A stretch of 64,000 nucleotides of DNA from a virus. The DNA lies in IMG/VR virus record IMGVR_UViG_3300032323_002909, positions 1-64,000 of that record; one strand, 5' to 3'. A model generated the notes under the pieces. That model made no database searches. It worked only from the letters and a program-made list of their open reading frames with translations, and was not told the DNA's origin. A program made the position numbers and the translations under genes. Shown here piece by piece: positions 1 through 64,000 of this stretch (positions are counted from its first letter, which is position 1; the number at the start of each line of letters is the position of its first letter).

Positions 1-114
1 TAGTTGAGGAGTTTAAAGCGCATGAAGAAGTGCATATTGGTATGGTTGCTGGCTATCCTAGCGCAGAGCAATTACGTCGAGCAGCACAAAAAGCTTTAGA
101 ACGAGCAGATCGTA

Positions 115-142
115 TTGACAAAACAAAAACATAATATATAAT
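115..142 (+). promoter_or_regulatory. sigma70-like promoter (leaderless)
   Basis: TTGACA(115-120)-N16-TATAAT(137-142), ATG at 149. Confidence 0.65.
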
Positions 143-148
143 AGACAT

Positions 149-868
149 ATGAGCGAAAAATTTAAAAGCGTAGGAGAGATGATGGGTTATTTCACAAAAC
201 AAGAAATGATCCAAGAGCGATTTGTAGAGAAGCTAATGACAGCATACCCACAGCTTTTCCCAAAGGATGCTGATGGCAAGCCTAGAGAGCCTGACTGTGG
301 TGTGTGGTGTCCAGTTGGATGGCAACCTATGGTGGAAACTTTGTGTGGTCATATTAATGATTATGTGGAGAACAACAAAACATGGATTCCAAAATATGTC
401 GCATACTATGCCGTGTGTAATTGGATTTATAATTTTTTGTGTATTGGAAGAATTATGAAGTATCTTTCTAAAACCATTGATCCTGTGGTGTATCCCCTTA
501 ATGGGTGTCTTCTAGCTAGTGAAGTCGAAAAGATTAGAAAAGCATCACCATTCAGATCGTGGTTGACTCGTCTTGTGTGGAAGTTGGATTCATTTTTAAA
601 ACCAATCAAAAGATTTACCGAGAAACCAATCCCACCAGTCACTATCGAACAAGTCAAATCCAAGTTCGGAACCCTTAGATTCTATTACAGTGGTGGTGAC
701 AAACAAATAAACGGAATGGTATCGTTTGCTGAAATTCTTTCATCAACTATATGTGAAATCACTGGGACTAAAGGGAATCTATGTATTCATCGGGGTTGGT
801 ACAAGACGTTGTGCGAAGAAAAGACGAAAGATTTGGGTTATGTGGAGTGTGGAAAAATTGATCAATGA
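149..868 (+). CDS. conserved phage hypothetical protein
   Basis: 239-aa ORF; QVKSKFGTLRFYY...CEITG motif recurrent in large phages; TTGACA-N16-TATAAT 6 nt upstream. Confidence 0.75.
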   Translation: MSEKFKSVGEMMGYFTKQEMIQERFVEKLMTAYPQLFPKDADGKPREPDCGVWCPVGWQPMVETLCGHINDYVENNKTWIPKYVAYYAVCNWIYNFLCIGRIMKYLSKTIDPVVYPLNGCLLASEVEKIRKASPFRSWLTRLVWKLDSFLKPIKRFTEKPIPPVTIEQVKSKFGTLRFYYSGGDKQINGMVSFAEILSSTICEITGTKGNLCIHRGWYKTLCEEKTKDLGYVECGKIDQ

Positions 869-1808
869 TATTTTTAAATTTTTCTTGTTTCCTCTTCATC
901 GCTACGAGAGGTTGTGGATCGTATAATAAATAGTATAGTTTTATCAGGTCTTTCTTTCTTGAAACCTGAATAATGTTGGTATGTCGTCTTTCAAAATTAC
1001 ACGAAAATATATCAATAGAATCAAAATAATTTTTAATGTCTTCTGCCATATTAGACTGACACGCTATGGTAAATCCACTAGAAGTTATACACCCATCGCC
1101 CTCAAATAACCCCAATATAAAAGCAGATTTAAATTTTTCATCTATTTTAGGCATATTTAAATTTTTGTATGTTTTGTTTATGGTAAGACCTAAATTTATC
1201 GCATCTTTATAAACTTTTCCCGATGTAATGTCCAAAGATGCTGCTCTGAGAGGGGTTTCGTATTTTTTATTGTTGATTGGGCTATGCATGTAACCACTAT
1301 TTTTCACAAAGTGAATTGGCTTATTAGTCTTTAAAAGATGGTGTTTCCAATTTTCAAGATAATCAATATCATCTTCTCTCAATCTAATCGCAATTAGATT
1401 GTTGTTTTTTGATATTGTGCCGTCAGCATATACAAGTCCCAAAAATTGAGCCTTTTCTTTGGTGTCTATAATTTCAAAAATTGATTCGTCTAAATCATAT
1501 TTTCGGTAGATCTTTCTCGTGAAAATAGAATACTTTTGTAATTGCTTGGTAATACAACTCTTACCGATGCCAGTTTTTTCTTGAATTTTTTCTATTGTCA
1601 GTCCTTGTTTGTAAAGATCACAAATTTCAGATGCTTTATTTTTGTCCAACCCAGACCCACGAAGCTCAACACCACCATCTTTTAATATTTTATAAATTGT
1701 ATTTGGCGACATTTTGAATTTTTTTTGTAATTCTGTTATTGTCATCGTCCTATTTAAATAGGCATTGCAGATAAAATCGTAGTGGTCTAAATTTTTAAAT
1801 TTTGTCAT
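768..1808 (-). CDS. free-standing LAGLIDADG homing endonuclease with N-terminal HTH repeats
   Basis: Two motifs FLGLVYADG and FILGLFEGDG; HTH-like N-terminus; TAAATA late-type motif upstream. Confidence 0.85.
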   Translation of the reverse strand: MTKFKNLDHYDFICNAYLNRTMTITELQKKFKMSPNTIYKILKDGGVELRGSGLDKNKASEICDLYKQGLTIEKIQEKTGIGKSCITKQLQKYSIFTRKIYRKYDLDESIFEIIDTKEKAQFLGLVYADGTISKNNNLIAIRLREDDIDYLENWKHHLLKTNKPIHFVKNSGYMHSPINNKKYETPLRAASLDITSGKVYKDAINLGLTINKTYKNLNMPKIDEKFKSAFILGLFEGDGCITSSGFTIACQSNMAEDIKNYFDSIDIFSCNFERRHTNIIQVSRKKDLIKLYYLLYDPQPLVAMKRKQEKFKNIIDQFFHTPHNPNLSSFLRTTSCTNPDEYIDSL

Positions 1809-1870
1809 CTTATATCTTATTTAGTGTTGGGGGGTTGACTTTTAAAAAAACTAATGCATAATTAAAACAA

Positions 1871-2080
1871 ATGATTATTGATGGAACATTGGTGGTATCG
1901 TGGATTGCAGCTGTTGGCATGACTATTCTTATCGGGACAGGCATGTATCTTAGCATGCTAGACAAATATTATGAAGAACCTAGCATCAAGCATGGTCGCT
2001 TTTGGTTATGTCAAGGCATTTCTACGACTATAGCACTTGGTCTTTATTTAACGAAGATTGGAATTATTGTATGGCAGTAA
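1871..2080 (+). CDS. small membrane protein
   Basis: 69 aa, two hydrophobic segments. Confidence 0.6.
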   Translation: MIIDGTLVVSWIAAVGMTILIGTGMYLSMLDKYYEEPSIKHGRFWLCQGISTTIALGLYLTKIGIIVWQ

Positions 2081-2493
2081 AGACAAAACAAGTCATCGTG
2101 GTTCGCCGCGACTTAAAAATGAAACACGGTAAGATGGCGGCTCAAGTTGCACATGCAGCAATGAGCTTTCTTACTCGTGAAGGTCGGGTTGGTTGGCAAG
2201 CTGATATGCTCAACGATGTCTTTATGAATGATGACGACTCAATTGACAGGCACAATGGCGCAATACGTGATTGGCTTGCAAATAGTTTCACGAAAGTAGT
2301 TCTTGCTGTGGATAGTGAAGAAGAGTTGCGAGAGATTCTCTCAAAAGCAGAAGAATCTGGCATCATGGCGCATTTAGTTGTTGACAATGGTCGCACTGTG
2401 TTTAATAATATCCCCACCCCGACCTGCCTAGCACTTGGTCCTGATTGGAACGAGAACCTAGACGAGTTGGTGGGACATTTGAAGCTCTATTAA
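2071..2493 (+). CDS. pth2: peptidyl-tRNA hydrolase, Pth2 family
   Basis: KQVIVVRRDLKMKHGKMAAQVAHAA, KVVLAV, VVDNGRT, TCLALGP, VGHLKL motifs; start moved to ATG 2071. Confidence 0.9.
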   Translation: MAVKTKQVIVVRRDLKMKHGKMAAQVAHAAMSFLTREGRVGWQADMLNDVFMNDDDSIDRHNGAIRDWLANSFTKVVLAVDSEEELREILSKAEESGIMAHLVVDNGRTVFNNIPTPTCLALGPDWNENLDELVGHLKLY

Positions 2494-2514
2494 AAACTAC
2501 AATATAATCATAAT

Positions 2515-2676
2515 ATGACTAAAGAAGAAATCAAAGAACGAATCATCGCCATCATCGACAGCTATACAAAAGAAATGGAAGGCTATAGCTATTATGGTTC
2601 AAATCTAGGTGTAAGTCGCGACGACTATTCAGATATTGCAGAAGACATCTATAAAGAATTTGATATAATTGGATAA
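2515..2676 (+). CDS. hypothetical protein (53 aa)
   Basis: ORF read manually; cassette motif at 2491 with ATG 6 nt after TATAAT. Confidence 0.6.
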   Translation: MTKEEIKERIIAIIDSYTKEMEGYSYYGSNLGVSRDDYSDIAEDIYKEFDIIG

Positions 2677-2677
2677 C

Positions 2678-2854
2678 ATGAACATTGACAATACAATCGA
2701 CAAATTAAAGCGTAATCAGAAATTGATTATGGATTCTCTCAGAAGCAATCCGCAACTCACTGAAAACGATCTAAAAATCGTTAAATGGGCGTATACTCAA
2801 CGATTTAAAATGTTACAACGCGAAAAACAAAGAATGTTGAAAAAAATAACATGA
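2678..2854 (+). CDS. hypothetical protein
   Basis: ORF packed between neighbours, ATGA overlap downstream. Confidence 0.55.
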   Translation: MNIDNTIDKLKRNQKLIMDSLRSNPQLTENDLKIVKWAYTQRFKMLQREKQRMLKKIT

Positions 2855-3261
2855 AAAACAACAAAATCATCAAAGAAGTCACCAAAAACCTGAAAGAAAA
2901 CGCATTGGAAATGGAGCGCATGATGCGCTTCGTCGATGCATTCCGAAACATTGGCTTTCACATGTTCGACAGGTCTTCTGACGAACTCGGCAAAGAATTT
3001 CAAGAAGGACTTACAAAAATCCGTAACGCTATCTATGGGAAATATTGCCAGAACATGGTAAATTGTTTCATGTGGGTGGGTGCTGATGACGACATCAAAG
3101 ACTTGGCATTGGAAAAATTAGAAGAGCGTTTTGATGAGAAGAATAGGTATGCCGTGATGGACTTTTTGGAAAAGTATGGTAATTTACCCCATACGTGGAA
3201 AACCCAAGACGAAAAAGATTTGCGGGAAGAAGTGAAAGAGAAAATCAAAGAACAAAAGTAA
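2851..3261 (+). CDS. hypothetical protein
   Basis: 136-aa ORF in co-directional run. Confidence 0.7.
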   Translation: MKNNKIIKEVTKNLKENALEMERMMRFVDAFRNIGFHMFDRSSDELGKEFQEGLTKIRNAIYGKYCQNMVNCFMWVGADDDIKDLALEKLEERFDEKNRYAVMDFLEKYGNLPHTWKTQDEKDLREEVKEKIKEQK

Positions 3262-3289
3262 ATCGCCACTCAAATTATAATTAAATAAT

Positions 3290-3688
3290 ATGCCTAAAAA
3301 GAATCGACAAAAATGGCTCACTGATCAAATATCGGGTGACTGGAAAGACAAAGACTATATCATCGAGACTGTCTTGGTGCAATGCTTATTCCATTATGTC
3401 GAGCAAGAAATGAAAGGTGAATTGCCTGATCGCGGCTATTATGATGCAGACATAGCAGCAGGACATGTTAGTGAAGGCTATGCAAAAAATAGCTATGCTT
3501 GGAATGATGAGATTCGTAAGGTATATGCTTACTTCAAGACCGAACGTGCAGAGATTGAGCGAGAGATTGACGAGGCAACTGACGCGAACGAAATACAACG
3601 TGCAATCAAAGCAGAGAACGATCTTTATGAACGCGACACTGAGATGTTCAATGTGATCATTAAGTATCGTGGCTATATGTGGACATAA
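3290..3688 (+). CDS. hypothetical protein
   Basis: 132-aa ORF ending RGYMWT, a C-terminus type seen in large-phage proteins. Confidence 0.7.
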   Translation: MPKKNRQKWLTDQISGDWKDKDYIIETVLVQCLFHYVEQEMKGELPDRGYYDADIAAGHVSEGYAKNSYAWNDEIRKVYAYFKTERAEIEREIDEATDANEIQRAIKAENDLYERDTEMFNVIIKYRGYMWT

Positions 3689-3709
3689 GGAACACCGATA
3701 TAATAAATT

Positions 3710-3931
3710 ATGAAAGATATCAGTAATAGTGTTGAGGATAATGTTCGGGTTAGTGTTTGGGATAGTGTTGGGGATAGTGTTTGGGATAGTGTTCGGGATA
3801 GTGTTCGGGGCAGTGTTCGGGGCAGTGTTCGGGGCAGTGTTTGGGGCAGTGTTCGGGATAGTGTTGGGGTTAGTGTTGGGGTTAGTGTTTGGGGCAGTGT
3901 TCGGGATAGTGTCAAAGAATATAAATTTTAA
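3710..3931 (+). CDS. SVxx tetrapeptide-repeat protein 1
   Basis: MKDISNSV...(SVWD/SVRG)n...KEYKF. Confidence 0.6.
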   Translation: MKDISNSVEDNVRVSVWDSVGDSVWDSVRDSVRGSVRGSVRGSVWGSVRDSVGVSVGVSVWGSVRDSVKEYKF

Positions 3932-3937
3932 TAAATT

Positions 3938-4186
3938 ATGAAAGATATCATTAGTAATAGTGTTGAGGGTAGTGTTCGGGTTAGTGTTGAGGATAGTGTT
4001 GGGGATAGTGTTGGAGTTAATGTTCGGGCTAGTGTTTGGGATAGTGTTCGGGATAGTGTTGGAGTTAATGTTTGGGGTAGTGTTCGGGGTAGTGTTTGGG
4101 GTAGTGTTTGGGGCAGTGTTCGGGATAGTGTTGGGGTTAGTGTTCGGGATAGTGTTTTGATTAGTGTCAAAGAATATAAATTTTAA
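3938..4186 (+). CDS. SVxx tetrapeptide-repeat protein 2
   Basis: Same N- and C-terminal caps as unit 1. Confidence 0.6.
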   Translation: MKDIISNSVEGSVRVSVEDSVGDSVGVNVRASVWDSVRDSVGVNVWGSVRGSVWGSVWGSVRDSVGVSVRDSVLISVKEYKF

Positions 4187-4192
4187 TAAAAC

Positions 4193-4402
4193 ATGAAAGA
4201 TATCAGTAATAGTGTTGGGGCTAGTGTTAGCGATAGTGTCTGGGCTAGTGTTTGGGTTAGTGTTGAGGATAGTGTTGGGGATAGTGTTGGAGTTAATGTT
4301 CGGGCTAGTGTCTGGGCTAGTGTTTGGACTAGTGTTGAGGATAGTGTTTGGGATAGTGTTGAGAGTAGTGTTTTGATTAGTGTCAAAGAATATAAATTTT
4401 AA
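4193..4402 (+). CDS. SVxx tetrapeptide-repeat protein 3
   Basis: Same caps. Confidence 0.6.
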   Translation: MKDISNSVGASVSDSVWASVWVSVEDSVGDSVGVNVRASVWASVWTSVEDSVWDSVESSVLISVKEYKF

Positions 4403-4408
4403 TAAATT

Positions 4409-4597
4409 ATGACAGATATCATTAGTAATAGTGTTAGCGATAGTGTCTGGGCTAGTGTTGAGGATAGTGTCTGGGGTAGTGTTGAGGGTAGTGTTTGGAC
4501 TAGTGTTAGCGATAGTGTCTGGGCTAGTGTTGAGGATAGTGTCTGGGGTAGTGTTGAGGGTAGTGTTCGAGGTAGTGTCGAAGAATATAAATTTTAA
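4409..4597 (+). CDS. SVxx tetrapeptide-repeat protein 4
   Basis: Same caps. Confidence 0.6.
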   Translation: MTDIISNSVSDSVWASVEDSVWGSVEGSVWTSVSDSVWASVEDSVWGSVEGSVRGSVEEYKF

Positions 4598-4603
4598 TAA
4601 ATT

Positions 4604-4840
4604 ATGAAAGATAATATCGATAAAAGTGTTGAGGATAGTGTTGAGGATAGTGTTGAGGATAGTGTTCGGGTTAATGTTCGGGTTAATGTTCGGGATAGTG
4701 TTGAGGATAGTGTTGAGGATAGTGTTGAGGATAGTGTTTGGGCTAGTGTTTGGGCTAGTGTTCGGGATAGTGTTTGGGATAGTGTCTGGGGTAGTGTTCG
4801 GGTTAGTGTTCGAGGTAGTGTCGAAGAATATAAATTTTAA
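4604..4840 (+). CDS. SVxx tetrapeptide-repeat protein 5
   Basis: Same caps. Confidence 0.6.
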   Translation: MKDNIDKSVEDSVEDSVEDSVRVNVRVNVRDSVEDSVEDSVEDSVWASVWASVRDSVWDSVWGSVRVSVRGSVEEYKF

Positions 4841-4846
4841 TAAATT

Positions 4847-5146
4847 ATGAGTGGAGGACATTTTGAATATCAGCAATATCGTATCGAAGATATTGCAAGA
4901 GGCATTGAGGAACTCGTTGCGAGCAATGATGATGAATCATTAAACGAATGGGGTGATCGTCGTGGATACGGCTATAATCCAGAAACTATAGAAAAGTTCA
5001 AATTAGCAGTTGACACTTTGAGAATTGCCGCTACAATGGCACAACGAATCGATTGGCTCGTAAGTGGTGATGATGGTGAAGATAGCTTTCATCGTCGTTG
5101 GGATGAAGAATTAAAAGAACTAAATACAAAAAATGAAACTAATTAA
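4847..5146 (+). CDS. conserved phage hypothetical protein
   Basis: MSGGHFEY...RIDWLVSGDDGEDSF motif. Confidence 0.75.
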   Translation: MSGGHFEYQQYRIEDIARGIEELVASNDDESLNEWGDRRGYGYNPETIEKFKLAVDTLRIAATMAQRIDWLVSGDDGEDSFHRRWDEELKELNTKNETN

Positions 5147-5627
5147 AACACTAATACTAATGTTGATGTGTGCATCAGCATCTGCAACCAATGTCGCATA
5201 CAACGGTTCTGCTTTTCGCAGTGCTACGGTTTATGCAGATGGTAAATATACCTATAGCTACTCACTTGACTTGTGGAAGTTAACAAGTCAGGAGCTACAG
5301 AGTTTCAATGTATTTTGGTGCGGCGGCGCTACAGGTCATTCATTCAACAGCAGCATCGAATTTGACTCACTTGACAAGAGAGAAGATCAAGTTATCTTCT
5401 ATGACTTTGAAAGTGACGATGATGATGATGATGATGATGATGGAAACGAGACAATTACATTTTCGTTTAAGAGTATCAATGCTCCAGTTGATGGGATTGT
5501 AACTTACAAAGCGGGGGCGACTACATGGCAAACTGTCGCAAAAGTTCCATGTGCAGCTATACCCGAACCATCTTCCGCACTTCTTCTTGGATTATCCACC
5601 TTACTATTAACCTATCGTAGACGATGA
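5133..5627 (+). CDS. PEP-CTERM sorting-domain protein
   Basis: Signal peptide (ASA-SA) plus C-terminal IPEPSSALLLGLSTLLLTYRRR; poly-Asp tract. Confidence 0.85.
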   Translation: MKLIKTLILMLMCASASATNVAYNGSAFRSATVYADGKYTYSYSLDLWKLTSQELQSFNVFWCGGATGHSFNSSIEFDSLDKREDQVIFYDFESDDDDDDDDDGNETITFSFKSINAPVDGIVTYKAGATTWQTVAKVPCAAIPEPSSALLLGLSTLLLTYRRR

Positions 5628-5842
5628 CATTTATAAAAACCATAGTATTGATAATGCGCTTGTTCTGCGATCTATATGATAAGAATGAGAAAGTGATTGC
5701 GAATGAAGAGGGATCAAAAAGTGGATTAGAATCAAGTAAATCGGCTCTCATCGAAGACTTCAATCCACTTGACTCTGGTCCTCCAGAACCATTGCCAGTG
5801 ATATATATCACACCACCTCCTGTAACACGAAATGAACCTTAA
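5624..5842 (+). CDS. hypothetical Pro-rich protein
   Basis: 72-aa ORF, ATGA overlap. Confidence 0.5.
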   Translation: MTFIKTIVLIMRLFCDLYDKNEKVIANEEGSKSGLESSKSALIEDFNPLDSGPPEPLPVIYITPPPVTRNEP

Positions 5843-5853
5843 AAAATAAATTT

Positions 5854-6846
5854 ATGAAATTAGCAAGTATTGAAAAAATTATATCAGTAACACATCATGA
5901 TAACGCAGATGCTCTTGACATTGTTAAGGTCTTGGGTTACGAATGTATTGTGCAGCGTGGAACACATAAAGAAGGAGAAGAAGTAATTCTGATTCAACCT
6001 GATACTATTCTACCTGATGCACCTTGGAGCGAAACTTTCAAGGCACGTAGTAGTCGTGTCAAAGCGTGTAAATTGCGTGGACGTTGGAGTTTTGGTATCG
6101 TCATGCCCATTTTCGAATTGATACCATTAGATATTGTCGATATACTCAATGTCGGTGATGAAGTATCACATCTCATTGGTGTGACTAAATACGAACCACC
6201 ATTGCCAAAAGATTTGCAAGCAGCAGGTTATTTACCCAAAGGATTACCAAAGACCGATGAGGAGCGTTGGCAAAACATTGACAATATCCCATTTGGTTCG
6301 ATGTGTGATATCACTCTCAAATACGATGGCTCATCACTGACTGTATTTGCACGTAAGAACGAAGATGGAGAATGGGAAACAAGTATCTGCTCAAGATCAC
6401 TGTGTCTGAAAGATGATTGTCAAAATCAATACACGATTGCCGCAGAAAAATATGATCTTGTTAAAAAACTACTGGATTATTGTCAGAAGCACGATGTGAG
6501 TCTTGCTTTGCGTGGCGAACTTTATGGTTCTGGTATTCAAGGTCATGGCAAGAATCCGCATAGTAAATTACCATTGGGGTTTGCAGCGTATAACATTTAT
6601 AACATGGACACCTTCAAATATGAATCTCGTAATACACCACACCATTACACCAAAGTTTGCGAAGAGTTGGGTATTGAAACCGTTAAGATTCTTGAAAAAG
6701 ATGTTGTCTTCACAGAAGAACATATTCGCAAATACAGTGTTGATATTGATCAAATTGATGGTAAATCATACGAAGGTGTTGTCGTGAAGTTCCACGATGG
6801 AGGTAGCTTCAAAATTATCAATCTGAAATATGATGAAAGAAAATAA
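5854..6846 (+). CDS. ATP-dependent RNA ligase (DRB0094/Rnl2-like)
   Basis: N-terminal KLASIEKI...HDNADALD domain; PKTDEERWQN; motif I TLKYDGSS; RGELYG; EGVV; FKII. Confidence 0.88.
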   Translation: MKLASIEKIISVTHHDNADALDIVKVLGYECIVQRGTHKEGEEVILIQPDTILPDAPWSETFKARSSRVKACKLRGRWSFGIVMPIFELIPLDIVDILNVGDEVSHLIGVTKYEPPLPKDLQAAGYLPKGLPKTDEERWQNIDNIPFGSMCDITLKYDGSSLTVFARKNEDGEWETSICSRSLCLKDDCQNQYTIAAEKYDLVKKLLDYCQKHDVSLALRGELYGSGIQGHGKNPHSKLPLGFAAYNIYNMDTFKYESRNTPHHYTKVCEELGIETVKILEKDVVFTEEHIRKYSVDIDQIDGKSYEGVVVKFHDGGSFKIINLKYDERK

Positions 6847-6849
6847 ATT

Positions 6850-7080
6850 ATGAAAGAATACGATGAAATTATCAAACAAATACGCAAAGAAGTCCAAGAT
6901 CTTGCTCTTGAACAAGACGTATTGTATAATGCTCTCAAAAAATCATTACCAAAATTGACAGAACGTGCTGAAGATTTTCTTTTCGATTACATCTTCAACA
7001 ATGGTGACGACTACACTTACGAAGATCATCTGAAAAAGATATTTGATGAAAAAATACCATTTGACATTTTTGAAAAATAA
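6850..7080 (+). CDS. hypothetical protein
   Basis: 76-aa ORF. Confidence 0.6.
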   Translation: MKEYDEIIKQIRKEVQDLALEQDVLYNALKKSLPKLTERAEDFLFDYIFNNGDDYTYEDHLKKIFDEKIPFDIFEK

Positions 7081-7088
7081 ACTAAAAT
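7061..7088 (+). promoter_or_regulatory. sigma70-like promoter (leaderless)
   Basis: TTGACA(7061)-N16-TAAAAT(7083), ATG 6 nt later at 7095. Confidence 0.65.
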
Positions 7089-7094
7089 AATAAC

Positions 7095-7550
7095 ATGAAC
7101 ATCGCACAAGGATTAAAAGAAAAGAATCGCATCGCAGGTCGCATCGCCGAACTTGAAAAGAAAATCGTTAAGAACAATAGGTATCAAAGCAATCGTCCAC
7201 CTGTGGATGATGTTGATGAACTTTTTGGACGTTTAACGCTAGAAAAGGCAAGTCTCGTAAGGCTTAAAAATCAACTTGCTGTTGCCAATGCTGGTATCTC
7301 TGGAGAACTTGCTGATCTTGCCGAAACAAAAGGCATGATTAAGTTTCTGGAAGGTCTGCAAACTGGTGTGAGTGGTTATCCAATTCAAACCCATGATTAT
7401 AACACCAATCGTTTGGTTGATTCCGAATTTACTATTGAATATGCTCTCGATCAAAAAGAAGTAGACCAACACATTTCCTCATATCGCAACCTTGCTGAAA
7501 AGTTACAAGATGCCATTGATAACTATAATGCAACCACGAAATTGAAGTAA
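7095..7550 (+). CDS. DIP1984-like coiled-coil protein
   Basis: MNIAQGLKEKNRI...LAVANA...LQDAIDNYNATT pattern resembles the DIP1984 family. Confidence 0.55.
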   Translation: MNIAQGLKEKNRIAGRIAELEKKIVKNNRYQSNRPPVDDVDELFGRLTLEKASLVRLKNQLAVANAGISGELADLAETKGMIKFLEGLQTGVSGYPIQTHDYNTNRLVDSEFTIEYALDQKEVDQHISSYRNLAEKLQDAIDNYNATTKLK

Positions 7551-7555
7551 AACTT

Positions 7556-7767
7556 TTGTCGGCTCAAGTGGATGAGATGATCTCGTGTCCTCGCGACACG
7601 ACCAATTCTGAACTGAGCTTGGTAAGCTAAAGATATTGAAAACGACATTGAACGCTATCATCGCTTTGTAGCAAAAATTCAAAACTCAAGATGCTGTTTT
7701 CAAAAATCAAATCTTAAAGCATAAACCTTAAATCACAGTCTATCAGATCTGAAGTTTGAGCCGACAA
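7556..7767 (+). ncRNA. putative structured ncRNA with heptad-repeat loop
   Basis: 12-bp perfect terminal inverted repeat TTGTCGGCTCAA/TTGAGCCGACAA, several internal stems, 7-nt periodic loop, no plus-strand ORF. Confidence 0.65.
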
Positions 7768-7802
7768 TCCTTAAAAACCACAAGATAATCATCGCACACA
7801 AT

Positions 7803-7940
7803 ATGAAAAAATACATTTATCGCATTTGGAATTTCTTTAGACCGTTCGAGCAACCAAAATATGGTGCTAAAATCTTTCAACAGAAAAGTTGGCTTGAAAA
7901 ACAGGTAAATGAAGAGTTGATAAAAATAAAATATCAATAA
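7803..7940 (+). CDS. hypothetical protein (45 aa)
   Basis: ORF after cassette motif at 7772. Confidence 0.45.
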   Translation: MKKYIYRIWNFFRPFEQPKYGAKIFQQKSWLEKQVNEELIKIKYQ

Positions 7941-8043
7941 ATAGTATTGACAACTCAAACAGTTATGATAAATCTTTTTAACTGCGTGGGTAGTCCCATC
8001 GGAAAATGGTTGTGATACCGTTACAACTACAAAAATATAAAAA

Positions 8044-8118
8044 GCTACCATCGTCTATCGGTTAGGATAAATGGTTTTCATCCATTAGAGCGGGGTTCGA
8101 TTCCCCGTGGTAGTGCCA
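8044..8118 (+). tRNA. tRNA-Glu(TTC)
   Basis: GCTACCA/TGGTAGT acceptor, AATGG-TTTTCAT-CCATT anticodon arm, GGTTCGA T-loop, CCA. Confidence 0.92.
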
Positions 8119-8210
8119 ATTTAGAGCGGCTCTTGTGTCTAGGAAGAGTCTCCAAAGAGTCAAGGTTATGACTTGCTGCCGTTAACTCGGAACGGACTCA
8201 ATTTTCAAAA

Positions 8211-8295
8211 GGGTAGGTAAAGCTAGTGGCTCTAGCAGCGAGACTGTAAATTTCGTCTCTTCGGAGGGGTGGATCAATACCACACCTGCCCACCA
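8211..8295 (+). tRNA. tRNA-Tyr(GTA)
   Basis: GGGTAGG/CCTGCCC acceptor, CGAGA-CTGTAAA-TTTCG, long variable arm, atypical T-loop ATCAATA, CCA. Confidence 0.85.
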
Positions 8296-8311
8296 ATTTT
8301 ATAATACCAAA

Positions 8312-8389
8312 GCCTTGGTATCGGAACTGACTTCTAATCAGTAGCACCGTAACGGATCAATGGAGGTTCGAGTCCTCTCCAAGGCACCA
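8312..8389 (+). tRNA. atypical D-armless tRNA-Arg(TCT)-like RNA
   Basis: Perfect GCCTTGG/CCAAGGC acceptor plus ACCA, ACTGA-CTTCTAA-TCAGT, canonical T-arm; only 7 nt in place of the D-arm. Confidence 0.7.
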
Positions 8390-8397
8390 CTTTCAAT

Positions 8398-8474
8398 CGT
8401 CCAGTAGCTCAGGTGGTAAGAGCGCGTGCCTTATAAGTGCGAGGTCATGGGTTCAAAACCCATCTGGACAACCA
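8398..8474 (+). tRNA. tRNA-Ile(TAT)
   Basis: TAGCTCAGGTGGTAAGAGC D-arm, CGTGC-CTTATAA-GTGCG, T-arm, CCA; C1:A72 mismatch. Confidence 0.85.
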
Positions 8475-8618
8475 CTTAAACAAAAATGACACTTATAGCA
8501 ATAATACTTACACTTTTTTCACTGGAAACTAGAACAATTATTTTACCACTTGCAACTGTTGGAGCATGGATATACGTTTGGATGCATTAAAAACCACATT
8601 ACCATAACCACACACGAT

Positions 8619-8798
8619 ATGAGACAATACACAAACCGATTGATTGAATTAGTAGAGGAAGGTATCTTAGATGCTGAAAACGTAATGAGAGCTTGTCTTA
8701 GTTATATGTCAGAGCATGAAGTTCAAGACCTATGTGAGAGTGAAGGATATATCGAGGAAGAGGAAGAAGATGAATCTGGTATTCCTTGGGAAGAATAA
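8619..8798 (+). CDS. small acidic protein (paralog of 15149..15337)
   Basis: MRQYTNRLIELVEEGILD...ACLSYMSE; Glu-rich tail; start set by cassette motif. Confidence 0.75.
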   Translation: MRQYTNRLIELVEEGILDAENVMRACLSYMSEHEVQDLCESEGYIEEEEEDESGIPWEE

Positions 8799-8848
8799 AA
8801 ACCACATTAAAGTAATTGCGCTCCCTGCAACAACAACCATAAACACAC

Positions 8849-9130
8849 ATGACTAACCAAATTGATACAAGCAACCCACGTCACGCCGCAGCATACACGC
8901 TTGCAGCAGGACATTTTCTCTCTGACCTTGGAGGCTACGAGGGTATGGAATTGGAAACCCTTCTCAACCTCGATGAGGATGATGCAACTCCAGAGCAGTT
9001 GGCGAAACGCAGCAAGATCATTCTGTGGGGTGTCTTTGAAAGAGGATGTGACCGTATGGATGATCCATATCTTTACGTTGCTGACATTATTGAGATGTTG
9101 GCACTTGATTTTCTCAACTTCAACGCCTAA
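8849..9130 (+). CDS. hypothetical acidic protein
   Basis: 93 aa, bounded by cassette motifs. Confidence 0.65.
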   Translation: MTNQIDTSNPRHAAAYTLAAGHFLSDLGGYEGMELETLLNLDEDDATPEQLAKRSKIILWGVFERGCDRMDDPYLYVADIIEMLALDFLNFNA

Positions 9131-9187
9131 TAAAAACCACATTAAAGTAATTGCGCTCCCTGTAACAATAAACAACTAACTACTACT

Positions 9188-9388
9188 ATGACCTACAAAG
9201 TATTTAATGCCAACCTCGTCTTAGGTGAGAATCATGTTCAATCAAATCTCCGCACTATCTTGACTCGAAAAGAGACTGATGTGATTGAGAGTCTGATGCT
9301 TGCCCTCTCTAATGCAGGTATCGAGCTTCCCATCAAGGAAACACAAATTGCGTTGGAGGCTTGTGCCGACGCCTTGGGTAACAACTAA
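9188..9388 (+). CDS. hypothetical protein
   Basis: 66 aa after cassette motif. Confidence 0.6.
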   Translation: MTYKVFNANLVLGENHVQSNLRTILTRKETDVIESLMLALSNAGIELPIKETQIALEACADALGNN

Positions 9389-9414
9389 TCAACAACAACT
9401 AACTAACTACTACT

Positions 9415-9918
9415 ATGCCAAACTGGAACGAAAATCGCCTTGTAATCAAAAACGACACTCCTGCTCTACGTGACTATCTCAAAGAGAACGGCTTGAGCTT
9501 CAAGAAAATTGCGCCACCCGCTTGTCCAGAAGAGCGCGATGAAACTGGATGGAACATCGTTGCCGCTCAAACTGCTGCTTGGGGAACTAAGTGGGATCTG
9601 GATGACAACGAACAAAAACACGCTGCCAACGATCTTATCGAAAACGGTGAATGCAGATTCGATACCGCTTGGTCTCCTCCTATTGAGGCTATCGCCAAAC
9701 TCTCAGAACAGTTCCCAGAAGTTGATTTTGAGCTTCATTACAACGAACCAGGCTGTGCCTTTTATGGGACTGCTTACATCTCTGATGGCGTGGTCAATGA
9801 TGAATGCTCTAACATTGGAGACAAAGACGATTATTTCTCGTTCTTGGTTGAGTTTATGGGTCATGATCAAGAGGATGCGGAAGAAGCCGCAGGTCTTCAT
9901 GAAGACGAAGAAGAATAA
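9415..9918 (+). CDS. DUF1281/YubB-like ferredoxin-fold protein
   Basis: MPNWNEN...WGTKWD...FDTAWSPP...YNEPG motifs. Confidence 0.8.
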   Translation: MPNWNENRLVIKNDTPALRDYLKENGLSFKKIAPPACPEERDETGWNIVAAQTAAWGTKWDLDDNEQKHAANDLIENGECRFDTAWSPPIEAIAKLSEQFPEVDFELHYNEPGCAFYGTAYISDGVVNDECSNIGDKDDYFSFLVEFMGHDQEDAEEAAGLHEDEEE

Positions 9919-10009
9919 ACTTTCTATTGCATGGTAGTAAGTCCTCTCCCCTTGGTGGTGCTTGGGGAGAGGCAATCTTAAAAACCACATTACCATAACC
10001 ACACACGAT

Positions 10010-10405
10010 ATGATTACCAAAAACAATATGATCCCCACATTTACTCCAGATCAAAAAATCGAAAATCTCAAACTTGCTATCAAGGCACTGAGGGAGAATC
10101 CGATAAAGGCAAAACATAAAATGACAGATGAGTTGGGTGGTCGATGCTGCCTATGTGTCATTGCTCATGTTGCTGAAGATATCTGTGGTGTCAAGAGGAA
10201 TACTTTCTGTGACTTTCTAACACCAAATATCAATTTGAATAAAATTTTTCCATTCGATAATGTTAATGTCGGTGATAACATATTCTTACAAGGAGAATAT
10301 GCTAGTAATTGGAACGATGGGTGTAATGTAAAGGAAAAGACCCATGCAGAAATTGCTGACATGATCGAAGAGGAATTTATGATTACTGAAAAATCTCCAC
10401 TATGA
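10010..10405 (+). CDS. hypothetical protein (paralog of 11279..11653)
   Basis: LAIKALRENP..GGRCCLCV.AHVAEDI..WNDG..KTH.EIADM. Confidence 0.75.
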   Translation: MITKNNMIPTFTPDQKIENLKLAIKALRENPIKAKHKMTDELGGRCCLCVIAHVAEDICGVKRNTFCDFLTPNINLNKIFPFDNVNVGDNIFLQGEYASNWNDGCNVKEKTHAEIADMIEEEFMITEKSPL

Positions 10406-10596
10406 ACCAACATACATTTGCTGATCCATCAGATTATTTTCTAAAAATTACTACCCAAGATGGGAAAGAGATTATTATAGAAGATTACGATTATGTCAAG
10501 AACATCGACAACACATTACATTATTTCAAAAATAATGAGGTAATCGCTAAAGGTATTTTCGGCATATCATGCAAAAAATATCCTAAGACTGTGTAA
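10402..10596 (+). CDS. hypothetical protein
   Basis: 64 aa, stop overlaps cassette motif. Confidence 0.55.
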   Translation: MNQHTFADPSDYFLKITTQDGKEIIIEDYDYVKNIDNTLHYFKNNEVIAKGIFGISCKKYPKTV

Positions 10597-10623
10597 AAAC
10601 AACTATACTATTGCACCCACAAT

Positions 10624-10770
10624 ATGAACGAAGAACTTGTGACACTACGAAATGAGTTGGCAGATATTTACGAAGAGGTTGAACAATCTCATGGTAAGAA
10701 ATTGCACAAACTAATGGAGAAGGCTTACGAAATTCAAGATAAGATCGCAGAACTCGAAGGACAACTGTAA
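10624..10770 (+). CDS. hypothetical coiled-coil protein (48 aa)
   Basis: ORF read manually between motifs. Confidence 0.55.
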   Translation: MNEELVTLRNELADIYEEVEQSHGKKLHKLMEKAYEIQDKIAELEGQL

Positions 10771-10794
10771 AGACCACATTAAAATCACGCTATC

Positions 10795-11010
10795 ATGTTG
10801 AAAGAACTTAAACTGTCAAGAGATAAGAACGGTAACAAAATCGTCGTCGTTAAAGTCGATGGTCATCGTGCATTCAGTATTCAAACGAACGGTAACTTGT
10901 CAACGACTCATGTCCATGGCATCACCGAAAACACTTTGACACACATCAAACAATATGTTGATGCCTATGGCACACCTGCACAAAAACGTGCAGTTGAGGA
11001 CATTTTCTAA
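10795..11010 (+). CDS. hypothetical protein
   Basis: Cassette ORF. Confidence 0.65.
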   Translation: MLKELKLSRDKNGNKIVVVKVDGHRAFSIQTNGNLSTTHVHGITENTLTHIKQYVDAYGTPAQKRAVEDIF

Positions 11011-11032
11011 AAAACCACATTACAATAAGCGC

Positions 11033-11257
11033 ATGATCGAATACATCAAGATTCCTTGTTCTGATTCTTCTCGCATGGCAATCAACATCACAAAGAATGG
11101 TGAACCATTTGGACAACTCTGGTCTTGGAAAGATACCAAGATCGAGCAACATCCTTGGCATGTTCGTCTTCTGAATGGTCGATACAAGATTGAATGGGGA
11201 AAGAATAAATCCCACGCATTGAAGACTCTCAAGACATGGGTAGAATCCCATGCATAA
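11033..11257 (+). CDS. hypothetical protein
   Basis: Cassette ORF, start 6 nt after TACAAT. Confidence 0.65.
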   Translation: MIEYIKIPCSDSSRMAINITKNGEPFGQLWSWKDTKIEQHPWHVRLLNGRYKIEWGKNKSHALKTLKTWVESHA

Positions 11258-11278
11258 AAACCACATTATCATACTACC

Positions 11279-11653
11279 ATGATCGAACTGAAACAAACAT
11301 TCACGGAAGAACAAAAGAAAGAGAACCTTCGTCTTGCTATCAAAGCACTTAGGGAGAATCCCAAGAAAGCATTGGAAGAAATGCAGGACGAAAACGGTGG
11401 TCGATGCTGCCTGTGCGTTATGGCACATGTTGCAGAAGACATCATGGGCTATGAGAGGGATGAACTATGCGGCACTATGAGTCCATTGTTCAAAATGTCT
11501 GATGTGTTCGCAGTCCAAGAATTGGATATGTATCCAGATAATGTCAAGGTTGGTGAATACCTTGCCAGCAGATGGAACGATGGTGGCAATAATATCGAAG
11601 AAAAGACCCATGTCGAAATTGCTGACATGCTTGAGAAGGAATATCTGCAATAA
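11279..11653 (+). CDS. hypothetical protein (paralog of 10010..10405)
   Basis: Shared CCLC and WND motifs. Confidence 0.75.
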   Translation: MIELKQTFTEEQKKENLRLAIKALRENPKKALEEMQDENGGRCCLCVMAHVAEDIMGYERDELCGTMSPLFKMSDVFAVQELDMYPDNVKVGEYLASRWNDGGNNIEEKTHVEIADMLEKEYLQ

Positions 11654-11674
11654 AAACCACATTAGAATAGCGAC

Positions 11675-11836
11675 ATGCAACACCTCGTATTTGTAATTCA
11701 CGAAAAATACATCACCTATCGTATGAACGGTCAAAATGGTTCACATCCACTGTGTGGAGATTGCGCCATGGCAGTCATCGACTATCTGAAAAGACTCATA
11801 ACGCATAAGACATGCGAAATCATCAACCATAACTAA
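11675..11836 (+). CDS. hypothetical protein (53 aa, CxxC)
   Basis: Cassette ORF read manually. Confidence 0.5.
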   Translation: MQHLVFVIHEKYITYRMNGQNGSHPLCGDCAMAVIDYLKRLITHKTCEIINHN

Positions 11837-11842
11837 AATCAC

Positions 11843-12004
11843 ATGAAAGAAATTACACCAGAAGATTTGATTGCTTTACGCGAAGAAGAAAGCATTCTTG
11901 ATACCATTCTTCAGATCGGCAAGATTCGTGAATACTTTCCCGAAAAGGCAGATGCTGCTCTGGAAGCTATCAAGGGCATTCATGCCACTCTTTGGGAAGA
12001 ATAA
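11843..12004 (+). CDS. hypothetical protein (53 aa)
   Basis: ORF whose TAA starts the next motif. Confidence 0.55.
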   Translation: MKEITPEDLIALREEESILDTILQIGKIREYFPEKADAALEAIKGIHATLWEE

Positions 12005-12025
12005 AAACCACATTAGAATACACTC

Positions 12026-12340
12026 ATGCACAAGATTACAAAACAAAAGATGGTAGACTTCATCATGGCACAACCAGATAGTCGTCCAGTAAATATGCTC
12101 ACAAATTTGTTCACACATGGCGAAGATGAATGTGGTTGTCTGATGGTGGAATATGTCAAAGACCTATTTGAAATTGAAAAGGGACAAATTGCTGCTGGTA
12201 TAACCAATATAAGTATCAAAAATGATGACACGAAAATAAAATGTGTCGCGGAACTAGATTTTTCCATGCGAAACTTATTACAATCTTCTTTTGTCAATCC
12301 ATCCAAAACATTTGGTGAACTGAAGAAATGCCTTCTGTAA
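12026..12340 (+). CDS. hypothetical protein
   Basis: Cassette ORF. Confidence 0.65.
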   Translation: MHKITKQKMVDFIMAQPDSRPVNMLTNLFTHGEDECGCLMVEYVKDLFEIEKGQIAAGITNISIKNDDTKIKCVAELDFSMRNLLQSSFVNPSKTFGELKKCLL

Positions 12341-12382
12341 AAACCACATTACAATCCACACAACAAACAAGCACACACTATT

Positions 12383-12859
12383 ATGGGACTCGACATGTAT
12401 CTTAACCGCACGAATCGCACCAATCACACAATCGAAGAATTGCAGGAGATTGACCACGATGGAATAACGCCAGAAAGCCCAGAAGCTGCGCCGTTTCTGC
12501 CTCTCCGCAAGTATGAATATCTGGAGGATGTTTATAGCATCTTTCATCTGGTCGCATACTGGCGCAAATTCAACGCCTTACACAACTGGTTTGTCACTCG
12601 TGTGCAAGGTGGCGTTGATGAGTGCCAACTGTCAGAAATCGACGAGGAGACTCTTGTCGAACTGATTGATGACCTCAAAGCTGTCAGCAAGGGAGAAGTC
12701 ATTGAAGACTTAGAACCTGTCTCTGGTTTCTTCTTTGGTTCTACTGACAAGGATGAGTATTACCTTGAGCAGATCAATCATGCTCTGAATACTTTCGAGG
12801 ATGTTTTGAAGACCTTCGACTTCAAGAAATACCGACTCTTCTACCGCGCCAGTTGGTAA
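12383..12859 (+). CDS. conserved phage protein
   Basis: MGLDMYL...YWRKFNALHNWF...GFFFG...YRASW family. Confidence 0.8.
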   Translation: MGLDMYLNRTNRTNHTIEELQEIDHDGITPESPEAAPFLPLRKYEYLEDVYSIFHLVAYWRKFNALHNWFVTRVQGGVDECQLSEIDEETLVELIDDLKAVSKGEVIEDLEPVSGFFFGSTDKDEYYLEQINHALNTFEDVLKTFDFKKYRLFYRASW

Positions 12860-12880
12860 AAACTACATTAGAATCGTGCC

Positions 12881-13300
12881 ATGTCCGATACATACTACCG
12901 CAACGACACACCACAAAAAGTCCGTGATATTCTCGAAAATGCTCGTATATCAAATACCAGAGTCAAACTTTACTATGGTGATACCAAAAACGGTAAAGAT
13001 TGGATGGAAGAACATCACACAACAGGAAGAATTGGTCGTTCCACTGGTAGAGTGAAGATTCCTATTCTTTTGAGTAACTCACGTTCTCGTGGTGGCGTTG
13101 CAATTTCTGACAACAGCATAGTCAGAATCAAAGTGAATGGTCAAGAAGTCTATCGCCATCCACAATATCACCAGAAGAAGATTGAAATCGTTCGTGATGA
13201 AAAAAATGGTTATGAATACAGTATCAATCTTGATGGGGTGATTTATTCAAGACACAAGACATACAAAAGCGCGCAGTTACTTGCTGGTAAGCTATCGTAA
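12881..13300 (+). CDS. conserved hypothetical protein
   Basis: YGDTKNGKDW.EE...GRIGRSTG..KIPILL...RGG.AI motif. Confidence 0.75.
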   Translation: MSDTYYRNDTPQKVRDILENARISNTRVKLYYGDTKNGKDWMEEHHTTGRIGRSTGRVKIPILLSNSRSRGGVAISDNSIVRIKVNGQEVYRHPQYHQKKIEIVRDEKNGYEYSINLDGVIYSRHKTYKSAQLLAGKLS

Positions 13301-13321
13301 AAACTACATTAGAATCGTGCC

Positions 13322-13681
13322 ATGCCCACGAAAGTTCGAGTCTACTTTAACCTCCACAAGAAACTCCTGTCCGTTCAAACCAAGGTGAATGGACGATGGA
13401 AAGTCATCAAACATGTTGACGGGATTGCCTTGCGAGATGTTTGTTTTAAGGTCAGTGAAGTAGGAAGACAAAGAGTATTACGTGAAAAACGTAAGAATGT
13501 CCATGCTTTCATTGAGGGCGAAGAATGCCCTTTGTATGGTGACATCAACCGAAAACTTGATTGCAAAGTCACTTACAACCCTTACAAGTATGAAAAGTTC
13601 ACTACTTGTGAAAAATATGTTGACAAAGCAGAATATGCCCGTATTATTGGGCGCACAATCTTAGCAATCAATCCACAATAA
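13322..13681 (+). CDS. conserved phage protein
   Basis: VYFNLHK...GRQRVLREKRKNVHAF...YNPY family. Confidence 0.8.
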   Translation: MPTKVRVYFNLHKKLLSVQTKVNGRWKVIKHVDGIALRDVCFKVSEVGRQRVLREKRKNVHAFIEGEECPLYGDINRKLDCKVTYNPYKYEKFTTCEKYVDKAEYARIIGRTILAINPQ

Positions 13682-13685
13682 CACC

Positions 13686-13832
13686 ATGAAGAATATCAAA
13701 GCATTCATCTTAGGAGTAATCGAATTTAGAAGTCACATGACCACCAGTGTCAGCAATGATCTGATTGAAGTCTATGATCGTGGAAGAGAACTAGCACACC
13801 GTTTGACCTTTCGCAAATTTGAACAGGAATAA
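13686..13832 (+). CDS. hypothetical protein (48 aa)
   Basis: ORF read manually, stop in motif. Confidence 0.55.
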   Translation: MKNIKAFILGVIEFRSHMTTSVSNDLIEVYDRGRELAHRLTFRKFEQE

Positions 13833-13951
13833 AAACCACATTAGAATCGTGCCATGCCTGAAATTAACGACAACGACCTACAAGACTACATCGACTACAT
13901 CGTTTTCGGTGTGACAAAATGACGCAGTAAAGACCACAATAGAATAACGCT

Positions 13952-14236
13952 ATGACCAGAAACGGACTAATCAATCAGTTACTAATCACCAAACAAGTCG
14001 ATGCTCGATACATGGATGAATATGGAGATATCCACATGGAAAGTCTCGATGTTAGCTATCATCCTGTCTATGAACATGGAGGAGAATACATGGGAGAACA
14101 TTTCCTATTTGAATGGGAAGATGGTGGTGCTACTCTGTGGGTAGATGAAATGGATGAACTGGAGTATTCGGGAGACGAATGGGTATCTTTCCATGATCCT
14201 AACTATGGAACAATCGAGTTCAAGATACCCACGTAA
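13952..14236 (+). CDS. hypothetical acidic protein
   Basis: Cassette ORF. Confidence 0.65.
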   Translation: MTRNGLINQLLITKQVDARYMDEYGDIHMESLDVSYHPVYEHGGEYMGEHFLFEWEDGGATLWVDEMDELEYSGDEWVSFHDPNYGTIEFKIPT

Positions 14237-14266
14237 AAACTACAATAGAATAGTGCCACAATGAAT

Positions 14267-14350
14267 GGCAAGGTGGTGGAATTGGTAGACACTACAGACT
14301 TAAAATCTGTTGTTCATTTGAACGTGAGGGTTCGAGTCCCTTCCTTGCTA
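14267..14350 (+). tRNA. tRNA-Leu(TAA), no encoded CCA
   Basis: GGCAAGG/CCTTGCT acceptor, ACAGA-CTTAAAA-TCTGT, long variable arm, GGTTCGAGTCC. Confidence 0.92.
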
Positions 14351-14376
14351 CTTAAAGACTACAATAGAATCATAGC

Positions 14377-14565
14377 ATGACCGAAAACGAAAAACTGAGA
14401 AACGAAAACTGGGAACTTCAAAAGCGCATGAATGACTACCGTGGTGCGCTTTGCTTTCTCTCTGGTTACTTTATGGTAAGTGAACCATTGGTTCGTCGTA
14501 AGATTGAGCAGTTCCTAAAGGATGAGGATTTGGCGAAATTCGCAGACTTCAGTGGAGAGGAATAG
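14377..14565 (+). CDS. hypothetical protein
   Basis: Cassette ORF. Confidence 0.6.
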   Translation: MTENEKLRNENWELQKRMNDYRGALCFLSGYFMVSEPLVRRKIEQFLKDEDLAKFADFSGEE

Positions 14566-14714
14566 AAGAATAGTGAGACAAAATGACGCAGTAAAAACTA
14601 TATTAAACTAACGAAACGCGCTATCGAAAAAATGTTGGTCGTGACATAGCGCGACAAAATGACACACTTACTGTGACAAAATGACGCAGTAAAGACCACA
14701 TTAGAATAATTTAT

Positions 14715-14790
14715 GCGCTTGTAGCTCAGTGGTTAGAGCAGGGGTCTCATAAACCCTTGGTCACTGGTTCAAATCCAGTCGGGCGCACCA
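14715..14790 (+). tRNA. tRNA with CAT anticodon (Ile2-like; Met not excluded)
   Basis: GCGCTTG/CGGGCGC, TAGCTCAGTGGTTAGAGCA, CTCATAA loop, TTGGTC, CCA; resembles bacterial tRNA-Ile2. Confidence 0.9.
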
Positions 14791-14818
14791 CTCATAAAAA
14801 CCACATTAAACTACACCC

Positions 14819-15127
14819 ATGATATTAAACTTAACACCACACTCGATTACTGACACGGTGACTAACACCACATTTCCACCACACGGTTCTACTGTTCCCA
14901 GAGTAGCAACGACCTCTATCCAAGTGGGTGATATTGATGGAATACCATTGTTTGCCACGACCTTTGGTGACGTTCAAGATGCTCCACCAATTCAAGATGG
15001 TGTGTTCTACATCGTCAGTCTATTGGTAAAACAGGCATTACCACATCGTAAGGACTTGCTATCACCAGGAACTCTCGTTAGAGATGACAAGGGCAACCCC
15101 ATTGGATGCAAGGGATTCAACGCATAA
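14819..15127 (+). CDS. conserved hypothetical protein
   Basis: ILNLTPH...YIVS...RKDLLSP...VRDDKG.PIGC family. Confidence 0.8.
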   Translation: MILNLTPHSITDTVTNTTFPPHGSTVPRVATTSIQVGDIDGIPLFATTFGDVQDAPPIQDGVFYIVSLLVKQALPHRKDLLSPGTLVRDDKGNPIGCKGFNA

Positions 15128-15148
15128 AAACCACATTAAACTGCACTT

Positions 15149-15337
15149 ATGTCACGCTACTACACAAACCAACTGCTGGAAATGATCGAAGAAGGTATCC
15201 TTGATAAGGACACTGTTATTAACGCCTGTCTCTCATACATGTCTGAAGCTGAAGTTCAGGACATGATGGAATCGAATGAGTTCATCGAAGAAGAGGAAGA
15301 AGAGGAGGACGAGGAAGAAGAGGAAGAAGAGGAGTAA
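15149..15337 (+). CDS. small acidic protein with poly-Glu tail
   Basis: Paralog of 8619..8798. Confidence 0.75.
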   Translation: MSRYYTNQLLEMIEEGILDKDTVINACLSYMSEAEVQDMMESNEFIEEEEEEEDEEEEEEEE

Positions 15338-15358
15338 AAACCACCTTAAACTATTGCC

Positions 15359-15524
15359 ACGCCAGTTAATCACTGGCTAGTCGGGGGTGCGAAGCCGATG
15401 ATGAAGCACTGTGATTGGTGTAAAACACTGTAGGTAAATCCTCGCTAGGGGGAGCGTCATCCTTATGTCCCAGAGGGAAACCGTTGAAGGGGCATAGTCT
15501 TTCGAGACAAGGGAATCCCCACCA
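15359..15524 (+). ncRNA. putative structured ncRNA ending in acceptor-like stem plus CCA
   Basis: Occupies a whole cassette with no ORF; at least 7 hairpins; GGGGGT(15383)/ATCCCC(15515)-ACCA. Confidence 0.6.
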
Positions 15525-15554
15525 TCTTAAAAACCACATTAAACTGATGGCGTT

Positions 15555-15674
15555 ATGAAATACAAACACTGCACTATCCTCAAGGCAATCACTGGTTACA
15601 ATGTATATTCTTGCAATGACATTCACAATGTCTCTTCTATTACAGAAGCAAAAACACTCATCGACAGTCTGTAA
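15555..15674 (+). CDS. hypothetical protein (39 aa)
   Basis: Cassette ORF. Confidence 0.5.
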   Translation: MKYKHCTILKAITGYNVYSCNDIHNVSSITEAKTLIDSL

Positions 15675-15702
15675 AAACCACATTAAACTACTACCACACC
15701 AT

Positions 15703-16026
15703 ATGAAATACAACTGGAAACCTGTTATTAATTCGTTCTTCACCATCGCACTCGCCCATGGGTTCACCCTCCACACTGTAGACAACGGTGATGGCGAGGA
15801 TGTTCTTATGAATACCATCGAGGAAGCAGTGGAAGAAGTCGCTGCCACGGATCAATCTCACGTGGTTCTACTTGCTCCTGATGGCAAGCGTGTGTGGTTC
15901 TTTCTGGTTCTTGGCAACGAGCCATACGAAACGATCTGTGACTACTCTGTCTATGATCTGGCAGACGATGTGCATGCGGAGTTCTCAGACGAATGGGAAG
16001 GCAAACCCTGCCCACAAATCGCATAA
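15703..16026 (+). CDS. hypothetical acidic protein
   Basis: Cassette ORF; start corrected by motif. Confidence 0.7.
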   Translation: MKYNWKPVINSFFTIALAHGFTLHTVDNGDGEDVLMNTIEEAVEEVAATDQSHVVLLAPDGKRVWFFLVLGNEPYETICDYSVYDLADDVHAEFSDEWEGKPCPQIA

Positions 16027-16054
16027 AAACCACCGCAAACTATTGCCGCACCTT

Positions 16055-16153
16055 ATGCTGATTCTGATATTACTTTCCTTATTTGCGCTGGAATCGCGCT
16101 CTATAGTATTTGCTGTTGCAATAATAAGTTCTTGGATTTACTACTTCATCTGA
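16055..16153 (+). CDS. small hydrophobic peptide
   Basis: 32-aa cassette ORF. Confidence 0.4.
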   Translation: MLILILLSLFALESRSIVFAVAIISSWIYYFI

Positions 16154-16184
16154 TAAAAACCACATTAAACTACTGACACACCTT

Positions 16185-16451
16185 ATGACAAACACCGACA
16201 TTATTACTAAGTTCCTCAATGGCGCAATCACTGGCAAGATTCGTCGCACTAACTCCTACACAGGGGGAAATCACACTCCCTTGTTCATCGAGGGCGATAC
16301 CCTCTTTTCCTATGGTCATCACTATGAACTGGCAAAGCGCATGCCTGACGGTTCTGTGTGGGTGAACAATACACGCTACAGCGCAACCACAAGCAAGCAT
16401 GCTTCACTGGTTCGTTCCGTAGCGATTCGCAAGGGCATTGCCCTTTCCTAA
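16185..16451 (+). CDS. conserved hypothetical protein
   Basis: LFSYG.HY.LA...YSATTSKH motif. Confidence 0.75.
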   Translation: MTNTDIITKFLNGAITGKIRRTNSYTGGNHTPLFIEGDTLFSYGHHYELAKRMPDGSVWVNNTRYSATTSKHASLVRSVAIRKGIALS

Positions 16452-16545
16452 CTTTCTATTGGTTGACATGGCAAAAGTCCTCCCTCTCTGGTGGTTCGGA
16501 GAGGGGGGCAAGCCATGGTAAAAACCACATTAAACTGATGACGTT

Positions 16546-16767
16546 ATGATTCACCTAGCAACACTGCCGCAATACTACCGCACCCGCAAGGGTATCTCTA
16601 TGATCGTGCGTGATTACAACCTACCCTCTGGCAATGCCAAGGGCAAGGGCAACCGTGCGAAACGCCGCCAAGGTCTCTACGTTCCCAACCCCGACCACAT
16701 GAAGCCCTTTGGTCTCATTGGTATGGATCGTGGACAGATCGCTGCCATGATGAAACGCCCTGCATAA
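16546..16767 (+). CDS. hypothetical basic protein
   Basis: Cassette ORF. Confidence 0.65.
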   Translation: MIHLATLPQYYRTRKGISMIVRDYNLPSGNAKGKGNRAKRRQGLYVPNPDHMKPFGLIGMDRGQIAAMMKRPA

Positions 16768-16791
16768 AAACCACATTAAACTAATGTCGCC

Positions 16792-16947
16792 ATGCTAACA
16801 ATCAATAAAACTTACTACATCAATGGGAAAGCAGTCGTTTTTCTTGGAGAATCAGACGTTAAAGGCAAAGGCTTTTTTCGAGAGCTTGGAGAACCTGACA
16901 CTTTCTTTTCTTATCCCATTTACAAGGTAAGAAAACGCCCTGCATAA
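16792..16947 (+). CDS. hypothetical protein (51 aa)
   Basis: Cassette ORF, same KRPA* end as previous gene. Confidence 0.55.
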   Translation: MLTINKTYYINGKAVVFLGESDVKGKGFFRELGEPDTFFSYPIYKVRKRPA

Positions 16948-16968
16948 AAACCACATTAAACTACTACC

Positions 16969-17211
16969 ATGCCCACTGCAACTATCAACCCCAAAGAGAT
17001 CGCGGTAACTCACACCGTGCGTCCCGATGTTAATCGCGAGTTCCTCACCGTCGAATGTCCTAACGGATGGGATGACGTGAAAAAACTCACAAAGAAAGTC
17101 CTGACCTATGAGGATCGCAAGTTCACCTTTTGTAGTTGGAACTCTGACTACAACTACGCATCGTTTGTGTGTCCGTTGAATGGAAAACCATCTATCGCCA
17201 CCATCTCCTGA
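16969..17211 (+). CDS. hypothetical protein
   Basis: Cassette ORF. Confidence 0.65.
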   Translation: MPTATINPKEIAVTHTVRPDVNREFLTVECPNGWDDVKKLTKKVLTYEDRKFTFCSWNSDYNYASFVCPLNGKPSIATIS

Positions 17212-17243
17212 GATGGTAAAAACCACCTTAAACTGACTGTGCC

Positions 17244-17417
17244 ATGAATTGGATCAAAGTAAATGATGAGGACGTGTTACACGTCTGGGTAAATGATGAG
17301 ACGAACGAAGAAGTGGAGGTCTCTCCTGACTTCTACGAAAACAACGGTGAACCCTGTGACGACTGTGGCAATGTCCTGAGATATTCCCACACACTGGTAA
17401 AAACCACATTAAACTGA
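17244..17417 (+). CDS. hypothetical acidic protein (CxxC)
   Basis: Cassette ORF read manually. Confidence 0.55.
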   Translation: MNWIKVNDEDVLHVWVNDETNEEVEVSPDFYENNGEPCDDCGNVLRYSHTLVKTTLN

Positions 17418-17424
17418 CTGTGCC

Positions 17425-17799
17425 ATGACTACCATCGAGTTCGACAAAGTTATTACCACCGCTCAATCCAAAACGATCCCTAGCAATGCGCTGGGGATCA
17501 TGAGCATCGCACCAGTCTATGACTGCAATACGCACAAAAACGTGCGTGGTAAAGTCATGCTCTCCTTTCGAATGAGCATTGACAGCACCCGCAATGCAAT
17601 CGAAAATCACAAGATCCTACTCGCTGAAGCACCCTTGGTGCAAGCGTGGTTTCCATCGTATCGTGTTCCATCGCTGGCTCAAATTGAATCGCATCTTAAA
17701 ACGGTTCATCGCATGACTGCCAGCATCAAGCGCGAGGGAGCGATTGCTGAAAGGTCTTTACCATCACCACTCATCGGCATGATGGGCAAGTGGGCGTAA
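17425..17799 (+). CDS. hypothetical protein
   Basis: Cassette ORF. Confidence 0.65.
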   Translation: MTTIEFDKVITTAQSKTIPSNALGIMSIAPVYDCNTHKNVRGKVMLSFRMSIDSTRNAIENHKILLAEAPLVQAWFPSYRVPSLAQIESHLKTVHRMTASIKREGAIAERSLPSPLIGMMGKWA

Positions 17800-17823
17800 A
17801 AACCACATTAAACTTACTGTGCC

Positions 17824-18384
17824 ATGACTACCATGACCACCACCGATACTGCCTCCCCTCGTCAGACGTTCGCCCTTTTCTGTGCCACTGGCAAGGACTG
17901 GCGAAACGCAAACCTATCTCGCGAACAGGTCTCTGCCATGCTTACCGCATGCCAAAGCGTTCGCGGTAACAAGGCTGCTGCACTGGCAATCTGCGAAAGC
18001 GTATTGTCAGGCAAGCCATTGCCATCACCAGCACCAGCAACCCCTTCATGGCAAGCTATCTATGATGAAGCGTGTGCTGCTGGCAAGGCTGCTGCTGAAG
18101 CATGCAAGCCTGAGCCTATGTATGTCGAAGGCTATTCACGACCCATCATGGGTGGCGTTTGTGGCTTCGCTGGGGTGAAGTTTCCCGATGCTCGCAAACC
18201 GTTTGCCAAGTGGCTGGTAAAGCAAGGCATCGCTCGTAAGAACTACGGCACGGGTGTCTATGTCAATATGGGATTCGAGATCGGTGGGCAATCCCTAACG
18301 ATCAAGGAGCATTATGCCAGCGCGTTTGCCAGCGTATGCGCAAAGCACGGTATCGAATGCCGCATGGATAGCCGCATCGACTGA
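17824..18384 (+). CDS. conserved phage protein
   Basis: GVCGFAGV...FAKWL...QS..KE.YA.AFA.V...SRID family. Confidence 0.75.
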   Translation: MTTMTTTDTASPRQTFALFCATGKDWRNANLSREQVSAMLTACQSVRGNKAAALAICESVLSGKPLPSPAPATPSWQAIYDEACAAGKAAAEACKPEPMYVEGYSRPIMGGVCGFAGVKFPDARKPFAKWLVKQGIARKNYGTGVYVNMGFEIGGQSLTIKEHYASAFASVCAKHGIECRMDSRID

Positions 18385-18451
18385 TCGTAAAAACCACAAT
18401 AAGATCATGGCACGGCAAGTCACCTACTTGCCGTGTTTAACTACTACCATT

Positions 18452-18718
18452 ATGAGAACACTTGTCCTTAAAACTGTTAGCCATAACTGCAAAGTCTTGG
18501 CGTTTGTATTGAATCGTTGTTACGATCACGTGGCACGGGTGCTGCCTACCATCACACTGATTGTCACGGCACTGGCAATGCTCATCGCTCCCACGCTCAT
18601 CTTGATGGCAATCATCATGCTAAAGCCTGTTGGCGCGATGCTGGCACTGCTTCTGCTGTTGCTTTTCACGTCCTGTAGCTCATGCGTGTTCATGTTGGAC
18701 TACGTGCAACGCCGATAA
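18452..18718 (+). CDS. membrane protein
   Basis: Two long hydrophobic segments; start uncertain. Confidence 0.55.
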   Translation: MRTLVLKTVSHNCKVLAFVLNRCYDHVARVLPTITLIVTALAMLIAPTLILMAIIMLKPVGAMLALLLLLLFTSCSSCVFMLDYVQRR

Positions 18719-18742
18719 AAACTACCTTAAACTGACTGTGCC

Positions 18743-18979
18743 ATGATTGACTATTCAACAAAACCTATGTGCGAAGACGCACCCTGCTGCGGGTGCTGCG
18801 GTCGGGATCGTTTTGAACCTGACTACGGCGATGAGTCTTTTGATTGGATGATGCCACCAAACGGTGCATTTTTCGACGACCAAGATGAGGAAGACTACAG
18901 TCACCAGTGCGATGAGATGGGTGAGGAAGACCGTTACCTTGATGCGTCTTGGGAAGATCGCTTTGATTGCGAAGCGTAA
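18743..18979 (+). CDS. acidic Cys-cluster protein
   Basis: CEDAPCCGCCG motif, Asp/Glu-rich. Confidence 0.7.
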   Translation: MIDYSTKPMCEDAPCCGCCGRDRFEPDYGDESFDWMMPPNGAFFDDQDEEDYSHQCDEMGEEDRYLDASWEDRFDCEA

Positions 18980-19003
18980 AAACCACCTTAAACTGACTGT
19001 GCC

Positions 19004-19234
19004 ATGATTGACTATGTCTCTACCAGCGAGGGTGAAGGTTACTTCACCGTGAACGGCAAGCGTGGGTTCTCCTGCGCTTGCGTATTGGATATGTTCCTAC
19101 GTGGGATTAAAGCAAGCGCAACGGCATTGCCTATTCTCACCGAGTGGAAAGCCAAAAAGGGTGTTAAAGCAATACGTGCTGAAGCAGCATGGGAGCGTTT
19201 CGCAAACGACAACCCAGAGCTAAGTCACCTGTAA
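19004..19234 (+). CDS. hypothetical protein
   Basis: Cassette ORF. Confidence 0.65.
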   Translation: MIDYVSTSEGEGYFTVNGKRGFSCACVLDMFLRGIKASATALPILTEWKAKKGVKAIRAEAAWERFANDNPELSHL

Positions 19235-19258
19235 AAACTACCTTAAACTGTCCATACC

Positions 19259-19543
19259 ATGAATACCATGTCACACACCACCACCGCTACTACCATCGCT
19301 ACCATGCTCACCGCTATGGAAAAAGACGCTCACGCTATTTACGCTGCTGCTCGTGCGCATGCTGCTGATACTGCTGCTGCTGCTCGTGCGCATGCTGCCT
19401 ATCTTAGTTACGCCCCCAATCCTGATGCTGCTGCGCATGCACGTGCGCATGCTGCTTATGATGTTGCCGTCGAAGCTGAACGCGCTCGGAATGTTGCTGC
19501 GCGGGTTCTTTATGCTATGACTAACCCGATCTGTGGTTGTTAA
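19259..19543 (+). CDS. Ala-rich repeat protein
   Basis: ARAHAA repeats. Confidence 0.6.
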   Translation: MNTMSHTTTATTIATMLTAMEKDAHAIYAAARAHAADTAAAARAHAAYLSYAPNPDAAAHARAHAAYDVAVEAERARNVAARVLYAMTNPICGC

Positions 19544-19567
19544 AAACCACAGTAAACTGTCCATGCC

Positions 19568-19846
19568 ATGAATATCACCATCACATCCGCACCCGCGCCA
19601 GCATTCAACTGGAAAGAATTTAAGGCAGCTACCCTTGCCAAGGGCAAGCTACCATATGCCATCTGGTATGCCAAATCAGGGGTCGAGTGCTACGTATGCA
19701 CCGATGACAGCGACTTGAACTCAGTCATCAACGACTGCCGCGCAGGTGCCTCCATCATGGAGGAGAGCTATTTCGAGTGTTACGTCGATAGCAGTGGCAA
19801 GTTCTATTCCGAAAAGTCCCGCTGGTGCGGAGTCTATAGAGGTTAA
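19568..19846 (+). CDS. hypothetical protein
   Basis: Cassette ORF. Confidence 0.65.
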   Translation: MNITITSAPAPAFNWKEFKAATLAKGKLPYAIWYAKSGVECYVCTDDSDLNSVINDCRAGASIMEESYFECYVDSSGKFYSEKSRWCGVYRG

Positions 19847-19870
19847 AAACCACCTTAAACTGTCCATACC

Positions 19871-20203
19871 ATGAATACCATGACACACGCCACACCCGCC
19901 CACGCGAAATATGCCACCCGCCTCGAACTCCACCACGACTGGAAAGTCGTGCGTGGGATCGTTTTGAACCTCTGCGATGCGATGGAGCAATTAAACTCCA
20001 CTGACGCAGATGACTCGCTACTACAGTGGAGCAACCTGAGCAGCAGCAAGTCTGCTTATGGCTTCGCACGGAAAGCACTGCGCGAGGTCGTGCTTGCACA
20101 GTTCAATTTCGATCTTGATACGGTCGATGTGAACTGGGGAGGTGCTGGTGGTAGTTGGGCAAACGATGTCAAAGAGGTGCTTGTGCAGCACCTAGTTGCC
20201 TGA
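19871..20203 (+). CDS. hypothetical protein
   Basis: Cassette ORF. Confidence 0.65.
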   Translation: MNTMTHATPAHAKYATRLELHHDWKVVRGIVLNLCDAMEQLNSTDADDSLLQWSNLSSSKSAYGFARKALREVVLAQFNFDLDTVDVNWGGAGGSWANDVKEVLVQHLVA

Positions 20204-20270
20204 TAAAAACCACCTTAAACTGATGGCACGGTGAGGCGTCTCACCGTGCTACCCAATAACTACTGAACTT

Positions 20271-20468
20271 ATGAAAAGCATTACTCATCACCAAGTCAAG
20301 ATCACAAAAGCAAAAGTCATCGCTAGCAAGCGCGGCGTGACGCAAGGGGGATTGAACATCTCACTTGTCAATGGTATCAAAGTCCTGTGGCAAGCCAAGG
20401 GCAACAAGGTGGCAGTGTTCTCATCACCCTTGGAAGGTGAGCAGAACCTACTCGGAACTCTGGCATAA
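20271..20468 (+). CDS. hypothetical protein
   Basis: Cassette ORF. Confidence 0.55.
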   Translation: MKSITHHQVKITKAKVIASKRGVTQGGLNISLVNGIKVLWQAKGNKVAVFSSPLEGEQNLLGTLA

Positions 20469-20492
20469 AAACCACAGTAAACTGTCCATACC

Positions 20493-20729
20493 ATGAATAC
20501 CATGCCACACACACTCTGGAGCTTGTCCCGCGAGCAAGGTTTCACCTATGCGCCCAAGGGACTGAGTCAAGTCTATGCCGTTGTCCCGATGTCACACGGT
20601 GACTTCGCTGCCGTCATGCACGGTCTCGAACACCTTAGCGACCACAGTATCAGGCAACGCTACCAAGACGGCAATCGAATGATTGTCATCTTGGACAAGG
20701 CAAGCCAAGGTGTCCCATACGGTAATTAA
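20493..20729 (+). CDS. hypothetical protein
   Basis: Last cassette ORF. Confidence 0.6.
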   Translation: MNTMPHTLWSLSREQGFTYAPKGLSQVYAVVPMSHGDFAAVMHGLEHLSDHSIRQRYQDGNRMIVILDKASQGVPYGN

Positions 20730-20747
20730 AAACAACCGCTGATTCTC

Positions 20748-20783
20748 AGCCCTCAGTGTCTTCGGACGCTGGGGGCTTTTTTT
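20748..20783 (+). terminator. intrinsic terminator ending the cassette array
   Basis: AGCCCTCAGTGTC-TTCG-GACGCTGGGGGCT followed by T-run. Confidence 0.9.
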
Positions 20784-20878
20784 GTTTTTAGGCATAGGTG
20801 GTTTTTACGAGGGGGGGGGGTCTGTTAGGAATAGGATAAAAACTACATCGGGGTGGGTGGGTAGGGGGGTGCCATGGC

Positions 20879-20967
20879 TAAAAATTTTTTTTATATATTT
20901 TTTGGAATTTTCCTTATAGCGCTCCTATTTTATAAAAATTTTTTTTATATATTTTTTGGAATTTTCC
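20879..20967. repeat. two perfect 35-bp AT-rich direct repeats
   Basis: TAAAAATTTTTTTTATATATTTTTTGGAATTTTCC at 20879-20913 and 20933-20967. Confidence 0.9.
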
Positions 20968-20992
20968 CATTAATCCCGTCATCCATCCCCAT

Positions 20993-21364
20993 TTACAATC
21001 TATTTATCAACCAACCGTTTTCCAAAGAAGAGTCCAGACCATAGTAATCTCCATCTAGAAAATCAAGTTTGACTGTTCCTTTTCTTGATATCTGGTGATC
21101 AGAGGGGAGGATTTTCACATTCATGTAAGCTTCTCCTTCGATTATGGCTTGTAATAAACGGTGGTGTCCATCAGCAACGATATATTTACTTTTATCTTTA
21201 TAAGCTGTTATGGGACTTTTATCAGAAGAATATTGTCCTTTACGTAAGGAATCAACGGCAACTTCCATATTGACTTTGTCTGGTAATAGATTTTCAATTG
21301 CTATTTTTTTCAAACCTGTTTGATTTGATTCCCTTAGACAATAATATTTTTGAAAAGTCAACAT
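20993..21364 (-). CDS. ParB/Srx-like domain protein
   Basis: PI...YIVADGHHRL motif; capsid-targeting-like N-terminus. Confidence 0.7.
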   Translation of the reverse strand: MLTFQKYYCLRESNQTGLKKIAIENLLPDKVNMEVAVDSLRKGQYSSDKSPITAYKDKSKYIVADGHHRLLQAIIEGEAYMNVKILPSDHQISRKGTVKLDFLDGDYYGLDSSLENGWLINRL

Positions 21365-21368
21365 ATGA

Positions 21369-21794
21369 TTATTTAATTGTTGTTATTTTATGACCTACGT
21401 GAATGTATCCGTTTTTTGAATCAACTGGATACATCCCTATTTTTGGAATGGAGATTGCAGGGAATTCTGCAATCAATTCTTCGCCCACGAAGAACTGTAA
21501 TTTATTGTCTCTGTGCTTTACCATAATAACAACATCGGGGTGTTTGTGTGGAAGTGATATTATTTCTTTATAGATTGGTTCATTGACAAAGGAAATCGCA
21601 TCTGATTCAAAATTTGAACCTGTGTATTTCTGACGATATATTGTTCCTGTCTTACCAAGTTTATATATAGATCCTCTTTCTGTTTCAAATTCATATACGG
21701 GATTTGCTTTATCTTGTTCTTTTTCTTTTCGTTGCATCAGCATCTGTTCTCGAAAGGATTCCCTTAGACAATAATATTTTTCGAAAGATATCAT
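21369..21794 (-). CDS. putative internal virion protein
   Basis: Start MISFEKYYCLRES shared with neighbour. Confidence 0.65.
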   Translation of the reverse strand: MISFEKYYCLRESFREQMLMQRKEKEQDKANPVYEFETERGSIYKLGKTGTIYRQKYTGSNFESDAISFVNEPIYKEIISLPHKHPDVVIMVKHRDNKLQFFVGEELIAEFPAISIPKIGMYPVDSKNGYIHVGHKITTIK

Positions 21795-21808
21795 AAGATT
21801 ATTTATAT

Positions 21809-22960
21809 TTATATTTGTTCTTGTCTCCATGAATAGTCTATTTTCTTTTCAGGTAGATCTTTTAATGGTATGTCTAGAAATGTCTTTTCTATATCTGCCA
21901 TTTCGTTTCTCATGGTTTCTTTGACGCTTGAGAAGATTTGTTTTAAGGAGTCCATATCTTTTCTACTCACTGTTCTATATAGGTTATAGTATGATTCATC
22001 TGTGCCATCTAGATATTGTTTGTTGAAATCCCATATTGGGTCATTTCCATAAGGATCTGTAGTTTGTCCATCTTCCATCATGTCTACGAATTTATTAAAT
22101 GTTCGGTCTATATAATAAATTTCATTTTTATTTCTGAGCATCTTTTCATTTTGTGATATTCGTAGTTTGATCAAGTCATCTACGTTTTTTAATTTAAATC
22201 TTTTGATAAGTTTTGCTATTATTTTTTTGGCATAGATAGATGGTTTGCTATGGCTTCTGCGTATTTCATTATTGATTTTATATCCTAGATTTAATCTTGC
22301 ATTGTAATTGGTATATTCACGATCAACATCTTTTAATTGGGTTAAAAATAATAATATATTTCTTATATCTGTTTTTTTGTAGAATTTGCCGTATCGTTTG
22401 TATGGTTCTGATATTTTTATTGTATCAGGAATATTTGGTTGGGGGTCTTTATTCGTGGAGAAATTATTATAACTGGTGTAATAAACGAAGGGGATACCAT
22501 CTCTTTTGCAGATGTCTTCTACTTCTTTTAAGGTGTTCATGTAGGAACTTTCTGGATTACACCATGTTATGACTTCCATTATATATTTTTTAGCGTTTGG
22601 TATTGTTGGTTGGTCTGAATAGATACGGTCTTCCATTTCGCTTATACCTTCACCACGATTTTTGATATTTGAATTTGACCAGTAATCAAATGCCTTGCCC
22701 TTGTGTCTAGTGTTCAAAAGATCACCATTTAATTTAAATATGACACCGCTGGGATTGTTTTCGGAATAATTGTTGAATTTGCTACGGGCGGTGGACATGT
22801 AGAATGTTTTTCCACTTTTGGAGGTATCGGTACCTGTCTCCATTCCCAACGAGAACATATTTGATTTCAATATTTTTAAGGGTTCTCTGGTATAGTGCCA
22901 AACTATACCTGTGATGGATTCGCAATAGAGTTCGAAGTATCTTTTGAAGTTTGGCAGCAT
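21809..22960 (-). CDS. putative internal virion protein, possible ADP-ribosyltransferase-like N-domain
   Basis: VWHYT...FYMSTARS...EMEDRI pattern; TAAATA 6 nt before ATG. Confidence 0.55.
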   Translation of the reverse strand: MLPNFKRYFELYCESITGIVWHYTREPLKILKSNMFSLGMETGTDTSKSGKTFYMSTARSKFNNYSENNPSGVIFKLNGDLLNTRHKGKAFDYWSNSNIKNRGEGISEMEDRIYSDQPTIPNAKKYIMEVITWCNPESSYMNTLKEVEDICKRDGIPFVYYTSYNNFSTNKDPQPNIPDTIKISEPYKRYGKFYKKTDIRNILLFLTQLKDVDREYTNYNARLNLGYKINNEIRRSHSKPSIYAKKIIAKLIKRFKLKNVDDLIKLRISQNEKMLRNKNEIYYIDRTFNKFVDMMEDGQTTDPYGNDPIWDFNKQYLDGTDESYYNLYRTVSRKDMDSLKQIFSSVKETMRNEMADIEKTFLDIPLKDLPEKKIDYSWRQEQI

Positions 22961-23019
22961 TTCTATTATTTAGTATTGTATTTTGGATTTGTTCATGTTA
23001 TTAATAGTTAAATAATAAT

Positions 23020-24621
23020 ATGTTTAATGATATAAGAAACTTAGAACTTATTGTTGAGAATATCTACGGTGAGTTACTTCTCGAAAATAGAATCAACCGA
23101 TATCTTCCGATGTTTGCTAAAATATCAGAAAAAGGCGATGGTTCTGAGTATTTAGAGGATATTAAATCAATTATCAATGTCTTTAAAAAGGATAATCGAA
23201 TCGTGTGGATGTTGAAACAATATAGAAACAATATTGTTAATTCTTCTCCTAGAAGAGCACACACCATGTTGGATGCGCAGTTGGAGGAATTTAAACATTT
23301 CTATTCGATGAATATTCCCAAAATCGATAATTTTCAGAATTATGATAATATAAATGTTGATAACCTTCTTGCGAAATTTGACGAATACGAAAAGGAAAAC
23401 AAGGTCGATGATGAATGGGTTCCTATCAGCGAGGACATCACACCAATCATTGATTATAAAAATGGGTGGATATGGTATTCCTTGAATAAAGAATATTGTA
23501 GGTTGGAAGGGGGTGCTATGGGTCACTGTGGAAATACCGCAGCATGGAGAAGTGGTGACACTGTATTATCATTACGATTTGTGAAAAATGTCAATGGTGT
23601 TCTTTATGGTAGACCATCCCTGACATTCATTCGTCATGGTGATGGTTATCTCGGAGAAATGAAAGGTCGTGCCAACGAGAAGCCAAATAGCAAGTATCAT
23701 GATATGATCGTGGATCTATTGTTGACCAAAAATGGTGGGGAGTTTTATATTCAAGGTATTGAAGGTGGAGGATATGCGCCTGAGAAAAATTTTGCTGTGA
23801 GCGATCTTTCTCCACAGTTAAAAGAAAAACTGTTTGCTGTTCGTCCTGAACTTAAAACTCTTAGAGATATCTATGATATGAATGGTAATCAGGTCACGGA
23901 AGAATTGATAGAAGCTATCAACGGTGTTTTGGAGAAATATAAGAAAAGACCGAAGAATGTGACATATGGTAACAATGGTAAACGAAATATCGCGATTGTT
24001 GAGATATGGGACGATTGGGAAGATATGTATTCTGATATATACGATTTCCCCGAAAATCTTGAAAATTATTCTGGTTATATTAAAGGAGATGATTTTTTTG
24101 ACATAGGAAATTTTACCATCGACAAATCAGAACTCGAAAATTTATATAACCGTATGGATGTTGATGAAGATGAATTGAGAACATACATAGCTGAAAACTA
24201 TGGCGAGGACGCAGAGTTCCCGATAGATTTATTTGAATTTTTATATGACAACGATGATCCGATTATTGGTGACATAAGAGAGGCAATTCATTCTGGTTAT
24301 GAAAGAGGTGCTGAAAGCGAACTATATAAATATTTCAGATTAGGTATCGATGATATGGTAATTCAATACGAACATCCAAGTGACCCTGAAGGTGATTATT
24401 TGGATGGTTATGTGACACTGGAAGATGAATCGATATTCAAACCCATTTCTTTAACTTTTACCATGAATGAATTTTTAATCATACTTGAAGAAAGAATAAG
24501 ATTCGGCGACAACGCCAAAACTACAGGTGATATGGATGTTCCTTATTATGGATTTAACGATTATGATGAATCAGCAGCGAAAGAAAAATTGAGAGAGATT
24601 CACCCACTTATTTTCAAATAA
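23020..24621 (+). CDS. PcfJ-like domain putative internal virion protein
   Basis: EGGAMGHCG...LSLR...EMKGRAN.KP; LLLE cleavage-like site; late promoter. Confidence 0.6.
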   Translation: MFNDIRNLELIVENIYGELLLENRINRYLPMFAKISEKGDGSEYLEDIKSIINVFKKDNRIVWMLKQYRNNIVNSSPRRAHTMLDAQLEEFKHFYSMNIPKIDNFQNYDNINVDNLLAKFDEYEKENKVDDEWVPISEDITPIIDYKNGWIWYSLNKEYCRLEGGAMGHCGNTAAWRSGDTVLSLRFVKNVNGVLYGRPSLTFIRHGDGYLGEMKGRANEKPNSKYHDMIVDLLLTKNGGEFYIQGIEGGGYAPEKNFAVSDLSPQLKEKLFAVRPELKTLRDIYDMNGNQVTEELIEAINGVLEKYKKRPKNVTYGNNGKRNIAIVEIWDDWEDMYSDIYDFPENLENYSGYIKGDDFFDIGNFTIDKSELENLYNRMDVDEDELRTYIAENYGEDAEFPIDLFEFLYDNDDPIIGDIREAIHSGYERGAESELYKYFRLGIDDMVIQYEHPSDPEGDYLDGYVTLEDESIFKPISLTFTMNEFLIILEERIRFGDNAKTTGDMDVPYYGFNDYDESAAKEKLREIHPLIFK

Positions 24622-24624
24622 CAC

Positions 24625-25098
24625 ATGAAAACATTCTTAGAATCATTTTATGATATACAGGAGTTAACTCCTCATACCAAGTTCTCAGATGTAAAAGGTA
24701 TGGAATATCTGAAGGTCTATCGTTCTTCGGCAAGACCAAATAAACACAATTATGCAGGGGGTTCACACGCTGGAACATTACAGCAAGCGTTGATCAGAGC
24801 AGATTATATGATCAACGATGAAGAAAAATACGATGAATATTATCTTTATGAATTAATTATTAGATTGGGTAGAGTATATCCATCTCTTTTAAAAGATGAT
24901 GGTAGTAATCATGGATATGATTACGTATCCGATATGAAAGACTATGACACTGCTTTCTACAAAAATACTGGAGAAGGCGACATCAGAAATGAGAACCTTT
25001 CAGTCATCATAATCAATCCTGATTCTATTATTAGTTCCAAAATGAGTTCTGTATTATCAAAAGAATACTTGTTAAGCAAACAAAATATGTTATATTAA
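24625..25098 (+). CDS. putative ART-fold-like internal protein
   Basis: MKTFLES start; VYR..HAGT..QA..YKNTGEG..S.IIINP pattern. Confidence 0.5.
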   Translation: MKTFLESFYDIQELTPHTKFSDVKGMEYLKVYRSSARPNKHNYAGGSHAGTLQQALIRADYMINDEEKYDEYYLYELIIRLGRVYPSLLKDDGSNHGYDYVSDMKDYDTAFYKNTGEGDIRNENLSVIIINPDSIISSKMSSVLSKEYLLSKQNMLY

Positions 25099-25109
25099 AT
25101 AAAATAATT

Positions 25110-26624
25110 ATGAAGTCATTTAAAAATTTTTACACTGAACAATATATTGAGGATTTCGATCAAAATTGGCAGAAGGCTGTGAACTCGTCCGAAGAACTTC
25201 GGGTGGCATTGGATTTGATCAAAAATATTAAATCCAAACACCAAGGGGAGATTTATATCGTCGGTGGTGTTCCTAGAGATATTTTAATGGGTAATGATAT
25301 CGATGATGTGGACATGGCGACCAATATTCCATTTGAAAAGATTGCACAAGATTTTGATATTAGAAACATTTCAAAGAATGATTCTCAGCCAGTGTATACC
25401 ATTTTATGGAAAGGTTATAATTTTGATTTGGCAAAATTTAGAGAAGATTCTGGTGATCTTGGTAGACAAAACAACGTATCTACTGAAACGGATTCATTCG
25501 AAGCAGATACCCGTAGAAGAGACTTAACGATCAATTCTTTTGGACTTGATGAAAATGGTTCGATTGTCGATTATCAGGGCGGTCTAGAAGATCTTAAAAA
25601 CAAGATTGTTCGTGCTGTGGGTGATCCTAAGAAAAGATTTTTGGAAGATGCTACCAGAATTTTGCGGGTATTTCGATTTGCAGCTAAAATGGATTTTGAT
25701 ATTGAAGAGAATACCAAAAGAGCAGCCATCGAATTGAAGAAATTACTCCAAGATCCCAAGGCAATTTCGAAAGAAAGTATCTCAAAAGAATTTTACAAGT
25801 CTGCCAAAAGTGGAAAAACACTTGCAAACTTTTTGAAAAAATTACAGGACACTGGAATTCTACATGATATTCTTCCAGAGTTTACTAGCATGGAAGGCTT
25901 TGACCACGATCCCCAACACCACCCCGAAGGAGAGTCTCAAGTTCTGGGTCATATATATGAATGCTTGAGAGTTTCACCTTACACAGATCCTGTCATCAAT
26001 TTAGCAGTTCTGTTTCACGATTTCGGCAAAGCTACGACTCGTGGTAGTAAACCAAACGGATTTAGTAATTATTATGGGCATGAAGCAGCGGGTGTTCCCA
26101 TCGTGGAAAATATTTTCGAACGTTTACTCTTCACTGAATTATCTCCGAGTGATAAGAAAAATATTCTGAGCGCAGTGGGCAAGCATATGCTTGTGCATAA
26201 TCTCGATAAATTAAACATTAAAACATTGACGAAATTAATTCAAGATCCATCATGGGAAACTATCAAAGCTGTTGGATATTGCGATGAAGCATCAAGAGGA
26301 GATCAATTATTCAACAAACAAGAGTTTGAAGATAAAATAAAAAGAGCCGAAGAAAAAGTTTCCAATATTGGAGCCAATCAGGATGATACTCGTAAGCGAT
26401 TAAAACAATATTTCGATGGTAAAAAATTAATGGAATGGTTTCCTGTTCTCAAAAATGACAAGACCAAATTCAAAGATATTGTGGAGGCATTGAACGAATA
26501 CGTATTGGAAACTCTTAATAAAGGTAATACGCCCAACGATGATGAGATGCGAGAAATCGCAGGTGATATATTAGGGACTGGTAGATTCAATGAATCTTTC
26601 AAAAGATATTTAAAGTCTCTATAA
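25110..26624 (+). CDS. cca: CCA-adding tRNA nucleotidyltransferase with HD domain
   Basis: YIVGGVPRD, DVDMAT, RRDLTIN, EDATRILR, HHPEG, LFHDFGK motifs. Confidence 0.9.
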   Translation: MKSFKNFYTEQYIEDFDQNWQKAVNSSEELRVALDLIKNIKSKHQGEIYIVGGVPRDILMGNDIDDVDMATNIPFEKIAQDFDIRNISKNDSQPVYTILWKGYNFDLAKFREDSGDLGRQNNVSTETDSFEADTRRRDLTINSFGLDENGSIVDYQGGLEDLKNKIVRAVGDPKKRFLEDATRILRVFRFAAKMDFDIEENTKRAAIELKKLLQDPKAISKESISKEFYKSAKSGKTLANFLKKLQDTGILHDILPEFTSMEGFDHDPQHHPEGESQVLGHIYECLRVSPYTDPVINLAVLFHDFGKATTRGSKPNGFSNYYGHEAAGVPIVENIFERLLFTELSPSDKKNILSAVGKHMLVHNLDKLNIKTLTKLIQDPSWETIKAVGYCDEASRGDQLFNKQEFEDKIKRAEEKVSNIGANQDDTRKRLKQYFDGKKLMEWFPVLKNDKTKFKDIVEALNEYVLETLNKGNTPNDDEMREIAGDILGTGRFNESFKRYLKSL

Positions 26625-27494
26625 TTACATTATAGATACGGTTCCTATATGAGAACCAACATAATAATCGAATAATTGCTCTAGAATTGGTTTGAATTCG
26701 TATTCGATTAAATTGTTTGCGGTATCTTCGTCTTGTAATTTATACATTCGACCTGTGTTTCTACCCCATGCTTTTTTATTATCGCTCATTAGAATTTCGG
26801 GGGCTGGATTTAAATTTAATTCTCCATCATGTAACAACCAATATGCGAAACATTCGTGGTAAAATTCTGCGGGTCTGGGTAAAAGTTCCCTTCGAGCACT
26901 TCTAAATTTACCGATTTTTTGAAATAAATCTCTGATCGAATACATTTCAGAATATCTTAAATTAGTATATGCGGGTGTGTTCATACCATAGCATTCTAAA
27001 ATTTCTTTTAGAATTCTTGATATTTCCCTATCATAATATTTGATACTGTTATCATTTTGTCTACTACGAAATGTAGCAGCAAACGCATGTCCGATCCTAT
27101 GAGTTATCGTCCAAGGTGTCAGTGGAACTTTCTCAGCTGCTGCATTATTGGTAAAAATAACAGTAACTTCGTTATCATCTGGAAGTGGGAAGTCACGTCC
27201 TGCTTTAACACCAATTAGTTCTTCCAATTGGTTGATATCCACAATTCCTCTTTCTGCTTGCTTCCAAGCATTTGGTAACTTGACAAAATATAAATTAAAA
27301 TCCCAATTGCTTATATTGTTATATTTTTGTTCTAGTTTTTTCAAACCTGCGGGAGAAGACAAAATTCCTATAGAAGCTTTATCATAACCATGGCGATTTT
27401 TTTTATCATCCCATTTACCAATTTTTTTCAAATTGGTTAGAGCCATCTCATTATAGATAGCTTCAAAATTTTCTATATCTTTTTTAAATCCCAT
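26625..27494 (-). CDS. putative internal virion protein (HxxGH motif)
   Basis: TPWTITHRIGHA, EFYHECFA; TAAATA late promoter. Confidence 0.6.
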   Translation of the reverse strand: MGFKKDIENFEAIYNEMALTNLKKIGKWDDKKNRHGYDKASIGILSSPAGLKKLEQKYNNISNWDFNLYFVKLPNAWKQAERGIVDINQLEELIGVKAGRDFPLPDDNEVTVIFTNNAAAEKVPLTPWTITHRIGHAFAATFRSRQNDNSIKYYDREISRILKEILECYGMNTPAYTNLRYSEMYSIRDLFQKIGKFRSARRELLPRPAEFYHECFAYWLLHDGELNLNPAPEILMSDNKKAWGRNTGRMYKLQDEDTANNLIEYEFKPILEQLFDYYVGSHIGTVSIM

Positions 27495-27515
27495 GCTATT
27501 ATTTAATAAATAAAA

Positions 27516-27740
27516 TCAATCCTTATGTTGTTTTTCCATTTTGGTGTAATATTTGGGATCTTCCTCGACGTGTTGCTTTGAAATAGTCCTAGCTATTTTT
27601 TTACCCTCTTTAGTGTTTCTTTTTTTAGGAGCGATGTGCTCTTGTTCGACTTCTTCACCTTTTTCAATTTCTTGTTCTGGTAAATCTTTTTTATTTACTT
27701 TTTTCATGTATTCATCGAAGAATTTGTCGAATTTTTTCAT
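27516..27740 (-). CDS. DUF5661-like small protein
   Basis: G.EVEQEH...A..I..QH.EEDPKYYTK. Confidence 0.7.
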   Translation of the reverse strand: MKKFDKFFDEYMKKVNKKDLPEQEIEKGEEVEQEHIAPKKRNTKEGKKIARTISKQHVEEDPKYYTKMEKQHKD

Positions 27741-27782
27741 AATAGTATTTATCATTTATTTCAAATACTATTAAATATAAAT

Positions 27783-29576
27783 ATGCATGTTTCAGACGAT
27801 TTAGAATTGGTTTATTTATATGAACAAATTATTACAGAAGGATTGGAAGATAAAATTCCCAAATTGATCAATTTGGTTCCTAATAACATAGAAAATAAAG
27901 AAGACTATATTCGTTGGGCTGCTGAAACTTTCGACCCTACTAAAAATTCGGAATATATCACATGGGTTTTGCGAATGTTGAAAAGTGGTGTTATAAGTGG
28001 CGAAGAAGATAGTGATAAAGTTAAAGAACGTTTATTAAACTTCACTGAGCTTAAAAGAAAACCACAATTTCCAAAAGATAAAAGAGATATTAATTCCTAT
28101 AAATCATATGGTGATTTAGCTGAAACATTAGATGAATTTCAGGGAATAAAGACCAAAGGCGAAGTGAAACGAGAGTCTTTGGAAGAAGGTATTGAATTTA
28201 TCGACTCATCTAGCGGCGAAGAAGGTAAGGGTACAAACTTATATATCGTAACAACTGAAGAGGCAGCTGCAAAATACTTTAGGCAAACTGAATGGTGCGT
28301 CAAAGATCCTAGATTTTTTAATAATTATGGACCACCATATTATTTCTTTACAGAAGATGGGGAACCAAAAACTTTATTACATTTAAATTCTAATCAATGT
28401 ATGGATGTGAGGGATCGCCCAACAGATTTAGATCGTGATGAGAAAGAATTGATGGAATCCGAAAAAATGACGAATTATGTCATGGAAAATGATAACTCGG
28501 ATGCAGCGCTATCATTTTACACCGAGAAAGTTGGTGGGGGTTATGATGATGCAATTAGCAATATTTTTTGGGGAAAAATAGATAGTCTCATGAAAGGAGC
28601 TAATTCGGAATTAGAAATGTTCAGTATCAACGAACCATATAGTACAGATGATCTCGAATATTACGAACCAGAGGGTTATGGATATATCGAATATGACATG
28701 TCTCCTTATGAAGATTATATAAATGACCGAGATTTTCTTAACGCTTTAGCTGATGTTTTGAATAAATTTGATATATATCCAGATGAATTTTCATATAGCG
28801 AACCAATTTCACAAGATTTGAAAGGCATCGGATTTAATATCAGAAATGAAAATAATTATTATAGAAGAGATTCGATAGTCGATAAATTAGAATCTTTTAT
28901 AAGAGAATTAGAAGGTATCGAACGAAACTTCAATATTGACTCATTCGGAGAACATCTTCAAGAAGTAATGATTGATAAAGGATATTTATCTTCGGATTGG
29001 AGTAATTTTAAAAATAAAGTATCTTTAAACGATATTCAGTTTAAAAATTTTGAAAGAAGTGGTGGTTCTACTGATATTTTTAAAAGTAATCCAGTAGATG
29101 TGGGTTCCTTTGTGAAGGGCGCAAAAGACTTTACTATATCATCAGATTTGACCAAAAAATATAGACGGGATCAACACCCGTATGTTTTAGTATCAGAATT
29201 CTTAAAACCATTCATTTCTCGTGGATTGGAAGTTAGAATTACAGATGGGGCAATGAAGATGGGATTTAGTTACGAGCCAATGTATGAAAAAGATAAAACT
29301 GGTAGAGAATACGTTCGGGGATTGAAAGCAATTAAAGATTTTGATACCCACTTCGAGTTTTATGCGGATCAAATCAGAAACTTTTTTGAGAAGTATGTGA
29401 CCCCATATTTAGAAAATAAAGCCGATGGTAGTGATGATTATAACATACCATCAGATATAAAAATACCACTAATACAAATTAAAAGCAGAAAAGAAAGTGG
29501 TGAGCAAATGACATTAGATTTACACGAGAAGAGAATACAAAATTATGTCAATTGCTTAAAATTAAAAAACTGGTAA
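27783..29576 (+). CDS. putative internal virion protein
   Basis: IITE site; KRDINSYKS, TEWCV motifs; late promoter. Confidence 0.6.
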   Translation: MHVSDDLELVYLYEQIITEGLEDKIPKLINLVPNNIENKEDYIRWAAETFDPTKNSEYITWVLRMLKSGVISGEEDSDKVKERLLNFTELKRKPQFPKDKRDINSYKSYGDLAETLDEFQGIKTKGEVKRESLEEGIEFIDSSSGEEGKGTNLYIVTTEEAAAKYFRQTEWCVKDPRFFNNYGPPYYFFTEDGEPKTLLHLNSNQCMDVRDRPTDLDRDEKELMESEKMTNYVMENDNSDAALSFYTEKVGGGYDDAISNIFWGKIDSLMKGANSELEMFSINEPYSTDDLEYYEPEGYGYIEYDMSPYEDYINDRDFLNALADVLNKFDIYPDEFSYSEPISQDLKGIGFNIRNENNYYRRDSIVDKLESFIRELEGIERNFNIDSFGEHLQEVMIDKGYLSSDWSNFKNKVSLNDIQFKNFERSGGSTDIFKSNPVDVGSFVKGAKDFTISSDLTKKYRRDQHPYVLVSEFLKPFISRGLEVRITDGAMKMGFSYEPMYEKDKTGREYVRGLKAIKDFDTHFEFYADQIRNFFEKYVTPYLENKADGSDDYNIPSDIKIPLIQIKSRKESGEQMTLDLHEKRIQNYVNCLKLKNW

Positions 29577-29601
29577 TATATAATTACCAGTTTTTTATCA
29601 A

Positions 29602-29928
29602 TTATCTATTATCTCCAGAACCAGATATTTTATTTCTCTGTTGTCGAGAATATAATTTATCCAAATTCATTTGGGCGATTTCTTGCAATGGATAACCAAG
29701 ATCTTTGGCGAGAACCGCACAATACCACAGGACATCGCCAATTTCTTTTGCAATTTCTTTTTTGTGGTCGTCAGTAAATACGCCATTATTGTCGCGTAAT
29801 ACTTTCTTAACTTTATCCGAAACTTCACCAGCCTCTCCAGTAAGTCCTAGTGTTGGATAAATAATGGATTGTCCTTCACCATAAATAGCAGTGCTTGAAG
29901 CATTTTTTTGATATTCATTTAAGTTCAT
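29602..29928 (-). CDS. mazG: MazG-like nucleotide pyrophosphohydrolase
   Basis: LGLTGEAGEV...KEIGDVLWY...NLDKL..R..R..ISGSGDNR. Confidence 0.9.
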   Translation of the reverse strand: MNLNEYQKNASSTAIYGEGQSIIYPTLGLTGEAGEVSDKVKKVLRDNNGVFTDDHKKEIAKEIGDVLWYCAVLAKDLGYPLQEIAQMNLDKLYSRQQRNKISGSGDNR

Positions 29929-30227
29929 GAATCTATCTTATCATTGTCCAAATATTTGTCAAATAGCATTGTGATATAATCCGCAAACCAACACACTGAA
30001 GATGAATAAAATCCCCACATTGTCATCATTGGTAATGAACCACCCCAAAAACAACCAAAAAAACAGCCAACCCAAAATCCCAAACACATGCAACATTTAA
30101 AAAGTTTTTCGAAAAAATCTTTTCTGGATAAAAATTTTCTAATAGGGTCTAAAATAGACCCATATTTAAGAATAAAACAACACCCTATTAATACAAATGT
30201 TTGGAAAAACAATTCCATATTAACCAA
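29925..30227 (-). CDS. DUF1360-like membrane protein
   Basis: C.MC.GFWVG motif, hydrophobic helices. Confidence 0.6.
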   Translation of the reverse strand: MVNMELFFQTFVLIGCCFILKYGSILDPIRKFLSRKDFFEKLFKCCMCLGFWVGCFFGCFWGGSLPMMTMWGFYSSSVCWFADYITMLFDKYLDNDKIDS

Positions 30228-30417
30228 GAATAAGTTTTTGGTTTTCGATAGTTTTTACACCATCCGAAATCAGCAAAGCTTCATCTTTTTTAACTATAAT
30301 TTTATTACCAAAATCATCAGTAATTTCAACCATACCATCCTGTAATTCTGTAACTACAGGACATCCACGACCTTTGCAGCACAATTTAACACTATTATCA
30401 TTTATAATTTTAATCAT
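30220..30417 (-). CDS. hypothetical protein
   Basis: CC..RGCP...ITDDFG. Confidence 0.65.
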   Translation of the reverse strand: MIKIINDNSVKLCCKGRGCPVVTELQDGMVEITDDFGNKIIVKKDEALLISDGVKTIENQKLILG

Positions 30418-30462
30418 AACAGTAATATTTAGTAGGGTTATATTCTTTTACAATAACATTTA

Positions 30463-31098
30463 TCAATATTTAAATGCTTCTAGTGAATATTTAAAAGGAT
30501 TATTCGGTAATTGTCTTACTTGTTGTAACATTTCTTCGGCAACCATTCTGGTCTCAAGTTGGGTATCGGATTTCAATCTCAATCCCCAGAAATGGAAATA
30601 AGCCAGTAAACTACCTGTCCAAATAAATTGTGTTTCTAATGCTAGTGGAAGTATAATTCTAGCTTGTTCCTTAGCTACACCAGCTTCACACAACTCAGAA
30701 TAAAGAGATGCGCCGTCTTGGATATGTTGTTCTATTTTTTCTAAAAGATCTTTTCGTTCTAAAAATCCTTCACTTCCTTGTTTAGAAGATTTTGATTGTT
30801 TTCGGAGATGATCAATTTTCCAGTATTTGTCACTGAAATCAACATATCTACCACTAATACTATTCGCCGATAAACCGACCTGATGTTTGAACAATTGCCT
30901 TTCTACAAAGATGGGGCATTCGATTCTGAATTGTAATTGTGGATGTCTAAACGGAGCGGTATGTTTATGTTCGACGAGATACTTGATAAGTTTAGCATCT
31001 CTATCGTCAAAGAGTTCCTTTACTTTACCGTAACTAACACGTGCAGCATTCACAACCATCAGGTCATCTCCAAAGTAATTTATTAATTCAATTTTCAT
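30463..31098 (-). CDS. thyX: flavin-dependent thymidylate synthase
   Basis: VNAARVS, HTAPF, RQ..KH, SGRY, KEQAR.ILP, LR...TQ.E. Confidence 0.95.
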   Translation of the reverse strand: MKIELINYFGDDLMVVNAARVSYGKVKELFDDRDAKLIKYLVEHKHTAPFRHPQLQFRIECPIFVERQLFKHQVGLSANSISGRYVDFSDKYWKIDHLRKQSKSSKQGSEGFLERKDLLEKIEQHIQDGASLYSELCEAGVAKEQARIILPLALETQFIWTGSLLAYFHFWGLRLKSDTQLETRMVAEEMLQQVRQLPNNPFKYSLEAFKY

Positions 31099-31155
31099 TA
31101 TTTTTATAGAAAATATAATAACATTATATCTATCGTTGTCAAGTTAAATAATAGT

Positions 31156-31563
31156 ATGTCCACTATTAATAAAAAAATATTTCCAGATGATGTCGAATTA
31201 AAAGATATGGGTATCTATAACAATACTAGAAAATTTAAACTTTTGAAAGATTTTCGTTGTATTTATAATGACCATAAAATTACTGTCAAGAAAGGATTCA
31301 TCACAGATGGTGTATCTTCTCCAAAATTTGCGTGGCCCATTGTAGGACCATTTGGTAACGCCTTTACTGCTGCGTTAGTCCATGATTGGTGTTTCTCACC
31401 TTATAATGAAAAGTATTCTTGGAAGGAATCGAATTGGCTCTTTCTTCAACTAATGAAAGAATCGGGAGTTGGATTTGCTATGAGATGGGCTATTTATAGT
31501 GCTGTCGTAGCAGGATCTTTTCCAATGTGGTTAAATAGATTTGAAAATTATGGACTCAAATAA
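31156..31563 (+). CDS. DUF1353 family protein
   Basis: GFITDG.S.P...AALVHDW. Confidence 0.8.
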   Translation: MSTINKKIFPDDVELKDMGIYNNTRKFKLLKDFRCIYNDHKITVKKGFITDGVSSPKFAWPIVGPFGNAFTAALVHDWCFSPYNEKYSWKESNWLFLQLMKESGVGFAMRWAIYSAVVAGSFPMWLNRFENYGLK

Positions 31564-32326
31564 TAAAAATGATTTAGTAAAACGTGTTCAACGTTTACTA
31601 GGAGTCGGCGCAGATGGTGTCGCTGGAAATGTAACATGGCGAGCAATTGAGGGGCGAATTACTGGTAATAATTTGGGGTCTACTAATAAACAGCGCATAA
31701 TAAATGTGCAAAAATTTTTAAAATTAAAAGACGATGGTATCGATGGATTAATTACTTGGAACGCTATTTTAAATACTTTGTCTCAAACGCCATCATCCAC
31801 CACAGTAATTACACAAAATAGTAATTATTCTGAAACTATTAAACTTTCCAATCAAACCAATGGTAAGTATGCGCAGTCCATAAAACCAGAAGCTATTGTT
31901 CTACACCATACAAGTGGGAATTATGAAGGCTCTATAGCGTGGACAAATAGGGTATTTAATGAAAAAGGAAAGCGTTTGTATGGGTCTTATCATTGTATTG
32001 TTGCAAGAGATGGTAGACGAACTATTACAAATTCAGATACAAACAGGGCATATCACGCAGGTCCATCTATATTTAAAGGTAAAACAAATTTAAATAATTG
32101 GTCTTTGGGTGTGGCATGGGAACGAGACACTTACAGTGAACCTTTATCCAATGCCGCTATTGAAAGTGCTTTGGAATATATTTTACCAAGAATGAAAAAA
32201 TGGGGAATTACTCCTGACAATGTTACCGACCATAGAACAGTTGCTCCCAATCGAAAAGATGATTTGGCTCCCAAAGAATATGCGAAGTTTATGAAAATAC
32301 TTCGTGAACGATGGGAAAAATATTAA
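31550..32326 (+). CDS. endolysin: PG-binding repeats plus N-acetylmuramoyl-L-alanine amidase
   Basis: DG..G..TW repeats; IVLHHT, SYH, AYHAG, DHR.VAP.RK.D. Confidence 0.88.
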   Translation: MDSNNKNDLVKRVQRLLGVGADGVAGNVTWRAIEGRITGNNLGSTNKQRIINVQKFLKLKDDGIDGLITWNAILNTLSQTPSSTTVITQNSNYSETIKLSNQTNGKYAQSIKPEAIVLHHTSGNYEGSIAWTNRVFNEKGKRLYGSYHCIVARDGRRTITNSDTNRAYHAGPSIFKGKTNLNNWSLGVAWERDTYSEPLSNAAIESALEYILPRMKKWGITPDNVTDHRTVAPNRKDDLAPKEYAKFMKILRERWEKY

Positions 32327-32628
32327 TTTAATCGTTGTTTTATTTTTGATAGGGCTAAACGCACCGCATTATGTTCGGACGAGTCGCCCTCAAATTCTTT
32401 TTCTACATCTGCAATGATTTCGAGAATATTTGATGGTTCTTCTTCTTGTTCACCATATACATGAGATGTTACCATGGGTGGTGCGACCCCTATAGTTTGT
32501 TTATTATAAGAAAGTTTTGTCCCAGCACTTTGAGGAGTTTCTTGATTTTTTACTCTTTGTGGGGGATTGAAACCAGTTTGATATTCTAAAATTAAATCGG
32601 AATATATGTTTTGTAAAAATTTATCCAT
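32323..32628 (-). CDS. hypothetical (putative virion) protein
   Basis: LILE site; TAAATA upstream. Confidence 0.6.
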   Translation of the reverse strand: MDKFLQNIYSDLILEYQTGFNPPQRVKNQETPQSAGTKLSYNKQTIGVAPPMVTSHVYGEQEEEPSNILEIIADVEKEFEGDSSEHNAVRLALSKIKQRLN

Positions 32629-32676
32629 GATATTATTTAATTTGCAATTCTAAAAAAACATGTTATATAATATATT

Positions 32677-33285
32677 ATGAATGTTTTGTCCGATAAATAT
32701 GCTACCAACGTTTCTTTAGACGATAACGAAGATGCTGAAATCGATACTAATTCAACGATTGAAATTATATCTAATAAAATTTTATTTTATGGAGACATTA
32801 CCGAATCCAATATTCTTCAGCTTAACAAAAACCTTTTTATATTGGATTCTAAACTTCAACGCCTTAAACATTCGCTCGATGGTTATGAGCCTGTTATAGA
32901 ATTACATTTAAATACTTTTGGTGGTTCGGTCTATGCAGCGTTGGCAACCGTTGATACCATCCGCAATTTGAAGACCAAGGTTCATACGTATGTTGATGGT
33001 AGTGTCGCTTCTGCTGGAACATTGATAAGCATAATAGGTGGAAAAAGATTTATGGGTAGCCATGCCCACTTATTGATACATCAATTGAGTGATGGTATGT
33101 ATGGCAAATTTCAAGAGATGGCTGATACAATGTATAATTGCACGAATCTCATGAACATGTTAAAAAATTATTATAAAAAATATACCAAAATCCCAATGAA
33201 AAAATTTGATGATTTAATTAAAAAGGACATTTGGTTATCCGCTGATGAATGTCTTCAGTATGGAATTATTGACGAAATTATTTGA
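32677..33285 (+). CDS. ClpP-like serine protease
   Basis: LNTFGGSV, VASAGT, LIHQLS, D.WLSADE...G.IDEI. Confidence 0.85.
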   Translation: MNVLSDKYATNVSLDDNEDAEIDTNSTIEIISNKILFYGDITESNILQLNKNLFILDSKLQRLKHSLDGYEPVIELHLNTFGGSVYAALATVDTIRNLKTKVHTYVDGSVASAGTLISIIGGKRFMGSHAHLLIHQLSDGMYGKFQEMADTMYNCTNLMNMLKNYYKKYTKIPMKKFDDLIKKDIWLSADECLQYGIIDEII

Positions 33286-33390
33286 ATAATGTTCTTGCTT
33301 TCACAATCCACTATGCTAGTATTTAGCACATCGAGCAAGAAAAAATGAATACGATAAACATTATTTTCTGGGGCTAAATAATAGACGATC

Positions 33391-34365
33391 ATGAGTATTT
33401 ACGACGAACAAATTAGTAGAAAACCAAACAAATATCCTTGGACAGAACAATTCATTAAAGTTATGCATGACGGTTTTTGGACTGATAAAGAATTCAGTTT
33501 TAAAACCGATTTACACCAATTCAAAACTGCATTAAACGATAAAGAACGCGAAATTATTGTCAGAACTTTATCCGCTATTGGGCAAATTGAAGTTGCTGTC
33601 AAAACATTTTGGGCTAAACTAGGAGAGAATTTACCACACCCATCTCTATCCGATCTTGGTTATGTGATGGCGAATGTTGAAGTCATACACAACAATGCAT
33701 ACGAGCGTCTATTATCCGTATTGGATATGGAAGATATTTTCGAGGAGAATCTTAAATTGGAGTGGATACAAGGACGAGTGAAGTATCTCAAAAAGTATAC
33801 TCATCGTTTCTACAAAGATTCCAAGAAACAATATTTATATGCTCTCATTTTATTCACTCTTTTTGTAGAGAATGTTTCTTTATTTTCACAATTTTATATT
33901 ATCAATTGGTTTGCTAAGAATAAAAATGTTTTGAAGGACACTGATCAACAAGTTCGTTATACAAGAAACGAAGAAGCTATCCACGCTATGGTTGGCATGA
34001 AAATTATCAATACCATTCGCGAAGAGCATCCTGAATTATTCGATGAGGAATTAGAGGAGCGTATCGCACATGAATCAGAGCAAGCGTTTTTAGCAGAAAG
34101 CAAAATCATCGATTGGATGGTCAACGGTATTGACGAGAGTGGTTTGTCTGCACCTATTCTCAAAGAATTTATCAAAAATAGGATAAATGAATCGTTGGCG
34201 GGTATCGGATTTAAAAAAGTGTTTGATGTCGATCAGACTTTGTTAGATGAAACATTCTGGTTTGACGAGCAAGTTCTTGCTCCAAACATGACGGATTTTT
34301 TTAATTCTAGACCAGTGGAATACGCTAAAAATTCACAATCTTACGACGAAGACGAATTATTTTAA
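33391..34365 (+). CDS. nrdB: ribonucleotide reductase class I beta subunit
   Basis: EVIH..AY, VENVSLFSQF, EEAIH, DFF..RPVEY. Confidence 0.93.
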   Translation: MSIYDEQISRKPNKYPWTEQFIKVMHDGFWTDKEFSFKTDLHQFKTALNDKEREIIVRTLSAIGQIEVAVKTFWAKLGENLPHPSLSDLGYVMANVEVIHNNAYERLLSVLDMEDIFEENLKLEWIQGRVKYLKKYTHRFYKDSKKQYLYALILFTLFVENVSLFSQFYIINWFAKNKNVLKDTDQQVRYTRNEEAIHAMVGMKIINTIREEHPELFDEELEERIAHESEQAFLAESKIIDWMVNGIDESGLSAPILKEFIKNRINESLAGIGFKKVFDVDQTLLDETFWFDEQVLAPNMTDFFNSRPVEYAKNSQSYDEDELF

Positions 34366-34368
34366 TAT

Positions 34369-36021
34369 ATGACAAGAGACAAATACTATTGGTTAAATGA
34401 TGACTCCATTAAATTTTTGGAGAGGGGATATCTAGAAGAAGGACAAACACCTTTATCTAGAATTGAGAAGATCGCGTTAACAGCGCAAAATATTTTAGGT
34501 ATTGAGGGATTTGCTGATAAGTTTATAGATTATATGTCTAGAGGTTATTACAGTCTTGCAACGCCTGTATGGATGAATTTTGGTAACAAAAGAGGCAACC
34601 CAATCTCCTGTTTTAATAGCCATATTGGAGACAGCATAGAAGACTTCTTGATTAAACAGGCAGAGGTCGGTATGATGACAAAAGTTGGCGGCGGCACTTC
34701 TGGATACTTTGGCGATATTAGACCACGTGGTTCTAAAATTAGCACAGGTGGGACGGCAGAGGGAGCAGTGCGTTGTATGGAACTATTCGATACTGTTACT
34801 AGTATCGTGAGTCAAGGAAGTGCTAGACGTGGCAGTTTCGCAGCTTATCTACCAATTGATCATGGTGACTTCGATGAATTTATGAAGATTCGTTCTGAGG
34901 GACATCCTATCCAAGAAATGTCTATCGGTGTAACAATTCCTGAAGGATGGATGCAGTCGATGATTGACGGTGATAAAGAAAAACGCCGCCGATGGGCAGC
35001 AGTAATTAAAAAGCGTTCTGAGACAGGATACCCATATATTTTCTTCACTGATAATGCTAATAATAATAAACCACAAGTTTATAAAGATAAAGGTTATCAA
35101 CTCAATGCATCTAATTTGTGCTCCGAAATCTTTCTTCCATCTACAAAAGACGAATCGTTTGTTTGCTGCTTATCTTCGCTAAATTTACTATGGTGGGATG
35201 AAATCAAAGAAACAGATGCTATTGAAACTTTGGTCATGTTCTTGGATGCAGTGATGACAGAATTCATCGAGAAAACAAAAGATGATAGACTTATGGAAGC
35301 TGCTCATAAGTTCGCTAAGAACCACAGAGCATTGGGTATGGGCGTTTTGGGCTATCATAGTTATTTGCAATCCAAAATGATTCCATGGGAAAGCGTGGAC
35401 GCTCATTTTGAAAATATATCTATCTTTTCGACAATTAGTGTACGTGCTGATAAAGCTACTAAATTATTAGCTGAAAAATTTGGCGAACCTGAAGTTCTTA
35501 AAGGTTATGGTCGTAGAAATACTACAACTATTGCTATTGCACCCACCACATCGAGTAGCTTCATTCTAGGTCAAGTGAGTCCAAGTATTGAACCATTGAA
35601 TAGTAATTATTTTGTGAAGAATCTTGCTAAAGGAAACTTTACATATCGCAATCCAAAATTGGTTGAGGTCTTGAATGAGAAGGGTAAAGATAATAAAGAA
35701 GTTTGGAAAAGTATTTTGATCCATGGTGGTAGTGTTCAACATTTAGATTTCTTAAGCCAAGATGAAAAAGATGTCTTTAAAACATTCGCAGAGCTTTCGC
35801 AAAAAGAAGTAGTGATTCATGCTGCACAAAGGCAACCATTTATTGACCAAGGACAATCACTGAATGTGATGATTCCAGCAAATACCAAACCAAAAGAAAT
35901 CAATGAATTGATGATTTTCGCATGGGAAAATGGAATCAAATCTTTGTATTATCAAAGAAGCTCCAATCCGTCTCAAGATTTGGCTCGATCCATTCTGACA
36001 TGCAAATCATGTGAAGGATGA
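34369..36021 (+). CDS. nrdA: ribonucleotide reductase class I alpha subunit (no ATP cone)
   Basis: PISCF, GGG, SNLCSEI, APT.SSS, KSLYY, C-terminal CKSCEG. Confidence 0.95.
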   Translation: MTRDKYYWLNDDSIKFLERGYLEEGQTPLSRIEKIALTAQNILGIEGFADKFIDYMSRGYYSLATPVWMNFGNKRGNPISCFNSHIGDSIEDFLIKQAEVGMMTKVGGGTSGYFGDIRPRGSKISTGGTAEGAVRCMELFDTVTSIVSQGSARRGSFAAYLPIDHGDFDEFMKIRSEGHPIQEMSIGVTIPEGWMQSMIDGDKEKRRRWAAVIKKRSETGYPYIFFTDNANNNKPQVYKDKGYQLNASNLCSEIFLPSTKDESFVCCLSSLNLLWWDEIKETDAIETLVMFLDAVMTEFIEKTKDDRLMEAAHKFAKNHRALGMGVLGYHSYLQSKMIPWESVDAHFENISIFSTISVRADKATKLLAEKFGEPEVLKGYGRRNTTTIAIAPTTSSSFILGQVSPSIEPLNSNYFVKNLAKGNFTYRNPKLVEVLNEKGKDNKEVWKSILIHGGSVQHLDFLSQDEKDVFKTFAELSQKEVVIHAAQRQPFIDQGQSLNVMIPANTKPKEINELMIFAWENGIKSLYYQRSSNPSQDLARSILTCKSCEG

Positions 36022-37794
36022 TTATGATTCTCTAGGATATTTCTTCTCATGAACTTGAGGATACGCAACGGCAACGGAATTATGTCTATTAATTCCGTTG
36101 TTTTGTGCCTCTTTTCTAACACCACTATTCGACTTAGTCAGGTTCAATGGTAAATTATTGAAATGATGTCCGTGCGGAGGAGACACAATAATATCGGGAA
36201 CAGGTAGAGCAAAGACGGGCCAAATACCTGCACTACTACCACTAGCAATGACACATTCACCAATCAACAATGTTCTAGGTGCTAAAGTATTAAATGTACT
36301 ATAAAGAATCGTGTCTTCTGTTTGTTGAACTTCCAGTGGTGCAGTAACGTGTTGTAGATACGTTTCACCTTCTACTGATAGCCCCCCACCCACAATTAAA
36401 TTATTTTTAACACCGAGGGAAGATTCAACATATACCTGTCTATCTGTGCGCAGTGTTATAGTTTTTAAAGACTGTATCTCAACACCTGCTTCCGAACCAA
36501 TATGAATACCATGGGAAGCGTTCATCATCAATTGTTTGAATCCGACTCTCATTATAGTGCCACCCATTTCCATGGAACCAGAAGTTTTTAAAGATATACC
36601 ACCAGAACCAACATTTCTCACATAAGAATTTCCAACTATTTTTACATCTTTACCACAGGGAAAATTAGATGCATTATCAATTTCTTCTAAAAGAGGAATA
36701 TAATCATGATTTTTATACGCGCCCGTATCAGAAACCAACATTTCAAATGGTTGGCTTCTACCTTTCTCATCAATTTTTACAGATGGGTAATCATTAAATA
36801 TCGCACCAATGGTTTCCAACTTATTCCGTTTCAAGACAACGTGTTCGTCTCCACCGTCTCCCATTTTGGATTCTATATCCGTAAGAATCGGTTGCATCTC
36901 TTTAACATAATCATCAATTTTTAAAGTATCTGGATCTGTTGCCCATTGTCCATTTTCTGTAGCTGCTGAAACTTGAGCACCGAATTCCATAACAGCAGGT
37001 GCTGCGGAACCATTTTCCCCAGCACTTTTCGATATATCATTTAAAGTTATTTTCTTAGCCGATGGCATTTCTCCTATTCTTTTGGAAATAGGAGCGTATG
37101 AATTAACATCATTAGTTAAAAATTTAACTGATGGTATTTTTTGATAACCACTAAAAATGCTTTCCACTGTATACGTTTCTGAGCCTATAACGGGGTTATC
37201 AGCGCGTTTACCATCCAGAGGTATAGTTTGACCATTTGGTATAGAAATGCCGCCACGCTTAATTTTAAATTTAGCATTACCTGCTGCAATAATAGCGAAA
37301 GCTTCTTTCCATTCGTCATATGCCCTAAGTTCGCTTTCGTCTTTAAAACCTTTAAAAATATATGACGTGCCACCAATTCTTTTATTATAATCACCTCCGA
37401 TATATTCACTACAATCGCCTTTGATTGTTTCGAATTTATCATTGACTACTAATGTTTGTTTGTTATTAGTAGCCAATTCAGAATTAACCAAATTATTAAT
37501 ATTAAAATTACTGCCTGATCTTTGAGATATTTGTATCCCTTCATTGTCAGAAGTATTGTTTATAGTAATAGATGCTCCTCTTTGATTTAAAATAAAACGA
37601 TTGCGATATTTTTTAGATATTTTAGGTGCTCTATTACTCTCAGATGTTTGTGTATCGTTGTTAGCTGTTTGGGTGTTGTCGGTAGATGTATCTACACATG
37701 GAATAATTATATTCGATAAATCAGAATTGCATTTGTTATCAAATCCTTTATTTTTTCCATTACTGGTATTTTGATTATATTTTTTTGTTGCCAT
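36022..37794 (-). CDS. baseplate spike/hub protein, gp5 C-terminal-like
   Basis: Beta-helix-like repeats, terminal HGHH motif; adjacent to gp5 N-domain gene. Confidence 0.55.
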   Translation of the reverse strand: MATKKYNQNTSNGKNKGFDNKCNSDLSNIIIPCVDTSTDNTQTANNDTQTSESNRAPKISKKYRNRFILNQRGASITINNTSDNEGIQISQRSGSNFNINNLVNSELATNNKQTLVVNDKFETIKGDCSEYIGGDYNKRIGGTSYIFKGFKDESELRAYDEWKEAFAIIAAGNAKFKIKRGGISIPNGQTIPLDGKRADNPVIGSETYTVESIFSGYQKIPSVKFLTNDVNSYAPISKRIGEMPSAKKITLNDISKSAGENGSAAPAVMEFGAQVSAATENGQWATDPDTLKIDDYVKEMQPILTDIESKMGDGGDEHVVLKRNKLETIGAIFNDYPSVKIDEKGRSQPFEMLVSDTGAYKNHDYIPLLEEIDNASNFPCGKDVKIVGNSYVRNVGSGGISLKTSGSMEMGGTIMRVGFKQLMMNASHGIHIGSEAGVEIQSLKTITLRTDRQVYVESSLGVKNNLIVGGGLSVEGETYLQHVTAPLEVQQTEDTILYSTFNTLAPRTLLIGECVIASGSSAGIWPVFALPVPDIIVSPPHGHHFNNLPLNLTKSNSGVRKEAQNNGINRHNSVAVAYPQVHEKKYPRES

Positions 37795-37796
37795 AG

Positions 37797-39044
37797 TTAT
37801 TTGTTTTCGAAATCGTTTGGATAATAACTTGATGCTCCCGATTGATTATCTGTTCTATTTAGTACAGAAAGTCCCCGAAGATCTTGTGTAACGCCAAAGT
37901 AAACGGGAAAATTTAAATCTCCCATATAATGGAATACCCAAACTTTAGAACCAACTTCTGGTATTCCTATAGCTCCTTTCGGTTTATTGCTATGATTTTG
38001 AGGAGCAAAACCATGAGAATATGGATTAGCTTTCATACTGGAACTATCATTTGGTAGTCCAAACACATCACTTATTTTGGTTTTGATAAATTCATATATT
38101 TGAGCGGGTGCTTGGGACAACACCCCATCTCTAGTGATACCGTTTAATGATGGTGATTCCCATGTAGATGAACTATCGGTATTGACATCATTATCATCTA
38201 CTGGTGGTAACAATGATGGGGCATCTTCTATAGGTGGTTCGGATGGTAATTCACTTGTTGCTATTTTATCAGGCGGTGTTTCTTCTGGAATATCTGGAGA
38301 TTTGCCTAATTTTTGAAAAGATGTTATCTTACCACCCCAAGAATTATTTCCATTGTTTCTTCTGTAAACATCGATGGTGGGTGGTAAAGGTCCAGTTCTT
38401 TTGTCATAAGAAGGTACTGTATCACCGTATTGTAACACCAGTGTCCCTTTAGTCGTAGATATTCTAAACCAGTCGTTATGCTGTAAGCCTAGAGATGTTG
38501 CCAAACTTTTAGATATAGCAGCCGATTTTTCGTCAGTTAAACGATTGTTTCGATGACCTATACCGTTACTACTATAGGTATCAGGAGTTGAATCTGAGGC
38601 GTATCCATAATTCGATAATTTGATAGGAGGATCAAATTGTGTAACGCCACCAACATCTACCAAACTAAGATTTTCGGGATCTTCGACATAACCTTCAGCG
38701 TAATTACCATCGGACAGCGTTGCTGTGACATTGTCGCCTTCTCTAGCTGACCTAGATGATCCAGATTCGCCTACCAATGGATAACAAGGTTCTGCCCATG
38801 GTATATTTTCGGCAATTTTATCTACAATTGTGGGATCACTCCAACTATCAACACCAGGTGCCTTGATATTAATTTCATCTAAAGTTCCTAACCATTCTTC
38901 AAACGGTTGATTGGATAATTCTGGTATATAAACTTTGACCCTGTTTAATTTCAAAGGGTCGTCATTTTTAATAACGATGCCTCTATAAAATGATTCATCG
39001 ATTCTTTTTGACTCTGCACCTGAACCACCACCTCTATTAAACAT
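37797..39044 (-). CDS. gp5-like OB-fold baseplate protein with inserted 3D/DPBB-like domain
   Basis: YRGIV..NDDP...RVKV.IP, PWA.P, P.VGS.VWVF..GD...PVYFG; internal YG..SD...AAIS...GDT...IDVY. Confidence 0.7.
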   Translation of the reverse strand: MFNRGGGSGAESKRIDESFYRGIVIKNDDPLKLNRVKVYIPELSNQPFEEWLGTLDEINIKAPGVDSWSDPTIVDKIAENIPWAEPCYPLVGESGSSRSAREGDNVTATLSDGNYAEGYVEDPENLSLVDVGGVTQFDPPIKLSNYGYASDSTPDTYSSNGIGHRNNRLTDEKSAAISKSLATSLGLQHNDWFRISTTKGTLVLQYGDTVPSYDKRTGPLPPTIDVYRRNNGNNSWGGKITSFQKLGKSPDIPEETPPDKIATSELPSEPPIEDAPSLLPPVDDNDVNTDSSSTWESPSLNGITRDGVLSQAPAQIYEFIKTKISDVFGLPNDSSSMKANPYSHGFAPQNHSNKPKGAIGIPEVGSKVWVFHYMGDLNFPVYFGVTQDLRGLSVLNRTDNQSGASSYYPNDFENK

Positions 39045-39122
39045 ATAATACTATTTAATAGTAGAATAGATTATTCAACCATGTGTTATAGTATAAAAAT
39101 ATAGACAGAATGTGTCTATAAA

Positions 39123-39575
39123 TTAATATCCTAGTAATCTTTTTCTACGAGTTTCGGGAATTGATACCGAAATGGTTTCCGAAAATGCCGAAGTAGGAAT
39201 TGTCGTGACCGTGCTAAGGAAAGGAAACACCGAAAAGGTATTATCATTATTCACAATAGCCATCGTGGAATTGTGTAAAGAAGATGGAATACTGAACACC
39301 GAACCCAGAATATTAACCGTAATATTAGGAACATTGGTAAGGGAAAAACCTGATGCAGTATTAACAGTTGTTCCCATCGAAACTTCAATAGGAGTAAATG
39401 CTAAACCAATATCAGAAGTTGATAAAGATATTGTTCCGATTTGACGTGCTGATACGAGAACAGAATCACCCGAAAGATAGGTAACACCAGTAGCTGACAG
39501 AGCAGCATTTGTAATATTAGGAACGCCAGTCTTTTGCGCGGAGAGAATATTGGAAGAGAATGTGTAGATGCTCAT
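39123..39575 (-). CDS. putative structural protein
   Basis: S/T-rich; late promoter. Confidence 0.55.
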   Translation of the reverse strand: MSIYTFSSNILSAQKTGVPNITNAALSATGVTYLSGDSVLVSARQIGTISLSTSDIGLAFTPIEVSMGTTVNTASGFSLTNVPNITVNILGSVFSIPSSLHNSTMAIVNNDNTFSVFPFLSTVTTIPTSAFSETISVSIPETRRKRLLGY

Positions 39576-39671
39576 ATGATATTATTTAGTCGTTTTGATT
39601 ATTTTTTTACAGAATTATTATTCTACCCCTGATTCTGTTTGTGTTTATCTCGCTAGTTACTAAATAATAAC

Positions 39672-40475
39672 ATGAACATAAATATCAAAGAAAAGAGGTT
39701 GTATATAGTAAGAAACCTAATTAATGGGAAGGTTTATGGCGGCAAGCACTACTGGAGTCCTGATACCAAATATATGGGTTCTGGTTATGCGCTGAAAAAA
39801 GCTTTTGAAAAGTATGGTAAAGAAAATTTTAAAATTCGTTGGTTAAAATTGAAAATAAAATCTTCGGAACATTTAGATCAATTGGAAATACGAATGATTC
39901 GTTTATTAAAACACATTTTTAGAAACAGATGTTACAATATTCAAAAAGGTGGATGTGGTGGTTACTTTACTTATTACATGAGTGATATCGAAAAACAAAA
40001 AGTTTTTAGAAAAATTAGTGAGGGTAAGAAAAGGCAATATGCAAATGGGTTTACAGAAGAACAATTGTTGGGGCATAAAAAAGCCAATCAAAGTAAAAAA
40101 CATAGAATGGACAACGATCCAGATTATTATAATGCCGTTTATATTAAAGGTAATGAAAAAAGAGTGAACTCTTTAAAAGAACGTAGAAAAGCACTTGGTT
40201 TAACTCAAAAAGAAATTGATAGACATAAAGATTTGATAAAATATAGTCAGAAAATAACTACTTATAAAATATTATATCCAAATGGTTTTGAAGTTGTTGA
40301 GACTAAAACTATCACAGAATTCATGGAAACTTATAAAACTGAATATAATATTTTTATAGATGCTAGAAGAAATGGTAAATTCGTTTTTAAACGTAGAACT
40401 TCGATGACTAAACATCCTTTTCCACCAAATACTGAATTGTATATTATAAATGAAGTTCGAGGATGTGATATATAA
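39672..40475 (+). CDS. GIY-YIG (Seg-like) homing endonuclease
   Basis: LYIVRNLINGKVYGGKH...YMGSG...KYGKENF...YN. Confidence 0.85.
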   Translation: MNINIKEKRLYIVRNLINGKVYGGKHYWSPDTKYMGSGYALKKAFEKYGKENFKIRWLKLKIKSSEHLDQLEIRMIRLLKHIFRNRCYNIQKGGCGGYFTYYMSDIEKQKVFRKISEGKKRQYANGFTEEQLLGHKKANQSKKHRMDNDPDYYNAVYIKGNEKRVNSLKERRKALGLTQKEIDRHKDLIKYSQKITTYKILYPNGFEVVETKTITEFMETYKTEYNIFIDARRNGKFVFKRRTSMTKHPFPPNTELYIINEVRGCDI

Positions 40476-40482
40476 AAACGAG

Positions 40483-40514
40483 GAAACCGCGAGGTCTTCG
40501 GCACTCGCGGTTTC
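40483..40514. terminator. hairpin between convergent endonuclease and capsid genes
   Basis: GAAACCGCGAG/CTCGCGGTTTC 11-bp stem. Confidence 0.75.
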
Positions 40515-40562
40515 AAAATATTTTTGGTTGTAACTACTTGAGCTTCAACTATTTATAATTTA

Positions 40563-42068
40563 TTATAAATATGTCGAAACCGAACCAGGTGTAAACGCAG
40601 TACCGAGACCTTTAACGATGATCAAATGGTAGTAAAGATTAGCACCGAAAATGTTATTCACGATACCATAGCGGGTCATAAGACCAACGCGAGGCGCGAA
40701 ATCATTTGGGCCAATCGTTCTTTGCACCATAATGGGGATATATGGGCAGTAGATAATACCAGTGTCATAGTATTCAGAACCTTTGTAACCCAACAGAGCA
40801 TACTCAACACCATTTCCACCGTTAGGCGAATTCGTGTAGGAGTTATTGTTTCTGTAGAGAGTAGTGTTCTGAACTTCAGTCCGAGTATCACGATAAACCG
40901 TCCAGCGGCTACCAACAGTACCAACTTTCGACACACCTACGCCAGCCGTGGAAACGGTTCCACCAACTTCAAATACTTTGAAGTCAGGAAGCATTTCAAG
41001 GATGCTGCATACACGTGGGGTGGCGATAACAAAGTTAGCAGCACCTCTACGGTTACGAGCAGCCATACGACCACTTTCGATGAGCAAGCGTTGATAGAAG
41101 GTAAGATTTCTTTCAGCAGTCCAACGACCATCCGCACTAACAGGGCTCCAAATGGAGAAACCTGCGCCAGCCCCAGCATTGAAGGCTGTTTGGATCATGC
41201 GCATCACAACTTCACGGTCGATTTCGGCTTGGATCTCATACGACATAGCATTCGTAAGTTCACCATCGATATCGATACCGTTCATGTTTTTGATGTCTTG
41301 CTCCAATTCAACCGACCAACGAGTAGCCAATCTACGTGTTCCAGCAACAACAGCGGATTTGTCGAACTTCAACTCGATTTGAGGGATTTTGCCCGTCAAT
41401 TCGTAGTTATTCAGAAGTTCAGCAATACCACGGTCTTGATCTGCGAAGCTCCAATGTTCGGTATTACCCGAAAGGAAGTTCGAAGACGTGCCAGTAAAGC
41501 GTGTATCCAGAAGTTGATAACCAAGTTCGTCACTAGTGGAACTAGTGTCATTCAACGAGGGGAGTCCAGCAGCATCAGATCCAGTGTAGGCAGCTTTTAA
41601 TTGTTCTCCAAACGAAGAACCGTTACCACCACCAGAAGGCTTACCGTCGATACTACCATCGCTCAGAGTATCACCTTGGTAGGCGTAACGAAGAGCAAAA
41701 GCAAGACCAACAGGTCCACCCATAGGCTGAACACCAACGATTTCGTTGGAGATCAATTCAGGGAAAGTGCGTCGAATCATAGGAATCAGAATCTTTGGAA
41801 GACGAGCATCGCCAGTAGCATAGCTATCGCTGTTAGCGATGCCATTACCGACACTACCAGTCGCACCAAACACGCCACCAGAAGCAGCAATGTTAGATTC
41901 TTGAAAGCACCACTGTTCTTGGTTCTCCAAAAGCATAGCGGTCGTTTTGTAAACGTGCTCATTTTGGATAGCAGGAATCGAGTTCGAGCTATAGTCCAAA
42001 ACTTTGCGCCATTTATTAACGGCTTGTTGCATTTTTGAAGTGTTTATATCAGATTGTGGGATATTCAT
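40563..42068 (-). CDS. gp23: major capsid protein (T4 gp23-like)
   Basis: LLENQE, IRR.FP, VGVQPM.GP.GL.FALR, EI.AEI.RE, YCPY, F.P..G..TRYG. Confidence 0.97.
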   Translation of the reverse strand: MNIPQSDINTSKMQQAVNKWRKVLDYSSNSIPAIQNEHVYKTTAMLLENQEQWCFQESNIAASGGVFGATGSVGNGIANSDSYATGDARLPKILIPMIRRTFPELISNEIVGVQPMGGPVGLAFALRYAYQGDTLSDGSIDGKPSGGGNGSSFGEQLKAAYTGSDAAGLPSLNDTSSTSDELGYQLLDTRFTGTSSNFLSGNTEHWSFADQDRGIAELLNNYELTGKIPQIELKFDKSAVVAGTRRLATRWSVELEQDIKNMNGIDIDGELTNAMSYEIQAEIDREVVMRMIQTAFNAGAGAGFSIWSPVSADGRWTAERNLTFYQRLLIESGRMAARNRRGAANFVIATPRVCSILEMLPDFKVFEVGGTVSTAGVGVSKVGTVGSRWTVYRDTRTEVQNTTLYRNNNSYTNSPNGGNGVEYALLGYKGSEYYDTGIIYCPYIPIMVQRTIGPNDFAPRVGLMTRYGIVNNIFGANLYYHLIIVKGLGTAFTPGSVSTYL

Positions 42069-42127
42069 ATATATTTGACTTTCTATTCACATTGTTCAGG
42101 ATTTCTCCTCATAGTGCGGGTGAAAAA

Positions 42128-43012
42128 TTACTTTTTAAACGTCATCGATTCGAGAGCGCTTAAATAAGGATCGTTTTCCTCTACTTTATTACTTACTCTT
42201 TCCGTAATAATTTTTTGAGTTTTTACAAAATCAGGCTTGTGTTTGCGGTTTTGTAGAGCTTGCTCCTTAATGATTTCCAATTGCTTCTTCTCTTGATTTT
42301 CAAAAAGACGCACGGTGTAATCAAAGTTTTCTTTGATAAATTTAAGAGATTTATCAGAAAGTGCTTTTTGGACGAAGTTTTTCTTCGACTCAGGGAACTT
42401 AGAAGTTTTAGCTTCGAGGAAAAGTTTAACTTGTGCGTTGTTCTTTTCTTCGGTAAGCAAGTTCAGATTGTTTTTAAGTTCAGCATTTTCTTTGCGAAGT
42501 TGATCCATTTCAGTTTTACCTTCAATGATTGCACCAGACAAAGATTTGTCCATGAGTGCATAGTCAATCGAGAATACTTTACGAAGATTTTCCAGAACTT
42601 TGAAAGCGGTTTTATTTTTAACAGCCGTTTCTAAATCTTTTTTGGGAAAAGACTCAACCAAGAATGTGTCGAGATATTCACTAATAGATTCAGTAAGTTG
42701 TTTTTTGAACTTTACAAGATCACCTTGTTGTTCTCTTTCATACTTTTTAACAACTTTAACAAGTTTAGCAGTCTTGTCTCTATCAAAAGCTTCCATGAGT
42801 TTTTTCATTTTCACAGTGCGGTCGTTATCAAGCGTGACCATGAGAGTTTTCAATTTTTCAGCATAAACTTCATCCTGTTCTAAAAGTGCTGATTCTACTG
42901 CTAGATCAATTTTACTTTCTAACGACTCTTGGATGGCTTTGACCGATTCATCGCTCAGACCCAAATTTTTTTGAATTTCTTCAGAGAAAAGATTCTGTTT
43001 GTTTTTCTTCAT
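42128..43012 (-). CDS. gp22: prohead scaffold (gp22-like)
   Basis: Coiled-coil, L/I-x-E sites, directly upstream of gp23. Confidence 0.8.
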   Translation of the reverse strand: MKKNKQNLFSEEIQKNLGLSDESVKAIQESLESKIDLAVESALLEQDEVYAEKLKTLMVTLDNDRTVKMKKLMEAFDRDKTAKLVKVVKKYEREQQGDLVKFKKQLTESISEYLDTFLVESFPKKDLETAVKNKTAFKVLENLRKVFSIDYALMDKSLSGAIIEGKTEMDQLRKENAELKNNLNLLTEEKNNAQVKLFLEAKTSKFPESKKNFVQKALSDKSLKFIKENFDYTVRLFENQEKKQLEIIKEQALQNRKHKPDFVKTQKIITERVSNKVEENDPYLSALESMTFKK

Positions 43013-43017
43013 AATAT

Positions 43018-43025
43018 TATTTATA
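43018..43025 (-). promoter_or_regulatory. T4-type late promoter TATAAATA (representative of many TAAATA copies)
   Basis: TATAAATA 5 nt before the gp22 ATG; TAAATA 5-8 nt before most late genes. Confidence 0.75.
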
Positions 43026-43047
43026 GATTTAATGATATTTTTTTGAT

Positions 43048-43374
43048 TTAGAATAAAGGTTTTTCAATTTCCTGAGAAATTAATTTTTGAAGTTTATTAT
43101 TGATAATATTTGAAAGATGTTTTTGAGCATCCGCATGATGTTCGCCCAAAATACATTCAACGAATTTAAAAATTTCTGAAGATTCTTTCACGCATTTTTT
43201 GCCTGTCTTTTCTTCATTATCCATATCAGCATCTTTCTTACGTGCATAAGAACCTTTACCTTTTTTTGGTTTTTCGACTTTGGTTGCAGGTGCGAATCTT
43301 TTACGCTCCTTTACTTTAGGAGCTTTGATAGTCACCTTTCCATCTTTTTTAAGATCTTTGAATTTTTTATTCAT
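43048..43374 (-). CDS. prohead core-like protein with N-terminal ArfA-like motif
   Basis: KVEKPKKGKGSYARK, then VKES, then helical core-like domain; between gp21 and gp22. Confidence 0.6.
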   Translation of the reverse strand: MNKKFKDLKKDGKVTIKAPKVKERKRFAPATKVEKPKKGKGSYARKKDADMDNEEKTGKKCVKESSEIFKFVECILGEHHADAQKHLSNIINNKLQKLISQEIEKPLF

Positions 43375-43390
43375 AATATTATTTATCTTA

Positions 43391-44053
43391 TTAAATCGAA
43401 TTTATGAAATTGATGATTTGTTGACGCAAATAATTATCCATATCTTTTCTTGGAAGTTTGCTAATACCTTTTTCAAAATTCTCATATACCTCTTCAAAAG
43501 AACCATCATGCTCGATGACGAAAGTTTTAGATTCCAAAATGCCATTCACAAATGCTTTTGGATAAGATGGATCTGCTACTGCATCGATAGCTACTAAGTG
43601 CATATTTTGCACGAGATTATAATCTCTATTTTCAGATAATTGACCAAGTGCTCTTGTTGACATACCAATTTTAACACCGTCATTTATAAGAGATCTTAAA
43701 ATTTGACCAGTTGGTGTAGATAAGACACGGGCTTTGCCTACAAAATAATCATCCACTTCAGTTAATTCTGTCACCAAATGACAAGCTCTTTCGAGATTAA
43801 CATCGGCACTAGCAGGGTGATTCAACTCCCCCATAGCTCTACCTGGAACAACCATTTCATTAATATATCTCTGAACTTCGCTTCTAGTATCATCCAACTT
43901 ATACATCCTTTTATTTTTGTTTACGATATTGCAACCAATAAATGGTCCTTTGACGTAAAGATTGGATGCGCTGTTTCTATTCGATTCCTCGCGAATAATT
44001 TCAAAGTTATCGAAAACGTCAGGATTTTCTGCTATCAGCTTTAATTTTAACAT
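43391..44053 (-). CDS. gp21: prohead protease (gp21-like)
   Basis: N.NKRMY, GELNHP, STP.G, GMSTRALG, D.VADPS. Confidence 0.95.
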   Translation of the reverse strand: MLKLKLIAENPDVFDNFEIIREESNRNSASNLYVKGPFIGCNIVNKNKRMYKLDDTRSEVQRYINEMVVPGRAMGELNHPASADVNLERACHLVTELTEVDDYFVGKARVLSTPTGQILRSLINDGVKIGMSTRALGQLSENRDYNLVQNMHLVAIDAVADPSYPKAFVNGILESKTFVIEHDGSFEEVYENFEKGISKLPRKDMDNYLRQQIINFINSI

Positions 44054-44086
44054 ATTATTATTTAAGGTTATGTATGAAAAAATTCA

Positions 44087-44551
44087 CTAATTTAATTCTT
44101 TTTCGGTTATTATAATAAAATCCATATCATTTTTTTTCGCAAATTCTTTAGCATACTTCCATTTATCACAATTATTTCTCCAAGCTACTTGCTCATAAAG
44201 AAGATTTGATTTCTTTTTACCACGTGTCGCCTTGGGTTCTTGCGTTTGTTTATATGGTTTTACTTCTATCAAATATTTTTTTATATTAGATCCCTCTTTT
44301 ATTTTAACGTAGGCATCTATGAAATATTTTCGATTTTTATTTTGAACCGAATCAAAATATGGAATAGCGATTTCCTCACTATTCCATTCCAAAACATTTG
44401 AGTTATTATCAGCCCATCTAAACAATTTTAATTCCAAACCAGAACGATAAATTATATTATCTAATTTACCCACGTATTTTTGTGGAAATTTTGGATTGTA
44501 ATATCCCTGATAGAATTTTTTATTTCTTTTAGATAATCCTAAATTACCCAT
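44087..44551 (-). CDS. gp4: head completion nuclease (gp4-like)
   Basis: P..P.KY.G, YRS..E, W.SEE..IPY, IEVKP..QT, F.IITEKEL. Confidence 0.9.
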   Translation of the reverse strand: MGNLGLSKRNKKFYQGYYNPKFPQKYVGKLDNIIYRSGLELKLFRWADNNSNVLEWNSEEIAIPYFDSVQNKNRKYFIDAYVKIKEGSNIKKYLIEVKPYKQTQEPKATRGKKKSNLLYEQVAWRNNCDKWKYAKEFAKKNDMDFIIITEKELN

Positions 44552-44927
44552 TATTCAGATTAGTTTCAGTATCTGTGATTAATTCTGGAACTGGCTCAAC
44601 AATCTGTGGCAGTAGATCCATAAGCTCTTCCTGTGTCAACTCTTGAACATCAGGAATCAATCCTTCTTCAATAGCAGCAAGTAGTCTTAATGACCACAAT
44701 GCTGTATATGCTTTTCTGCCATCAACAAGATCAGTCAGAGAAGCTGTTTCGGGGAATCTTAAAGCCCTTAATCTTGTATGCTCTGAGTCATCCCATCCAC
44801 ACGCTATAGTTGTTACTGTTAAAAGCCCATCTGTTGCTTCTTCACCATACTGCTCATTGAGTGTTGGTAATTGTTCTATTAGTGCTTCTGGAAAAGCAAA
44901 TGTTTTAAATTCTGTTGAGTATTTCAT
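44544..44927 (-). CDS. hypothetical protein (possible fibre chaperone)
   Basis: Follows the lectin-like paralog array. Confidence 0.5.
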   Translation of the reverse strand: MKYSTEFKTFAFPEALIEQLPTLNEQYGEEATDGLLTVTTIACGWDDSEHTRLRALRFPETASLTDLVDGRKAYTALWSLRLLAAIEEGLIPDVQELTQEELMDLLPQIVEPVPELITDTETNLNNG

Positions 44928-44957
44928 AATATTATTTTAGTCTGTTGTTTGGATATG

Positions 44958-45746
44958 TCAATATACCCACTGAAAAGAATTATCTTCAAATAGCGTTTTT
45001 CTCAATAATGTCTCCAATGATTTATAATCTGCTTGTTGGAAAATATTGTTGTTTATATGTATTAAAAATGCATTCATACCACTATCCAGATATGTATAAC
45101 TAGAACTTGTTGTTAGTCCTGTGAGTGTCTGTGTTGTTGTGCCATAGTTTAATCCGATTGTGTTAGGGTTTGACACATAACCTGTTGTATTACCAACAGC
45201 ATTTCTAGAGAATCCTGTAAAGGCTACAAAATCTCTATTATTGTTACCGCCTATATTACCACGAAAAACAACTCCACCTTTTACAGTATCAAAATAGGTA
45301 AACCAATCAGTATTAGCTGATACTGTACCACCTAGCCATGATCCAGCGTCAGAAAAATGACCAATTAAACGCTGATTAACTCTAGTAAACAAGCCACCAA
45401 CACAACACATAGTACCTGTAAAATTATTTGGTACATATGTCAAACTTGTAAAATTTATACTAGTAGTTATACCATTTGGTGTCCACCTTGAAGCGTTTGA
45501 AACAGTACCATTAAAAATACCTAGTCCACCTAAGCTATAAACAGTTGTACCTGCCCCAGCATTATGAATGCTTCTCATGGGGTAACAAACCATAGAATTC
45601 CACAATCCTAATTTTTTAATACCAATTACAAACTTATTAATCTGTCTCAAGTTTTCAGGTAATATAGTCTTACCGCTACCAGCTTTAACCCTAGCAGCAT
45701 AAGCAAGTGTATCGTTATCTAATCCGTATGTTCTTGTTCTTGGCAT
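44958..45746 (-). CDS. lectin/LamG-like virion protein, paralog 5
   Basis: Shared N-domain (FV.G.K.LGLW..M..YPMRS.HN) plus beta-rich C-domain. Confidence 0.6.
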   Translation of the reverse strand: MPRTRTYGLDNDTLAYAARVKAGSGKTILPENLRQINKFVIGIKKLGLWNSMVCYPMRSIHNAGAGTTVYSLGGLGIFNGTVSNASRWTPNGITTSINFTSLTYVPNNFTGTMCCVGGLFTRVNQRLIGHFSDAGSWLGGTVSANTDWFTYFDTVKGGVVFRGNIGGNNNRDFVAFTGFSRNAVGNTTGYVSNPNTIGLNYGTTTQTLTGLTTSSSYTYLDSGMNAFLIHINNNIFQQADYKSLETLLRKTLFEDNSFQWVY

Positions 45747-45747
45747 A

Positions 45748-46563
45748 TTATGGTAGGTTTAGATTTTTACCGACTGTTTCTTTAATTAGTTTGTTAATAG
45801 AGAATACTTGTGAAGCAGAAAATCTTTTCTTTGCTATGAAGCACACACTAGCTGTTCCTATGTATCCACCGTTTCTAGTAAAAGATAATGTTATAGTTGC
45901 TGAGTTATAAGGTATAGTTGCAGCATTCGTGTTAGATGTTGCTGCTGATACACCATTTCTATATATTATCGTTCTTTCTCCAAGTCTACCTGTGTATATC
46001 CATGAATTGAACCCTGATAATGTATTTTCAGATAATGTAGCAAATGAACCAGCAAATCCAAATTCACCACCAAACCCAGTTCTAGGAGCAAACCAAATTA
46101 AAGAGTTACTAGATGAACCATCGACTCTCACTCCTGTTGCTAATAACCAGCCACCAACGTTACCTCCAGTAGTTGGCATAGTACCTATAAATCCTGCTGA
46201 TATTTCTGTCAAATCTACAACAAATCGTGGACCTGTCATACCAGCACCTAAAGGAAATATACACCCAGTATCACCACCAGTCACTGTTGCTGTGAATGTA
46301 CTAATTTGTTGGTTGTATTCAAAGTTTAGAGTTTTAAGAGGTACTACACGACGATCTGCTATTGAATTGTATTTGTTGCTATACAACCAAATTATCATAT
46401 CATTCCATACCCCTAAATCCTTCAACCCGATTACAAAGTTATCAATATCAACAGCATCAGAATTAGATATATCAGAAAGACCACTAGCCAATCTGTATAT
46501 ATTAACGATATTAAGATACCGCTTTGTATCAACATCAAATGTATATTTTCTTTCTGTTGGCAT
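45748..46563 (-). CDS. lectin/LamG-like virion protein, paralog 4
   Basis: DNFVIGLKDLGVW; IYRNG; GK.L.LP end. Confidence 0.6.
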   Translation of the reverse strand: MPTERKYTFDVDTKRYLNIVNIYRLASGLSDISNSDAVDIDNFVIGLKDLGVWNDMIIWLYSNKYNSIADRRVVPLKTLNFEYNQQISTFTATVTGGDTGCIFPLGAGMTGPRFVVDLTEISAGFIGTMPTTGGNVGGWLLATGVRVDGSSSNSLIWFAPRTGFGGEFGFAGSFATLSENTLSGFNSWIYTGRLGERTIIYRNGVSAATSNTNAATIPYNSATITLSFTRNGGYIGTASVCFIAKKRFSASQVFSINKLIKETVGKNLNLP

Positions 46564-46564
46564 A

Positions 46565-47392
46565 TTATGGTAATCCTAATCCTTTACCGATTGTTGTTTT
46601 TAGTAAATTATATAATGCTGAATCTTGACTATCTGTAACTAAACTGTTTGATAAAAATACAAAGGAAGCTGTCAAGTTTAAAGCGACACCGTAACCACCA
46701 AATCTTACAAATCTAGGGTTAGAGCTATTCCAATCGCTTCCTGATGATGATTGATTTACTTGATTGGTATTAAGTGTAAATCTAGCTGTTGAGCCAGATG
46801 TGGGTCTTATAGAAAAGTAATGCCGACCAGTTCTAGTGACAGGCGTAGACGCACCCCCACCAGTGTTTGTAGAACTAAATGAGCTAACGCCAGGGGGCCA
46901 TAAATTTACATAAGTATTTATATTTTGTGCGCCAGTGCCACCTGAATTACCTATAGAAAATTGTCTACCACTTACATTAATTCCAGCAGTAAACCAATAC
47001 CCAGCGTTATTTCCTAAATCTGTAGCATTTTTTAACACTGCTCCGTAAGCAACTGGAGCTACACCGATATCTCTTATAGCTGTACTAAAAAGGTTACCAG
47101 AAGATGTAACCCTGGTAATACCTTCCGTACTCCATGTAGCAGAATCCAGTAAAGTAGCATCTGCTACCTGCCCACCACCCAAACTTAAAACTGTAGAGCT
47201 TCTCCCAATATTATGAATAGATCTCATAGGATAGCATACCATATTTTGCCATAGATTTAACTGCTTCAATCCCTTTACAAAATTATCTATATCTGCTACA
47301 TCAGTAGGAGCTAATTCTCTACCATAAGCATATAATCTTCTTAGATATTGCCTTGTCTCGTTTTGTAAGCCGTATGATTTTGATTGTATCAT
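46565..47392 (-). CDS. lectin/LamG-like virion protein, paralog 3
   Basis: DNFVKGLKQLNLW..MVCYPMRSIHN; K.TIGKGLGLP end. Confidence 0.6.
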   Translation of the reverse strand: MIQSKSYGLQNETRQYLRRLYAYGRELAPTDVADIDNFVKGLKQLNLWQNMVCYPMRSIHNIGRSSTVLSLGGGQVADATLLDSATWSTEGITRVTSSGNLFSTAIRDIGVAPVAYGAVLKNATDLGNNAGYWFTAGINVSGRQFSIGNSGGTGAQNINTYVNLWPPGVSSFSSTNTGGGASTPVTRTGRHYFSIRPTSGSTARFTLNTNQVNQSSSGSDWNSSNPRFVRFGGYGVALNLTASFVFLSNSLVTDSQDSALYNLLKTTIGKGLGLP

Positions 47393-48228
47393 AAATTAAA
47401 TCTACTTCTCAAAAGGTTATAACTTGTTGTAAGTTCTGCTTGTGTTAATGCTCTATTATAAACTTTTAAGTTGTGTAGCCTCATAGATTGACTTGTCCCA
47501 TTTAGAATCCCGTTAAAACTTAGGTTAGAATTTGTAATAGGTGGTATGTAAGTCCTTCCTGTTTGACTTACCGACAAAACTCCATTGAGATGAACTGACG
47601 CTGTGTTTGTTGTTGTGTTATATGAGATTGTTAAGTTAACTGGTGATCCGTATGTTATTGAGTTTGTAGGAGTATTTAAACCAAAAACATTAGCAGTACC
47701 ACCTGGCACACTTTCACCATTCCAAAATGCAATGCTTCTATTTGATGGTGTAAATCCACATCTAAACCCTCGTGTTAGATACGCTTCATTGAAAAATAAC
47801 GAACTAGAAAATGGACCAGTTCCACTTAGTATAGTAACCCAACTATCAATAGTGAATGCTCCTGTTATACCATTGCTATTCCATGCTACTCCACCAGATT
47901 GACTGTTATTTAAAAAAATTGAACCACCATTGGAGTTATCATATTGAAGAGTTGATGGAAGAACAGCATTAAACGAACGATTTATTAAATTTTGGAAAGT
48001 TGTAGATACAAGTGGAAAGCTAGCAGGTATTGAAGCATCCATCCATATACTAGGTAAGAGTGAATATTCGATAAGCTGTGTTGGTGTCATCGACCAGTTG
48101 AAATTTTTTTGAGTTATGCAAAAATTATTAACTGTCTGAATAGGTACTGTTGGTGTAATACCTCTCACCTCACAAGCCTTCAGATATTCTTTCGTCTCTT
48201 TCTCTAAATTGTAATATCTTTTTGCCAT
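47389..48228 (-). CDS. LamG/concanavalin A-like virion protein, paralog 2
   Basis: FTIDSWV, VHLNG, VYNRALTQAE LamG signature. Confidence 0.7.
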   Translation of the reverse strand: MAKRYYNLEKETKEYLKACEVRGITPTVPIQTVNNFCITQKNFNWSMTPTQLIEYSLLPSIWMDASIPASFPLVSTTFQNLINRSFNAVLPSTLQYDNSNGGSIFLNNSQSGGVAWNSNGITGAFTIDSWVTILSGTGPFSSSLFFNEAYLTRGFRCGFTPSNRSIAFWNGESVPGGTANVFGLNTPTNSITYGSPVNLTISYNTTTNTASVHLNGVLSVSQTGRTYIPPITNSNLSFNGILNGTSQSMRLHNLKVYNRALTQAELTTSYNLLRSRFNL

Positions 48229-48231
48229 ATA

Positions 48232-49194
48232 TTAGGGTAGTCCGAGGTTTGAGCCGAGGGTTGATTTTACTAAATTGTTTAAACTTGATATTTGAACGGC
48301 ATTGAGTGCTATATTGTTAAAGCAAGCACCAAAGCCTACATAGCCTTTTGAATGACCAAAACTATCTTGCACCCCATCATCCATAAACGTAAATCCTTGA
48401 TCAGATAGAATTGCAGGAGAACCAAAGGTGGAATTGCTATTTGCAAAAGATCCATTTTTGTATGCTAATAAAGCACCACTATTAAACACTAAAGCATGAG
48501 TATGGTATTTGTTATATTCAAGTAATGAATTGGTTTGGGACCATGTGGTAGTGCTAGAAGGATTTGTATCACCACACTCACTTTGATATTCAAACCCCCC
48601 AAACCCCATACCTCTAAAAGTACCAAATTGACCAAAACGAGTAGGTGCATTCCATGTTGTTATAAAGTGTCCGCGTTCTACAACAACAGATCCTGGCTCT
48701 GTTAAACCAGCTACAAATAATGTTTTTTGCCTGTAATTAGTTTGTGCTAAGTTACTTACAATCATTCTAGGTCTTGCTACACTGCCAGAAAAATATAATC
48801 CAGATATATCCCATGTTGGACTGTTTTGAGCGGTACCGTTAAATATCCCTAAGCCGCCCATACTGTAAACCGTGGTGCCAGTGCTAGCATTTTGATAATT
48901 TCTCATCGCCCAAGCTACCATATTCTGCCAAAGACCTAATGCCTTCACACCTCTTGTAAACCAAAGCACTTCACATCTACCTAAAGGATTAGTGACTCCT
49001 GCTCTAGCAAGATAAGCATCACCATCAGTATCATTAAATCCTAGACTAAATCTAGACCAATCGCCAGATCTCTTCAAGCTCTCAACTCTATCATTGATAG
49101 TTTTTACAGTAGACGGAGATACAATAATGCCATTCTCAGCCTGAAGGCGGTTGATATATGCTTTGACTTCATTTTGTATCCCATAGTATTTCAT
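48232..49194 (-). CDS. lectin/LamG-like virion protein, paralog 1
   Basis: GVKALGLW..MVAW.MR; YKNG; LG.NLGLP end. Confidence 0.6.
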   Translation of the reverse strand: MKYYGIQNEVKAYINRLQAENGIIVSPSTVKTINDRVESLKRSGDWSRFSLGFNDTDGDAYLARAGVTNPLGRCEVLWFTRGVKALGLWQNMVAWAMRNYQNASTGTTVYSMGGLGIFNGTAQNSPTWDISGLYFSGSVARPRMIVSNLAQTNYRQKTLFVAGLTEPGSVVVERGHFITTWNAPTRFGQFGTFRGMGFGGFEYQSECGDTNPSSTTTWSQTNSLLEYNKYHTHALVFNSGALLAYKNGSFANSNSTFGSPAILSDQGFTFMDDGVQDSFGHSKGYVGFGACFNNIALNAVQISSLNNLVKSTLGSNLGLP

Positions 49195-49934
49195 CAAACA
49201 CCTTCCCAAAAAATGTATTGTCCTGATAGTCCAGATAATGTATTAACTGAAACATCCCCCTTGTATCTATCATCAGAAAACTTCTCTCCTCTGCCATCAT
49301 ATGCTGCTGTTCCTGGATATAACATAAAGTTAAATGAGTTCTGGTTGCATCCTAGACCATATTTAACATATAGTGGTTGTGTTCCTAGATTTTGTCCGAA
49401 TAGTGTAATTCTATTTGAGTTAGCTGATAGCACCTGTGTACCTACACCTGTAAGAGCAGTACCTAGTGTTGCTCCAGTTAGGAAGTTGGAAACAGAACCA
49501 TAACCAATATCAAATGTAGTCACACTATCAATATCTTTATCCAAGTCTCCTTGTAGTGCCATCGCTCCTCCTGTCTGAGCATCAATAGTAATAAAGGCAT
49601 TTGTACCTGTTAAAGCAGGGACAGCAGATATAGAAGTGATAGGAGAGTATGATGTAGCATCAAAGTATCTTGCATAAACTGGTGCTGTTAAGTCATCAAC
49701 AAATATCTGAAGTCTATCTGTACTCAACATTGAAGTTGTTGTAGCACTCAGTGTAAGAACATTACCAGTTAAAAATCCACCTCTAGTTGGATCTGCAAAG
49801 TTATAAATTATAGAATTCCGTGTTACATTGGTGATCAATAGAATTTGATCCAGTGTAATATTTGGATAACTGGTAATCTGCACTCTACCTACAGGTGATG
49901 CAGAAAAGGAATATGATGTTGTTAAGGTCTTCAT
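49194..49934 (-). CDS. virion structural protein
   Basis: ILLITNVT...IIYNFADP...D.LQIF motif of phage fibre/baseplate proteins. Confidence 0.65.
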   Translation of the reverse strand: MKTLTTSYSFSASPVGRVQITSYPNITLDQILLITNVTRNSIIYNFADPTRGGFLTGNVLTLSATTTSMLSTDRLQIFVDDLTAPVYARYFDATSYSPITSISAVPALTGTNAFITIDAQTGGAMALQGDLDKDIDSVTTFDIGYGSVSNFLTGATLGTALTGVGTQVLSANSNRITLFGQNLGTQPLYVKYGLGCNQNSFNFMLYPGTAAYDGRGEKFSDDRYKGDVSVNTLSGLSGQYIFWEGV

Positions 49935-49958
49935 TATCTTTTATTATTTAATTCGAAA

Positions 49959-50426
49959 TTATCCTACTGCAATAGCCATTGCTATAGCAAATGTTTCTGT
50001 TGATAGTTTTGATCCACTTGCAAATGCATCACCTGATGCACTTAAATTGCCTGATACTGTTAGGCGTTCATTAGGAGCGGACGTTCCGATACCAACATTG
50101 CCAATATTGTTAACTGCTATTCTAGTTGCTCCTGAAGTATTAAAAAAGATAGTACCACTATTAAAAATAATACCTGTTGTAGTATCCAGAGTATACAGGA
50201 GTCTATTTCCCCATATATCTCCAACAACATGAAGTGCAACAGATGGAGAAGCTGTACCTATACCAACTCTATTATTAACACTATCCACAACCAGTGTATT
50301 TGTATCAACTGTTAAATTGCCTGATACACTTACTGATTTGGTAAATGCAATACTAGCACCAGCATTCAGATTATTGAGTGCTGCATTAGCTGCTAGTGAG
50401 TTATTTGTGATTCTTGTTGTTGGCAT
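49959..50426 (-). CDS. short fibre protein
   Basis: NRVGIGT.SP..LHV.G repeats; AIAMAIA.G end. Confidence 0.7.
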   Translation of the reverse strand: MPTTRITNNSLAANAALNNLNAGASIAFTKSVSVSGNLTVDTNTLVVDSVNNRVGIGTASPSVALHVVGDIWGNRLLYTLDTTTGIIFNSGTIFFNTSGATRIAVNNIGNVGIGTSAPNERLTVSGNLSASGDAFASGSKLSTETFAIAMAIAVG

Positions 50427-50430
50427 AAAA

Positions 50431-53400
50431 TTATCCTATTATTTCAGTTTCAATATAACTACCTGCTAAACAAGTAACAGTTCCAGTTCCCGCATACGCA
50501 TTCCAGTTAAAATTTGTTGTGCCATTAACTAGAGGTTTTAAAATCATTTCGACTTCTATTGTTTGGTTTTGATTAGCTGCAGTATTTGCTATCCCTAGTA
50601 CGCTGAAAGGATTGGCTGATACTAGAATATTGTTAGCAATAATACCACCACTTCTCTTTAACAAAAGCAAACCAAATTCACTATTCACACCGCCAATGCC
50701 AGCAGCTACTTGAGCACCACCAGCACCCACCACTTGTACAAATAACTTGATTCTATATATATTTCCTGTTAAGAGCGGAAGTGTTAATACAGGGTCAATT
50801 TGCCCAGCAAGAGTAGGCGTAGATCCAACAGCACGAACTAAATCTACTGTTCTTATTGCCCGTTGAATGCCAGCTAATGATAGAAATGTATATCCTGTGC
50901 AGTCACTCAGCACACCATTATTAATAGTTGGATTTGTCAACGTTAAATTCGGAGCCAACTTAGCACTCGTTACACTACCATCACTTGGAATCAACTCCCC
51001 GACTTGTAGCGTATTTGTTGGTGCTATTACTACTGCTTTTGCTCCACTTGCTAATGGATCGGTGAATATGATATTTCCAGCACTTAAAGTATAGTCAACG
51101 CTTGGTTCTTGTAATGCACCATCAATAGCAACAATAAGTGCTGATGGATTGGTTAAGCTACCAGCACCAGAAAGTGGAAATGATGAAAGAACACCATTAC
51201 CAGTAATAGTTGTTCGTGTAGGTGTAACTACAGTAGCAACTCTATTGCCATTTGAATAGATATCACCAGCAGACAAGTTTCCAGCACTGACTGTTCCATT
51301 GATAGTAACATCGCCAGTTACATTAAAACCTGATAGTTCGTATTGTTTGATATCAATTACTGTGATATTAGCAGAGAGAGCATCGAGATGGTTAGTAAAG
51401 ATTCTATCAGCAGAAAGTGAACTAACCGAGAGTGTTTTAGTATTACGCCAGACACCACTTAGAGCATCGTATGATAAAACATCACCACCAGATAAGTTAG
51501 TAATTCTTACATTGTGAAGTTCATCGATCTCATAACCATTATCAACCTTAACAAAGATCTTACCTTCGTTTTGATGAGCATATACAACAAAACCAACAAC
51601 TACTGTATGATTAGGTGCTTGTGGTTTGATATTAGTGAGTCTACCAGCAGTGAATGGTGATAGGAATAATACATCACCATCGATCCATGTTTCACCTTGA
51701 AGGCTACCAGTAGTGTTAATTTTACGAACAAGACCGCTTGTTGTAACGAAGCCTTCTTCATTTCTTACAATAGTTTCTGTTACCAGTCCAAGTGTATCAA
51801 CACTATTCGGGTCATTATTTGCTTGTGCTAATACAACTGCTAGTCTCTGACCTTGAGCACCTCCTTCAGCAGTAGATCTAATTCTTACTACACTATACTG
51901 TGATTCTAGTAAATCAGAAGCAGTTTTATTAACAACTCTAGCAATAGACTCCTGACCGAGTTGAAGCGTAACATTTCCACCCTTTAATCCAAGATCAAGA
52001 GTACCATCCGTATCATTCCATGTAAGTCTACCAGGTCTTGATGATAGTGCTGTATTGGTAGTGAACTGGATACTTTCAACATTTAAGTCGCCACCTGAAA
52101 CTCTACCACCACTTAAAGCTGTGATTGAGCCATTAACAATCAAGTTGCCGTTCATGGTTCCTCCATCTTGGTATTGAGTAGCGTTTGTTCCACCGCCACT
52201 AGCATATACCGCAACGTATCGTCTTAAATCCGTTTTATAATTTTCAAATTTATCATGGATTTTTTTATTCCATTCTTTTTCAATAGCATCCCAATCTTTT
52301 ACAATTTTTTCTTTATTTTTAGATTCTATTATATATTCAACAGGTTTTTCATTTTTAAGCTGTCGAATTTCTGCTAATAAATTATCTCTACTTTCTTGAA
52401 ATAAATTTTGAAAATATGAACGTGCTTCGTCGGTAATATCTAAAGTTTCTTCTTTGATATTTTGTATTTTATCATCGAAATAGCCAATTACTTCTTGCTC
52501 GGTTTCAGCAATTTTCTTTTCTAAATTTTCATTTATTTCGATAATTTTCTTATCTACATTACCAACTCTAGATAGAGCTTTTTGAACACCTTTATTAATG
52601 GTGTTGTTCAATTCTATATTAGAATCTCTAATAGTATCAATTTCTCTATTGACTTGCTCAAGTAAAGATATATCAGCTTTTTTATCTAATTTTTTATTTA
52701 AATTTTTATCAATTGTTGATACTTTATCAACAACATCAGATGCAATACTACCAAGTTTTTCTTCTAACTTGTGGGTTATATTCTTTTCGTAAAGTTCTTT
52801 TACTAATTTTTTAATCGTAGTATCAAATAATTTGGAAGAATCCTCAAAATTATTTTTTAATGATTCTCTTAAAGAATTACTAATATCTTGAATTTTGAGA
52901 TCGATTCCATCACGAATCTCTTTAAATCTATCATCATTTTCAAAAATAATATCTTTTTTAATTTTATTTGAAATCTTGATAAATTCTTCAACTAAATTTT
53001 CACGAGATTCACTTAATACTTTTTGAAGCGCTTTCTGTCGTCTGACACTTTCATTTTTAATATCTTGAATTTTTTTTAATTTATTCTTTTCTAAAATTTC
53101 TAAAGACTTCTTAGTAGCGTCTTTTTTAATTTTATTAATCTCTTCGATGATTTGTTGTTTTTTATTATCTACTACATCATCATTTTTTATTGAAAATGAT
53201 TCTTCGATTGTAGTGATTATTTCATCCTCCTCTACATTTTCTTCAATTTTGTCTAAAATGGAAGAGGGATCGGAACTCGGATTAAAATATATTTCTTGTT
53301 TCCCTTTTATAAGGACAAAGGGATGTTCAGCAGAAAGATCATCGTTTTCAACGATAATAGAAACAATCGGGTTTCCATTGTCTTCGGAAACCTTCTCTGC

Positions 53401-53529
53401 TACATATTTTCTACCGTTTATCTCGACCTCATAAACACCGAAGAAAATTTCATCAAAATTTTCAACTTGTAAGATGTTGAGAGGGGAGTTAGACGAGGTA
53501 TAATTGACCTCTTCGCTAAACAATCTCAT
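50431..53529 (-). CDS. large virion protein: N-terminal coiled coil plus fibre-like C-terminus
   Basis: About 440 aa charged coiled coil, SGGG hinge, beta-rich fibre domains (E.DELHNV, V.IDG.LQ.P..DY). Confidence 0.65.
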   Translation of the reverse strand: MRLFSEEVNYTSSNSPLNILQVENFDEIFFGVYEVEINGRKYVAEKVSEDNGNPIVSIIVENDDLSAEHPFVLIKGKQEIYFNPSSDPSSILDKIEENVEEDEIITTIEESFSIKNDDVVDNKKQQIIEEINKIKKDATKKSLEILEKNKLKKIQDIKNESVRRQKALQKVLSESRENLVEEFIKISNKIKKDIIFENDDRFKEIRDGIDLKIQDISNSLRESLKNNFEDSSKLFDTTIKKLVKELYEKNITHKLEEKLGSIASDVVDKVSTIDKNLNKKLDKKADISLLEQVNREIDTIRDSNIELNNTINKGVQKALSRVGNVDKKIIEINENLEKKIAETEQEVIGYFDDKIQNIKEETLDITDEARSYFQNLFQESRDNLLAEIRQLKNEKPVEYIIESKNKEKIVKDWDAIEKEWNKKIHDKFENYKTDLRRYVAVYASGGGTNATQYQDGGTMNGNLIVNGSITALSGGRVSGGDLNVESIQFTTNTALSSRPGRLTWNDTDGTLDLGLKGGNVTLQLGQESIARVVNKTASDLLESQYSVVRIRSTAEGGAQGQRLAVVLAQANNDPNSVDTLGLVTETIVRNEEGFVTTSGLVRKINTTGSLQGETWIDGDVLFLSPFTAGRLTNIKPQAPNHTVVVGFVVYAHQNEGKIFVKVDNGYEIDELHNVRITNLSGGDVLSYDALSGVWRNTKTLSVSSLSADRIFTNHLDALSANITVIDIKQYELSGFNVTGDVTINGTVSAGNLSAGDIYSNGNRVATVVTPTRTTITGNGVLSSFPLSGAGSLTNPSALIVAIDGALQEPSVDYTLSAGNIIFTDPLASGAKAVVIAPTNTLQVGELIPSDGSVTSAKLAPNLTLTNPTINNGVLSDCTGYTFLSLAGIQRAIRTVDLVRAVGSTPTLAGQIDPVLTLPLLTGNIYRIKLFVQVVGAGGAQVAAGIGGVNSEFGLLLLKRSGGIIANNILVSANPFSVLGIANTAANQNQTIEVEMILKPLVNGTTNFNWNAYAGTGTVTCLAGSYIETEIIG

Positions 53530-53567
53530 CTGTAATATTTAGTAAAATGATACGAATGTCAAGTAAT

Positions 53568-54530
53568 TTATCTTTTCATATCGGTATATTCTTTTCGACT
53601 CAACGGTATATATTCTATAACATCACCATGTTTGAAACAATGTTTACTATTCGACTGTCTTTTTGTCGTATGGGTATATACTTTTTTTAGTTTATATAAA
53701 AACAAAGATGATGCGTTAGTTTTATTTATGAACTCTGATTCATTTAAATAAATATCATAAAATATTCCATTAACAAGCAGTTTGAAGGGTTTTGATATAG
53801 GATATATGTAATCATCTCCTTTAATATCTTTCAATTTTTTATTTTTTCGTGGATGTTGATAATCCTTTGAATATATTTCATTAAATTTTTTACCTTTTCT
53901 AGGGTCAACATAGTTTGGATTGTTGGTTCTTTCTTGTATAGTTTTTCCTTTTTGTTTCTCGGATTGTCTCGCGAACGATGCAAGTTCTTTTTCGGTAAAT
54001 CCGATGGTGACAATTCGTTCGCGTTTATTCGCCGCTCTATTAAGTTCTTTATCGGTGAATAACCTCATCTTCAACCTATTTCTAAAGTTGTCTTTGCCTT
54101 TTTTTCTATTTTCGGGAGTATTCATAGCGGCAACACCTTTAATCCTCGCTATTTTTTCAGCATCGGATAGCCCATATTTAGCAATTCTTTCTTTTATAGA
54201 ATTTGCGCGTTTTATTTTAGCAGTATGTGTTCTAAATCTAGAAGTATCTATATTAGCATCTTCGATTATTAAATTCGCAAACTCGTCAGATTCCACAATA
54301 TTCCACATGGTCGAATACTTTTTACCCTCTTCTGATATCACCATTCTATCGTCCGATTCTTTCAATATTATCGTGTGAATATTTTTACCATATTTAGCAA
54401 TATGTTTTTTCCAAAGTAATCCCGATCCATTATATTTAAAACAAGACAACTTTTCGCCAAAATGATAGCACAGGTATTTCAAACCAGTAATTTCATGCTG
54501 TTTTAATAACAAATAGTGTTTTTTACTCAT
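53568..54530 (-). CDS. putative GIY-YIG-like homing endonuclease
   Basis: H.ITGLKYL...Y.GSG..WK.H..KYG...ANL pattern, basic repeats. Confidence 0.7.
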   Translation of the reverse strand: MSKKHYLLLKQHEITGLKYLCYHFGEKLSCFKYNGSGLLWKKHIAKYGKNIHTIILKESDDRMVISEEGKKYSTMWNIVESDEFANLIIEDANIDTSRFRTHTAKIKRANSIKERIAKYGLSDAEKIARIKGVAAMNTPENRKKGKDNFRNRLKMRLFTDKELNRAANKRERIVTIGFTEKELASFARQSEKQKGKTIQERTNNPNYVDPRKGKKFNEIYSKDYQHPRKNKKLKDIKGDDYIYPISKPFKLLVNGIFYDIYLNESEFINKTNASSLFLYKLKKVYTHTTKRQSNSKHCFKHGDVIEYIPLSRKEYTDMKR

Positions 54531-54568
54531 TTATATATTTAATGAGTAAAGGTGAATTTGAAAATTAC

Positions 54569-55711
54569 TCAACTTACTAACATAAGCGGTGGATCATAGT
54601 CACCGAAGCCACCATCCATCAACAATTCTTCCAAAGTCTTTTTCTCCTCGATACCCTCAGACAATATCGTTTCACCATTTAAAGTGCCTCCACCTGGTAA
54701 AGATACCCCTGTAATTTTAGTGAGAATACGACCCCACATTACCTTTGACAGTGCGGTGGCGTATTCCAAAACCCATTTTTCTTTGATCAAATCTCTCAAT
54801 GGTTTTTCAACATAACATGTCAAGAGACCATAGAATTGCGTATTTCTTGGTTGAGGAATCAAGCGTAAATATTGCGTTCTCGAATCAAAATAAATATCCC
54901 TACGAGTAGCAAACATTTTTTCTCTCGTATCGATCCAATCTTTTACTGTGTGCCAAGACAGAATATCAAAACCATAATTACCCAGAGAATAAGCATGGAA
55001 AGATTGTTGTGCCATTGTTTGTTCTACGGAGAATAGAGTGTTGACACCAGTTGTTGAACCTTCTTCAAACGCGATAACATCGATTACTTTACGATAATCC
55101 ATAACATCATAATCAAACATATTATTGAATGCTGTGACATCTTCTTGCGGCTCACACTGCACTGTAAAAGGTTTTTGATAAGATTCTTTGAAATAAACAC
55201 TCAAAGATGGGTTGAAATCAATTAATAAATCATAGGTTGTTTTGTCTATGATTTCCATTGTTGTTATACCTTCTGATGGCACAACCGAACTCAACGAAGA
55301 CGAAGCACTAAAATAAGAATTGGGTATCGTGGACAGAGAAATATACAACGATTCAGGTCTTTTGATTTCAAAATCTGGTTGTGGTCCTTGTCTTTTATTT
55401 TGTAATTTTTCAGATGGAGTGTAACCAGAATTTGCTACCGTGAATAATGTGTCTAATCTGATGCCTCCGTTTTTATCATAAATTCTACTATCAAAAATCA
55501 AATATTCTTTTGAATAACCAGCATATTTGGTATACATATCTAGAGCCATCGATATAGCTTCGTGCAATTGGTCGTAGTGCAACTCAACATTAATCATTGG
55601 ATGTCCCAACATTCTAAGGATTCTTTCACCCAATCTCTGATAACATTCTATTTTAGAATTCAGATTGGTTGACATGAAAGCTGAAATTGGCTCTATTTGG
55701 CATAAACTCAT
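54569..55711 (-). CDS. gp13: neck protein (gp13-like)
   Basis: LG.P.INVEL..DQ...W...YATAL.K..WG..L.K.....LPGG..LNG. Confidence 0.88.
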   Translation of the reverse strand: MSLCQIEPISAFMSTNLNSKIECYQRLGERILRMLGHPMINVELHYDQLHEAISMALDMYTKYAGYSKEYLIFDSRIYDKNGGIRLDTLFTVANSGYTPSEKLQNKRQGPQPDFEIKRPESLYISLSTIPNSYFSASSSLSSVVPSEGITTMEIIDKTTYDLLIDFNPSLSVYFKESYQKPFTVQCEPQEDVTAFNNMFDYDVMDYRKVIDVIAFEEGSTTGVNTLFSVEQTMAQQSFHAYSLGNYGFDILSWHTVKDWIDTREKMFATRRDIYFDSRTQYLRLIPQPRNTQFYGLLTCYVEKPLRDLIKEKWVLEYATALSKVMWGRILTKITGVSLPGGGTLNGETILSEGIEEKKTLEELLMDGGFGDYDPPLMLVS

Positions 55712-55752
55712 ACCATTATTTAGTGAAAATATCAAAATGGATAAATAATAGT

Positions 55753-56049
55753 ATGTCTTTTGAATCTAATAACGGCACAACTTATTTGAAATTATCTTGT
55801 GGTATTCCCTCTGAGGTAGGTTGGAGTTTGTCCGCGAATAACGGAACAAAATATTTATATCTTTCGGCGAATGATTTTATTCTTTGGGGTCAAAGCACTG
55901 TGTTTATTCATCCATCATCAAATAATACCAATAATTATTATTTTTTAGTTTGTCAAAGACCCACTGATACTACTTGGTCGCCGTTATCCAATAACAGTAC
56001 AAAATTTTATTACAATTCTGCTTATAATTGTATTACTTTCTGTGCTTAA
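55753..56049 (+). CDS. hypothetical protein with NNGT.YL repeats
   Basis: TAAATA 5 nt before ATG. Confidence 0.6.
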   Translation: MSFESNNGTTYLKLSCGIPSEVGWSLSANNGTKYLYLSANDFILWGQSTVFIHPSSNNTNNYYFLVCQRPTDTTWSPLSNNSTKFYYNSAYNCITFCA

Positions 56050-56066
56050 ATTTTATAAATAATAAC

Positions 56067-56741
56067 ATGAGTTTTTGGAAATTAATAACAGAAAATATTG
56101 AAGCAGTTGCAGGTATTTTCGGGGTCATAACCAGCATTATGGTATTTTTGATTAAAGGTAAAAAATATATTATCGAAAAATATAAAAAACATAAAGAATA
56201 TTCCAAATCCAAATATTTGATTCCTGAAACTCTACAAGAAATAAAACAGTGTGTCATCAGTCTAGATGATCGTGTTAAGAGAGTAGAATACGAAATTTCT
56301 CCGAATAGTGGTGGTTCCATGAAGGATTCCATGAATATTGTAAAGGCTGAAATTGAAGCTATGTTCTGGTTGAATCCAAAACCGTCATTTCGTACAACAT
56401 CTAAAGGAATGAATATTCAAGTAAATGAATCATATTGTCATTTATGCTCAACGTCTTCCGAAGAACTGTTGAAGCAAAATTGGAAAAATTTTATAGAAGA
56501 TGAAGAACAATTGGATGACTTCATGAGACGGTGGGAATATTCTTCAAACAGCATGTCTCAATATTCTGGTAAATTAAAATTTAAAAATTTTAGAAATGAA
56601 AGCTTGGGCGAATGGATTATAAAAATTAGACCATTGGGACCAATAGAAGGCGGTAAAGATTATCTATGGCATGGTTCAATATTACCATCCGACGATACCG
56701 CTAAAGAGTATGCTAAAAGCTACAATATACCGTATCATTAA
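56067..56741 (+). CDS. membrane-anchored PAS-like domain protein
   Basis: N-terminal TM, PNSGGSMKD, G.NI.VN..YC.L......L...W..FI..D pattern. Confidence 0.65.
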   Translation: MSFWKLITENIEAVAGIFGVITSIMVFLIKGKKYIIEKYKKHKEYSKSKYLIPETLQEIKQCVISLDDRVKRVEYEISPNSGGSMKDSMNIVKAEIEAMFWLNPKPSFRTTSKGMNIQVNESYCHLCSTSSEELLKQNWKNFIEDEEQLDDFMRRWEYSSNSMSQYSGKLKFKNFRNESLGEWIIKIRPLGPIEGGKDYLWHGSILPSDDTAKEYAKSYNIPYH

Positions 56742-58562
56742 TTATCCAGGAGCGGTTTCACCAGCAGGTGCTTCGGGCGTTTCAGCGGGTTCTGTTTCAG
56801 CACCAACATCAGTACCTTCTTCACCACCAAGTGTAGCACCAGAGCCACTAAAATCAGGAGGCATTCCACCGCCACCCATGCTGCCACCCATTTCGCCTCC
56901 ACCCATTTCACCGCCACTTTCAGCGGATTGAGCAAGCATTTCTTTCCAATTCGGACCGCTAGATTTAATCTGTTCGATTTCGAACATGAATTCGGCTTCG
57001 TTTCGTAAAAAGTGACGATTTGCCAAGATATCAGAATCTTTCCAATCTAGATATTTTTTCATGGCAAATGTGGTCGATACTAATTCGTTGTTTGATATAT
57101 TATTAAATGTGTCTATTTTGAGATTAAGCTTTTGACTTTCTCTCATATCATAGAAATTAGTAGGAACATTGAATTCTATTCTAAGATTATCATCGAATAG
57201 ATCATTTTCATCAAACATTTCTTTGAATTTTAAATGAGTAATAAATGCTCGTTTAATACCTTGAGCAAATCTTTGTTGTTGACGAATAATCATTTTCGCA
57301 AATTTTAATTCTTCACGAAGCATTTCTGTGCCGTCACTATAACCTGTCTCATTGTTCAAACGAGAAGTTGGAGTTTTCAAAGAACGATAAAGCTTTTTAA
57401 TAAACCAATCTAAAACATCAAGATTTCCATCTGATGGTTGACCACCAAATGTTTCGACTGATGTTCCTTCCTGTCCTTGCCTTTTAGCAAACCAAAAGGA
57501 ATCCAAGGTGGATTGTGGTGCATATTTCTTAACAATGTCTCCTTGGTCGATATCAAAAGTCTTAGTTGACCAATATTGGGATTGTAGCTTGCGTAGGTAT
57601 GCTTCTGCCTGTGGGACTGGCAACTTACCCACATCCACGTTAAATAAGAAACGCAACGGCGCATGTACCATTCTATGGATAACCACAGAATCTTCGATCA
57701 TCGATAATTGCCTGTATGCTCGTCGGCAATTCTCGACAAATGGAATTATAAAATCTTTGGTCTCATTATATTGACCACTGTTGATATAGAGAATCTGATT
57801 CTTTTCGAAAGGAATATATTCATATTTTTCAACTTTTCTATTATCAACAGCTGAAAATATTGGCTTTTTATAAATAAAAGCTTTGACCAACATAGTTTGA
57901 ATGTTGTCATATACTGGGTCGAATTGATCAGCGGGTAGATTTTTGACAGCAACTACGCCTTGTTTGATATAATCATCTTTCAGAATCAACTCGAAAAATA
58001 ATTCACCTTCAATTAAAAATTGTCGAAAATAATGCCACCCATTATCTTCCAGTTCCAACATCGCCACAAATTTGGAAAATTCTTTTTGTAGCTCTTCTTT
58101 TTTCTCCGAATCTAATTCAGCGTTTTTAAACTTAAGTGTTACAATTTCACCATTTTCATCGACATTAATAGTTTCGTCACAGATTTCATCTAATGCATCA
58201 GAAACTTCCGAGAACGCTGCGATCATTCTATAATCTCTCAAGCGACCAGGTTTTTCCTCTGATGCTTGGGAATACATCAAGTCAGTAAAAGTTTTATCCT
58301 GATAAATCGCAGAAAACGCAGTGTTGTTCCAATCATTATTAAGCGCTACAGAGTTTCTTGCTATAGCTTCGGGTTTACGCATCCCGATTTTTTGGAAATG
58401 CTTATATTTAGCATTTTTAGTTTCGTCTATATTTTGTTCAGCATAACCATTACGATTTTTCAAATAAGACTGAACATTTCTGTCGAATGTAGATCCCCGT
58501 CCATCACTTCCGACGAATGATCTATTTTGAGATTGTGTAGATGAACTATCTGCTCCAGCCAT
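56742..58562 (-). CDS. gp20: portal protein (gp20-like)
   Basis: YR.IA...EV..A.DEI, QL..IEDS.VI.R...AP.R..F.VDVG, FW..KR, LY.SL..P.SR, REELKF.K. Confidence 0.95.
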   Translation of the reverse strand: MAGADSSSTQSQNRSFVGSDGRGSTFDRNVQSYLKNRNGYAEQNIDETKNAKYKHFQKIGMRKPEAIARNSVALNNDWNNTAFSAIYQDKTFTDLMYSQASEEKPGRLRDYRMIAAFSEVSDALDEICDETINVDENGEIVTLKFKNAELDSEKKEELQKEFSKFVAMLELEDNGWHYFRQFLIEGELFFELILKDDYIKQGVVAVKNLPADQFDPVYDNIQTMLVKAFIYKKPIFSAVDNRKVEKYEYIPFEKNQILYINSGQYNETKDFIIPFVENCRRAYRQLSMIEDSVVIHRMVHAPLRFLFNVDVGKLPVPQAEAYLRKLQSQYWSTKTFDIDQGDIVKKYAPQSTLDSFWFAKRQGQEGTSVETFGGQPSDGNLDVLDWFIKKLYRSLKTPTSRLNNETGYSDGTEMLREELKFAKMIIRQQQRFAQGIKRAFITHLKFKEMFDENDLFDDNLRIEFNVPTNFYDMRESQKLNLKIDTFNNISNNELVSTTFAMKKYLDWKDSDILANRHFLRNEAEFMFEIEQIKSSGPNWKEMLAQSAESGGEMGGGEMGGSMGGGGMPPDFSGSGATLGGEEGTDVGAETEPAETPEAPAGETAPG

Positions 58563-58592
58563 ATTTATTATTTAAGGACAATTACTAATATT

Positions 58593-59675
58593 TCAATAAG
58601 AACTTACCCATGCAACTTCATTCGCAGTGATAAATACAGCATTTCCATTAAAATTGTTAAAATAGTCAGCACTGAGTGATATGGATGCCACATTATTATC
58701 TATTGTAGTGATCACATTATCAGGTAATTTGTAAGCAGATATGGTAGGGGACTTCACAGTATCGATTTCAACATAATTTAATTCAGGTATTGACGTGTTA
58801 GCACTCAGATACCATGTATTATTATAATTTAGATTTTTACCATAAAATGTAAAAAATTTATCATTCAAATCTGAAACCACTAATGGACTTTCCCGAGGAT
58901 TACCATTTATAAAATAATTAGTTAAATCTGGATAAGCACCCACTGAAAGTGATTCAGTCTGAACACCGATTGCGCTGATAGAATCAAATAGATTATAATC
59001 ACAAAATCTGTCACTGACTGGAAGTGCATGAAAGTCTGCATTTATTTTATAAATCGGAGATTGTTTAGGATTATCATAGTTTTTGAATAACCAACCCTTG
59101 ATAGTAAAGTTTGTTTCGGCAGAAATTCTCCATTTTACATCTGGTGATAGATCTTTTGGATTATTGTAACTTATATTACCAGACCATTGAATTTCAGAAC
59201 GGATTTCGTCTAAAAATGGTAAATTAAATTTTTCGGGGAATTTCCAAGATACTATAATATACGGATTACAATTTACCACGAAATTTTGAATAATTTGATC
59301 TAGATCTTCTTTGAAATAACAAATTATATTAACGTTCAATTCTAAATTAACTGGTATGGGAGTCGGTATTTTCACTAACCCATTATTAACATCTAGTTGT
59401 TTTCGATATAAAAATTGATCTTTGTTTTGTATACGATTTGCGTCTCTACTGAGACTTGTTTGTTCTATAGTAACAACAGGAAGTGATAGAGTTTTGGCTC
59501 TATCACTCAAGTCTTGAAGCACTCTATGCTTCGGTCCGTGGACGTATCTTACCTCTATTTTTTCTTTTTCAACTCTAGTTCTCGCATCATATCGATACAG
59601 AAAAGCATCATCAAAAGCAGATACGAAGAGATTAAGGAGTTGAGAGTTTTCAAAAAAGTATGAGTAATCGTTCAC
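58593..59675 (-). CDS. gp15: tail terminator/sheath stabiliser (gp15-like)
   Basis: F...FD, V.Y..GPK, LP......S..D..R, P.P.NL, DQI...F, F..KGWL. Confidence 0.8.
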   Translation of the reverse strand: MNDYSYFFENSQLLNLFVSAFDDAFLYRYDARTRVEKEKIEVRYVHGPKHRVLQDLSDRAKTLSLPVVTIEQTSLSRDANRIQNKDQFLYRKQLDVNNGLVKIPTPIPVNLELNVNIICYFKEDLDQIIQNFVVNCNPYIIVSWKFPEKFNLPFLDEIRSEIQWSGNISYNNPKDLSPDVKWRISAETNFTIKGWLFKNYDNPKQSPIYKINADFHALPVSDRFCDYNLFDSISAIGVQTESLSVGAYPDLTNYFINGNPRESPLVVSDLNDKFFTFYGKNLNYNNTWYLSANTSIPELNYVEIDTVKSPTISAYKLPDNVITTIDNNVASISLSADYFNNFNGNAVFITANEVAWVSSY

Positions 59676-59698
59676 ATAACTATTTAGTCGTATGTTGA

Positions 59699-60847
59699 TT
59701 AGAAGAATCCAATTTTACGCTCTTCAAATGAGTTAGCAACGCTGGTCACTTTTTGGTGATTGAATAATTCAGCCAATGTCATTTCATTATCAACTTCGAT
59801 GTCTAGATTACAGTGGTCTGCCAATCGTTGACACTCTGATATACTAAGTTTATCAAATTTGTATTCCATGAATAATCTTCCTTTGCGAAGGAGTGCTGGA
59901 TCAATTTTTGTCAATTCACAATTAAACGTGCAGATGACTTTCATTTTCATCGAATCTTTCAAAAATCCATCGGTAATACCGAGTATATTCTGAGTACCAG
60001 AATTTCTATCAACTGATAAAATTTCTTCAGCATCTTCAATCAATAATACACTACCTTGATTGTCTAGCATAAATGAGATGAACGATGGTTGTGAAATCAC
60101 AGAAACCATAGAAGGTGGAATATAAATAACATCATACTTGCATTTGGTAATCAAATTTTTAATAAAATTAGATTTTCCAGTGCCTGGTAAACCGTGTAAT
60201 AACAGCAGATTTTCAGTATCATCTAATGTGACAAAGTTCAACATTTTATCATATGGAAACTTATCACCATAATACAAATCATATCTATCATCTAGAATTG
60301 GAATATCGTTGAATGATGTTTTTAATTTAGTCAACCCTTGGCTATTTTGCGAGATCATATAAAACTCTTTTTGAGTAGAATATTCAAATATAATATCCAA
60401 ATTCAAAAATTCATTCAAGAAATTTAAAATTTTCTCTTTATTTTCCAATAGTGGAGTAAAGACAATAAGTATACCTTCCGAGTCACGAGGAGTCTCAAAT
60501 TCAAAAGGTATAATGAGATTATCAGGAACAGGAGAAGGATTGATAGATATTGATATCAACATCGAAAAATCATCATTGAAATAATGTCCAAGTTCATATT
60601 CATGAATGTTATATTGTCTAACAGTATTGAACGCATGCTTTTTAAGAAACTCATGCAATTTATGAATATATTTTTCAGATATCGAATAATTTTTTATGTG
60701 TATCGATGTCGATGATAAATTACCATATTTTTGCTCAAACAATGATGGATATTCCGATTGAAGAGTAAATGGTTTCACAACATCGACCCAATAAATGTTA
60801 TCGAGACATTTTAGTATTTCTTGTATATTATTAATCATATTTTTCAA
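59699..60847 (-). CDS. AAA+ ATPase
   Basis: GLPGTGKS, LLIEDAE, ID.ALLRKGRL. Confidence 0.9.
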   Translation of the reverse strand: MKNMINNIQEILKCLDNIYWVDVVKPFTLQSEYPSLFEQKYGNLSSTSIHIKNYSISEKYIHKLHEFLKKHAFNTVRQYNIHEYELGHYFNDDFSMLISISINPSPVPDNLIIPFEFETPRDSEGILIVFTPLLENKEKILNFLNEFLNLDIIFEYSTQKEFYMISQNSQGLTKLKTSFNDIPILDDRYDLYYGDKFPYDKMLNFVTLDDTENLLLLHGLPGTGKSNFIKNLITKCKYDVIYIPPSMVSVISQPSFISFMLDNQGSVLLIEDAEEILSVDRNSGTQNILGITDGFLKDSMKMKVICTFNCELTKIDPALLRKGRLFMEYKFDKLSISECQRLADHCNLDIEVDNEMTLAELFNHQKVTSVANSFEERKIGFF

Positions 60848-62469
60848 TTAAATCTTTCAGTAAAGAATTTAGGAAGTTTATTACTGTTTCTAACCATAGC
60901 ATCATAAATGCTACCGTCAAGTATATATGTATCACAATAATCATTTTCATTTCTCACGCTTCGTCCACACGCTTGAACGAGTGTCTTGAACATCGCATTA
61001 GAATACCAATCCTTATCAAGTTTCATCAGTTTTTCAACACGAACATCCTTAACAGGGGGCCACGGAGCTTTCAGTATAATTTGGAATCTAGATAGATCAT
61101 CTTTCAAATCTACCCCATATGTCATTGATGGTGATACTAAAACAGTTGGGTGATCACTATCTTCATGCATTTCCAATAGTTGTTCATTGTTAACACCTGT
61201 TTCCCTAACAAGCAATCTATCAGATTTTATATTTTCTCTGATATAATCAGTCAAATATTGGGTGTGGGTATGTATAATACCCTTTTCATTTGGGTGATTG
61301 TCTAGAATGCCACGAATTTGTTTCATCAATTTGGGCAACATATCCTTGAGATTTTTATTATTCAATTTTTGAGCCGCCATAATATAAATTGGCGATTTCT
61401 CAGGATTAAAATCAGATGGTATATGGATGTATTCGTAATCGGTAATACCTAAAGATTTGCAGTAAGCAACAACATCAATGATGGTCGCAGAAAGTATTAC
61501 AACTTTCTCAGCGTGTCTAAACAAATGTTTAGATAAAACATCGACTTTGAGTGGAATAAATCGAATTTTAGAATCTAATCTTTCTATAATATATTCACTA
61601 TCATAAAATGTTTCATGTAAAAGACCTAGAGAATTTTGAAGATTTGTCAATTTAGTATATTCACTCTTTTTCTTATTAAAGGTAATTATATCTTTTTTGA
61701 AATCATTTTCAGAAAACCATGATTTATAATTCTCGACAGATTTGGTAACATTCACCAACAAATTCTCGATCCACGAAAGGATTTTAATTTTATTACCAGT
61801 ATCATTTGGCAATGATGACACCAAAGTCTGTGTTTTCATCAAAAATGTGATGTCAATTTCGGCAGTAAATTGAGATACCAATTGCTCTTCTAATTCAGAT
61901 CCTTCATCACAAACCATAATTTCTCGTCTTTTCAAATGATTTGGTAAAGAAAAGAACATACTGTAATTCAGTGTTGAAAATTTTGAAGTCAACATTTTAT
62001 TACGTTCGTTATAATATGGGCAACGATTAACCGCCCAACATTCATCACGCTGTCTTGGACTATGTATACAAGGCGCGACATCAACAGATAATGTATCGTC
62101 GATACCACATTGATAATTACTTTTACCTTTCAACAAACCACTATCATCGAATGTGTTGTGATATTGGTCTTGAAGTGATTTCGTAATCGTAAGTGCGTAG
62201 CATCCAAACGATTTAAAATTTGACATCAATTGCTCGCCATTTTCTCCAAATATTGTGTATCTGTTCACATAAGATGCAAAATCTTCAGGAATTTCTCTAG
62301 ATGCATTGCCTAGAGTTTTGGCGATATGTGTTTTCCCTGCGCCTGTGTCCGCATGGACAATTACAAATTTTTTACCATTATTGAATGCCTTTTCAATTTC
62401 ATTCAATGCATGTGATTGTTTATCTCTTGGTTGGTATCCCTCTGGAAATTTAAATATTAAATTGTTCAT
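60844..62469 (-). CDS. DinG/Rad3-like helicase
   Basis: PR..Q, TGAGKT, KGK.NY.C with Fe-S-type Cys, DEG, SAT, G.DL, Q..GR..R...D. Confidence 0.88.
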   Translation of the reverse strand: MNNLIFKFPEGYQPRDKQSHALNEIEKAFNNGKKFVIVHADTGAGKTHIAKTLGNASREIPEDFASYVNRYTIFGENGEQLMSNFKSFGCYALTITKSLQDQYHNTFDDSGLLKGKSNYQCGIDDTLSVDVAPCIHSPRQRDECWAVNRCPYYNERNKMLTSKFSTLNYSMFFSLPNHLKRREIMVCDEGSELEEQLVSQFTAEIDITFLMKTQTLVSSLPNDTGNKIKILSWIENLLVNVTKSVENYKSWFSENDFKKDIITFNKKKSEYTKLTNLQNSLGLLHETFYDSEYIIERLDSKIRFIPLKVDVLSKHLFRHAEKVVILSATIIDVVAYCKSLGITDYEYIHIPSDFNPEKSPIYIMAAQKLNNKNLKDMLPKLMKQIRGILDNHPNEKGIIHTHTQYLTDYIRENIKSDRLLVRETGVNNEQLLEMHEDSDHPTVLVSPSMTYGVDLKDDLSRFQIILKAPWPPVKDVRVEKLMKLDKDWYSNAMFKTLVQACGRSVRNENDYCDTYILDGSIYDAMVRNSNKLPKFFTERFN

Positions 62470-62523
62470 AGTTTCTGCATCGCGGCAATACTTTGCTGCT
62501 GAACAGAAGCATATAACAATATT

Positions 62524-62853
62524 TCAAGATGTCAACACAAATAAATAATTGTTGAAAAATTTTGAAGAGTCGTTTTTTTTCATAGTCATCATTTTCCAGT
62601 AAGATTCTTCAGTTCTAGGGCAAAACGCGCTCAATGAATAATCAAAAATATAACCATCATTTGTACTTTTCACATTGTATGGATAAGAAATTTCCCATTC
62701 TTTAACTTCATCATCCATTTCTATTTTAAATTTGATGAAATTTTGTTTTACGTTAAACATATGTATTTTACCATGTTTTATCGTTTTGTCGTTTAGAACA
62801 AAAGATATTTCACGGAAAATCATATTTTTTAAATATTTTTCTATCCTATCCAT
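62524..62853 (-). CDS. hypothetical protein
   Basis: 109-aa ORF. Confidence 0.6.
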   Translation of the reverse strand: MDRIEKYLKNMIFREISFVLNDKTIKHGKIHMFNVKQNFIKFKIEMDDEVKEWEISYPYNVKSTNDGYIFDYSLSAFCPRTEESYWKMMTMKKNDSSKFFNNYLFVLTS

Positions 62854-63257
62854 GTGTCAATTACGTTATCTAAATCCATATACCTCATTTTTTCTTGTGG
62901 GCTAAGCGTCATTATAGATTCGTTGAAATATTCCCAGAACCTATCATCAGCAGGTATTTTTTGCATCAAATAGCATTCATCCATATTCACGTTACGATAA
63001 TCTTGCATCATGATGTCCCAAGTAACTAATAAATTATGTTTTCGATCATCAATTTTCTTAGGTACAAAAGAACCACGGTAATTTAATACTCTCAAACCGT
63101 TTTCAGACCTGAGAATCTCCGTACTATTAGTACAGAGCATCTGCCGTAATAGTGGTCTATTAGGGGCTCGTTCTGGTCGTCTACGAACTATCAATATATC
63201 ACATACGTTTCTATTGAGCATCCGTAGGAGACCCAATCTAGTTATCTTTTGAAGCAT
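62841..63257 (-). CDS. conserved T4-like hypothetical protein
   Basis: R.MLCT...VWD....YR pattern. Confidence 0.6.
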   Translation of the reverse strand: MLQKITRLGLLRMLNRNVCDILIVRRRPERAPNRPLLRQMLCTNSTEILRSENGLRVLNYRGSFVPKKIDDRKHNLLVTWDIMMQDYRNVNMDECYLMQKIPADDRFWEYFNESIMTLSPQEKMRYMDLDNVIDTWIG

Positions 63258-63657
63258 TTACTTCACAAACGCCAAACATGCGCTGCTCGTTCAAGAACAA
63301 ACCGTTCTTAATTTTACCGTGTCCCTTTACATGTAAGTTAGTAATAGGGATACCCATGTTATTCGGAAATACTACGATGTCGCCGATTTCTGTATACCGA
63401 ACACTTGGTCCTTTTAGAATGACTTTACCCTTACGCCATGCATTATGAATTTGAGATACAGGCACTGCAATTCCACCTCTTAAAATATAATCACCGCCTT
63501 CGCCGCCAGTATGCAGGTCGCAATATTCGACCAATACTGCATCGTCATACAACTTGGACAATACATAATCATCTAAGCCGAAGTCACTTGGAAGTGAACT
63601 GTCGCTAAGATCAATATGCGATTTTTGAGGAGCTAATACATCAATAGATATAGACAT
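63238..63657 (-). CDS. GroES-like co-chaperonin (gp31-like)
   Basis: D.VLVE, GGI, G.V...GP......GD.V.F, L.E..FG. Confidence 0.7.
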   Translation of the reverse strand: MSISIDVLAPQKSHIDLSDSSLPSDFGLDDYVLSKLYDDAVLVEYCDLHTGGEGGDYILRGGIAVPVSQIHNAWRKGKVILKGPSVRYTEIGDIVVFPNNMGIPITNLHVKGHGKIKNGLFLNEQRMFGVCEVNASKDN

Positions 63658-63692
63658 GTTAATATTTATTGATATAATCTATATGTCAATAG

Positions 63693-63950
63693 TTATTTTT
63701 TCTTTTTAGAAATATATTTGATGTTTTTCTTTTTTAATTTGGGTATTATATTCCTATAAAATAAAAATTTATCATCATCATTATCAAATATTTGAGTATA
63801 CTTATTCAAAGTATTATTAGCATAATGCAATAGCTCGGGACTATAAAAACTCAAATAACGAGTTGTCATATAAGGTGAAAATTCATCCAATAATTCACTG
63901 GTGATTTCTTTTTTGTCTTCGTATAATAAATTGTTGATGGTATCAAACAT
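63693..63950 (-). CDS. clamp loader small subunit (gp62-like)
   Basis: F.PY...R.LS...L..AN...F....IPK.K...KY. Confidence 0.65.
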   Translation of the reverse strand: MFDTINNLLYEDKKEITSELLDEFSPYMTTRYLSFYSPELLHYANNTLNKYTQIFDNDDDKFLFYRNIIPKLKKKNIKYISKKKK

Positions 63951-64000
63951 AAAAAATATTCATGTCATTACGATATATATCTTGATAATACCGCAATGGT

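Follow-up and report, generated by a model that had tools for sequence, protein, structure and literature searches.

The window analysed here is the whole stretch of 64,000 nt that makes up positions 1-64,000 of IMG/VR virus record IMGVR_UViG_3300032323_002909, a 150 kb record of a large phage. Between an ATP-dependent RNA ligase gene and a group of tRNA-model matches it carries a gene for a DIP1984/DUF6847-like protein, directly behind the stop codon of which lies a structured RNA element that is probably the 3' part of the upstream gene's transcript, the two being presumably co-transcribed (Table 1). The gene (7095-7550) and the RNA (7556-7767) are supported as one conserved two-part module, a pair that is not catalogued and that recurs in many phages and in bacteria. 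The element is followed by a promoter-like motif, the same 12-mer of which is found again at 8587, and this motif may form the 3' boundary of the gene-RNA cassette.

Table 1. Positions of the gene, the RNA element with its parts and the flanking features in the window
Feature	Position	Strand	Remarks
ATP-dependent RNA ligase gene, DRB0094-type	5854..6846	+	RNA_ligase domain and PHA02142 OB-fold
Sigma-70-like promoter match TTGACA-16-TAAAAT	7061..7088	+	11/12 consensus match only; just 5' of the DIP1984-like gene
DIP1984/DUF6847-like protein gene, 151 aa	7095..7550	+	three long helices and a beta-hairpin; TAA at 7548-7550
Whole structured RNA element, 212 nt	7556..7767	+	covariance-model match 7548-7785, 192-213 bits
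P1 closing stem, perfect 12-bp inverted repeat	7556-7567 / 7756-7767	+	TTGTCGGCTCAA / TTGAGCCGACAA
P1 extension, 5' side	7568..7581	+	conserved UGGA purine-rich internal loop
P1 extension, pairs	7569/7754, 7574-7575/7748-7749, 7578-7581/7742-7745		
P1 extension, 3' side, and P1 3' strand	7742..7767	+	ATCA, conserved UCUGAAG
P2 hairpin	7583..7601	+	TCGTGTC-CTCGC-GACACGA
P3 hairpin	7616..7628	+	AGCTT-GGT-AAGCT
6-nt periodic tract	7632..7655	+	GATATT GAAAAC GACATT GAACGC; 7636-7648 is the 5' strand of P4
P4 helix	7636-7648 / 7691-7703	+	TTGAAAACGACAT / ATGCTGTTTTCAA
P5 apical hairpin	7654..7672	+	GCTA / TAGC
7-nt periodic A-rich, G-poor array, NYUYAAA units	7677..7739	+	7691-7703 pairs with 7636-7648 (P4); remainder predicted single-stranded
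Putative promoter-like motif of the next small gene	7771..7802	+	TTAAAAACCACAAGATAAT; ATG at 7803
tRNA-model matches	8044..8474	+	tRNA-Glu 8044-8118, atypical match 8312-8386, tRNA-Ile 8398-8474

The DIP1984-like protein

The protein resembles members of the DIP1984/DUF6847 family in length and in fold and is matched along its full length, weakly, by both curated models, Pfam DUF6847 (PF20935; 24.8 bits against a cut-off of 27) and NCBIfam DIP1984_fam (NF038048; 29.9 bits against a cut-off of 70), from which it differs in scoring beneath either cut-off. As relatives that carry the RNA do pass the Pfam cut-off (L030 with 31.5 bits and L023 with 27.9 bits), the window protein is assigned to a divergent clade on the margin of the family. 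A profile of this clade matches 1611 clusters at 50% identity (E<=0.001), and the protein has two invariant motifs, LKEKNR in its N-terminal part and LQDxIDNYNA in its C-terminal part.

That the protein would be DIP1984-like had been part of the original prediction, and its fold bears this out. The AF2 model (pLDDT 90.7) has 3KDQ as its top Foldseek match (TM 0.66-0.73), and alignment to the same structure with VIA-align gives a Z of 13.6 and an rmsd of 2.6 A over 141 residues, the next matches being generic helical hairpins with Z<=9.6; 3KDQ, also found by a PDB profile search at E=0.008, is the only specific fold match. 3KDQ is a crystal structure from Corynebacterium diphtheriae, available since 2009, of a family without an assigned function. 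No partner RNA and no tie to RNA repair is mentioned in the family models that were matched or in the single paper, otherwise unrelated, in which the family name occurs.

When modelled in four copies the protein is predicted to self-associate as a symmetric antiparallel helical dimer, with a score of 0.70 against 0.00 for the best control, a score to be read with the caution that four copies are unlike the calibration and that 3KDQ could be remembered by the predictor. Of the proteins solved as pairs 20 of 30 reach the mark used for this score, and of those solved as single chains 1 of 23; between runs at least 93% of the contacts agree, and the pLDDT of the partner is at least 88. The expectation that the protein oligomerises is supported by this predicted self-association, the predicted form being an antiparallel dimer and not a TRAP-like ring. 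The invariant end motifs sit outside the predicted dimer interface. With 21 K+R to 22 D+E the protein is not basic, and a Pfam search of it returned no known RNA-binding domain and no TROVE.

A structured RNA behind the stop codon

The perfect 12-bp stem that closes the element begins 5 nt past the stop codon, as had been described for it, and the hairpins P2 and P3 are likewise confirmed in the sequence. Towards the interior the closing stem is extended by further pairs, and both the UGGA on the 5' side and the UCUGAAG on the 3' side of this extension are kept across the phage clade. An inner stem that had also been proposed, TCTGAACTG / CAGT..TCAGA, can be read in the letters but is unsupported; it competes with the covariation-backed pairs 7578-7581 / 7742-7745 and is not conserved in relatives. 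The element folds with a minimum free energy of -55.7 kcal/mol, which corresponds to a z of -2.83 relative to dinucleotide-shuffled sequence, and its G-U pairs fit the + strand only.

The heptads, which run from position 7677 as ATTCAAA ACTCAAG ATGCTGT TTTCAAA AATCAAA TCTTAAA GCATAAA CCTTAAA, are present as the original prediction had them, but they do not form one large open loop, as 7691-7703 among them pairs with the upstream 6-nt periodic tract to give helix P4. The 6-nt tract itself was missing from that first description. Within the A-rich tract of the window base identity is 0.54 at lags 7 and 14, the remaining lags giving 0.17-0.39; in a set of 37 homologous RNAs the z of lag 7 averages 2.7, with z > 2 individually in 26, and lag 14 is significant in 18. 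A period that had been called strict is significant and good, rather than strict. In relatives the tract homologous to 7632-7655 has peaks at lags 6 and 12 (z>2 in 8 of 23), with GAUAAY repeats seen across clades, and nowhere in the RNA family is the sequence better conserved than in the heptad array, which has the motif AAAAYUYAARAYUYAAAA.

A covariance model of the 3' flanks of homologues had been suggested as a check on the prediction, and by this route both a conserved structure and the 7-nt period were found. Model R1, built from 7 close sequences, gave full-length matches directly past the stop codon at loci with 25-50% protein identity, and model R2 was matched in 54 of 78 non-redundant homologous groups, down to about 25% protein identity. 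The R2 matches start between -8 and +194 nt from the stop codon and always lie on the coding (+) strand, directly 3' of the homologous gene; in several loci that R2 does not match, the same stem, a GAUAUUGAUAA tract and YUYAAAA heptads can be seen by eye. A canonical DUF6847 gene, the one such case examined (L168), carries the RNA as well. Beside the gene-RNA pair no other gene is universally conserved.

Pairing is kept in 87.2% of cells over the 37 homologous RNAs, against 34-44% with the partners slid, with a covariation score of 0.519 against 0.04-0.08 and double changes at 34 of the 39 pairs of the model, all counted on alignments that were fitted by the covariance model and are hence biased towards the structure. 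P1 has double compensatory changes at every pair, as has P2 (helices 7-8 of the alignment), and single-sequence folds of relatives, which were done independently, give closing stems of unrelated sequence. At the position of P3 close relatives have TGCAT/ATGCA or ATGCTA/TAGCAT, whilst P5 (helix 11 of the alignment) is replaced in relatives by TTGCC/GGCAA and other sequences. P4 recurs with a different sequence in distant relatives, yet across clades it shows gaps and few double changes.

The RNA is absent from Rfam, a search of which had also been proposed: Rfam 15 holds no family for 7551-7802 at E<=10 and, at E<=0.1, none for its homologues from 13 loci, and RAGATH-27 matches neither this RNA nor its homologues at the thresholds used. 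Amongst cultured-phage relatives blastn gave tRNA matches only, and tblastn gave one match, in an uncultured 595 kb phage. The tRNA region of phage T5, which has 'stable RNAs of unknown function', and the T5 record as a whole gave no match to protein profile A2 or RNA model R2, both of which are clade-specific and may miss a distant T5 version.

Several other readings of the element were tried and rejected. As a decayed duplicate of the upstream gene it has a local alignment score of 21, against 19.0 +/- 2.4 for shuffled sequence, 67 of 300 shuffles scoring as high; as a dispersed repeat or mobile element it has just one copy in the 150 kb record; and as a hidden coding sequence it offers only an ORF of 24 aa, with indels between close relatives that are not multiples of three. 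For a retron-like reading, in which an RNA with pairing ends accompanies a reverse transcriptase, no reverse transcriptase is present among the annotated neighbours.

Neighbours of the pair and the Ro/Y parallel

The position of the pair between an RNA ligase and a tRNA cluster had been remarked upon at the outset, and the ligase half of this remark is not a matter of accident and extends to other loci, whereas the tRNA half seldom does. RNA-repair genes adjoin the pair in 24 of 81 non-redundant locus groups (Rnl in 9, RtcB in 9, RtcR alone in 1 more and a Ro-like 'RNA-binding protein' in 5), with RtcR in 5 of the 81 groups and RtcA in 2. tRNAs are found within the fetched flanks of only about 5 of 60 loci, and tRNA proximity was rejected as a general rule. 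In 9 non-redundant loci, the distant L033 and L048 among them, a ligase of the family found in this phage is located upstream of the pair. At about two thirds of loci an RNA-repair neighbour is not recognisable; one T4-like lineage has the pair between a topoisomerase and the major capsid gene, and some bacterial copies are set among unrelated genes.

In Lentisphaerota the pair sits between rtcR and rtcB (or rtcA-rtcB) behind a sigma-54 promoter, as seen in L159. The order in L159 is rtcR(-), sigma-54 promoter TGGCAC-N5-TTGC, gene, RNA, terminator and rtcB, and in L146 it is rtcR(-), gene, RNA, rtcA and rtcB. RtcB adjoins the pair in L146, L153, L156, L159 and L161. A divergent RtcR is found in the first four of these, and in L160 as well, for which no RtcB was detected. 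In all 5 of the rtc-linked genomes, L159 and L146 among them, the best-scoring RtcB is the one that adjoins the module, and in none of these five genomes was a TROVE domain found.

The closest known system is Ro60 (Rsr) with the bacterial Y RNAs Yrn1 and YrlA (PMC4201824; PMC7790460), for which the rsr-yrlBA-rtcBA operon under RtcR offers a known parallel (PMC7790460). In both cases a protein gene is followed by a non-coding RNA of 100-200 nt with 5' and 3' ends that form a long stem, and the Lentisphaerota pair occupies the place between divergent rtcR and rtcB(A) in which Salmonella has rsr and its Y RNAs; large phages have the pair too, beside their RNA ligases. The components themselves differ, as a 150-aa helical DIP1984-fold protein that is a predicted dimer stands here in place of the TROVE/vWA ring of Ro60, and the RNA is without a tRNA-like domain, gives no match to the YrlA model of Rfam and has heptad and hexamer arrays that are not a feature of Y RNAs. 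Furthermore a Ro-like gene lies within about 2 kb of the pair in five groups, directly adjacent in three, and the pair is therefore not simply a substitute for Ro/Y but an additional component. Three of these Ro-like loci have sub-threshold YrlA matches. The label 'Ro-like' is itself our inference, given that the 552-aa neighbour has Pfam DUF7788 and DUF2828 only, is named 'RNA-binding protein' in PHROGs and has no sequence match in the PDB.

Possible roles of the pair

It would be scarcely credible for 7556-7767 to be a feature of the DNA only, such as a miniature mobile element or a decayed gene copy, or a chance structure in AT-rich intergenic DNA: a perfect terminal inverted repeat of 12 bp and weak direct repeats between gene and element, about 415 nt apart, would fit such an origin, but compensatory changes keep the pairing across lineages, the G-U pairs suit one strand and the element stands at a fixed place behind the stop codon. 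Type III toxin-antitoxin systems (ToxIN, CptIN, TenpIN), to which the pair had been likened, have tandem repeats of ~34-45 nt upstream of a toxin that cuts them, with a terminator between the two, and the toxin is an endoribonuclease of the ToxN/AbiQ/CptN type. The pair is like them in that a protein gene adjoins a repeat-bearing RNA, in phages and bacteria alike and in settings of phage-host conflict, yet none of their features of repeat, order or toxin fold is found here and the analogy fails on all three, with the helical fold of 3KDQ instead of a ToxN/AbiQ-type endoribonuclease, 7-nt units in one closed fold and not tandem repeats of ~36 nt, and an RNA that lies downstream of the gene rather than upstream behind a terminator. 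PADLOC has no model for the proteins of the window, L159 or L077, and only weak, coiled-coil-type matches to JetC/LmuB for that of L030 (E 0.004-0.02). As the pair also occurs inside rtcB operons controlled by RtcR and sigma-54, a toxin neutralised by its repeat RNA, whether for toxin-antitoxin or abortive-infection purposes, is very improbable.

Were the element a cis-acting 3' UTR of the DIP1984-like mRNA with no role of its own, it could stabilise the message against 3'-exonucleases, serve as a terminator or attenuator or be an autoregulatory site; it does begin right behind the stop codon, a conserved promoter belonging to it was not identified, and an intrinsic terminator comes after the closing stem in many loci, in L159 between the RNA and rtcB. 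A multi-helix fold of 140-220 nt with highly conserved single-stranded repeat tracts nonetheless far exceeds what stabilisation or termination needs, and as the downstream genes differ among lineages their regulation by the RNA cannot be general, so that we hold this explanation to be decidedly unlikely. A free-standing non-coding RNA which the DIP1984-like protein does not bind, gene and RNA being merely co-expressed in one pathway, is also unlikely. Its partners could be the RNA ligases, host single-strand binders of the S1, KH or Hfq type, or a host ribonuclease for which it would be a decoy or sponge, and several observations would suit it: the single-stranded A-rich heptads resemble generic sites of single-strand RNA binders, the units may be read as anticodon-loop-like YU-YAA-RN, RNA-repair neighbours recur, and the protein is neither basic nor endowed with a known RNA-binding domain. 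For YrlA, moreover, competitive inhibition of an anticodon nuclease has been proposed (PMC7790460). What speaks against a free-standing RNA is that it begins a few nt past the stop codon of this very gene in very distant lineages, whatever the other neighbours are, which is the pattern expected of direct partners.

Direct partnership leads to the reading we prefer, that DIP1984-fold dimers bind the RNA and that the resulting ribonucleoprotein acts in a response to RNA or tRNA damage beside RNA ligases, the chances of which we regard as evenly balanced. The RNA, presumably made as the 3' part of the gene transcript, folds into a closed multi-helix structure, on which the G-poor, A-rich units are displayed in 7-nt register beside the 6-nt periodic strand, and the dimers would bind it through the invariant polar tips LKEKNR and LQDxIDNYNA. 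The particle would then work with RNA ligases, with Rnl in this phage and RtcB in bacteria, from an operon position that parallels that of Ro60 (Rsr) with its Y RNAs, and might act, for example, as a scaffold, decoy or sensor.

How a helical protein might read such an array can be compared with TRAP and HutP of Bacillus, whose beta-rich rings (11-mer or hexamer) attach to 5' leaders, of trp and hut respectively, and control termination. The likeness lies in short units that recur in single-stranded RNA at a fixed distance, which suggests that each unit serves one protein subunit or site. In contrast to these systems the protein here is helical and a predicted dimer, the RNA is 3' of the gene, and the units recur every 7 nt, alongside another tract that is 6-nt periodic. 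A further, tentative step, which we think somewhat doubtful, would be to see in the pair a second class of ribonucleoprotein in phage and bacterial RNA repair, unrelated to Ro/Y RNA, in which DIP1984-fold dimers read the heptad array and the particle is a scaffold, decoy or damage sensor that goes with RtcB or Rnl ligases upon cleavage of tRNAs or other RNAs.

The analysis indicates that phage and Lentisphaerota members of DUF6847/DIP1984 travel with a structured RNA that no Rfam family describes, and their recurrence beside RtcB, RtcA, RtcR, Rnl and Ro-like genes offers a testable route to what RNA-repair operons repair and which accessory particles serve them. Victivallis vadensis, whose MAG locus L146 has the operon form, can be cultivated, which makes experiments feasible. 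Were the pair such a second class of ribonucleoprotein, a large orphan family, DUF6847, would gain a function and an RNA ligand. The reading of 7-nt-phased RNA units by a helical protein would constitute a new mode of recognition. To large phages the module adds a likely component of counter-defence or of RNA maintenance.

The RNA element and its fold

The element at 7556-7767, directly 3' of the DIP1984-like gene, is a conserved RNA. It occurs once in the 150,461-bp source record (an IMG/VR virus with an estimated completeness of 73%) and, as an Rfam search proposed in the original prediction has now established, matches no family of Rfam 15, even at E<=10. The intergenic stretch of 252 nt has a folding energy of -55.7 kcal/mol (z = -2.83 versus dinucleotide shuffles), with the longest ORF at most 24 aa. 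In the three nearest viral relatives, whose proteins are 79-87% identical, the RNA matches the coding sequence in conservation, with indels whose lengths are not multiples of three.

The covariance analysis of homologues' 3' flanks, also proposed, bore the element out. A model built on seven close sequences (R1) found full-length matches immediately past the stop codon at loci with proteins merely 25-50% identical, and a second model (R2), built on 18 RNAs of this kind, has matches in 54 of the 78 gene groups that are non-redundant at 90% identity and have sufficient 3' flank. These matches lie on the coding strand in every case, starting from -8 to +194 nt relative to the stop, and in the ~0.7 Mb searched on both strands all matches at E<0.3 have this placement; at several R2-negative loci the same RNA parts are visible by eye. 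Across 37 RNAs, in an alignment fitted by the covariance model, 87.2% of cells are paired and the covariation score reaches 0.519, where sliding the partners over 1-3 columns gives 34-44% and 0.04-0.08; 34 of 39 pairs have double-sided changes. Single-sequence folds, which are independent of that alignment, yield closing stems 10-17 bp long whose sequences are unrelated, and the G-U pairs are consistent with the + strand. A shorter form from Lentisphaerota (folding z = -9.2) keeps the closing stem, a GAUCUU GAUAUU GAUAAU tract, the hairpins and UYAAR heptads.

Features of the DIP1984-like gene and the RNA element in the window
Feature	Position	Remarks
DIP1984-like ORF	7095-7550	151 aa; stop TAA at 7548-7550
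P1, perfect 12-bp inverted repeat	7556-7567 / 7756-7767	begins 5 nt past stop codon; 188 nt enclosed
P1 extension	7569/7754, 7574-7575/7748-7749, 7578-7581/7742-7745	borders conserved purine-rich internal loop
P2 hairpin	7583-7601	
P3 hairpin	7616-7628	
6-nt periodic tract	7632-7655	
P4 helix	7636-7648 / 7691-7703	pairs core of 6-nt tract
P5 hairpin	7654-7672	
Heptad tracts	7673-7690 and 7704-7741	A-rich, G-poor; first heptad at 7677

The gene, closing stem, two named hairpins (P2 and P3) and heptads of the original prediction are all present, with a corrected fold: its inner stem TCTGAACTG / CAGT..TCAGA lacks conservation and is in competition with supported pairs, and its "large loop" is in part helical, the segment 7691-7703 belonging to P4. 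The 7-nt period is genuine and holds across the family, with lags 7 and 14 prominent in the heptad tract of the 37 RNAs (lag 7 mean z 2.7, z > 2 in 26), lags 6 and 12 in the upstream tract of relatives, and exact repeats in some of these, such as AAAACTC three times and TCAAGAT twice. In the internal loop of the P1 extension UGGA (7570-7573) lies opposite UCUGAAG (7748-7754), conserved in the phage clade and missing from the shorter Lentisphaerota form; these could form tandem G-A pairs of a K-turn-like or loop-E-like kind, a typical protein-binding motif.

The DIP1984-like protein

That the protein is DIP1984-like holds: Pfam DUF6847 and NCBIfam DIP1984_fam match it over its full length, each under its cut-off, the Pfam cut-off being passed by relatives at loci L030 and L023, and the sole specific structural neighbour of its AF2 model (pLDDT 90.7) is 3KDQ (Z 13.6 over 141 residues, TM 0.66-0.73), the DIP1984 protein, whose function is unknown. 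The family comprises 1611 clusters (50% identity, E<=0.001), and its names were found in the literature in one unrelated paper only. PADLOC models gave no match to the proteins of the window, L159 and L077, and nothing stronger than weak coiled-coil-type matches to that of L030.

Oligomerisation had been proposed, and self-association is indeed predicted, as a symmetric antiparallel dimer and not a ring. Four copies scored 0.70 against 0.00 for the best control; in the calibration, which used two copies, 20 of 30 proteins with structures solved as pairs reached the mark, compared with 1 of 23 single-chain structures. Contacts agree at >=93% between runs and the partner pLDDT is >=88, with a predictor that could remember the 3KDQ crystal. 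The protein is not basic (21 K+R versus 22 D+E). Its two invariant motifs, N-terminal LKEKNR and C-terminal LQDxIDNYNA, both lie outside the predicted interface and are a candidate ligand site.

Codons of the C-terminal motif also spell a sigma-70-like promoter at 7502-7529 (GTTACA-16-TATAAT, 10/12), ending ~20 nt upstream of the RNA. Relatives such as L159 have a weaker version or none at the DNA level, so that it may arise as a side effect of the protein motif.

Genomic settings and reach of the pair

No further gene has a universal link to the pair, and 24 of 81 non-redundant groups have at least one RNA-repair neighbour. The setting originally noted, between an RNA ligase and tRNAs, recurs as to the ligase: a DRB0094-type RNA ligase with a PHA02142 OB-fold, the window's own neighbour, lies upstream of the pair in 9/81 groups, including some whose proteins are merely 27-29% identical to the window's, and tRNA genes are nearby in only ~5 of 60 loci. 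RtcB is found in 9/81 groups (two with RtcA), RtcR in five (four also with RtcB; L160 has RtcR without RtcB) and a 552-aa DUF7788+DUF2828 protein, a PHROG "RNA-binding protein" that is probably Ro-like, in five. Elsewhere the pair lies between topoisomerase and major capsid genes, in one T4-like lineage, and several bacterial copies have unrelated neighbours.

At L159 a divergent rtcR (-) is followed by a sigma-54 promoter (TGGCAC-N5-TTGC; TGGCACgccatTTGC, 2918-2933), the DIP1984-like gene, the RNA, a strong intrinsic terminator (3662-3700) and rtcB, the terminator implying read-through or attenuation control of rtcB. The order at L146 is rtcR, DIP1984-like gene, RNA, rtcA, rtcB. In both, the pair occupies the slot that the rsr-yrlBA-rtcBA operon of Salmonella gives to rsr and two Y RNAs, yrlB and yrlA; RtcR switches that operon on in response to tRNA halves that end in a cyclic phosphate (PMC7790460; PMC4201824). 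In five Lentisphaerota genomes with the operon-type module the best-scoring RtcB is the copy beside it; a TROVE domain was found in none of the five, which are MAGs, so genuine absence is not proven. The other settings given above, and the low share of loci near tRNA genes, limit the parallel with Ro/Y; the module accompanies Ro/Y and is not a disguised version of it, because L077, L016 and L017 hold both the pair and the Ro-like gene in one cluster (directly adjacent in L077, ~2 kb apart in the others), together with sub-threshold YrlA (RF02553) matches of 30-36 bits adjoining that gene (L077 2793-2856, L016 1111-1219, L017 1157-1231).

Several tRNA-related features were seen. A Rfam tRNA model match in the window (8312-8386, 41.5 bits), amid tRNA-Glu and tRNA-Ile, has a truncated D region, a long variable region and no ARAGORN call. 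Another match to the tRNA model, 134 nt long and just 3' of rtcB (L161 4945-5078), may represent a tRNA with an intron or else a tRNA-like RNA belonging to the repair operon. At L019 (1-5435) 15 tRNA genes, among them one with the anticodon CTA, form an array around the DIP1984-like gene, and no heptad RNA is detected by the RNA model behind this gene copy.

Most bacterial relatives of the module come from Lentisphaerota (PVC group); in the window a 164-aa ORF (5133-5627) has a C-terminal PEP-CTERM-like motif below the Pfam cut-off, a hint that the host has an exosortase. A single case, L168, suggests that the pairing extends to the core DUF6847 family: there, in a high-GC genome sample of the phylum Bacteroidota, a canonical DUF6847 gene scoring 162.9 bits is followed by a closed RNA (1943-2117) with a T-arm-like hairpin, GGGUUCGAUCCCC, and the heptads CACACCU CACACAU CACCCUG CACAACC, of the same period as in the window with a different, CAC-type unit. 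Phage T5 (L165) has no match to the clade-specific protein profile or RNA model; among the eight RNAs that its tRNA region (record 30284-41566) has annotated as "stable RNAs with unknown functions" is RNAX, which is 719 nt long and follows the ORF T5.081 (144 aa). No relation to RAGATH-27 was found with clade-specific models.

A putative protein-RNA particle

A DNA-level or chance origin of the element is largely ruled out by its single copy, by covariation and by a gene-to-element alignment at chance level. The likeness to type III toxin-antitoxin systems that had been suggested also fails, as the protein fold, the repeat type and the gene order all disagree, and no sign of toxin-antitoxin function was seen. 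Less likely than the particle described below are a non-coding RNA that is independent of the protein and has different partners, and a cis-acting 3' UTR. The RNA is probably the 3' part of the gene transcript: no conserved promoter specific to it was identified, and a terminator lies past the closing stem in many loci.

The best-supported reading is that gene and RNA form a putative protein-RNA particle. The original interpretation is partly supported: the gene-plus-RNA module is real, the binding of the partners putative. The RNA would display phased single-stranded units that protein dimers could read; as an idea only, YU-YAA-RN units resembling anticodon loops can be seen in the heptads. 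The module is remote from all systems described so far, and the putative particle may act with RNA ligases in an RNA-damage response, as a scaffold, a nuclease decoy or a sensor.

Follow-up and report, generated by a model that had tools for sequence, protein, structure and literature searches.

T4 middle promoters combine a MotA box at about -30 with a -10 element and are read via sigma appropriation by MotA and AsiA. T4-type phages also carry promoter-early and promoter-middle stem-loops (PeSLs and PmSLs), which are mobile regulatory cassettes (Arbiol et al. 2010, PMC2839356; Comeau et al. 2014, PMC4122927). In a PeSL, a stem-loop and a sigma-70 promoter (-35, N17, -10) are followed by a Shine-Dalgarno sequence and the start codon (PMC2839356; PMC4122927). 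Most middle and late messages of phiYS40 are leaderless, according to 2007 work as summarised in PMC3594737. In the halovirus HF2, a myovirus, intergenic repeats are promoters by reporter assay, and relatives have them with conserved sequence and position (PMC8707807).

We found that an uncultured T4-like phage (IMG/VR record IMGVR_UViG_3300032323_002909; 150,461 bp, ~73% complete by CheckV) carries 41 copies of an 18-base motif, T-AAAAACCAC-NN-TAnnnT, all on the plus strand. A position-weight scan of the whole record, in which sites were taken at a score of at least 15 and the best site elsewhere scored at most 9.5, confines the motif to a block of ~18 kb (2492-20467), with 39 of the 41 sites within 8589-20467 and no copy in the remaining ~130 kb. 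In the window, the whole 64,000-nt stretch analysed (positions 1 to 64,000 of the record), a looser 13-mer matches 42 times, compared with 5.6 +/- 2.4 times in shuffles. A degenerate copy at 10594-10611, additional to the 41 scored sites, was read from the sequence. The first-pass annotation had described an array of about 40 motif-headed cassettes, and the array at 8588-20729 indeed holds 40 copies on a single strand, of which 39 are strong and one is degenerate. They head about 36 small ORFs, two tRNAs and two units without an ORF, at a density of about one copy per 305 bp. Hexamer type and G+C content change along the array.

All features below lie on the plus strand, and each copy is given with its hexamer and the distance from hexamer to ATG. 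An outlying copy at 2491-2508 (TATAAT) stands 6 nt before the ATG of ORF 2515-2676, and another at 7772-7789 (GATAAT) stands 13 nt before ORF 7803-7940, after which comes a tRNA cluster (8044-8474). The array opens with the copy at 8588-8605 (TACCAT, 13 nt, ORF 8619-8798), and the two that follow, 8796-8813 and 9131-9148 (both TAAAGT), are separated from ORFs 8849-9130 and 9188-9388 by C/A-rich leaders of 35 and 39 nt. No copy stands before the gene that follows, 9415-9918 (DUF1281_C). A G+C-rich hairpin without a T run (9931-9975; -20.5 kcal/mol over the 45 nt preceding the copy) lies just 5' of the copy at 9979-9996 (TACCAT, 13 nt, ORF 10010-10405), a PeSL-like arrangement. The degenerate copy (box TAAAAACAAC, hexamer TACTAT, 12 nt, ORF 10624-10770) provides the TAA that terminates ORF 10402-10596. 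The series continues with 10768-10785 (TAAAAT, 9 nt, ORF 10795-11010), 11009-11026 (TACAAT, 6 nt, ORF 11033-11257), the sole copy with A replacing the leading T, and 11255-11272 (TATCAT, 6 nt, ORF 11279-11653). Most of the copies from there to 14370 share the hexamer TAGAAT and a 6-nt spacing, namely 11651-11668 (ORF 11675-11836, followed by ORF 11843-12004 without a copy), 12002-12019 (ORF 12026-12340), 12857-12874 (ORF 12881-13300), 13298-13315 (ORF 13322-13681, of the Phage_L5_gp82 family, followed by ORF 13686-13832 without a copy), 13830-13847 (the 22-codon mini-ORF 13854-13922), 13928-13945 (ORF 13952-14236) and 14353-14370 (ORF 14377-14565). Interspersed among them are 12338-12355 (TACAAT, with a C/A-rich 27-nt leader before ORF 12383-12859) and 14234-14251 (TAGAAT), which heads tRNA-Leu(TAA) at 14267-14351, 15 nt past the hexamer. 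The claim that the motif precedes nearly every gene thus applies to most genes and fails for those at 9415, 10402, 11843 and 13686.

In the second half of the array TAAACT is the hexamer unless another is given. The copy at 14592-14609 heads an ORF-less unit of 98 nt that contains a hairpin (z = -1.97), and that at 14690-14707 (TAGAAT) heads tRNA-Met(CAT) at 14715-14790, 7 nt past the hexamer, so that base 1 of the tRNA is the 8th nucleotide after it. Copies at 14795-14812 and 15125-15142 stand 6 nt before ORFs 14819-15127 and 15149-15337, the latter a paralogue of 8619-8798, and 15335-15352 heads a 193-nt ORF-less unit. Then come 15528-15545 (9 nt, ORF 15555-15674), 15672-15689 (13 nt, ORF 15703-16026), 16024-16041 (CAAACT, with the same C in both relatives; 13 nt, the 32-codon hydrophobic ORF 16055-16153) and 16154-16171 (13 nt, ORF 16185-16451). 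A hairpin of the same kind as that at 9931-9975 (16474-16515, -24.3 kcal/mol) lies just 5' of 16519-16536 (9 nt, ORF 16546-16767). The copies at 16765-16782 (9 nt, ORF 16792-16947), 16945-16962 (6 nt, ORF 16969-17211) and 17217-17234 (9 nt, ORF 17244-17417) follow, and the last of these ORFs runs through the next copy, 17398-17415 (9 nt, ORF 17425-17799). After 17797-17814 (9 nt, ORF 17824-18384), the copy at 18388-18405 (TAAGAT) has a leader with a 5' hairpin, a probable start at 18452 and an ORF end at 18718. A 9-nt spacing recurs at 18716-18733 (ORF 18743-18979), 18977-18994 (ORF 19004-19234), 19232-19249 (ORF 19259-19543), 19541-19558 (ORF 19568-19846), 19844-19861 (ORF 19871-20203) and the last copy, 20466-20483 (ORF 20493-20729), preceded by 20204-20221, whose 49-nt leader with a 5' hairpin leads to ORF 20271-20468. 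The block has a single strong intrinsic terminator, at its end (20748-20787; 13-bp stem with 8 G-C pairs, T run), and no strong one between array units.

The hexamer keeps its first T in 38 of 40 copies and its A and last T in all 40, with variable inner bases, and it carries the sigma-70 -10 signature, T-A-n-n-n-T. As first described, the ATG mostly follows the hexamer by 6, 9 or 13 nt (12, 14 and 6 of the 41 copies); 5 copies have 27-49 nt and 4 have no ORF. Among copies whose ATG is not at 6 nt, a pyrimidine occupies position 6 after the hexamer in 27 of 29 and a purine position 7 in 28 of 29 (p ~2e-7 each, although per-copy statistics overstate independence because the copies arose partly by local duplication), and this step keeps its distance from the hexamer irrespective of ATG spacing. 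It is not the sole conserved feature there, since positions 1, 3 and 8 are also biased, the first base being a purine in 31 of 40 copies. The motif copies contain no -35 element, the information content nowhere exceeding 0.22 bit between -45 and -14 (counted from the first base of the hexamer), and no TG extension of the -10. A Shine-Dalgarno sequence precedes 0 of 28 array genes. The annotation was correct on both absences, yet only 3 of 151 genes elsewhere in the genome have a Shine-Dalgarno sequence, hence its absence is phage-wide.

On these grounds, the motif is probably a -35-less promoter used some 40 times in a row, giving near-leaderless messages from single-gene cassettes that are mobile by recombination. 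Its parts would be a sigma-70-type -10 (TAnnnT), a non-specific 2-bp linker and the invariant 10-bp box T-AAAAACCAC, which spans roughly -24 to -15 with respect to the inferred start, close to where a specificity box had been proposed. Host RNA polymerase would initiate 7 nt past the hexamer: on the A of the ATG at a 6-nt spacing, 3 nt upstream of the ATG at a 9-nt spacing and 7 nt upstream of it at a 13-nt spacing. Leaderless or nearly leaderless messages would therefore predominate, in agreement with the earlier proposal, and in 32 of the 41 copies the predicted leader does not exceed 7 nt. The tRNA-Met transcript would begin at, or 1 nt before, the mature 5' end. There are no terminators between units, and the array transcripts would form a nested set sharing the terminator at 20748-20787 as their inferred common 3' end. 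By E. coli rules, a promoter without a -35 and TG would be weak unaided, which counts against this reading.

Alternatively, the motif could act in RNA, as a cleavage site at which an RNase of host or phage, or a ribozyme acting in trans, divides a long early transcript into pieces of one gene each, or as a stop-restart signal that needs no Shine-Dalgarno sequence. The leading TAA is an in-frame stop of the upstream ORF in 25 of 41 copies, a proportion for which the "usually" of the annotation holds only loosely; the leading T is kept in 40 of 41 copies, stop codon or not. The motif is also A-rich and unstructured, like the initiation regions of non-Shine-Dalgarno organisms, and the genome-wide lack of Shine-Dalgarno sequences and the lack of terminators between units fit as well. 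We nevertheless regard a purely RNA-level role as unlikely. The conserved and free positions obey the -10 rule, the pyrimidine/purine step is fixed relative to the hexamer and not to the ATG, other promoters of the genome share the geometry, and no ribozyme or other Rfam family was found within the window. Moreover, some copies head tRNAs and ORF-less units, which require no restart. The annotation had used this last point in favour of a promoter over a translation signal, citing tRNA-Leu, tRNA-CAT and an ORF-less RNA; all three are headed by the motif, but the 15335 unit is not demonstrably a structured RNA (z = -0.35, no Rfam match). As a promoter, the A-rich motif could also aid Shine-Dalgarno-independent internal initiation.

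We compared the motif with the other promoter classes of the genome. Of 9 canonical TTGACA-N16-18-(TGn)TAnnnT promoters, 6 have the ATG 6 nt past the hexamer; for the late TAAATA promoters the ATG follows by 5 nt in 31 of 48 cases, and the phage encodes a gp55-type late sigma. Leaderless geometry and the absence of Shine-Dalgarno sequences are therefore genome-wide traits, not specific to the array. Because the box has no counterpart in the canonical promoters of the phage, it is probably read by a dedicated factor, the likeliest candidate being phage-encoded or injected and, failing that, a host factor. No homologue of MotA, AsiA or a second sigma was found in the ~73% complete record. Promoters of single-subunit or non-canonical RNA polymerases are contiguous up to the start site, and the motif, too, is an uninterrupted 18-mer, strongly conserved and AT-rich on its 5' side, usually followed at once by a purine; a phage polymerase starting right after the hexamer could thus be envisaged, its gene perhaps in the part missing from the incomplete record. 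We give this very little credence, since T4-type phages rely on host RNA polymerase and this one has a gp55 late sigma, the variability of the linker and of the inner hexamer positions fits reading by sigma region 2 rather than a T7-type promoter, and the canonical sigma-70 promoters of the same genome have an equal hexamer-to-ATG distance. The record also has no RNA_pol (PF00940) match, a weak argument as control genomes gave none either.

The -35-less promoter reading places the array beside several known classes. As in T4 middle promoters (PMC6024815), a phage-specific upstream box takes the place of the -35, a sigma-70-type -10 is kept, and pre-late genes and tRNAs are served. The array box, however, differs in sequence, lies ~10 bp closer and adjoins the -10. 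In common with the leaderless promoters covered in PMC3594737, TAnnnT stands a few bases 5' of the ATG, a ribosome-binding site is absent and a -35 matters little or not at all. Those promoters, as presented there, have no conserved 10-bp box beside the hexamer, and no role as recombination modules is described for them; here the arrangement extends to three classes of promoter in one T4-type phage, gp55-type late promoters among them. The HF2 repeats likewise are repeated intergenic sequences with a promoter role, shown by reporter assay for HF2 and predicted for the array; HF2 is archaeal, its repeats of 29 and 58 bp are few per genome and not one per gene, and no role in cassette exchange is described for them (PMC8707807).

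We examined orthologous promoters in two relatives. Of the 240 box positions compared, 1 differs, and the T, A and T of the hexamer differ at 0 of 72, against 15 of 48 for the 2-nt linker, 7 of 72 for the inner hexamer bases and 35 of 168 for the 7 nt following the hexamer. Cassettes shared between the window and one relative (L234) are collinear, with 74-98% amino-acid identity and unique cassettes interspersed, and another relative (L236) has one cassette in a different order. The blastn blocks between relatives begin within 3 nt of motif position 0 and extend 14-38 nt into the following motif copy. As homology blocks begin and end in the motif, the cassettes are exchanged there, which bears out the earlier view of them as plug-in units. 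The breakpoints and the polarity of the array in hexamer type and G+C content would also suit a recombination site of an integron attC-kind cassette system with no expression role, but this is highly improbable, as the motif read directly is non-palindromic without attC-like inverted repeats, conservation falls on the positions expected of a -10 element, the ATG lies at quantised distances from the motif, and no recombinase was found among the scanned proteins adjoining the array. In more distant lineages, where the neighbouring gene is only 33-36% identical, the variants are TAATTAAAACCG-aac-TAnnnT-N6-ATG (L243) and TAAAACGT-TAnnnT-N11-ATG (L242, L251). The variant boxes have a TAAAAC core in common, but one reader common to all lineages is not assured because the L242/L251 box is 3 bp nearer the hexamer.

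Compared with PeSLs, the array likewise lies in a hyperplastic region of a T4-type genome and has a repeated promoter-bearing element on the flanks of single ORFan genes, and the ends of insertions, deletions and replacements between close relatives fall within the element. It differs in having no -35 and no Shine-Dalgarno sequence, in an element of only 18 bp that overlaps the upstream stop and abuts the ATG, with its box at -24 to -15, and in being far denser. The stem-loop, which the annotation took to be missing throughout, is missing from 37 of 39 copies, and a strong upstream hairpin is present at 2. Each gene may need its own promoter to place its ATG at the 5' end, because Shine-Dalgarno sequences are not used and the other promoter classes also abut start codons. 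Together, the promoter and its short 5' segment, in some cases with the first 3-4 codons, would provide ~18-40 bp of identity, at which homologous recombination could insert, delete, replace and reorder single genes in the manner of PeSLs in other phages of the T4 type. The array is a variation on PeSL-type mobile promoter cassettes, and its sequence comparisons indicate that related phages gain, lose and swap genes at the motif repeats.

We built a position-weight matrix from the repeat copies and ran it over the entire record (150,461 bp, 34.4% G+C, with the window as its first 64 kb). At a cut-off score of 15 or more, the scan returned 41 sites, all on the + strand between 2492 and 20467 and 39 of them within 8589-20467, and the best + strand score elsewhere in the record is no higher than 9.5. 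A loose 13-mer matches 42 times in the window, compared to 5.6 ± 2.4 times in shuffled sequences. The dense array described in the first-pass annotation is also plain on reading 8400-21600. The repeat array is confirmed, and its interpretation as a series of promoter cassettes is supported. The consensus consists of T-AAAAACCAC, two variable bases, and a hexamer in which the first T is kept in 38 of 40 copies, the following A and the final T in all 40, and the three bases between them vary; one degenerate copy (10594-10611, + strand) carries the box TAAAAACAAC. The hexamer types are clustered along the array, with TACCAT and TAAAGT on the left, TAGAAT in the middle, and TAAACT on the right. 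The leading TAA, said to be usually the stop codon of the previous gene, is the in-frame stop of the preceding ORF in 25 of the 41 copies, so that "usually" holds loosely, and because the leading T is kept in 40 of the 41, this T belongs to the motif. Three copies have a common 12-17-nt upstream extension (GACAAAATGACGCAG; 13917-13929, 14581-14593, and 14679-14691), which is also present at positions 38-49 of L234, a locus from another phage contig.

The pattern of conserved and variable bases in the hexamer matches a sigma-70-family -10 element, which supports the reading of the repeat as a promoter. Of the 29 copies whose ATG does not lie at 6 nt, 27 have a pyrimidine at the sixth position past the hexamer and 28 a purine at the seventh; near-duplicates among these copies make about 18 independent sequence families the fairer count, and positions 1, 3, and 8 are biased too. 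This step is the usual -1/+1 preference, anchored to the hexamer rather than to the ATG. We also compared orthologous promoters across two relatives. The box differs at 1 of 240 positions and the T, A, and T of the hexamer at 0 of 72, with 15/48 differences in the linker, 7/72 in the inner hexamer, and 35/168 in the following 7 nt. In addition, four copies have no ORF behind them, and two of these head tRNA-Leu and tRNA-Met(CAT), as gene calls and copy positions agree; the copies heading tRNAs cannot be translation signals. The hexamer pattern, the pyrimidine/purine step, the tRNA targets, and the selection footprint together bear out the earlier view that the repeat is a promoter and not a translation signal. 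The third non-coding target proposed there is indeed an ORF-less unit headed by a copy. We do not call it a structured RNA: it shows no significant fold, matches no Rfam family, and has no homologue in the fetched loci. A fifth tRNA-like gene, missed by ARAGORN, lies at 8312-8386 between tRNA-Glu and tRNA-Ile (Rfam, 41.5 bits).

The other elements expected of a conventional promoter or ribosome-binding site are missing, as had been claimed. Counted from the hexamer start, positions -45 to -14 each carry at most 0.22 bit of information, which leaves no -35 element, and a -35/-10 consensus scan is not enriched (36 versus 29.4 ± 6.2). No TGCTT box was found, and a Shine-Dalgarno sequence (GGAG, GAGG, or AGGA) is absent upstream of all 28 array genes examined. 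The specificity box, predicted at about -24 to -13, is found at -24 to -15 from the predicted start, unlike the MotA box of T4 middle promoters, which is centred near -30 and has another sequence. The ATG mostly follows the hexamer by 6, 9, or 13 nt (12, 14, and 6 copies, respectively), and in five copies by 27-49 nt. This spacing agrees with the leaderless or near-leaderless geometry proposed earlier, as it puts the ATG at or a few nucleotides from the predicted start. With a start 7 nt past the hexamer, the 6-nt class would be truly leaderless, the 9-nt class would have a 3-nt leader (GCC, ACC, or GUU), the 13-nt class would have a 7-nt leader, and the tRNA-Met transcript would begin at the mature 5' end or 1 nt ahead of it. 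The leaders of the five cassettes with 27-49 nt are C/A-rich and G-poor, and two of them (copies 18388 and 20204) carry a 5' hairpin. The sole strong intrinsic terminator in 7000-21500 lies at 20748-20787, directly past the last gene, so the array transcripts are probably nested and 3'-coterminal.

Two further promoter classes of the genome served as internal controls. The canonical class (TTGACA-N16-18-TAnnnT, mostly with a TGn extension) stands in front of replication and nucleotide-metabolism genes and has the ATG exactly 6 nt past the hexamer in 6 of 9 cases. The late motif, (C/T)TAAATAAT, is the top enriched word upstream of the other genes, with examples at 23008, 39660, and 58575 in the window; across the whole genome, the ATG lies 5 nt past TAAATA in 31 of the 48 genes within 5-8 nt. 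Both distances, 6 nt in the canonical and 5 nt in the late class, presumably put the A of the ATG at +1, as we take to be the case for sigma-70 and T4 gp55 promoters, and the hexamer-to-start distance in the array obeys the sigma-70 distance. According to PMC2988020, roughly one helical turn lies between the late TATA box and the start downstream of it. All three classes, array-type, canonical, and late, apparently look leaderless by this geometry. Shine-Dalgarno sequences are scarce genome-wide (they precede just 3 of the 151 genes that lie outside the array), and roughly one gene in two has its ATG directly next to a promoter element, indicating that the leaderless design is not special to the array and is a trait of the phage, and presumably also of the host translation system. 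Leaderless expression from a hexamer next to the ORF has been demonstrated experimentally in Deinococcus-Thermus (PMC12340547), and most middle and late messages of the Thermus phage phiYS40 are leaderless according to the summary in PMC3594737.

The record is classed in IMG/VR as linear and ~73% complete, so that the record may lack about a quarter of the genome. The portal protein shows 27-30% identity to gp20 of T4-type phages (cyanophage, Vibrio, and Pseudomonas), and the record also encodes a gp55-type late sigma (phrog_234, E = 1.6e-23), a DNA helicase, a CCA-adding enzyme, and a ribonucleotide reductase. These genes mark the phage as an uncultured and distant member of the T4 superfamily. 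Searches of GenBank phages with the window by Megablast and blastn revealed no close relative, only tRNA and low-complexity matches. A 164-aa protein (5133-5627) with a canonical-type promoter in front carries a weak C-terminal PEP-CTERM-like motif (E = 0.0027, below the Pfam cut-off); this sorting signal, if real, would point to a host with exosortase. No bacterial relatives of this protein or of one G+C-rich cassette protein were found. Near the left end of the record, a homing-endonuclease-like ORF with LAGLIDADG_3 and helix-turn-helix domains occupies 768-1808 on the - strand.

Exact-motif scans of IMG/VR and of a metagenome collection gave single, chance-level matches and no dense arrays, and no IMG/VR loci with both array-flanking proteins were found. 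Relatives were reached via homologues of the 533-aa protein to the right of the array (23020-24621) and the contigs encoding them. The neighbour protein is 91% identical in L234, 76% in L236 and L237, and 32-37% in several other lineages. In L234 and L236, an array with an identical 10-mer occupies the corresponding location. Their shared cassettes are collinear with 74-98% amino-acid identity, and single cassettes are inserted, deleted, or replaced in between; among the terminator-proximal cassettes nothing is shared, and one cassette stands elsewhere in the L236 order. The DNA homology blocks with both relatives start within 3 nt of motif position 0 and extend 14-38 nt into the next copy before they stop. 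These breakpoints in the motif agree with the proposal that each gene is a self-contained plug-in unit. Unrelated adjacent genes have in common the promoter, a 5' segment of 9 nt, and their first 3-4 codons (MNTM, MIDY, or MTT), thus offering homologous recombination an identity of about 40 bp. In the distant contig L242, the C-terminus of a 224-aa ORF matches a 57-codon cassette of the array (17244-17417) at 75% identity, indicating that pieces also move between lineages.

Three box types were found: AAAAACCAC, TTAAAACCG, and TAAAACGT. In L243 the arrangement TAATTAAAACCG-aac-TAnnnT-N6-ATG occurs about 20 times in 10 kb, with the TAA again overlapping stop codons and the AAAACC core spaced from the hexamer as it is in the window. 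In L242 and L251, TAAAACGT stands immediately before TAnnnT, with 11 nt to the ATG. These variants indicate that the design is shared by the family, with boxes that differ between lineages and have a TAAAAC core in common; no such repeat was found in the 21 kb seen of L241, L252, and L253. Two pairs of cassettes in the array are paralogous: 8619-8798 and 15149-15337 (64-68% identity, poly-Glu tail), and 10010-10405 and 11279-11653 (55% identity, conserved GGRCCLCV motif). The G+C content rises along the array (8000-21000) from ~36-41% at its left end to 48-52% at its right end (genome, 34%), with a GC3 of 0.55-0.65 in the last cassettes, and the terminator-proximal, most G+C-rich cassettes are those not common to the relatives. 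Recent acquisition followed by amelioration is a speculative explanation of this G+C-rich end. Just past the array terminator, 20780-20970 is conserved at 88-94% in relatives and contains G runs (20811-20820 and 20864-20869), a partial box copy on the reverse strand (about 20806), and two 34-bp AT-rich direct repeats (20880-20913 and 20934-20967). This segment could serve as an origin or a packaging site, or could be a regulatory region lying between divergent units.

The first-pass annotation likened the array in concept to the PeSL cassettes of T4-type phages. A PeSL comprises a stem-loop, a sigma-70 promoter (-35/N17/-10), a Shine-Dalgarno sequence, and a start codon, and is associated with hyperplastic regions and indels (PMC4122927). 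Only the last two features are shared: the array is hyperplastic as judged by its ORFans, most of 20 array proteins scanned having no Pfam or PHROG family, and the ends of indels between relatives fall in the element. In contrast, the array element lacks a -35 and a Shine-Dalgarno sequence, most copies overlap the upstream stop codon, and a stem-loop is rare, largely in line with the earlier claim that there is none: 37 of 39 copies have no strong fold in the 45 nt upstream, the exceptions being 9979 (-20.5 kcal/mol) and 16519 (-24.3 kcal/mol) against a control mean of -6.5 kcal/mol. The element works like a PeSL and is not one by structure. It also differs from the PmSL, as no Mot box is present at -30. 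At 9918-9975 and 16449-16515, between a gene end and the next copy, lie elements that begin with CTTTCTATTG and hold a G+C-rich 9-10-bp hairpin without a T run; these are the array's only PeSL-like stem-loop-plus-promoter junctions. Repeated intergenic promoters are known from the halovirus HF2 (PMC8707807).

Recognition of TTGACA and TGn by the host sigma is evident from the canonical promoters. Both elements are missing from the array promoters, whose box is instead an invariant 10 bp, one helical turn long and 2 bp from the hexamer, which suggests a separate reader. A T7-type single-subunit RNA polymerase could also take all 18 bases as its promoter, but the linker and the inner hexamer positions vary, whereas such a promoter would be conserved without interruption up to +1; PF00940 has no match in the record, and the control genomes gave none either. 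Unlike integron attC sites, the 18-mer has no internal inverted symmetry, and no recombinase was found among ten flanking proteins scanned. Ribozyme cutting is unsupported, as the window contains no ribozyme family. As for the reader, the ~73% complete record has no match to MotCF/MotA or AsiA and no second sigma or second gp55-like gene, the lone weak Sigma70_r2 match being gp55. The genes with canonical promoters are metabolic or replicative and include no regulators, and the only DNA-binding candidate among the ten flanking proteins is a LAGLIDADG/HTH homing-endonuclease-like ORF on the opposite strand. The class may be immediate-early with an injected factor, or delayed-early/middle with a factor made early.

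Our tentative reading, which we put forward as somewhat less probable than its alternatives taken together, is that the TAAAAC-type box beside the -10 is the hallmark of a promoter class, so far undescribed, that a whole clade of uncultured T4-like phages uses. A phage-encoded or injected factor would steer host RNA polymerase to it without a -35 and would co-evolve with the box in each lineage. If only a 5'-terminal ATG is used efficiently, so that translation starts almost exclusively there, each gene would need its own promoter, and that promoter would become a universal joint for gene exchange. A targeted literature search found no description of the box or of a leaderless T4-type phage.

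The main interest lies in the reader of the box and in the genome-wide leaderless design. The invariance of the box under clear purifying selection, together with its lineage variants, points to a putative transcription factor or sigma-remodelling protein. The motif is also an annotation key for metagenomic phage contigs, as it marks cassette boundaries, tRNA transcription units, and the positions at which very small genes truly start. With this array, the PeSL idea of promoters as recombination joints driving gene flux in T4-type phages would extend to a minimal, stem-loop-free, 18-bp form, and at the density of the array nearly every accessory gene would be an exchangeable unit. A T4-type phage that apparently runs three promoter classes leaderless would tie together transcription architecture, translation mechanism, and genome plasticity.

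Follow-up and report, generated by a model that had tools for sequence, protein, structure and literature searches.

A candidate small structured RNA family encoded in or near the tRNA genes of otherwise dissimilar phages

Introduction

What does a phage gene cassette encode when no gene can be found in it? The question is raised by positions 15359-15524 of the DNA stretch analyzed here, which we call the window and which consists of the first 64 kb (64,000 nucleotides) of the IMG/VR record IMGVR_UViG_3300032323_002909 (150 kb, ~73% complete). The source is a distant, uncultured T4-like myovirus, the portal protein of which is 27-30% identical to its best matches in cultured phages, with Pseudomonas phages, T4-like cyanophages and Vibrio phages among them. 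The phage encodes a ribonucleotide reductase, a helicase and its own CCA-adding enzyme, a tRNA nucleotidyltransferase at 25110-26624 (PHROG 2244, E 7e-60). A previous interpretation made from the letters alone, hereafter the sequence-only reading, was that the segment encodes a compact multibranch RNA with an acceptor-like closing stem and a CCA end, which might act as a decoy for tRNA-targeting nucleases or synthetases.

Results

A Cassette Without an Open Reading Frame

The motif that precedes the segment (Table 1) occurs in 22 copies between 8.8 and 20.5 kb of the window, as compared to 0.2 copies expected by chance. These copies open small single-gene cassettes, in which the start codon is located 6-15 nt downstream, and a variant of the motif is also found upstream of tRNA-Leu and tRNA-Met. 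The motif presumably acts as a promoter, as judged from its sequence and placement. The cassette under study spans 15336-15529 and is delimited by the motifs at 15337-15352 and 15530-15545, between which we found no plus-strand open reading frame of at least 25 aa, in agreement with the sequence-only reading that the cassette holds no usable open reading frame.

Searches for known RNAs at the element were negative throughout. ARAGORN recognized four tRNAs in the window, none of which is located at 15359-15524, and neither its tRNA nor its tmRNA search returned anything at the element. None of the 4227 models in Rfam 15 matched, and the only scores obtained were chance C/D-box scores of 10-14 bits, where the thresholds are 45-54. 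The tRNA and tmRNA models gave no match even at E <=10, the YrlA, riboswitch and ribozyme models gave none at the element, and no T arm is present in it. The sequence-only reading, which had pointed to an Rfam search as a check, thus stands in that the cassette matches no known family and is best described as an uncatalogued, non-coding structured RNA gene.

The energy of the fold is uninformative by comparison. The z-scores against shuffled sequences were -0.75 for 15359-15524, -0.46 for 15383-15524 and -0.3 to -0.5 in the homologs described below, which is unremarkable, so that a single sequence proves nothing either way. Since the folding energy is no better than that of shuffled sequences, the case for a structure rests on covariation, for which the evidence is strong.

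A few observations were made in the surroundings. There is a second mini-cassette without an open reading frame at 14592-14700, in which an 8-bp inverted repeat (14617-24 / 14646-53) comes after the motif (14592-14609) and in which no start codon precedes the next motif, the one that heads tRNA-Met. Some of the cassette motifs are fused at their 5' side to a box of about 20 nt (GACAAAATGACGCAG...), found at 13913-13937, 14577-14600 and 14675-14699 with a partial copy at 14653. The motif upstream of tRNA-Met is one of those fused to the GACAAAATGACGCAG box, which might provide certain cassettes with an additional promoter or regulatory element. Finally, the Rfam tRNA model scores 41.5 bits at 8312-8386, where ARAGORN made no call.

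Homologs in Three Phage Lineages

A blastn search against 50,697 cultured-phage records gave no match to the element. The portal protein led to 17 relatives, of which one carries a copy, namely the complete 197,682-bp genome G010, in which 138835-138971 is 80% identical to the element over its 5' 90 nt, with several single-base indels and with flanking genes that differ from those here. When metagenome contigs were scanned for the most conserved block of the element, two additional true homologs were identified, in contigs L082 and L083, where the element occupies the space between tRNA-Thr(UGU) and tRNA-Gly(UCC) within a tRNA array of 11 members or more. The L082 copy likewise had no match in Rfam, including the tRNA model at E <=1. 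Look-ups via a neighboring DUF5824 protein added six more contigs of the L082/L083 lineage; in two of these, L144 and L136, the RNA sequences are identical to each other and differ from that in L083 solely in the leader immediately 5' of the RNA, and the neighbor protein in L144 is 86% identical to its counterpart in L083. The known family thus comprises five distinct sequences from three lineages, with a length of 135-139 nt in the homologs as compared to ~164 nt here.

Attempts to extend the family further were unsuccessful. Pattern scans of viral, metagenome and genome contigs gave only chance matches; the same applies to searches with covariance models, which covered 45 related IMG/VR records and 79 pattern loci, and no further member was identified in the more distant phages with a DUF5824 protein. 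Sequence look-ups in other DNA stretches, made with this RNA and with its L083 homolog, likewise turned up no additional copy. Furthermore, the family was not found in four other near-complete relatives, which indicates that it is dispensable. No protein is common to all three lineages in their available DNA, and no partner protein was found.

The divergence of the RNA does not follow that of its hosts. The three lineages are roughly equidistant at 63-70% identity: the portal protein of this phage is 86% identical to that of G010, the two RNA copies are 70% identical, and each of them is 66-68% identical to the L083 lineage. The RNAs of close relatives are thus as divergent as those of unrelated phages, and their flanks differ, which suggests that the RNA has been exchanged as a mobile cassette. 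When L083 (9.7 kb) was compared to this 150-kb genome, the RNA was the only nucleotide similarity, and the RNA-carrying phages are in general without similarity at this level except in tRNA genes and, for G010, in one endonuclease gene.

What the lineages have in common is the neighborhood of tRNA genes on the same strand. Here the element follows tRNA-Met at a distance of 570 nt; in G010 it is 2.3 kb downstream of a tRNA cluster on the same strand, and in L082 and L083 it is inside the array, so the association with tRNA genes that had been drawn by analogy with the stable non-tRNA species of T4 holds for all three lineages.

The genes that follow the element are a different matter, and they bear on whether it acts in cis, as a leader, a riboswitch or a processing or stability module for neighboring genes or tRNAs. 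In G010 the gene immediately 3' of the element encodes a small membrane protein and lacks a cassette motif, and no intrinsic terminator was found 3' of the element here; both observations would fit such a role. Yet the downstream neighbor is tRNA-Gly in L082 and L083, a promoter motif and an unrelated 39-aa open reading frame in this phage and the membrane protein in G010, and no riboswitch family was matched. Because the downstream neighbor differs in every lineage, the RNA is not the leader of one particular gene and cis-regulation is improbable.

Covariation Supports a Chain of Hairpins

A covariance model (R2) built solely from two sequences of the L083 lineage and a draft structure gave full-length matches to the copy in G010 (74.5 bits, E 1.6e-16) and to the locus studied here (55.2 bits, E 8.8e-12), where the match spans exactly 15361-15524. 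RNAalifold, run on the resulting alignment, returned the helices H0, P2, P3, P4, P5 and P6 (Table 1). Across the five distinct sequences, 98.3% of the pair cells are paired, as compared to 38-46% in slid controls, and 17 of the 36 pairs are compensatory, as compared to 0-4 in the slid controls and with none of 500 shuffles reaching the observed value, although these counts, from three independent lineages and five distinct sequences, are inflated by the fitting of the alignment to a structure. P2 was outside the fitted model, and its three compensatory pairs therefore represent independent evidence. Unconstrained minimum free energy (MFE) folds of G010 and L083 recovered the P5/P6 domain unaided, and the homology-based fold of the sequence studied here is 2.3 kcal/mol above its MFE. 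The sequence-only reading had looked to homologs for covariation, and in this respect it was borne out.

Table 1. Features of the predicted RNA and of the motif that precedes it, in window coordinates.
Feature	Position	Strand	Description
Cassette motif, presumed promoter	15336..15352	+	A-rich box and -10-like hexamer; stop codon of the preceding 62-aa gene lies partly or wholly within it
H0, 5'-terminal hairpin	15361..15377	+	15361-66 / 15372-77, 6 bp, 5-nt loop
P2 hairpin	15380..15399	+	15380-84 / 15395-99; 10-nt loop with invariant GGUG
P2-P3 linker	15400..15405	+	Nearly invariant in all lineages
P3 hairpin	15406..15421	+	15406-10 / 15417-21, loop GUGAUU
Proposed H0-P3 loop-loop kiss	15368..15371 with 15413-15416	+	3-4 pairs possible in every lineage
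Most conserved block, linker and P4	15422..15445	+	P4 = 15430-34 with 15440-42 and 15444-45
P5 5' strand	15448..15452	+	Pairs with 15516-15520
One-sided P5-P6 bulge	15453..15459	+	Core AGCGU invariant in all lineages
P6 region	15460..15514	+	Outer pairs 15460-62 / 15512-14; inserted hairpin 15464-96; UUCG-capped tip 15497-15508
P5 3' strand and unpaired tail	15516..15524	+	15516-20 paired; ACCA = 15521-24; covariance-model match ends at 15524

The predicted fold begins with a chain of hairpins (H0, P2, P3 and P4), after which a long bulged helix (P5/P6) secures the 3' end. H0 begins 8-9 nt past the -10-like hexamer and is followed by an invariant linker (15378-79); one of its pairs is compensatory (U-A in L082 and L083, G-C in the other two lineages) and most of the rest never varies. 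In P2, three of the five pairs are compensatory, with GUCGG/CCGAU, GUAGC/GCUAU and GUGAG/CUCAU across the three lineages. The proportion is four of five in P3, the stems of which differ between L082 and L083 and pair in both, even though the two sequences are otherwise 94% identical. The loops of H0 and P3 probably kiss, as suggested by their complementarity and by a single compensatory event, in which the sole change in the H0 loop, an A-to-G substitution in G010, is accompanied by a matching U-to-C substitution in the P3 loop. The most conserved block includes a 12-nt core and a 7-nt core that are identical in all lineages and that were used as the search pattern; P4, which is part of it, is a predicted helix with pairs that never vary among the lineages.

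Compensatory changes are frequent also in the 3' helix, where they affect four of the five pairs in P5 (GGGGG/UCCCC here, GACGG/CCGUC in G010 and UGUGG/CCACA in L082 and L083) and five of the nine pairs in P6. The UUCG tip of P6 is conserved. The hairpin TATGTCCC/GGGGCATA (15464-71 / 15489-96) is inserted in this phage alone and absent from all homologs, and the P6 region can here adopt two alternative pairings that are equally compatible with the data.

The extent of the RNA given in the sequence-only reading holds, and several of its hairpins recur in this fold. GCCAGT/ACTGGC (H0), AGG/CCT (within P4) and the UUCG hairpin are kept in the homologs, while GTGC/GCAC, TGGTG/CACTG and CGCT/AGCG find no comparative support; the TATGTCCC/GGGGCATA hairpin exists, with the reservation that it is lineage-specific. 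The multibranch architecture was not sustained. It depended on a closing helix formed by GGGGGT (15383) and ATCCCC (15515), which ViennaRNA favors with a pair probability of ~0.5 when given this sequence alone but which the homologs contradict: G15383-84 form the last two pairs of P2, G15385-87 and U15388 are in the P2 loop, and the C-run at 15516-20 pairs with G15448-52.

Other pairings and motifs were considered and discarded. A long-range helix 15380-88 / 15437-45 in our initial structural model is compatible with the alignment, but one of its strands is invariant and it was replaced by P2, with its three compensatory pairs. A 7-bp helix between 15398-15404 and 15455-15461 is perfect here and absent in L082 and L083. 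A stretch with repeated GAUGA resembles a kink-turn or C/D box, but it is not conserved in G010 and the Rfam scores are at the level of noise. Likewise, the look-alike of a hammerhead core (CUGAUGA ... GAAA) begins with A rather than C, is altered in G010 and matches no ribozyme model.

The pattern of substitutions also bears on the possibility that the conservation reflects a protein. A minus-strand frame of 160 aa (15366-15848) and a frame in G010 that continues into the next gene were both rejected on account of single-base indels and structure-preserving substitutions; coding conservation is ruled out because single-base indels separate the homologs. A tiny peptide gene of 11-13 codons, running from a conserved double ATG (15398) to conserved stops in the block at 15429-15438, deserves a separate comment, since the frame is present here, in L083 and in L082, and in a longer version in G010. 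The residues are not conserved, however, while the nucleotides covary in a manner that keeps P3 paired, and indels of 1 nt and 4 nt make the frames differ among the homologs. In addition, the ATG is 46 nt from the motif rather than 6-15 nt as in the real cassette genes and the conservation reaches well beyond the frame, which makes a peptide gene very improbable.

A decayed cassette, or a site that matters at the DNA level and has no function as RNA, is already disfavored and we give it hardly any credence. The weak folding z-scores and the patchy distribution among relatives speak for it. They are opposed by compensatory changes in four helices, by RNA sequences that are identical beside a protein gene that has diverged by 14%, and by the presence of the element in phages that otherwise share no nucleotide similarity except in tRNA genes and, in G010, one endonuclease gene.

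The CCA Tail Is Confined to One Lineage

The sequence-only reading had placed an acceptor-like stem followed by A-CCA at the end of the RNA. In the comparative fold, the partner of the 3' tail helix is an internal strand, that of P5, and not the 5' end of the RNA, so the proposed 5' partner was the wrong one. The four bases 3' of P5 are ACCA here, UAAC in G010 and AAUU in L082 and L083. Since ACCA follows P5 only in this phage, a CCA end is not a feature of the family, and with a tail that is not conserved the mimicry of a tRNA end is unproven. In the absence of a T arm and of matches to the tRNA and tmRNA models, the acceptor-like closing stem with its A-CCA finds no support. Judging from the sequences, the ACCA tail presumably represents a lineage-specific feature rather than the core of the mechanism.

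A modified version of the idea is that the P5/P6 stack and ACCA imitate the acceptor/T minihelix of a tRNA. The RNA would be matured or extended by RNase P and the CCA-adding enzyme, and its target would be either the CCA enzyme, a synthetase or a nuclease directed at tRNAs, which it would trap. Some features are suggestive: A-CCA follows directly after P5 here, the 3' flank of the element is similar to the one that follows tRNA-Met of this array (14787-14812), and the 3' strand of P6 continues straight into that of P5 much like a T stem continues into an acceptor stem. The bulge after P5 furthermore reads like positions 8-11 of a tRNA (U8-A9-G10-C11) after an acceptor strand. This phage encodes a CCA-adding enzyme, and since many tRNAs in G010 are without an encoded CCA, including all four nearest to the element, a CCA could in principle be added after transcription. 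Against this, there is no CCA in the tails of G010, L082 and L083, P6 is capped by UUCG rather than by a T loop, P5 has 5 bp rather than 7, the tRNA and tmRNA models are silent even at the permissive threshold, and the conserved 5' domain would be lost if RNase P cleaved at P5. We consider a mimic of the tRNA 3' end unlikely, while a decoy for tRNA-targeting enzymes is a possible, if speculative, role for the RNA.

As an observation on the tRNAs of G010 (L126-L135), the four in the cluster at 141306-141727 are without an encoded CCA, and 11 of the 16 others (112905-124256) have one, so that tRNA genes of both types are combined in these phages.

A bolder variant, which we regard as a long shot, is that the RNA in its entirety represents a rearranged mimic of a tRNA, which is CCA-tailed by the phage enzyme and which could be charged or could soak up a host defence nuclease directed at tRNAs. 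The kiss between H0 and P3 would then take the role of the D-loop/T-loop elbow, P5/P6 and the bulge would serve as the acceptor/T minihelix, and the CCA would be added by the CCA-adding enzyme of the phage itself after trimming. If this were true, the RNA would be an anti-defence decoy carried as a mobile cassette.

Discussion

Our comparisons give good support to 15361-15524 as a conserved, non-coding and folded small-RNA gene of phages, with relatives that together make up a family absent from existing catalogues. The reading that we favor, to which we assign a probability of about 0.65, is that it encodes a stand-alone structured RNA of ~164 nt and that the small family to which it belongs is carried by unrelated phages, among or close to their tRNA genes.

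The closest analogues are RNAC and RNAD of T4, also termed species 1 and species 2 (rnaC 139 nt, rnaD 119 nt), two stable RNAs for which the function is still unknown (PMC3014915, PMC9697503). They are small, stable non-tRNA RNAs and, like the RNA described here, they are encoded together with phage tRNA genes; their size is similar. There is a hairpin at the start of rnaD as well, and rnaD ends in CACCA; rnaC differs in having a true T arm, of which there is none in this RNA. The analogy does not extend to homology, which we rejected: an R3 covariance model run against the T4 tRNA region with filters off reached no more than 6.4 bits and gave no meaningful score over rnaC or rnaD, nhmmer --max gave no match, and only 7-8-nt words are common to the sequences.

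Two other groups of RNAs invite comparison. GOLLD and ROOL are, like this RNA, structured RNAs of unknown function carried by phages, and they often adjoin tRNA genes. They form homo-oligomeric complexes, and their length is several hundred nucleotides as compared to the 135-164 nt of the family described here; their Rfam models have no match at the element. The tRNA-like modules of bacterial Y RNA-like RNAs (YrlA) and of tmRNA resemble it in having an end-joining helix that leaves a 3' tail and in their tie to tRNA-processing enzymes, but no mimic of a T arm or D arm is seen in this RNA, and the YrlA, tmRNA and tRNA models did not match.

How might such an RNA be produced and what might it do? 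In the phage studied here, it would be transcribed from the promoter of its own cassette, with a start at about 15359-15361. In the phages represented by L082 and L083, it might instead be co-transcribed with the tRNAs and freed by the cleavages through which the tRNAs on either side mature, whereupon exonucleases would trim the 3' end back to P5, which would halt the trimming. The ends of the RNA are in both cases predicted ones. Since there are invariant blocks in phages that share almost nothing else, we infer that the RNA acts in trans via a conserved partner, and one hypothesis is that this partner belongs to the tRNA or translation machinery and that the RNA serves as an RNP scaffold or a decoy, a niche that it would share with RNAC and RNAD of T4.

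The interest of the family lies in the combination of a compact fold that is backed by covariation and carriers with almost no other sequence in common. The invariant single-stranded blocks point to a conserved cellular partner, and this partner, if found, could reveal a role in infection, for example in tRNA maturation, in the takeover of translation or in counter-defence. The family may also be viewed as a second, unrelated example beside the stable non-tRNA RNAs in the tRNA regions of T4, and it has features that can be tested.

The tRNA arrays that harbor the element in the L082/L083 lineage contain other segments that may be of interest. On the minus strand of L083, the gap between tRNA-Gly and tRNA-Gln (8743-8964) holds a tRNA-like sequence with a T arm and a long internal insertion, for which ARAGORN made no call; an interrupted or otherwise unusual tRNA is conceivable, as is a further small RNA. 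On the minus strand of L082, a 374-nt gap in the tRNA array (1105-1478) contains an apparent small open reading frame rich in Cys/His motifs, which possibly encodes an HNH-type homing endonuclease, by analogy with segB in the tRNA cluster of T4.

Follow-up and report, generated by a model that had tools for sequence, protein, structure and literature searches.

The question raised by this locus is what a stretch resembling the ribosome-docking tail of ArfA is doing in a small protein encoded within the head operon of a phage. We analyzed the window, which is the first 64 kb of a 150-kb IMG/VR virus record that is ~73% complete, and the head genes described here lie on its (-) strand. The gene of interest (43048..43374) is a 108-aa ORF that closes on an ordinary TAA stop within the head operon. 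A gap of 16 nt separates it from the stop codon of the preceding gene (43391..44053), which encodes the gp21 prohead protease, the presumed processing enzyme (Pfam Peptidase_S77, E 5.7e-28; PHROG head maturation protease, E 1.7e-52). A 294-aa helical ORF (42128..43012) starts 35 nt downstream of the 108-aa ORF, and directly next to it is the gene for the major capsid protein gp23 (40563..42068; Pfam Gp23, E 1.4e-82). The 294-aa protein has no Pfam match; its position before gp23 and an alignment with cyanophage gp22 that is collinear but weak (E 0.05) make it a putative gp22 scaffold and the presumed partner of the C-terminal hairpin described below. The original prediction, made from the DNA letters, had placed the gene between gp21 and gp22, and this arrangement was confirmed; the residues that it quoted for positions 27-47 are exact in the ORF, and C61-V62-K63-E64|S65 follows downstream of them. 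The gp23 of the record has ~32% identity to cyanophage gp23, and searches of 50,697 cultured phage records with the locus (blastn) and with the protein (tblastn) found nothing. To judge from these comparisons, the T4-like phage lineage is uncultured.

ArfA (YhdL; PF03889; PDB 5H5U, 5U4I, 5MGP, 5MDV, 7OJ0) is a stand-alone factor of 55-72 aa produced from a non-stop mRNA, and its tail starts out at the decoding centre and reaches into the mRNA entry channel, whereas in the phage the motif is part of a 108-aa late head protein that includes a helical domain and has a normal stop. In ArfA, the recruitment and activation of RF2 depend on residues 1-14, helix 15-24 (with A18) and F25, residues Q27-E30 form a strand against the RF2 beta-sheet, the basic tail including the K44-H45 motif occupies the mRNA entry channel, and a protein shortened to 40 residues is inactive (PMC8012679). 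The factor ranges over the Gamma- and some Betaproteobacteria (PMC11633108).

The ArfA-tail module of the phage protein comprises residues 31-47 (T-K-V-E-K-P-K-K-G-K-G-S-Y-A-R-K-K; 43234..43284), the equivalent of ArfA 27-43, and it was recovered by Pfam, by a profile search of the PDB and by hhalign. The Pfam ArfA profile (PF03889) matches these residues with an E of 4e-6 and 26.6 bits, a margin of 1.1 bits over the curated cut-off of 25.5, and the alignment spans profile positions 25-41 of 44 alone. When the whole 150-kb record was scanned in six frames with PF03889, a single place was found, the 108-aa ORF, at 27.9 bits. A profile made from 43 family members and compared with all PDB sequences had ArfA chains as its sole matches, with K-V-E-K-P-K-K-G-K-G-S-Y-x-R-K aligned to ArfA 28-44. 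The hhalign comparison of the phage family with an ArfA alignment, which was composed of close enterobacterial sequences only and is of low diversity, gave a probability of 88.8% and an E of 2.5e-6, and it aligned the two only from ArfA R28 onward. Residues 32-46 (K-V-E-K-P-K-K-G-K-G-S-Y-A-R-K) are identical to E. coli ArfA 28-42 at 12 of 15 positions, and the E. coli ArfA stretch quoted in the original prediction proved to be correct when checked against PDB and ArfA sequences.

The match has well-defined limits on both sides. Neither Pfam nor hhalign found a counterpart of ArfA 1-27 (the N-terminus, helix 15-24, A18 and F25) in the 108-aa protein. At the equivalent of the strand Q27-E30, where ArfA pairs through its backbone, the phage protein has T-K-V-E and the family varies (T-K-T-E, Q-K-H-K, N-T-H-K). 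After R45-K46-K47, ArfA's distal basic residues and its KH motif are replaced by an acidic stretch, the linker of residues 48-55 (D-A-D-M-D-N-E-E; 43210..43233), for which the family consensus is E-D-E-E. In the profile comparisons with ArfA the tail (ArfA 28-44) matched and the N-terminal half did not. The earlier suggestion that the peptide rescues ribosomes via RF2 finds no support in the sequence, since the match starts at ArfA R28 and the RF2-activating parts and the KH motif are missing. In sequence terms the 108-aa protein has the tail module of ArfA without the rest of the factor, and this tail is either homologous to the ArfA tail or a remarkably exact convergence upon it.

Conservation of the module was examined across the family. 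A word-indexed search returned 47 homologs, many of them bearing a PF03889 flag, and an exhaustive profile search returned 737 representatives at E<=1e-3. In the alignment of the 47 homologs, whose overall identity is ~50%, there is hardly any variation in the block G-K ... P-x-V-K-x-R-K-x-F-A-P-x-T-K ... P-K-K-G-K-G-S ... R; the part of it that lies upstream of the tail corresponds to residues 12-32 (43279..43341) and was aligned to ArfA neither by Pfam nor by hhalign. Among the 114 non-redundant members that have this upstream block, K-G-K-G-S-[YF] is exact in 83 and one residue off in 16, G-K-G is lost in 11 (~10%), and the remaining 4 are otherwise different. The KKGKGSY segment singled out in the original prediction is consequently conserved in orthologs, and the ArfA-like motif stands as a conserved relative of the ArfA mRNA-channel tail. 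Conservation of this precision, in a Lys-rich arm that is fluid elsewhere, argues for a specific target more than for bulk charge.

The family is encoded at 76 IMG/VR loci, where the order gp21, 108-aa-type gene, gp22, gp23 was found wherever the flanks suffice, and a search seeded with gp22 recovered the same contigs. Among 185,579 species genomes, a pattern scan turned up no family member, no cellular homolog of the whole arm and no clue to the host, and tblastn against plasmids gave one insignificant match. In the literature we found no paper describing an ArfA-tail head-core family; the 'arfA' that appears in one version of an enterococcal phage preprint is missing from the latest version and is unrelated. 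One relative (G004) gave a second ArfA-like match (17.9 bits); it falls between genes, in an open frame that has no start codon, and was discarded as chance.

The use of tblastn with E. coli ArfA revealed full-length ArfA genes in cultured phages, which have so far gone unremarked. In Salmonella phage Arash, gp99c is a 74-aa ArfA ORF that is annotated as 'ribosomal protein L2' and lies beside tRNA genes; Pseudomonas phage pf16 has an unannotated 47-aa ORF in which the tblastn match covers ArfA residues 4-42; and Pseudoalteromonas phage J2-1 has a 51-aa ArfA ORF (ATN93434). Pfam aligned the Arash and J2-1 proteins with ArfA profile positions 2-40 and 2-44, the RF2-activating half included. Weaker matches were obtained in phages of Alphaproteobacteria, among them Citromicrobium phage RXM, whose published description lists an ArfA gene that was left unstudied. 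The three clear examples, of 47-74 aa, are located among non-structural and tRNA genes and have no core-anchor helix, in contrast to the 108-aa gene in the head operon. The tails of Arash and pf16 have the same E-K-P-K-K-G-K-G-S-Y as the family, and in the J2-1 tail the three residues G-K-G are deleted, as they are in the 11 family members mentioned above. As far as sequences can tell, these stand-alone genes strengthen the case for homology and show that phages gain from ArfA function; they suggest a source for the tail module, and they underline that the head-core protein has retained the ArfA tail only.

What the tail is attached to was addressed by structure prediction and by comparison of family members. 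With the family alignment as input, AlphaFold2 predicted residues 1-65 to be without secondary structure, the upstream block included, followed by helices 66-76 and 80-104 with a pLDDT of ~90, in agreement with the helical domain that had been expected after the cleavage site. Residues 1-64 (43183..43374) would thus be a basic disordered arm, the putative released cargo, with 24 K+R, 10 D+E, a pI of 10.1 and a mass of 7.3 kDa, and the remainder is a predicted two-helix hairpin ending in P-L-F (43051..43179), the putative core anchor. The hairpin is the constant part of the family and stands alone in proteins of 48-100 aa; an arm-less 67-aa relative adjoins gp22 on its upstream side, at the same locus. 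The arm of the relatives consists of none, one or several basic modules that are gained and lost as whole modules, in proteins of up to ~300 residues. These alternative modules are Lys-rich and separated by acidic linkers; examples are a block starting M-P-S-K-T-E-K-Q-K-K-F-F-G-A-V, another starting M-P-L-K-K-G-K, one with R-H-P-K ... V-R-G-K-R, and a C-W-x-G-Y ... N-C-V block. Because short relatives with no arm are found at this same locus, the arm seems to be a cargo that can be exchanged while the anchor stays constant. A Foldseek search of BFVD gave no match at E<=0.001, the 40-residue hairpin with its disordered arm being an uninformative query, and the ESM Atlas gave no usable match.

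Between the arm and the hairpin is a putative prohead-protease site, C-V-K-E|S (residues 61-65; 43180..43194), identified by the conservation of its motif. The T4 gp21 protease cuts after L/I-x-E (PMC9026906). In the window, C-hydrophobic-x-E-[SAG] was found in four ORFs only, namely in the 108-aa protein at 61-65, in gp23 at 54-58 and in two N-terminal leader peptides similar to the capsid-targeting sequence (CTS) of T4. The gp23 instance, C-F-Q-E|S, is located at the end of the conserved N-terminal propeptide region; the gp23 of relatives keeps C-[YFI]-x-E-[SA], and the gp22 of relatives has 6-9 hydrophobic-x-E-[SA] sites in each protein. We have found hydrophobic-x-E at the cut position in 157 of 185 non-redundant family members, and in 110 of those 157 the cut would leave a C-terminal fragment of exactly 44 aa; the residue after the putative cut is S in 92 and N in 33. 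The V-K-E|S noticed in the original prediction is accordingly a conserved protease-type site at a fixed position, and the AlphaFold2 helix starts at 66, one residue past the predicted new N-terminus, S65. V21-K22-E23 was considered as a second cut site and rejected, as its E is conserved in relatives only as E/D/Q (52, 27 and 26 cases), so the arm would be released whole, with its 64 residues. By its motif and by analogy with T4, the site would be cut by gp21, and the arm may be retained in the head. Fixed synteny, arm-less members at the locus, a helix right after the site, the fixed distance of the site with its S or N after the cut, and the shared motif in gp23 and the leaders all speak for a head-core anchor and for a cut.

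The nearest known systems are the small prohead-core proteins and the internal proteins of T4. T4 gp67 (PF17634) and gp68 are small prohead-core proteins processed by gp21 and encoded near gp21 and gp22, and the 108-aa protein is likewise small, helical and encoded next to gp21 and gp22, with a protease-type hydrophobic-x-E site. With hhalign, residues 70-99 gave a weak match in a consistent register to T4 gp67 3-32 (E 0.012-0.013), and the hairpin gave an E of 0.53 with T4 gp68 and of 0.14 with a cyanophage small core protein at the equivalent position; the Pfam GP67 profile (PF17634) had no match at E<=1 in the 108-aa protein. The differences are also clear. The helix is N-terminal in T4 gp67 and C-terminal in the 108-aa protein, the T4 gene order is 67-68-21-22 whereas the 108-aa gene comes after gp21 and not before it, and gp67 has an acidic tail where the 108-aa protein has a basic arm. 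The hairpin may be called gp67-like by position and pattern only, and this weak resemblance does not prove homology. With the T4 internal proteins and Alt (for example IPI) the phage protein would share a logic in which gp21 strips a targeting element to leave a small basic protein in the head. The T4 internal proteins have an N-terminal CTS of ~10 residues ending in hydrophobic-x-E, whereas the 108-aa protein would use its C-terminal hairpin; its own N-terminus, M-N-K-K-F-K-D-L-K-K, has no CTS pattern, although other proteins of the genome have CTS-like leaders. The arm, at 7.3 kDa, is presumably near processed IPI in size. In T4, gp67 is present at ~340 copies per prohead (PMC9958956), and the core-targeted proteins IPI and Alt are ejected and act on the host (PMC9958956, PMC9026906). 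The internal proteins stay in the head until they are ejected, whereas the pieces of gp67 and gp68 are believed to exit from the prohead (PMC9958956); it is therefore not assured that the arm would be retained.

The account that we favor, tentatively and with a confidence that stays a little short of even, is a composite one in which the arm of the 108-aa protein is anchored in the core, released by the protease and able to dock on ribosomes through its ArfA-tail module. The C-terminal hairpin would most likely fix the protein to the core formed by the gp22 scaffold while the head is assembled. The prohead protease would cut at hydrophobic-x-E|S/N, as motif conservation and the T4 precedent suggest, and the 64-residue basic arm would be freed inside the capsid. 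Its most likely role would be to bind ribosomes with an empty mRNA channel, either once it has been ejected together with the DNA or earlier, in the cell that produces the phage, and docking could be followed by release via another partner, by a block of host rescue factors or by simple tethering. Lacking the half of ArfA that activates RF2, the arm would be a module for docking on ribosomes but not a rescue factor in its own right. ArfA has been regarded as a small cellular factor, and its ribosome-docking tail would here be a portable module joined to a capsid-core anchor, in a phage lineage that is abundant and uncultured. If the arm does reach host ribosomes, it would be a ribosome ligand delivered with phage DNA and would represent a new class of ejected effectors; it would also be a natural instance of the ribosome-binding tail peptides that have been put forward as leads for antibiotics (PMC8012679).

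Several observations weigh against docking. Only ~17 residues match ArfA, and the distal basic residues and the KH motif have given way to acidic ones; the equivalent of the V-E-K strand is variable (T-K-T-E, Q-K-H-K), and G-K-G is lost in ~10% of members. Lys-rich modules and acidic linkers would also fit a DNA-binding or a purely electrostatic assembly role. ArfA is limited to Gamma- and some Betaproteobacteria, and neither this record nor the 4 complete relatives encode an RF-type GGQ hydrolase.

The alternative that survives best, close to the DNA-condensing peptide that the original prediction had named as its second option, is that the arm belongs to the internal peptides of the head and attaches by charge to the packaged DNA or to the acidic scaffold, so as to serve condensation, neutralisation or assembly of the core. 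Its ArfA likeness would then stem from common ancestry or from convergence of a nucleic-acid-binding peptide, with no ribosome role. We consider this possible, although clearly on the unlikely side. T4 heads hold basic internal proteins and acidic core peptides (PMC9026906), and the high pI and the 24 K+R of the arm, together with the Lys-rich nature of all the alternative modules and the acidic linkers between them, speak for it; bulk charge, however, leaves unexplained ~20 near-invariant positions that include G, S, Y, P, F and A. Also in its favor, short relatives do without the arm and G-K-G is deleted in ~10% of members, but the E-K-P-K-K-G-K-G-S-Y that the family has in common with full-length phage ArfA genes would have no explanation, and the PDB matches of the family profile are to ArfA alone. 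Even if the arm binds only DNA, T4-like heads would have a second cargo-loading system, with a C-terminal anchor besides the N-terminal CTS, and this system would freely exchange small basic modules.

The docking account, in which the ArfA-tail module of the released arm binds ribosomes, has a stronger form that involves other translation-related genes. The window encodes a Pth2 peptidyl-tRNA hydrolase and an RNA ligase, and the genome encodes a CCA-adding enzyme that begins with M-K-S-F-K-N-F-Y-T-E, a leader similar to the targeting sequence of T4. Among the complete relatives, a CCA-adding enzyme with a similar leader was found in 4/4 and Pth2 in 2/4, and an RF-type GGQ hydrolase (RF-1 domain, PF00472) is absent from the record and from the 4 complete relatives. 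Pth2, the RNA ligase and the CCA-adding enzyme would form a context that fits a translation-maintenance theme. It is conceivable, though we rate it as unlikely, that this aquatic T4-like lineage pre-loads its capsids with hundreds of ArfA-derived docking peptides, and perhaps with the CCA-adding enzyme, which are co-injected with the DNA. If this pre-loading were true, the host translation apparatus would be acted on before any phage gene is expressed, and the peptide would be the first virion-delivered effector against the ribosome mRNA channel.

The full model of the original prediction takes the released peptide for a functional analogue of ArfA, which would bring in RF2 (or RF1) and release peptides from ribosomes stalled on cleaved mRNA right after infection, and to this we attach little credence. 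The homology of its tail to that of ArfA is in keeping with it, as is the presence of Pth2, the RNA ligase and the CCA-adding enzyme in the genome, but ArfA 1-27 is unmatched, helix 15-24, A18 and F25 included, the KH motif is absent and the strand-equivalent residues are variable. The upstream block of residues 12-32 could in principle be a different RF-recruiting part, given that the N-termini of BrfA and ArfT are unrelated to that of ArfA (PMC8012679); the block is, however, predicted to be disordered.

Very little credence is given to the converse proposal, that the tail-only arm is an inhibitor that fills the vacant mRNA channel and excludes tmRNA-SmpB, ArfA, ArfB or another channel-probing host factor, in the new or in the producing cell. 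A docking tail that is present next to an activating part that is absent is the composition that such an inhibitor would have, a synthetic SmpB tail peptide inhibits trans-translation (cited in PMC8012679), and the protein would be expressed late and, by analogy with T4 gp67, is probably made in high copy number. Blocked rescue would nevertheless also trap ribosomes that the phage needs, and the other genes of the genome point to repair of the translation apparatus and not to its sabotage. The last alternative, that a short K/G-rich match 1.1 bits over the Pfam cut-off is a functionally meaningless low-complexity resemblance due to chance, is scarcely credible, as the motif is kept across hundreds of relatives that are otherwise ~50% identical, the profile-profile comparison gave an E of 2.5e-6 with ArfA as the only PDB family matched, and full-length ArfA genes of phages have the identical tail.

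A minor observation concerns the expression of the gene, to which the original prediction had assigned a late promoter. A late-promoter-like motif, ATAAATA (43380..43386), was found 5 nt before the ATG, inside the 16-nt gap, which agrees with that assignment at the level of the motif. The layout TAAATA-N5-ATG is common to the 108-aa gene, gp21 and gp22, and in the 150-kb record TAAATA-N4-8-ATG was observed 75 times compared to ~34 in shuffles, a ~2-fold enrichment.

N-termini resembling the T4 capsid-targeting sequence (CTS), which ends in hydrophobic-x-E, are common to several otherwise unrelated proteins of the phage. They open three window ORFs on the minus strand (20993-21364, 21369-21830 and 21809-22960), for which a Pfam scan returned no match, and a fourth minus-strand ORF at genome positions 79029-79487. 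The leaders listed for these four ORFs are M-L-T-F-Q-K-Y-Y-C-L-R-E/S, I-S-F-E-K-Y-Y-C-L-R-E/S, M-L-P-N-F-K-R-Y-F-E-L-Y-C-E/S and M-I-S-F-K-Q-F-F-V-E, where the slash marks the presumed cut by the gp21 protease. It is probable from these N-terminal sequences that the phage directs a set of internal proteins to its capsid. A related lineage (L130) encodes a 459-aa protein without Pfam match (1337-2716, plus strand) between gp21 and a 67-aa core protein that lacks the basic arm. It starts with the CTS-like I-S-F-R-K-Y-F-Q-L-I-C-E/V. The head operon itself seems to have taken in cargo genes.

The CCA-adding enzyme of the window (25110-26624, plus strand; PolyA_pol head and HD domains) begins with the CTS-like M-K-S-F-K-N-F-Y-T-E, and leaders of the type M-x-x-F-x-x-[FLY]-[FY] ... 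hydrophobic-x-E open the CCA-adding enzymes of all four complete related phages compared (L133-L136), which suggests that this tRNA-repair enzyme may be packaged in the capsid. Leaders of the form M-K-T-F-K-Q-F ... E precede a basic mini-module, C-W-x-G-Y ... K-K-K-G-G-K-x-V-x-N-C-V, in some of its carriers. Many other metagenomic proteins, up to 900 aa long (P0113-P0120, P0131, P0153 and others), contain this uncatalogued two-Cys module as a single copy or as tandem copies, and it too looks capsid-associated.

The window also holds what looks like a translation-maintenance gene set: a Pth2-type peptidyl-tRNA hydrolase (2002-2493, plus strand; E 6.8e-33), an RNA ligase with OB domain (5854-6846, plus strand; E 3.2e-15) and, near them, four tRNA genes (Glu, Ile, Leu, Met). 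In late genes, TAAATA lies 5-7 nt upstream of the ATG (minus-strand starts 43012, 43374, 44053, 53529, 54530, 58562 and others), and no Shine-Dalgarno sequence precedes these genes. Were transcription to be initiated in the manner of T4 late promoters, these mRNAs would have little or no leader.

We found no study of phage-encoded ArfA in the literature. Among cultured phages, Pseudomonas phage pf16 (L137) carries an unannotated ArfA gene (2995-3138, plus strand), assigned by tblastn, which aligns it with ArfA residues 4-42, and Salmonella phage Arash (L139) carries a full-length one, confirmed by Pfam and misannotated as 'ribosomal protein L2' (2417-2641, plus strand).

A homing endonuclease of the LAGLIDADG type that also has HTH domains is encoded near the record start (768-1808, minus strand). 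The C-terminus of a 164-aa phage protein (5133-5627, plus strand) weakly matches the PEP-CTERM sorting motif (E 0.0027, short of the cut-off), a possible hint at an exosortase-bearing host.
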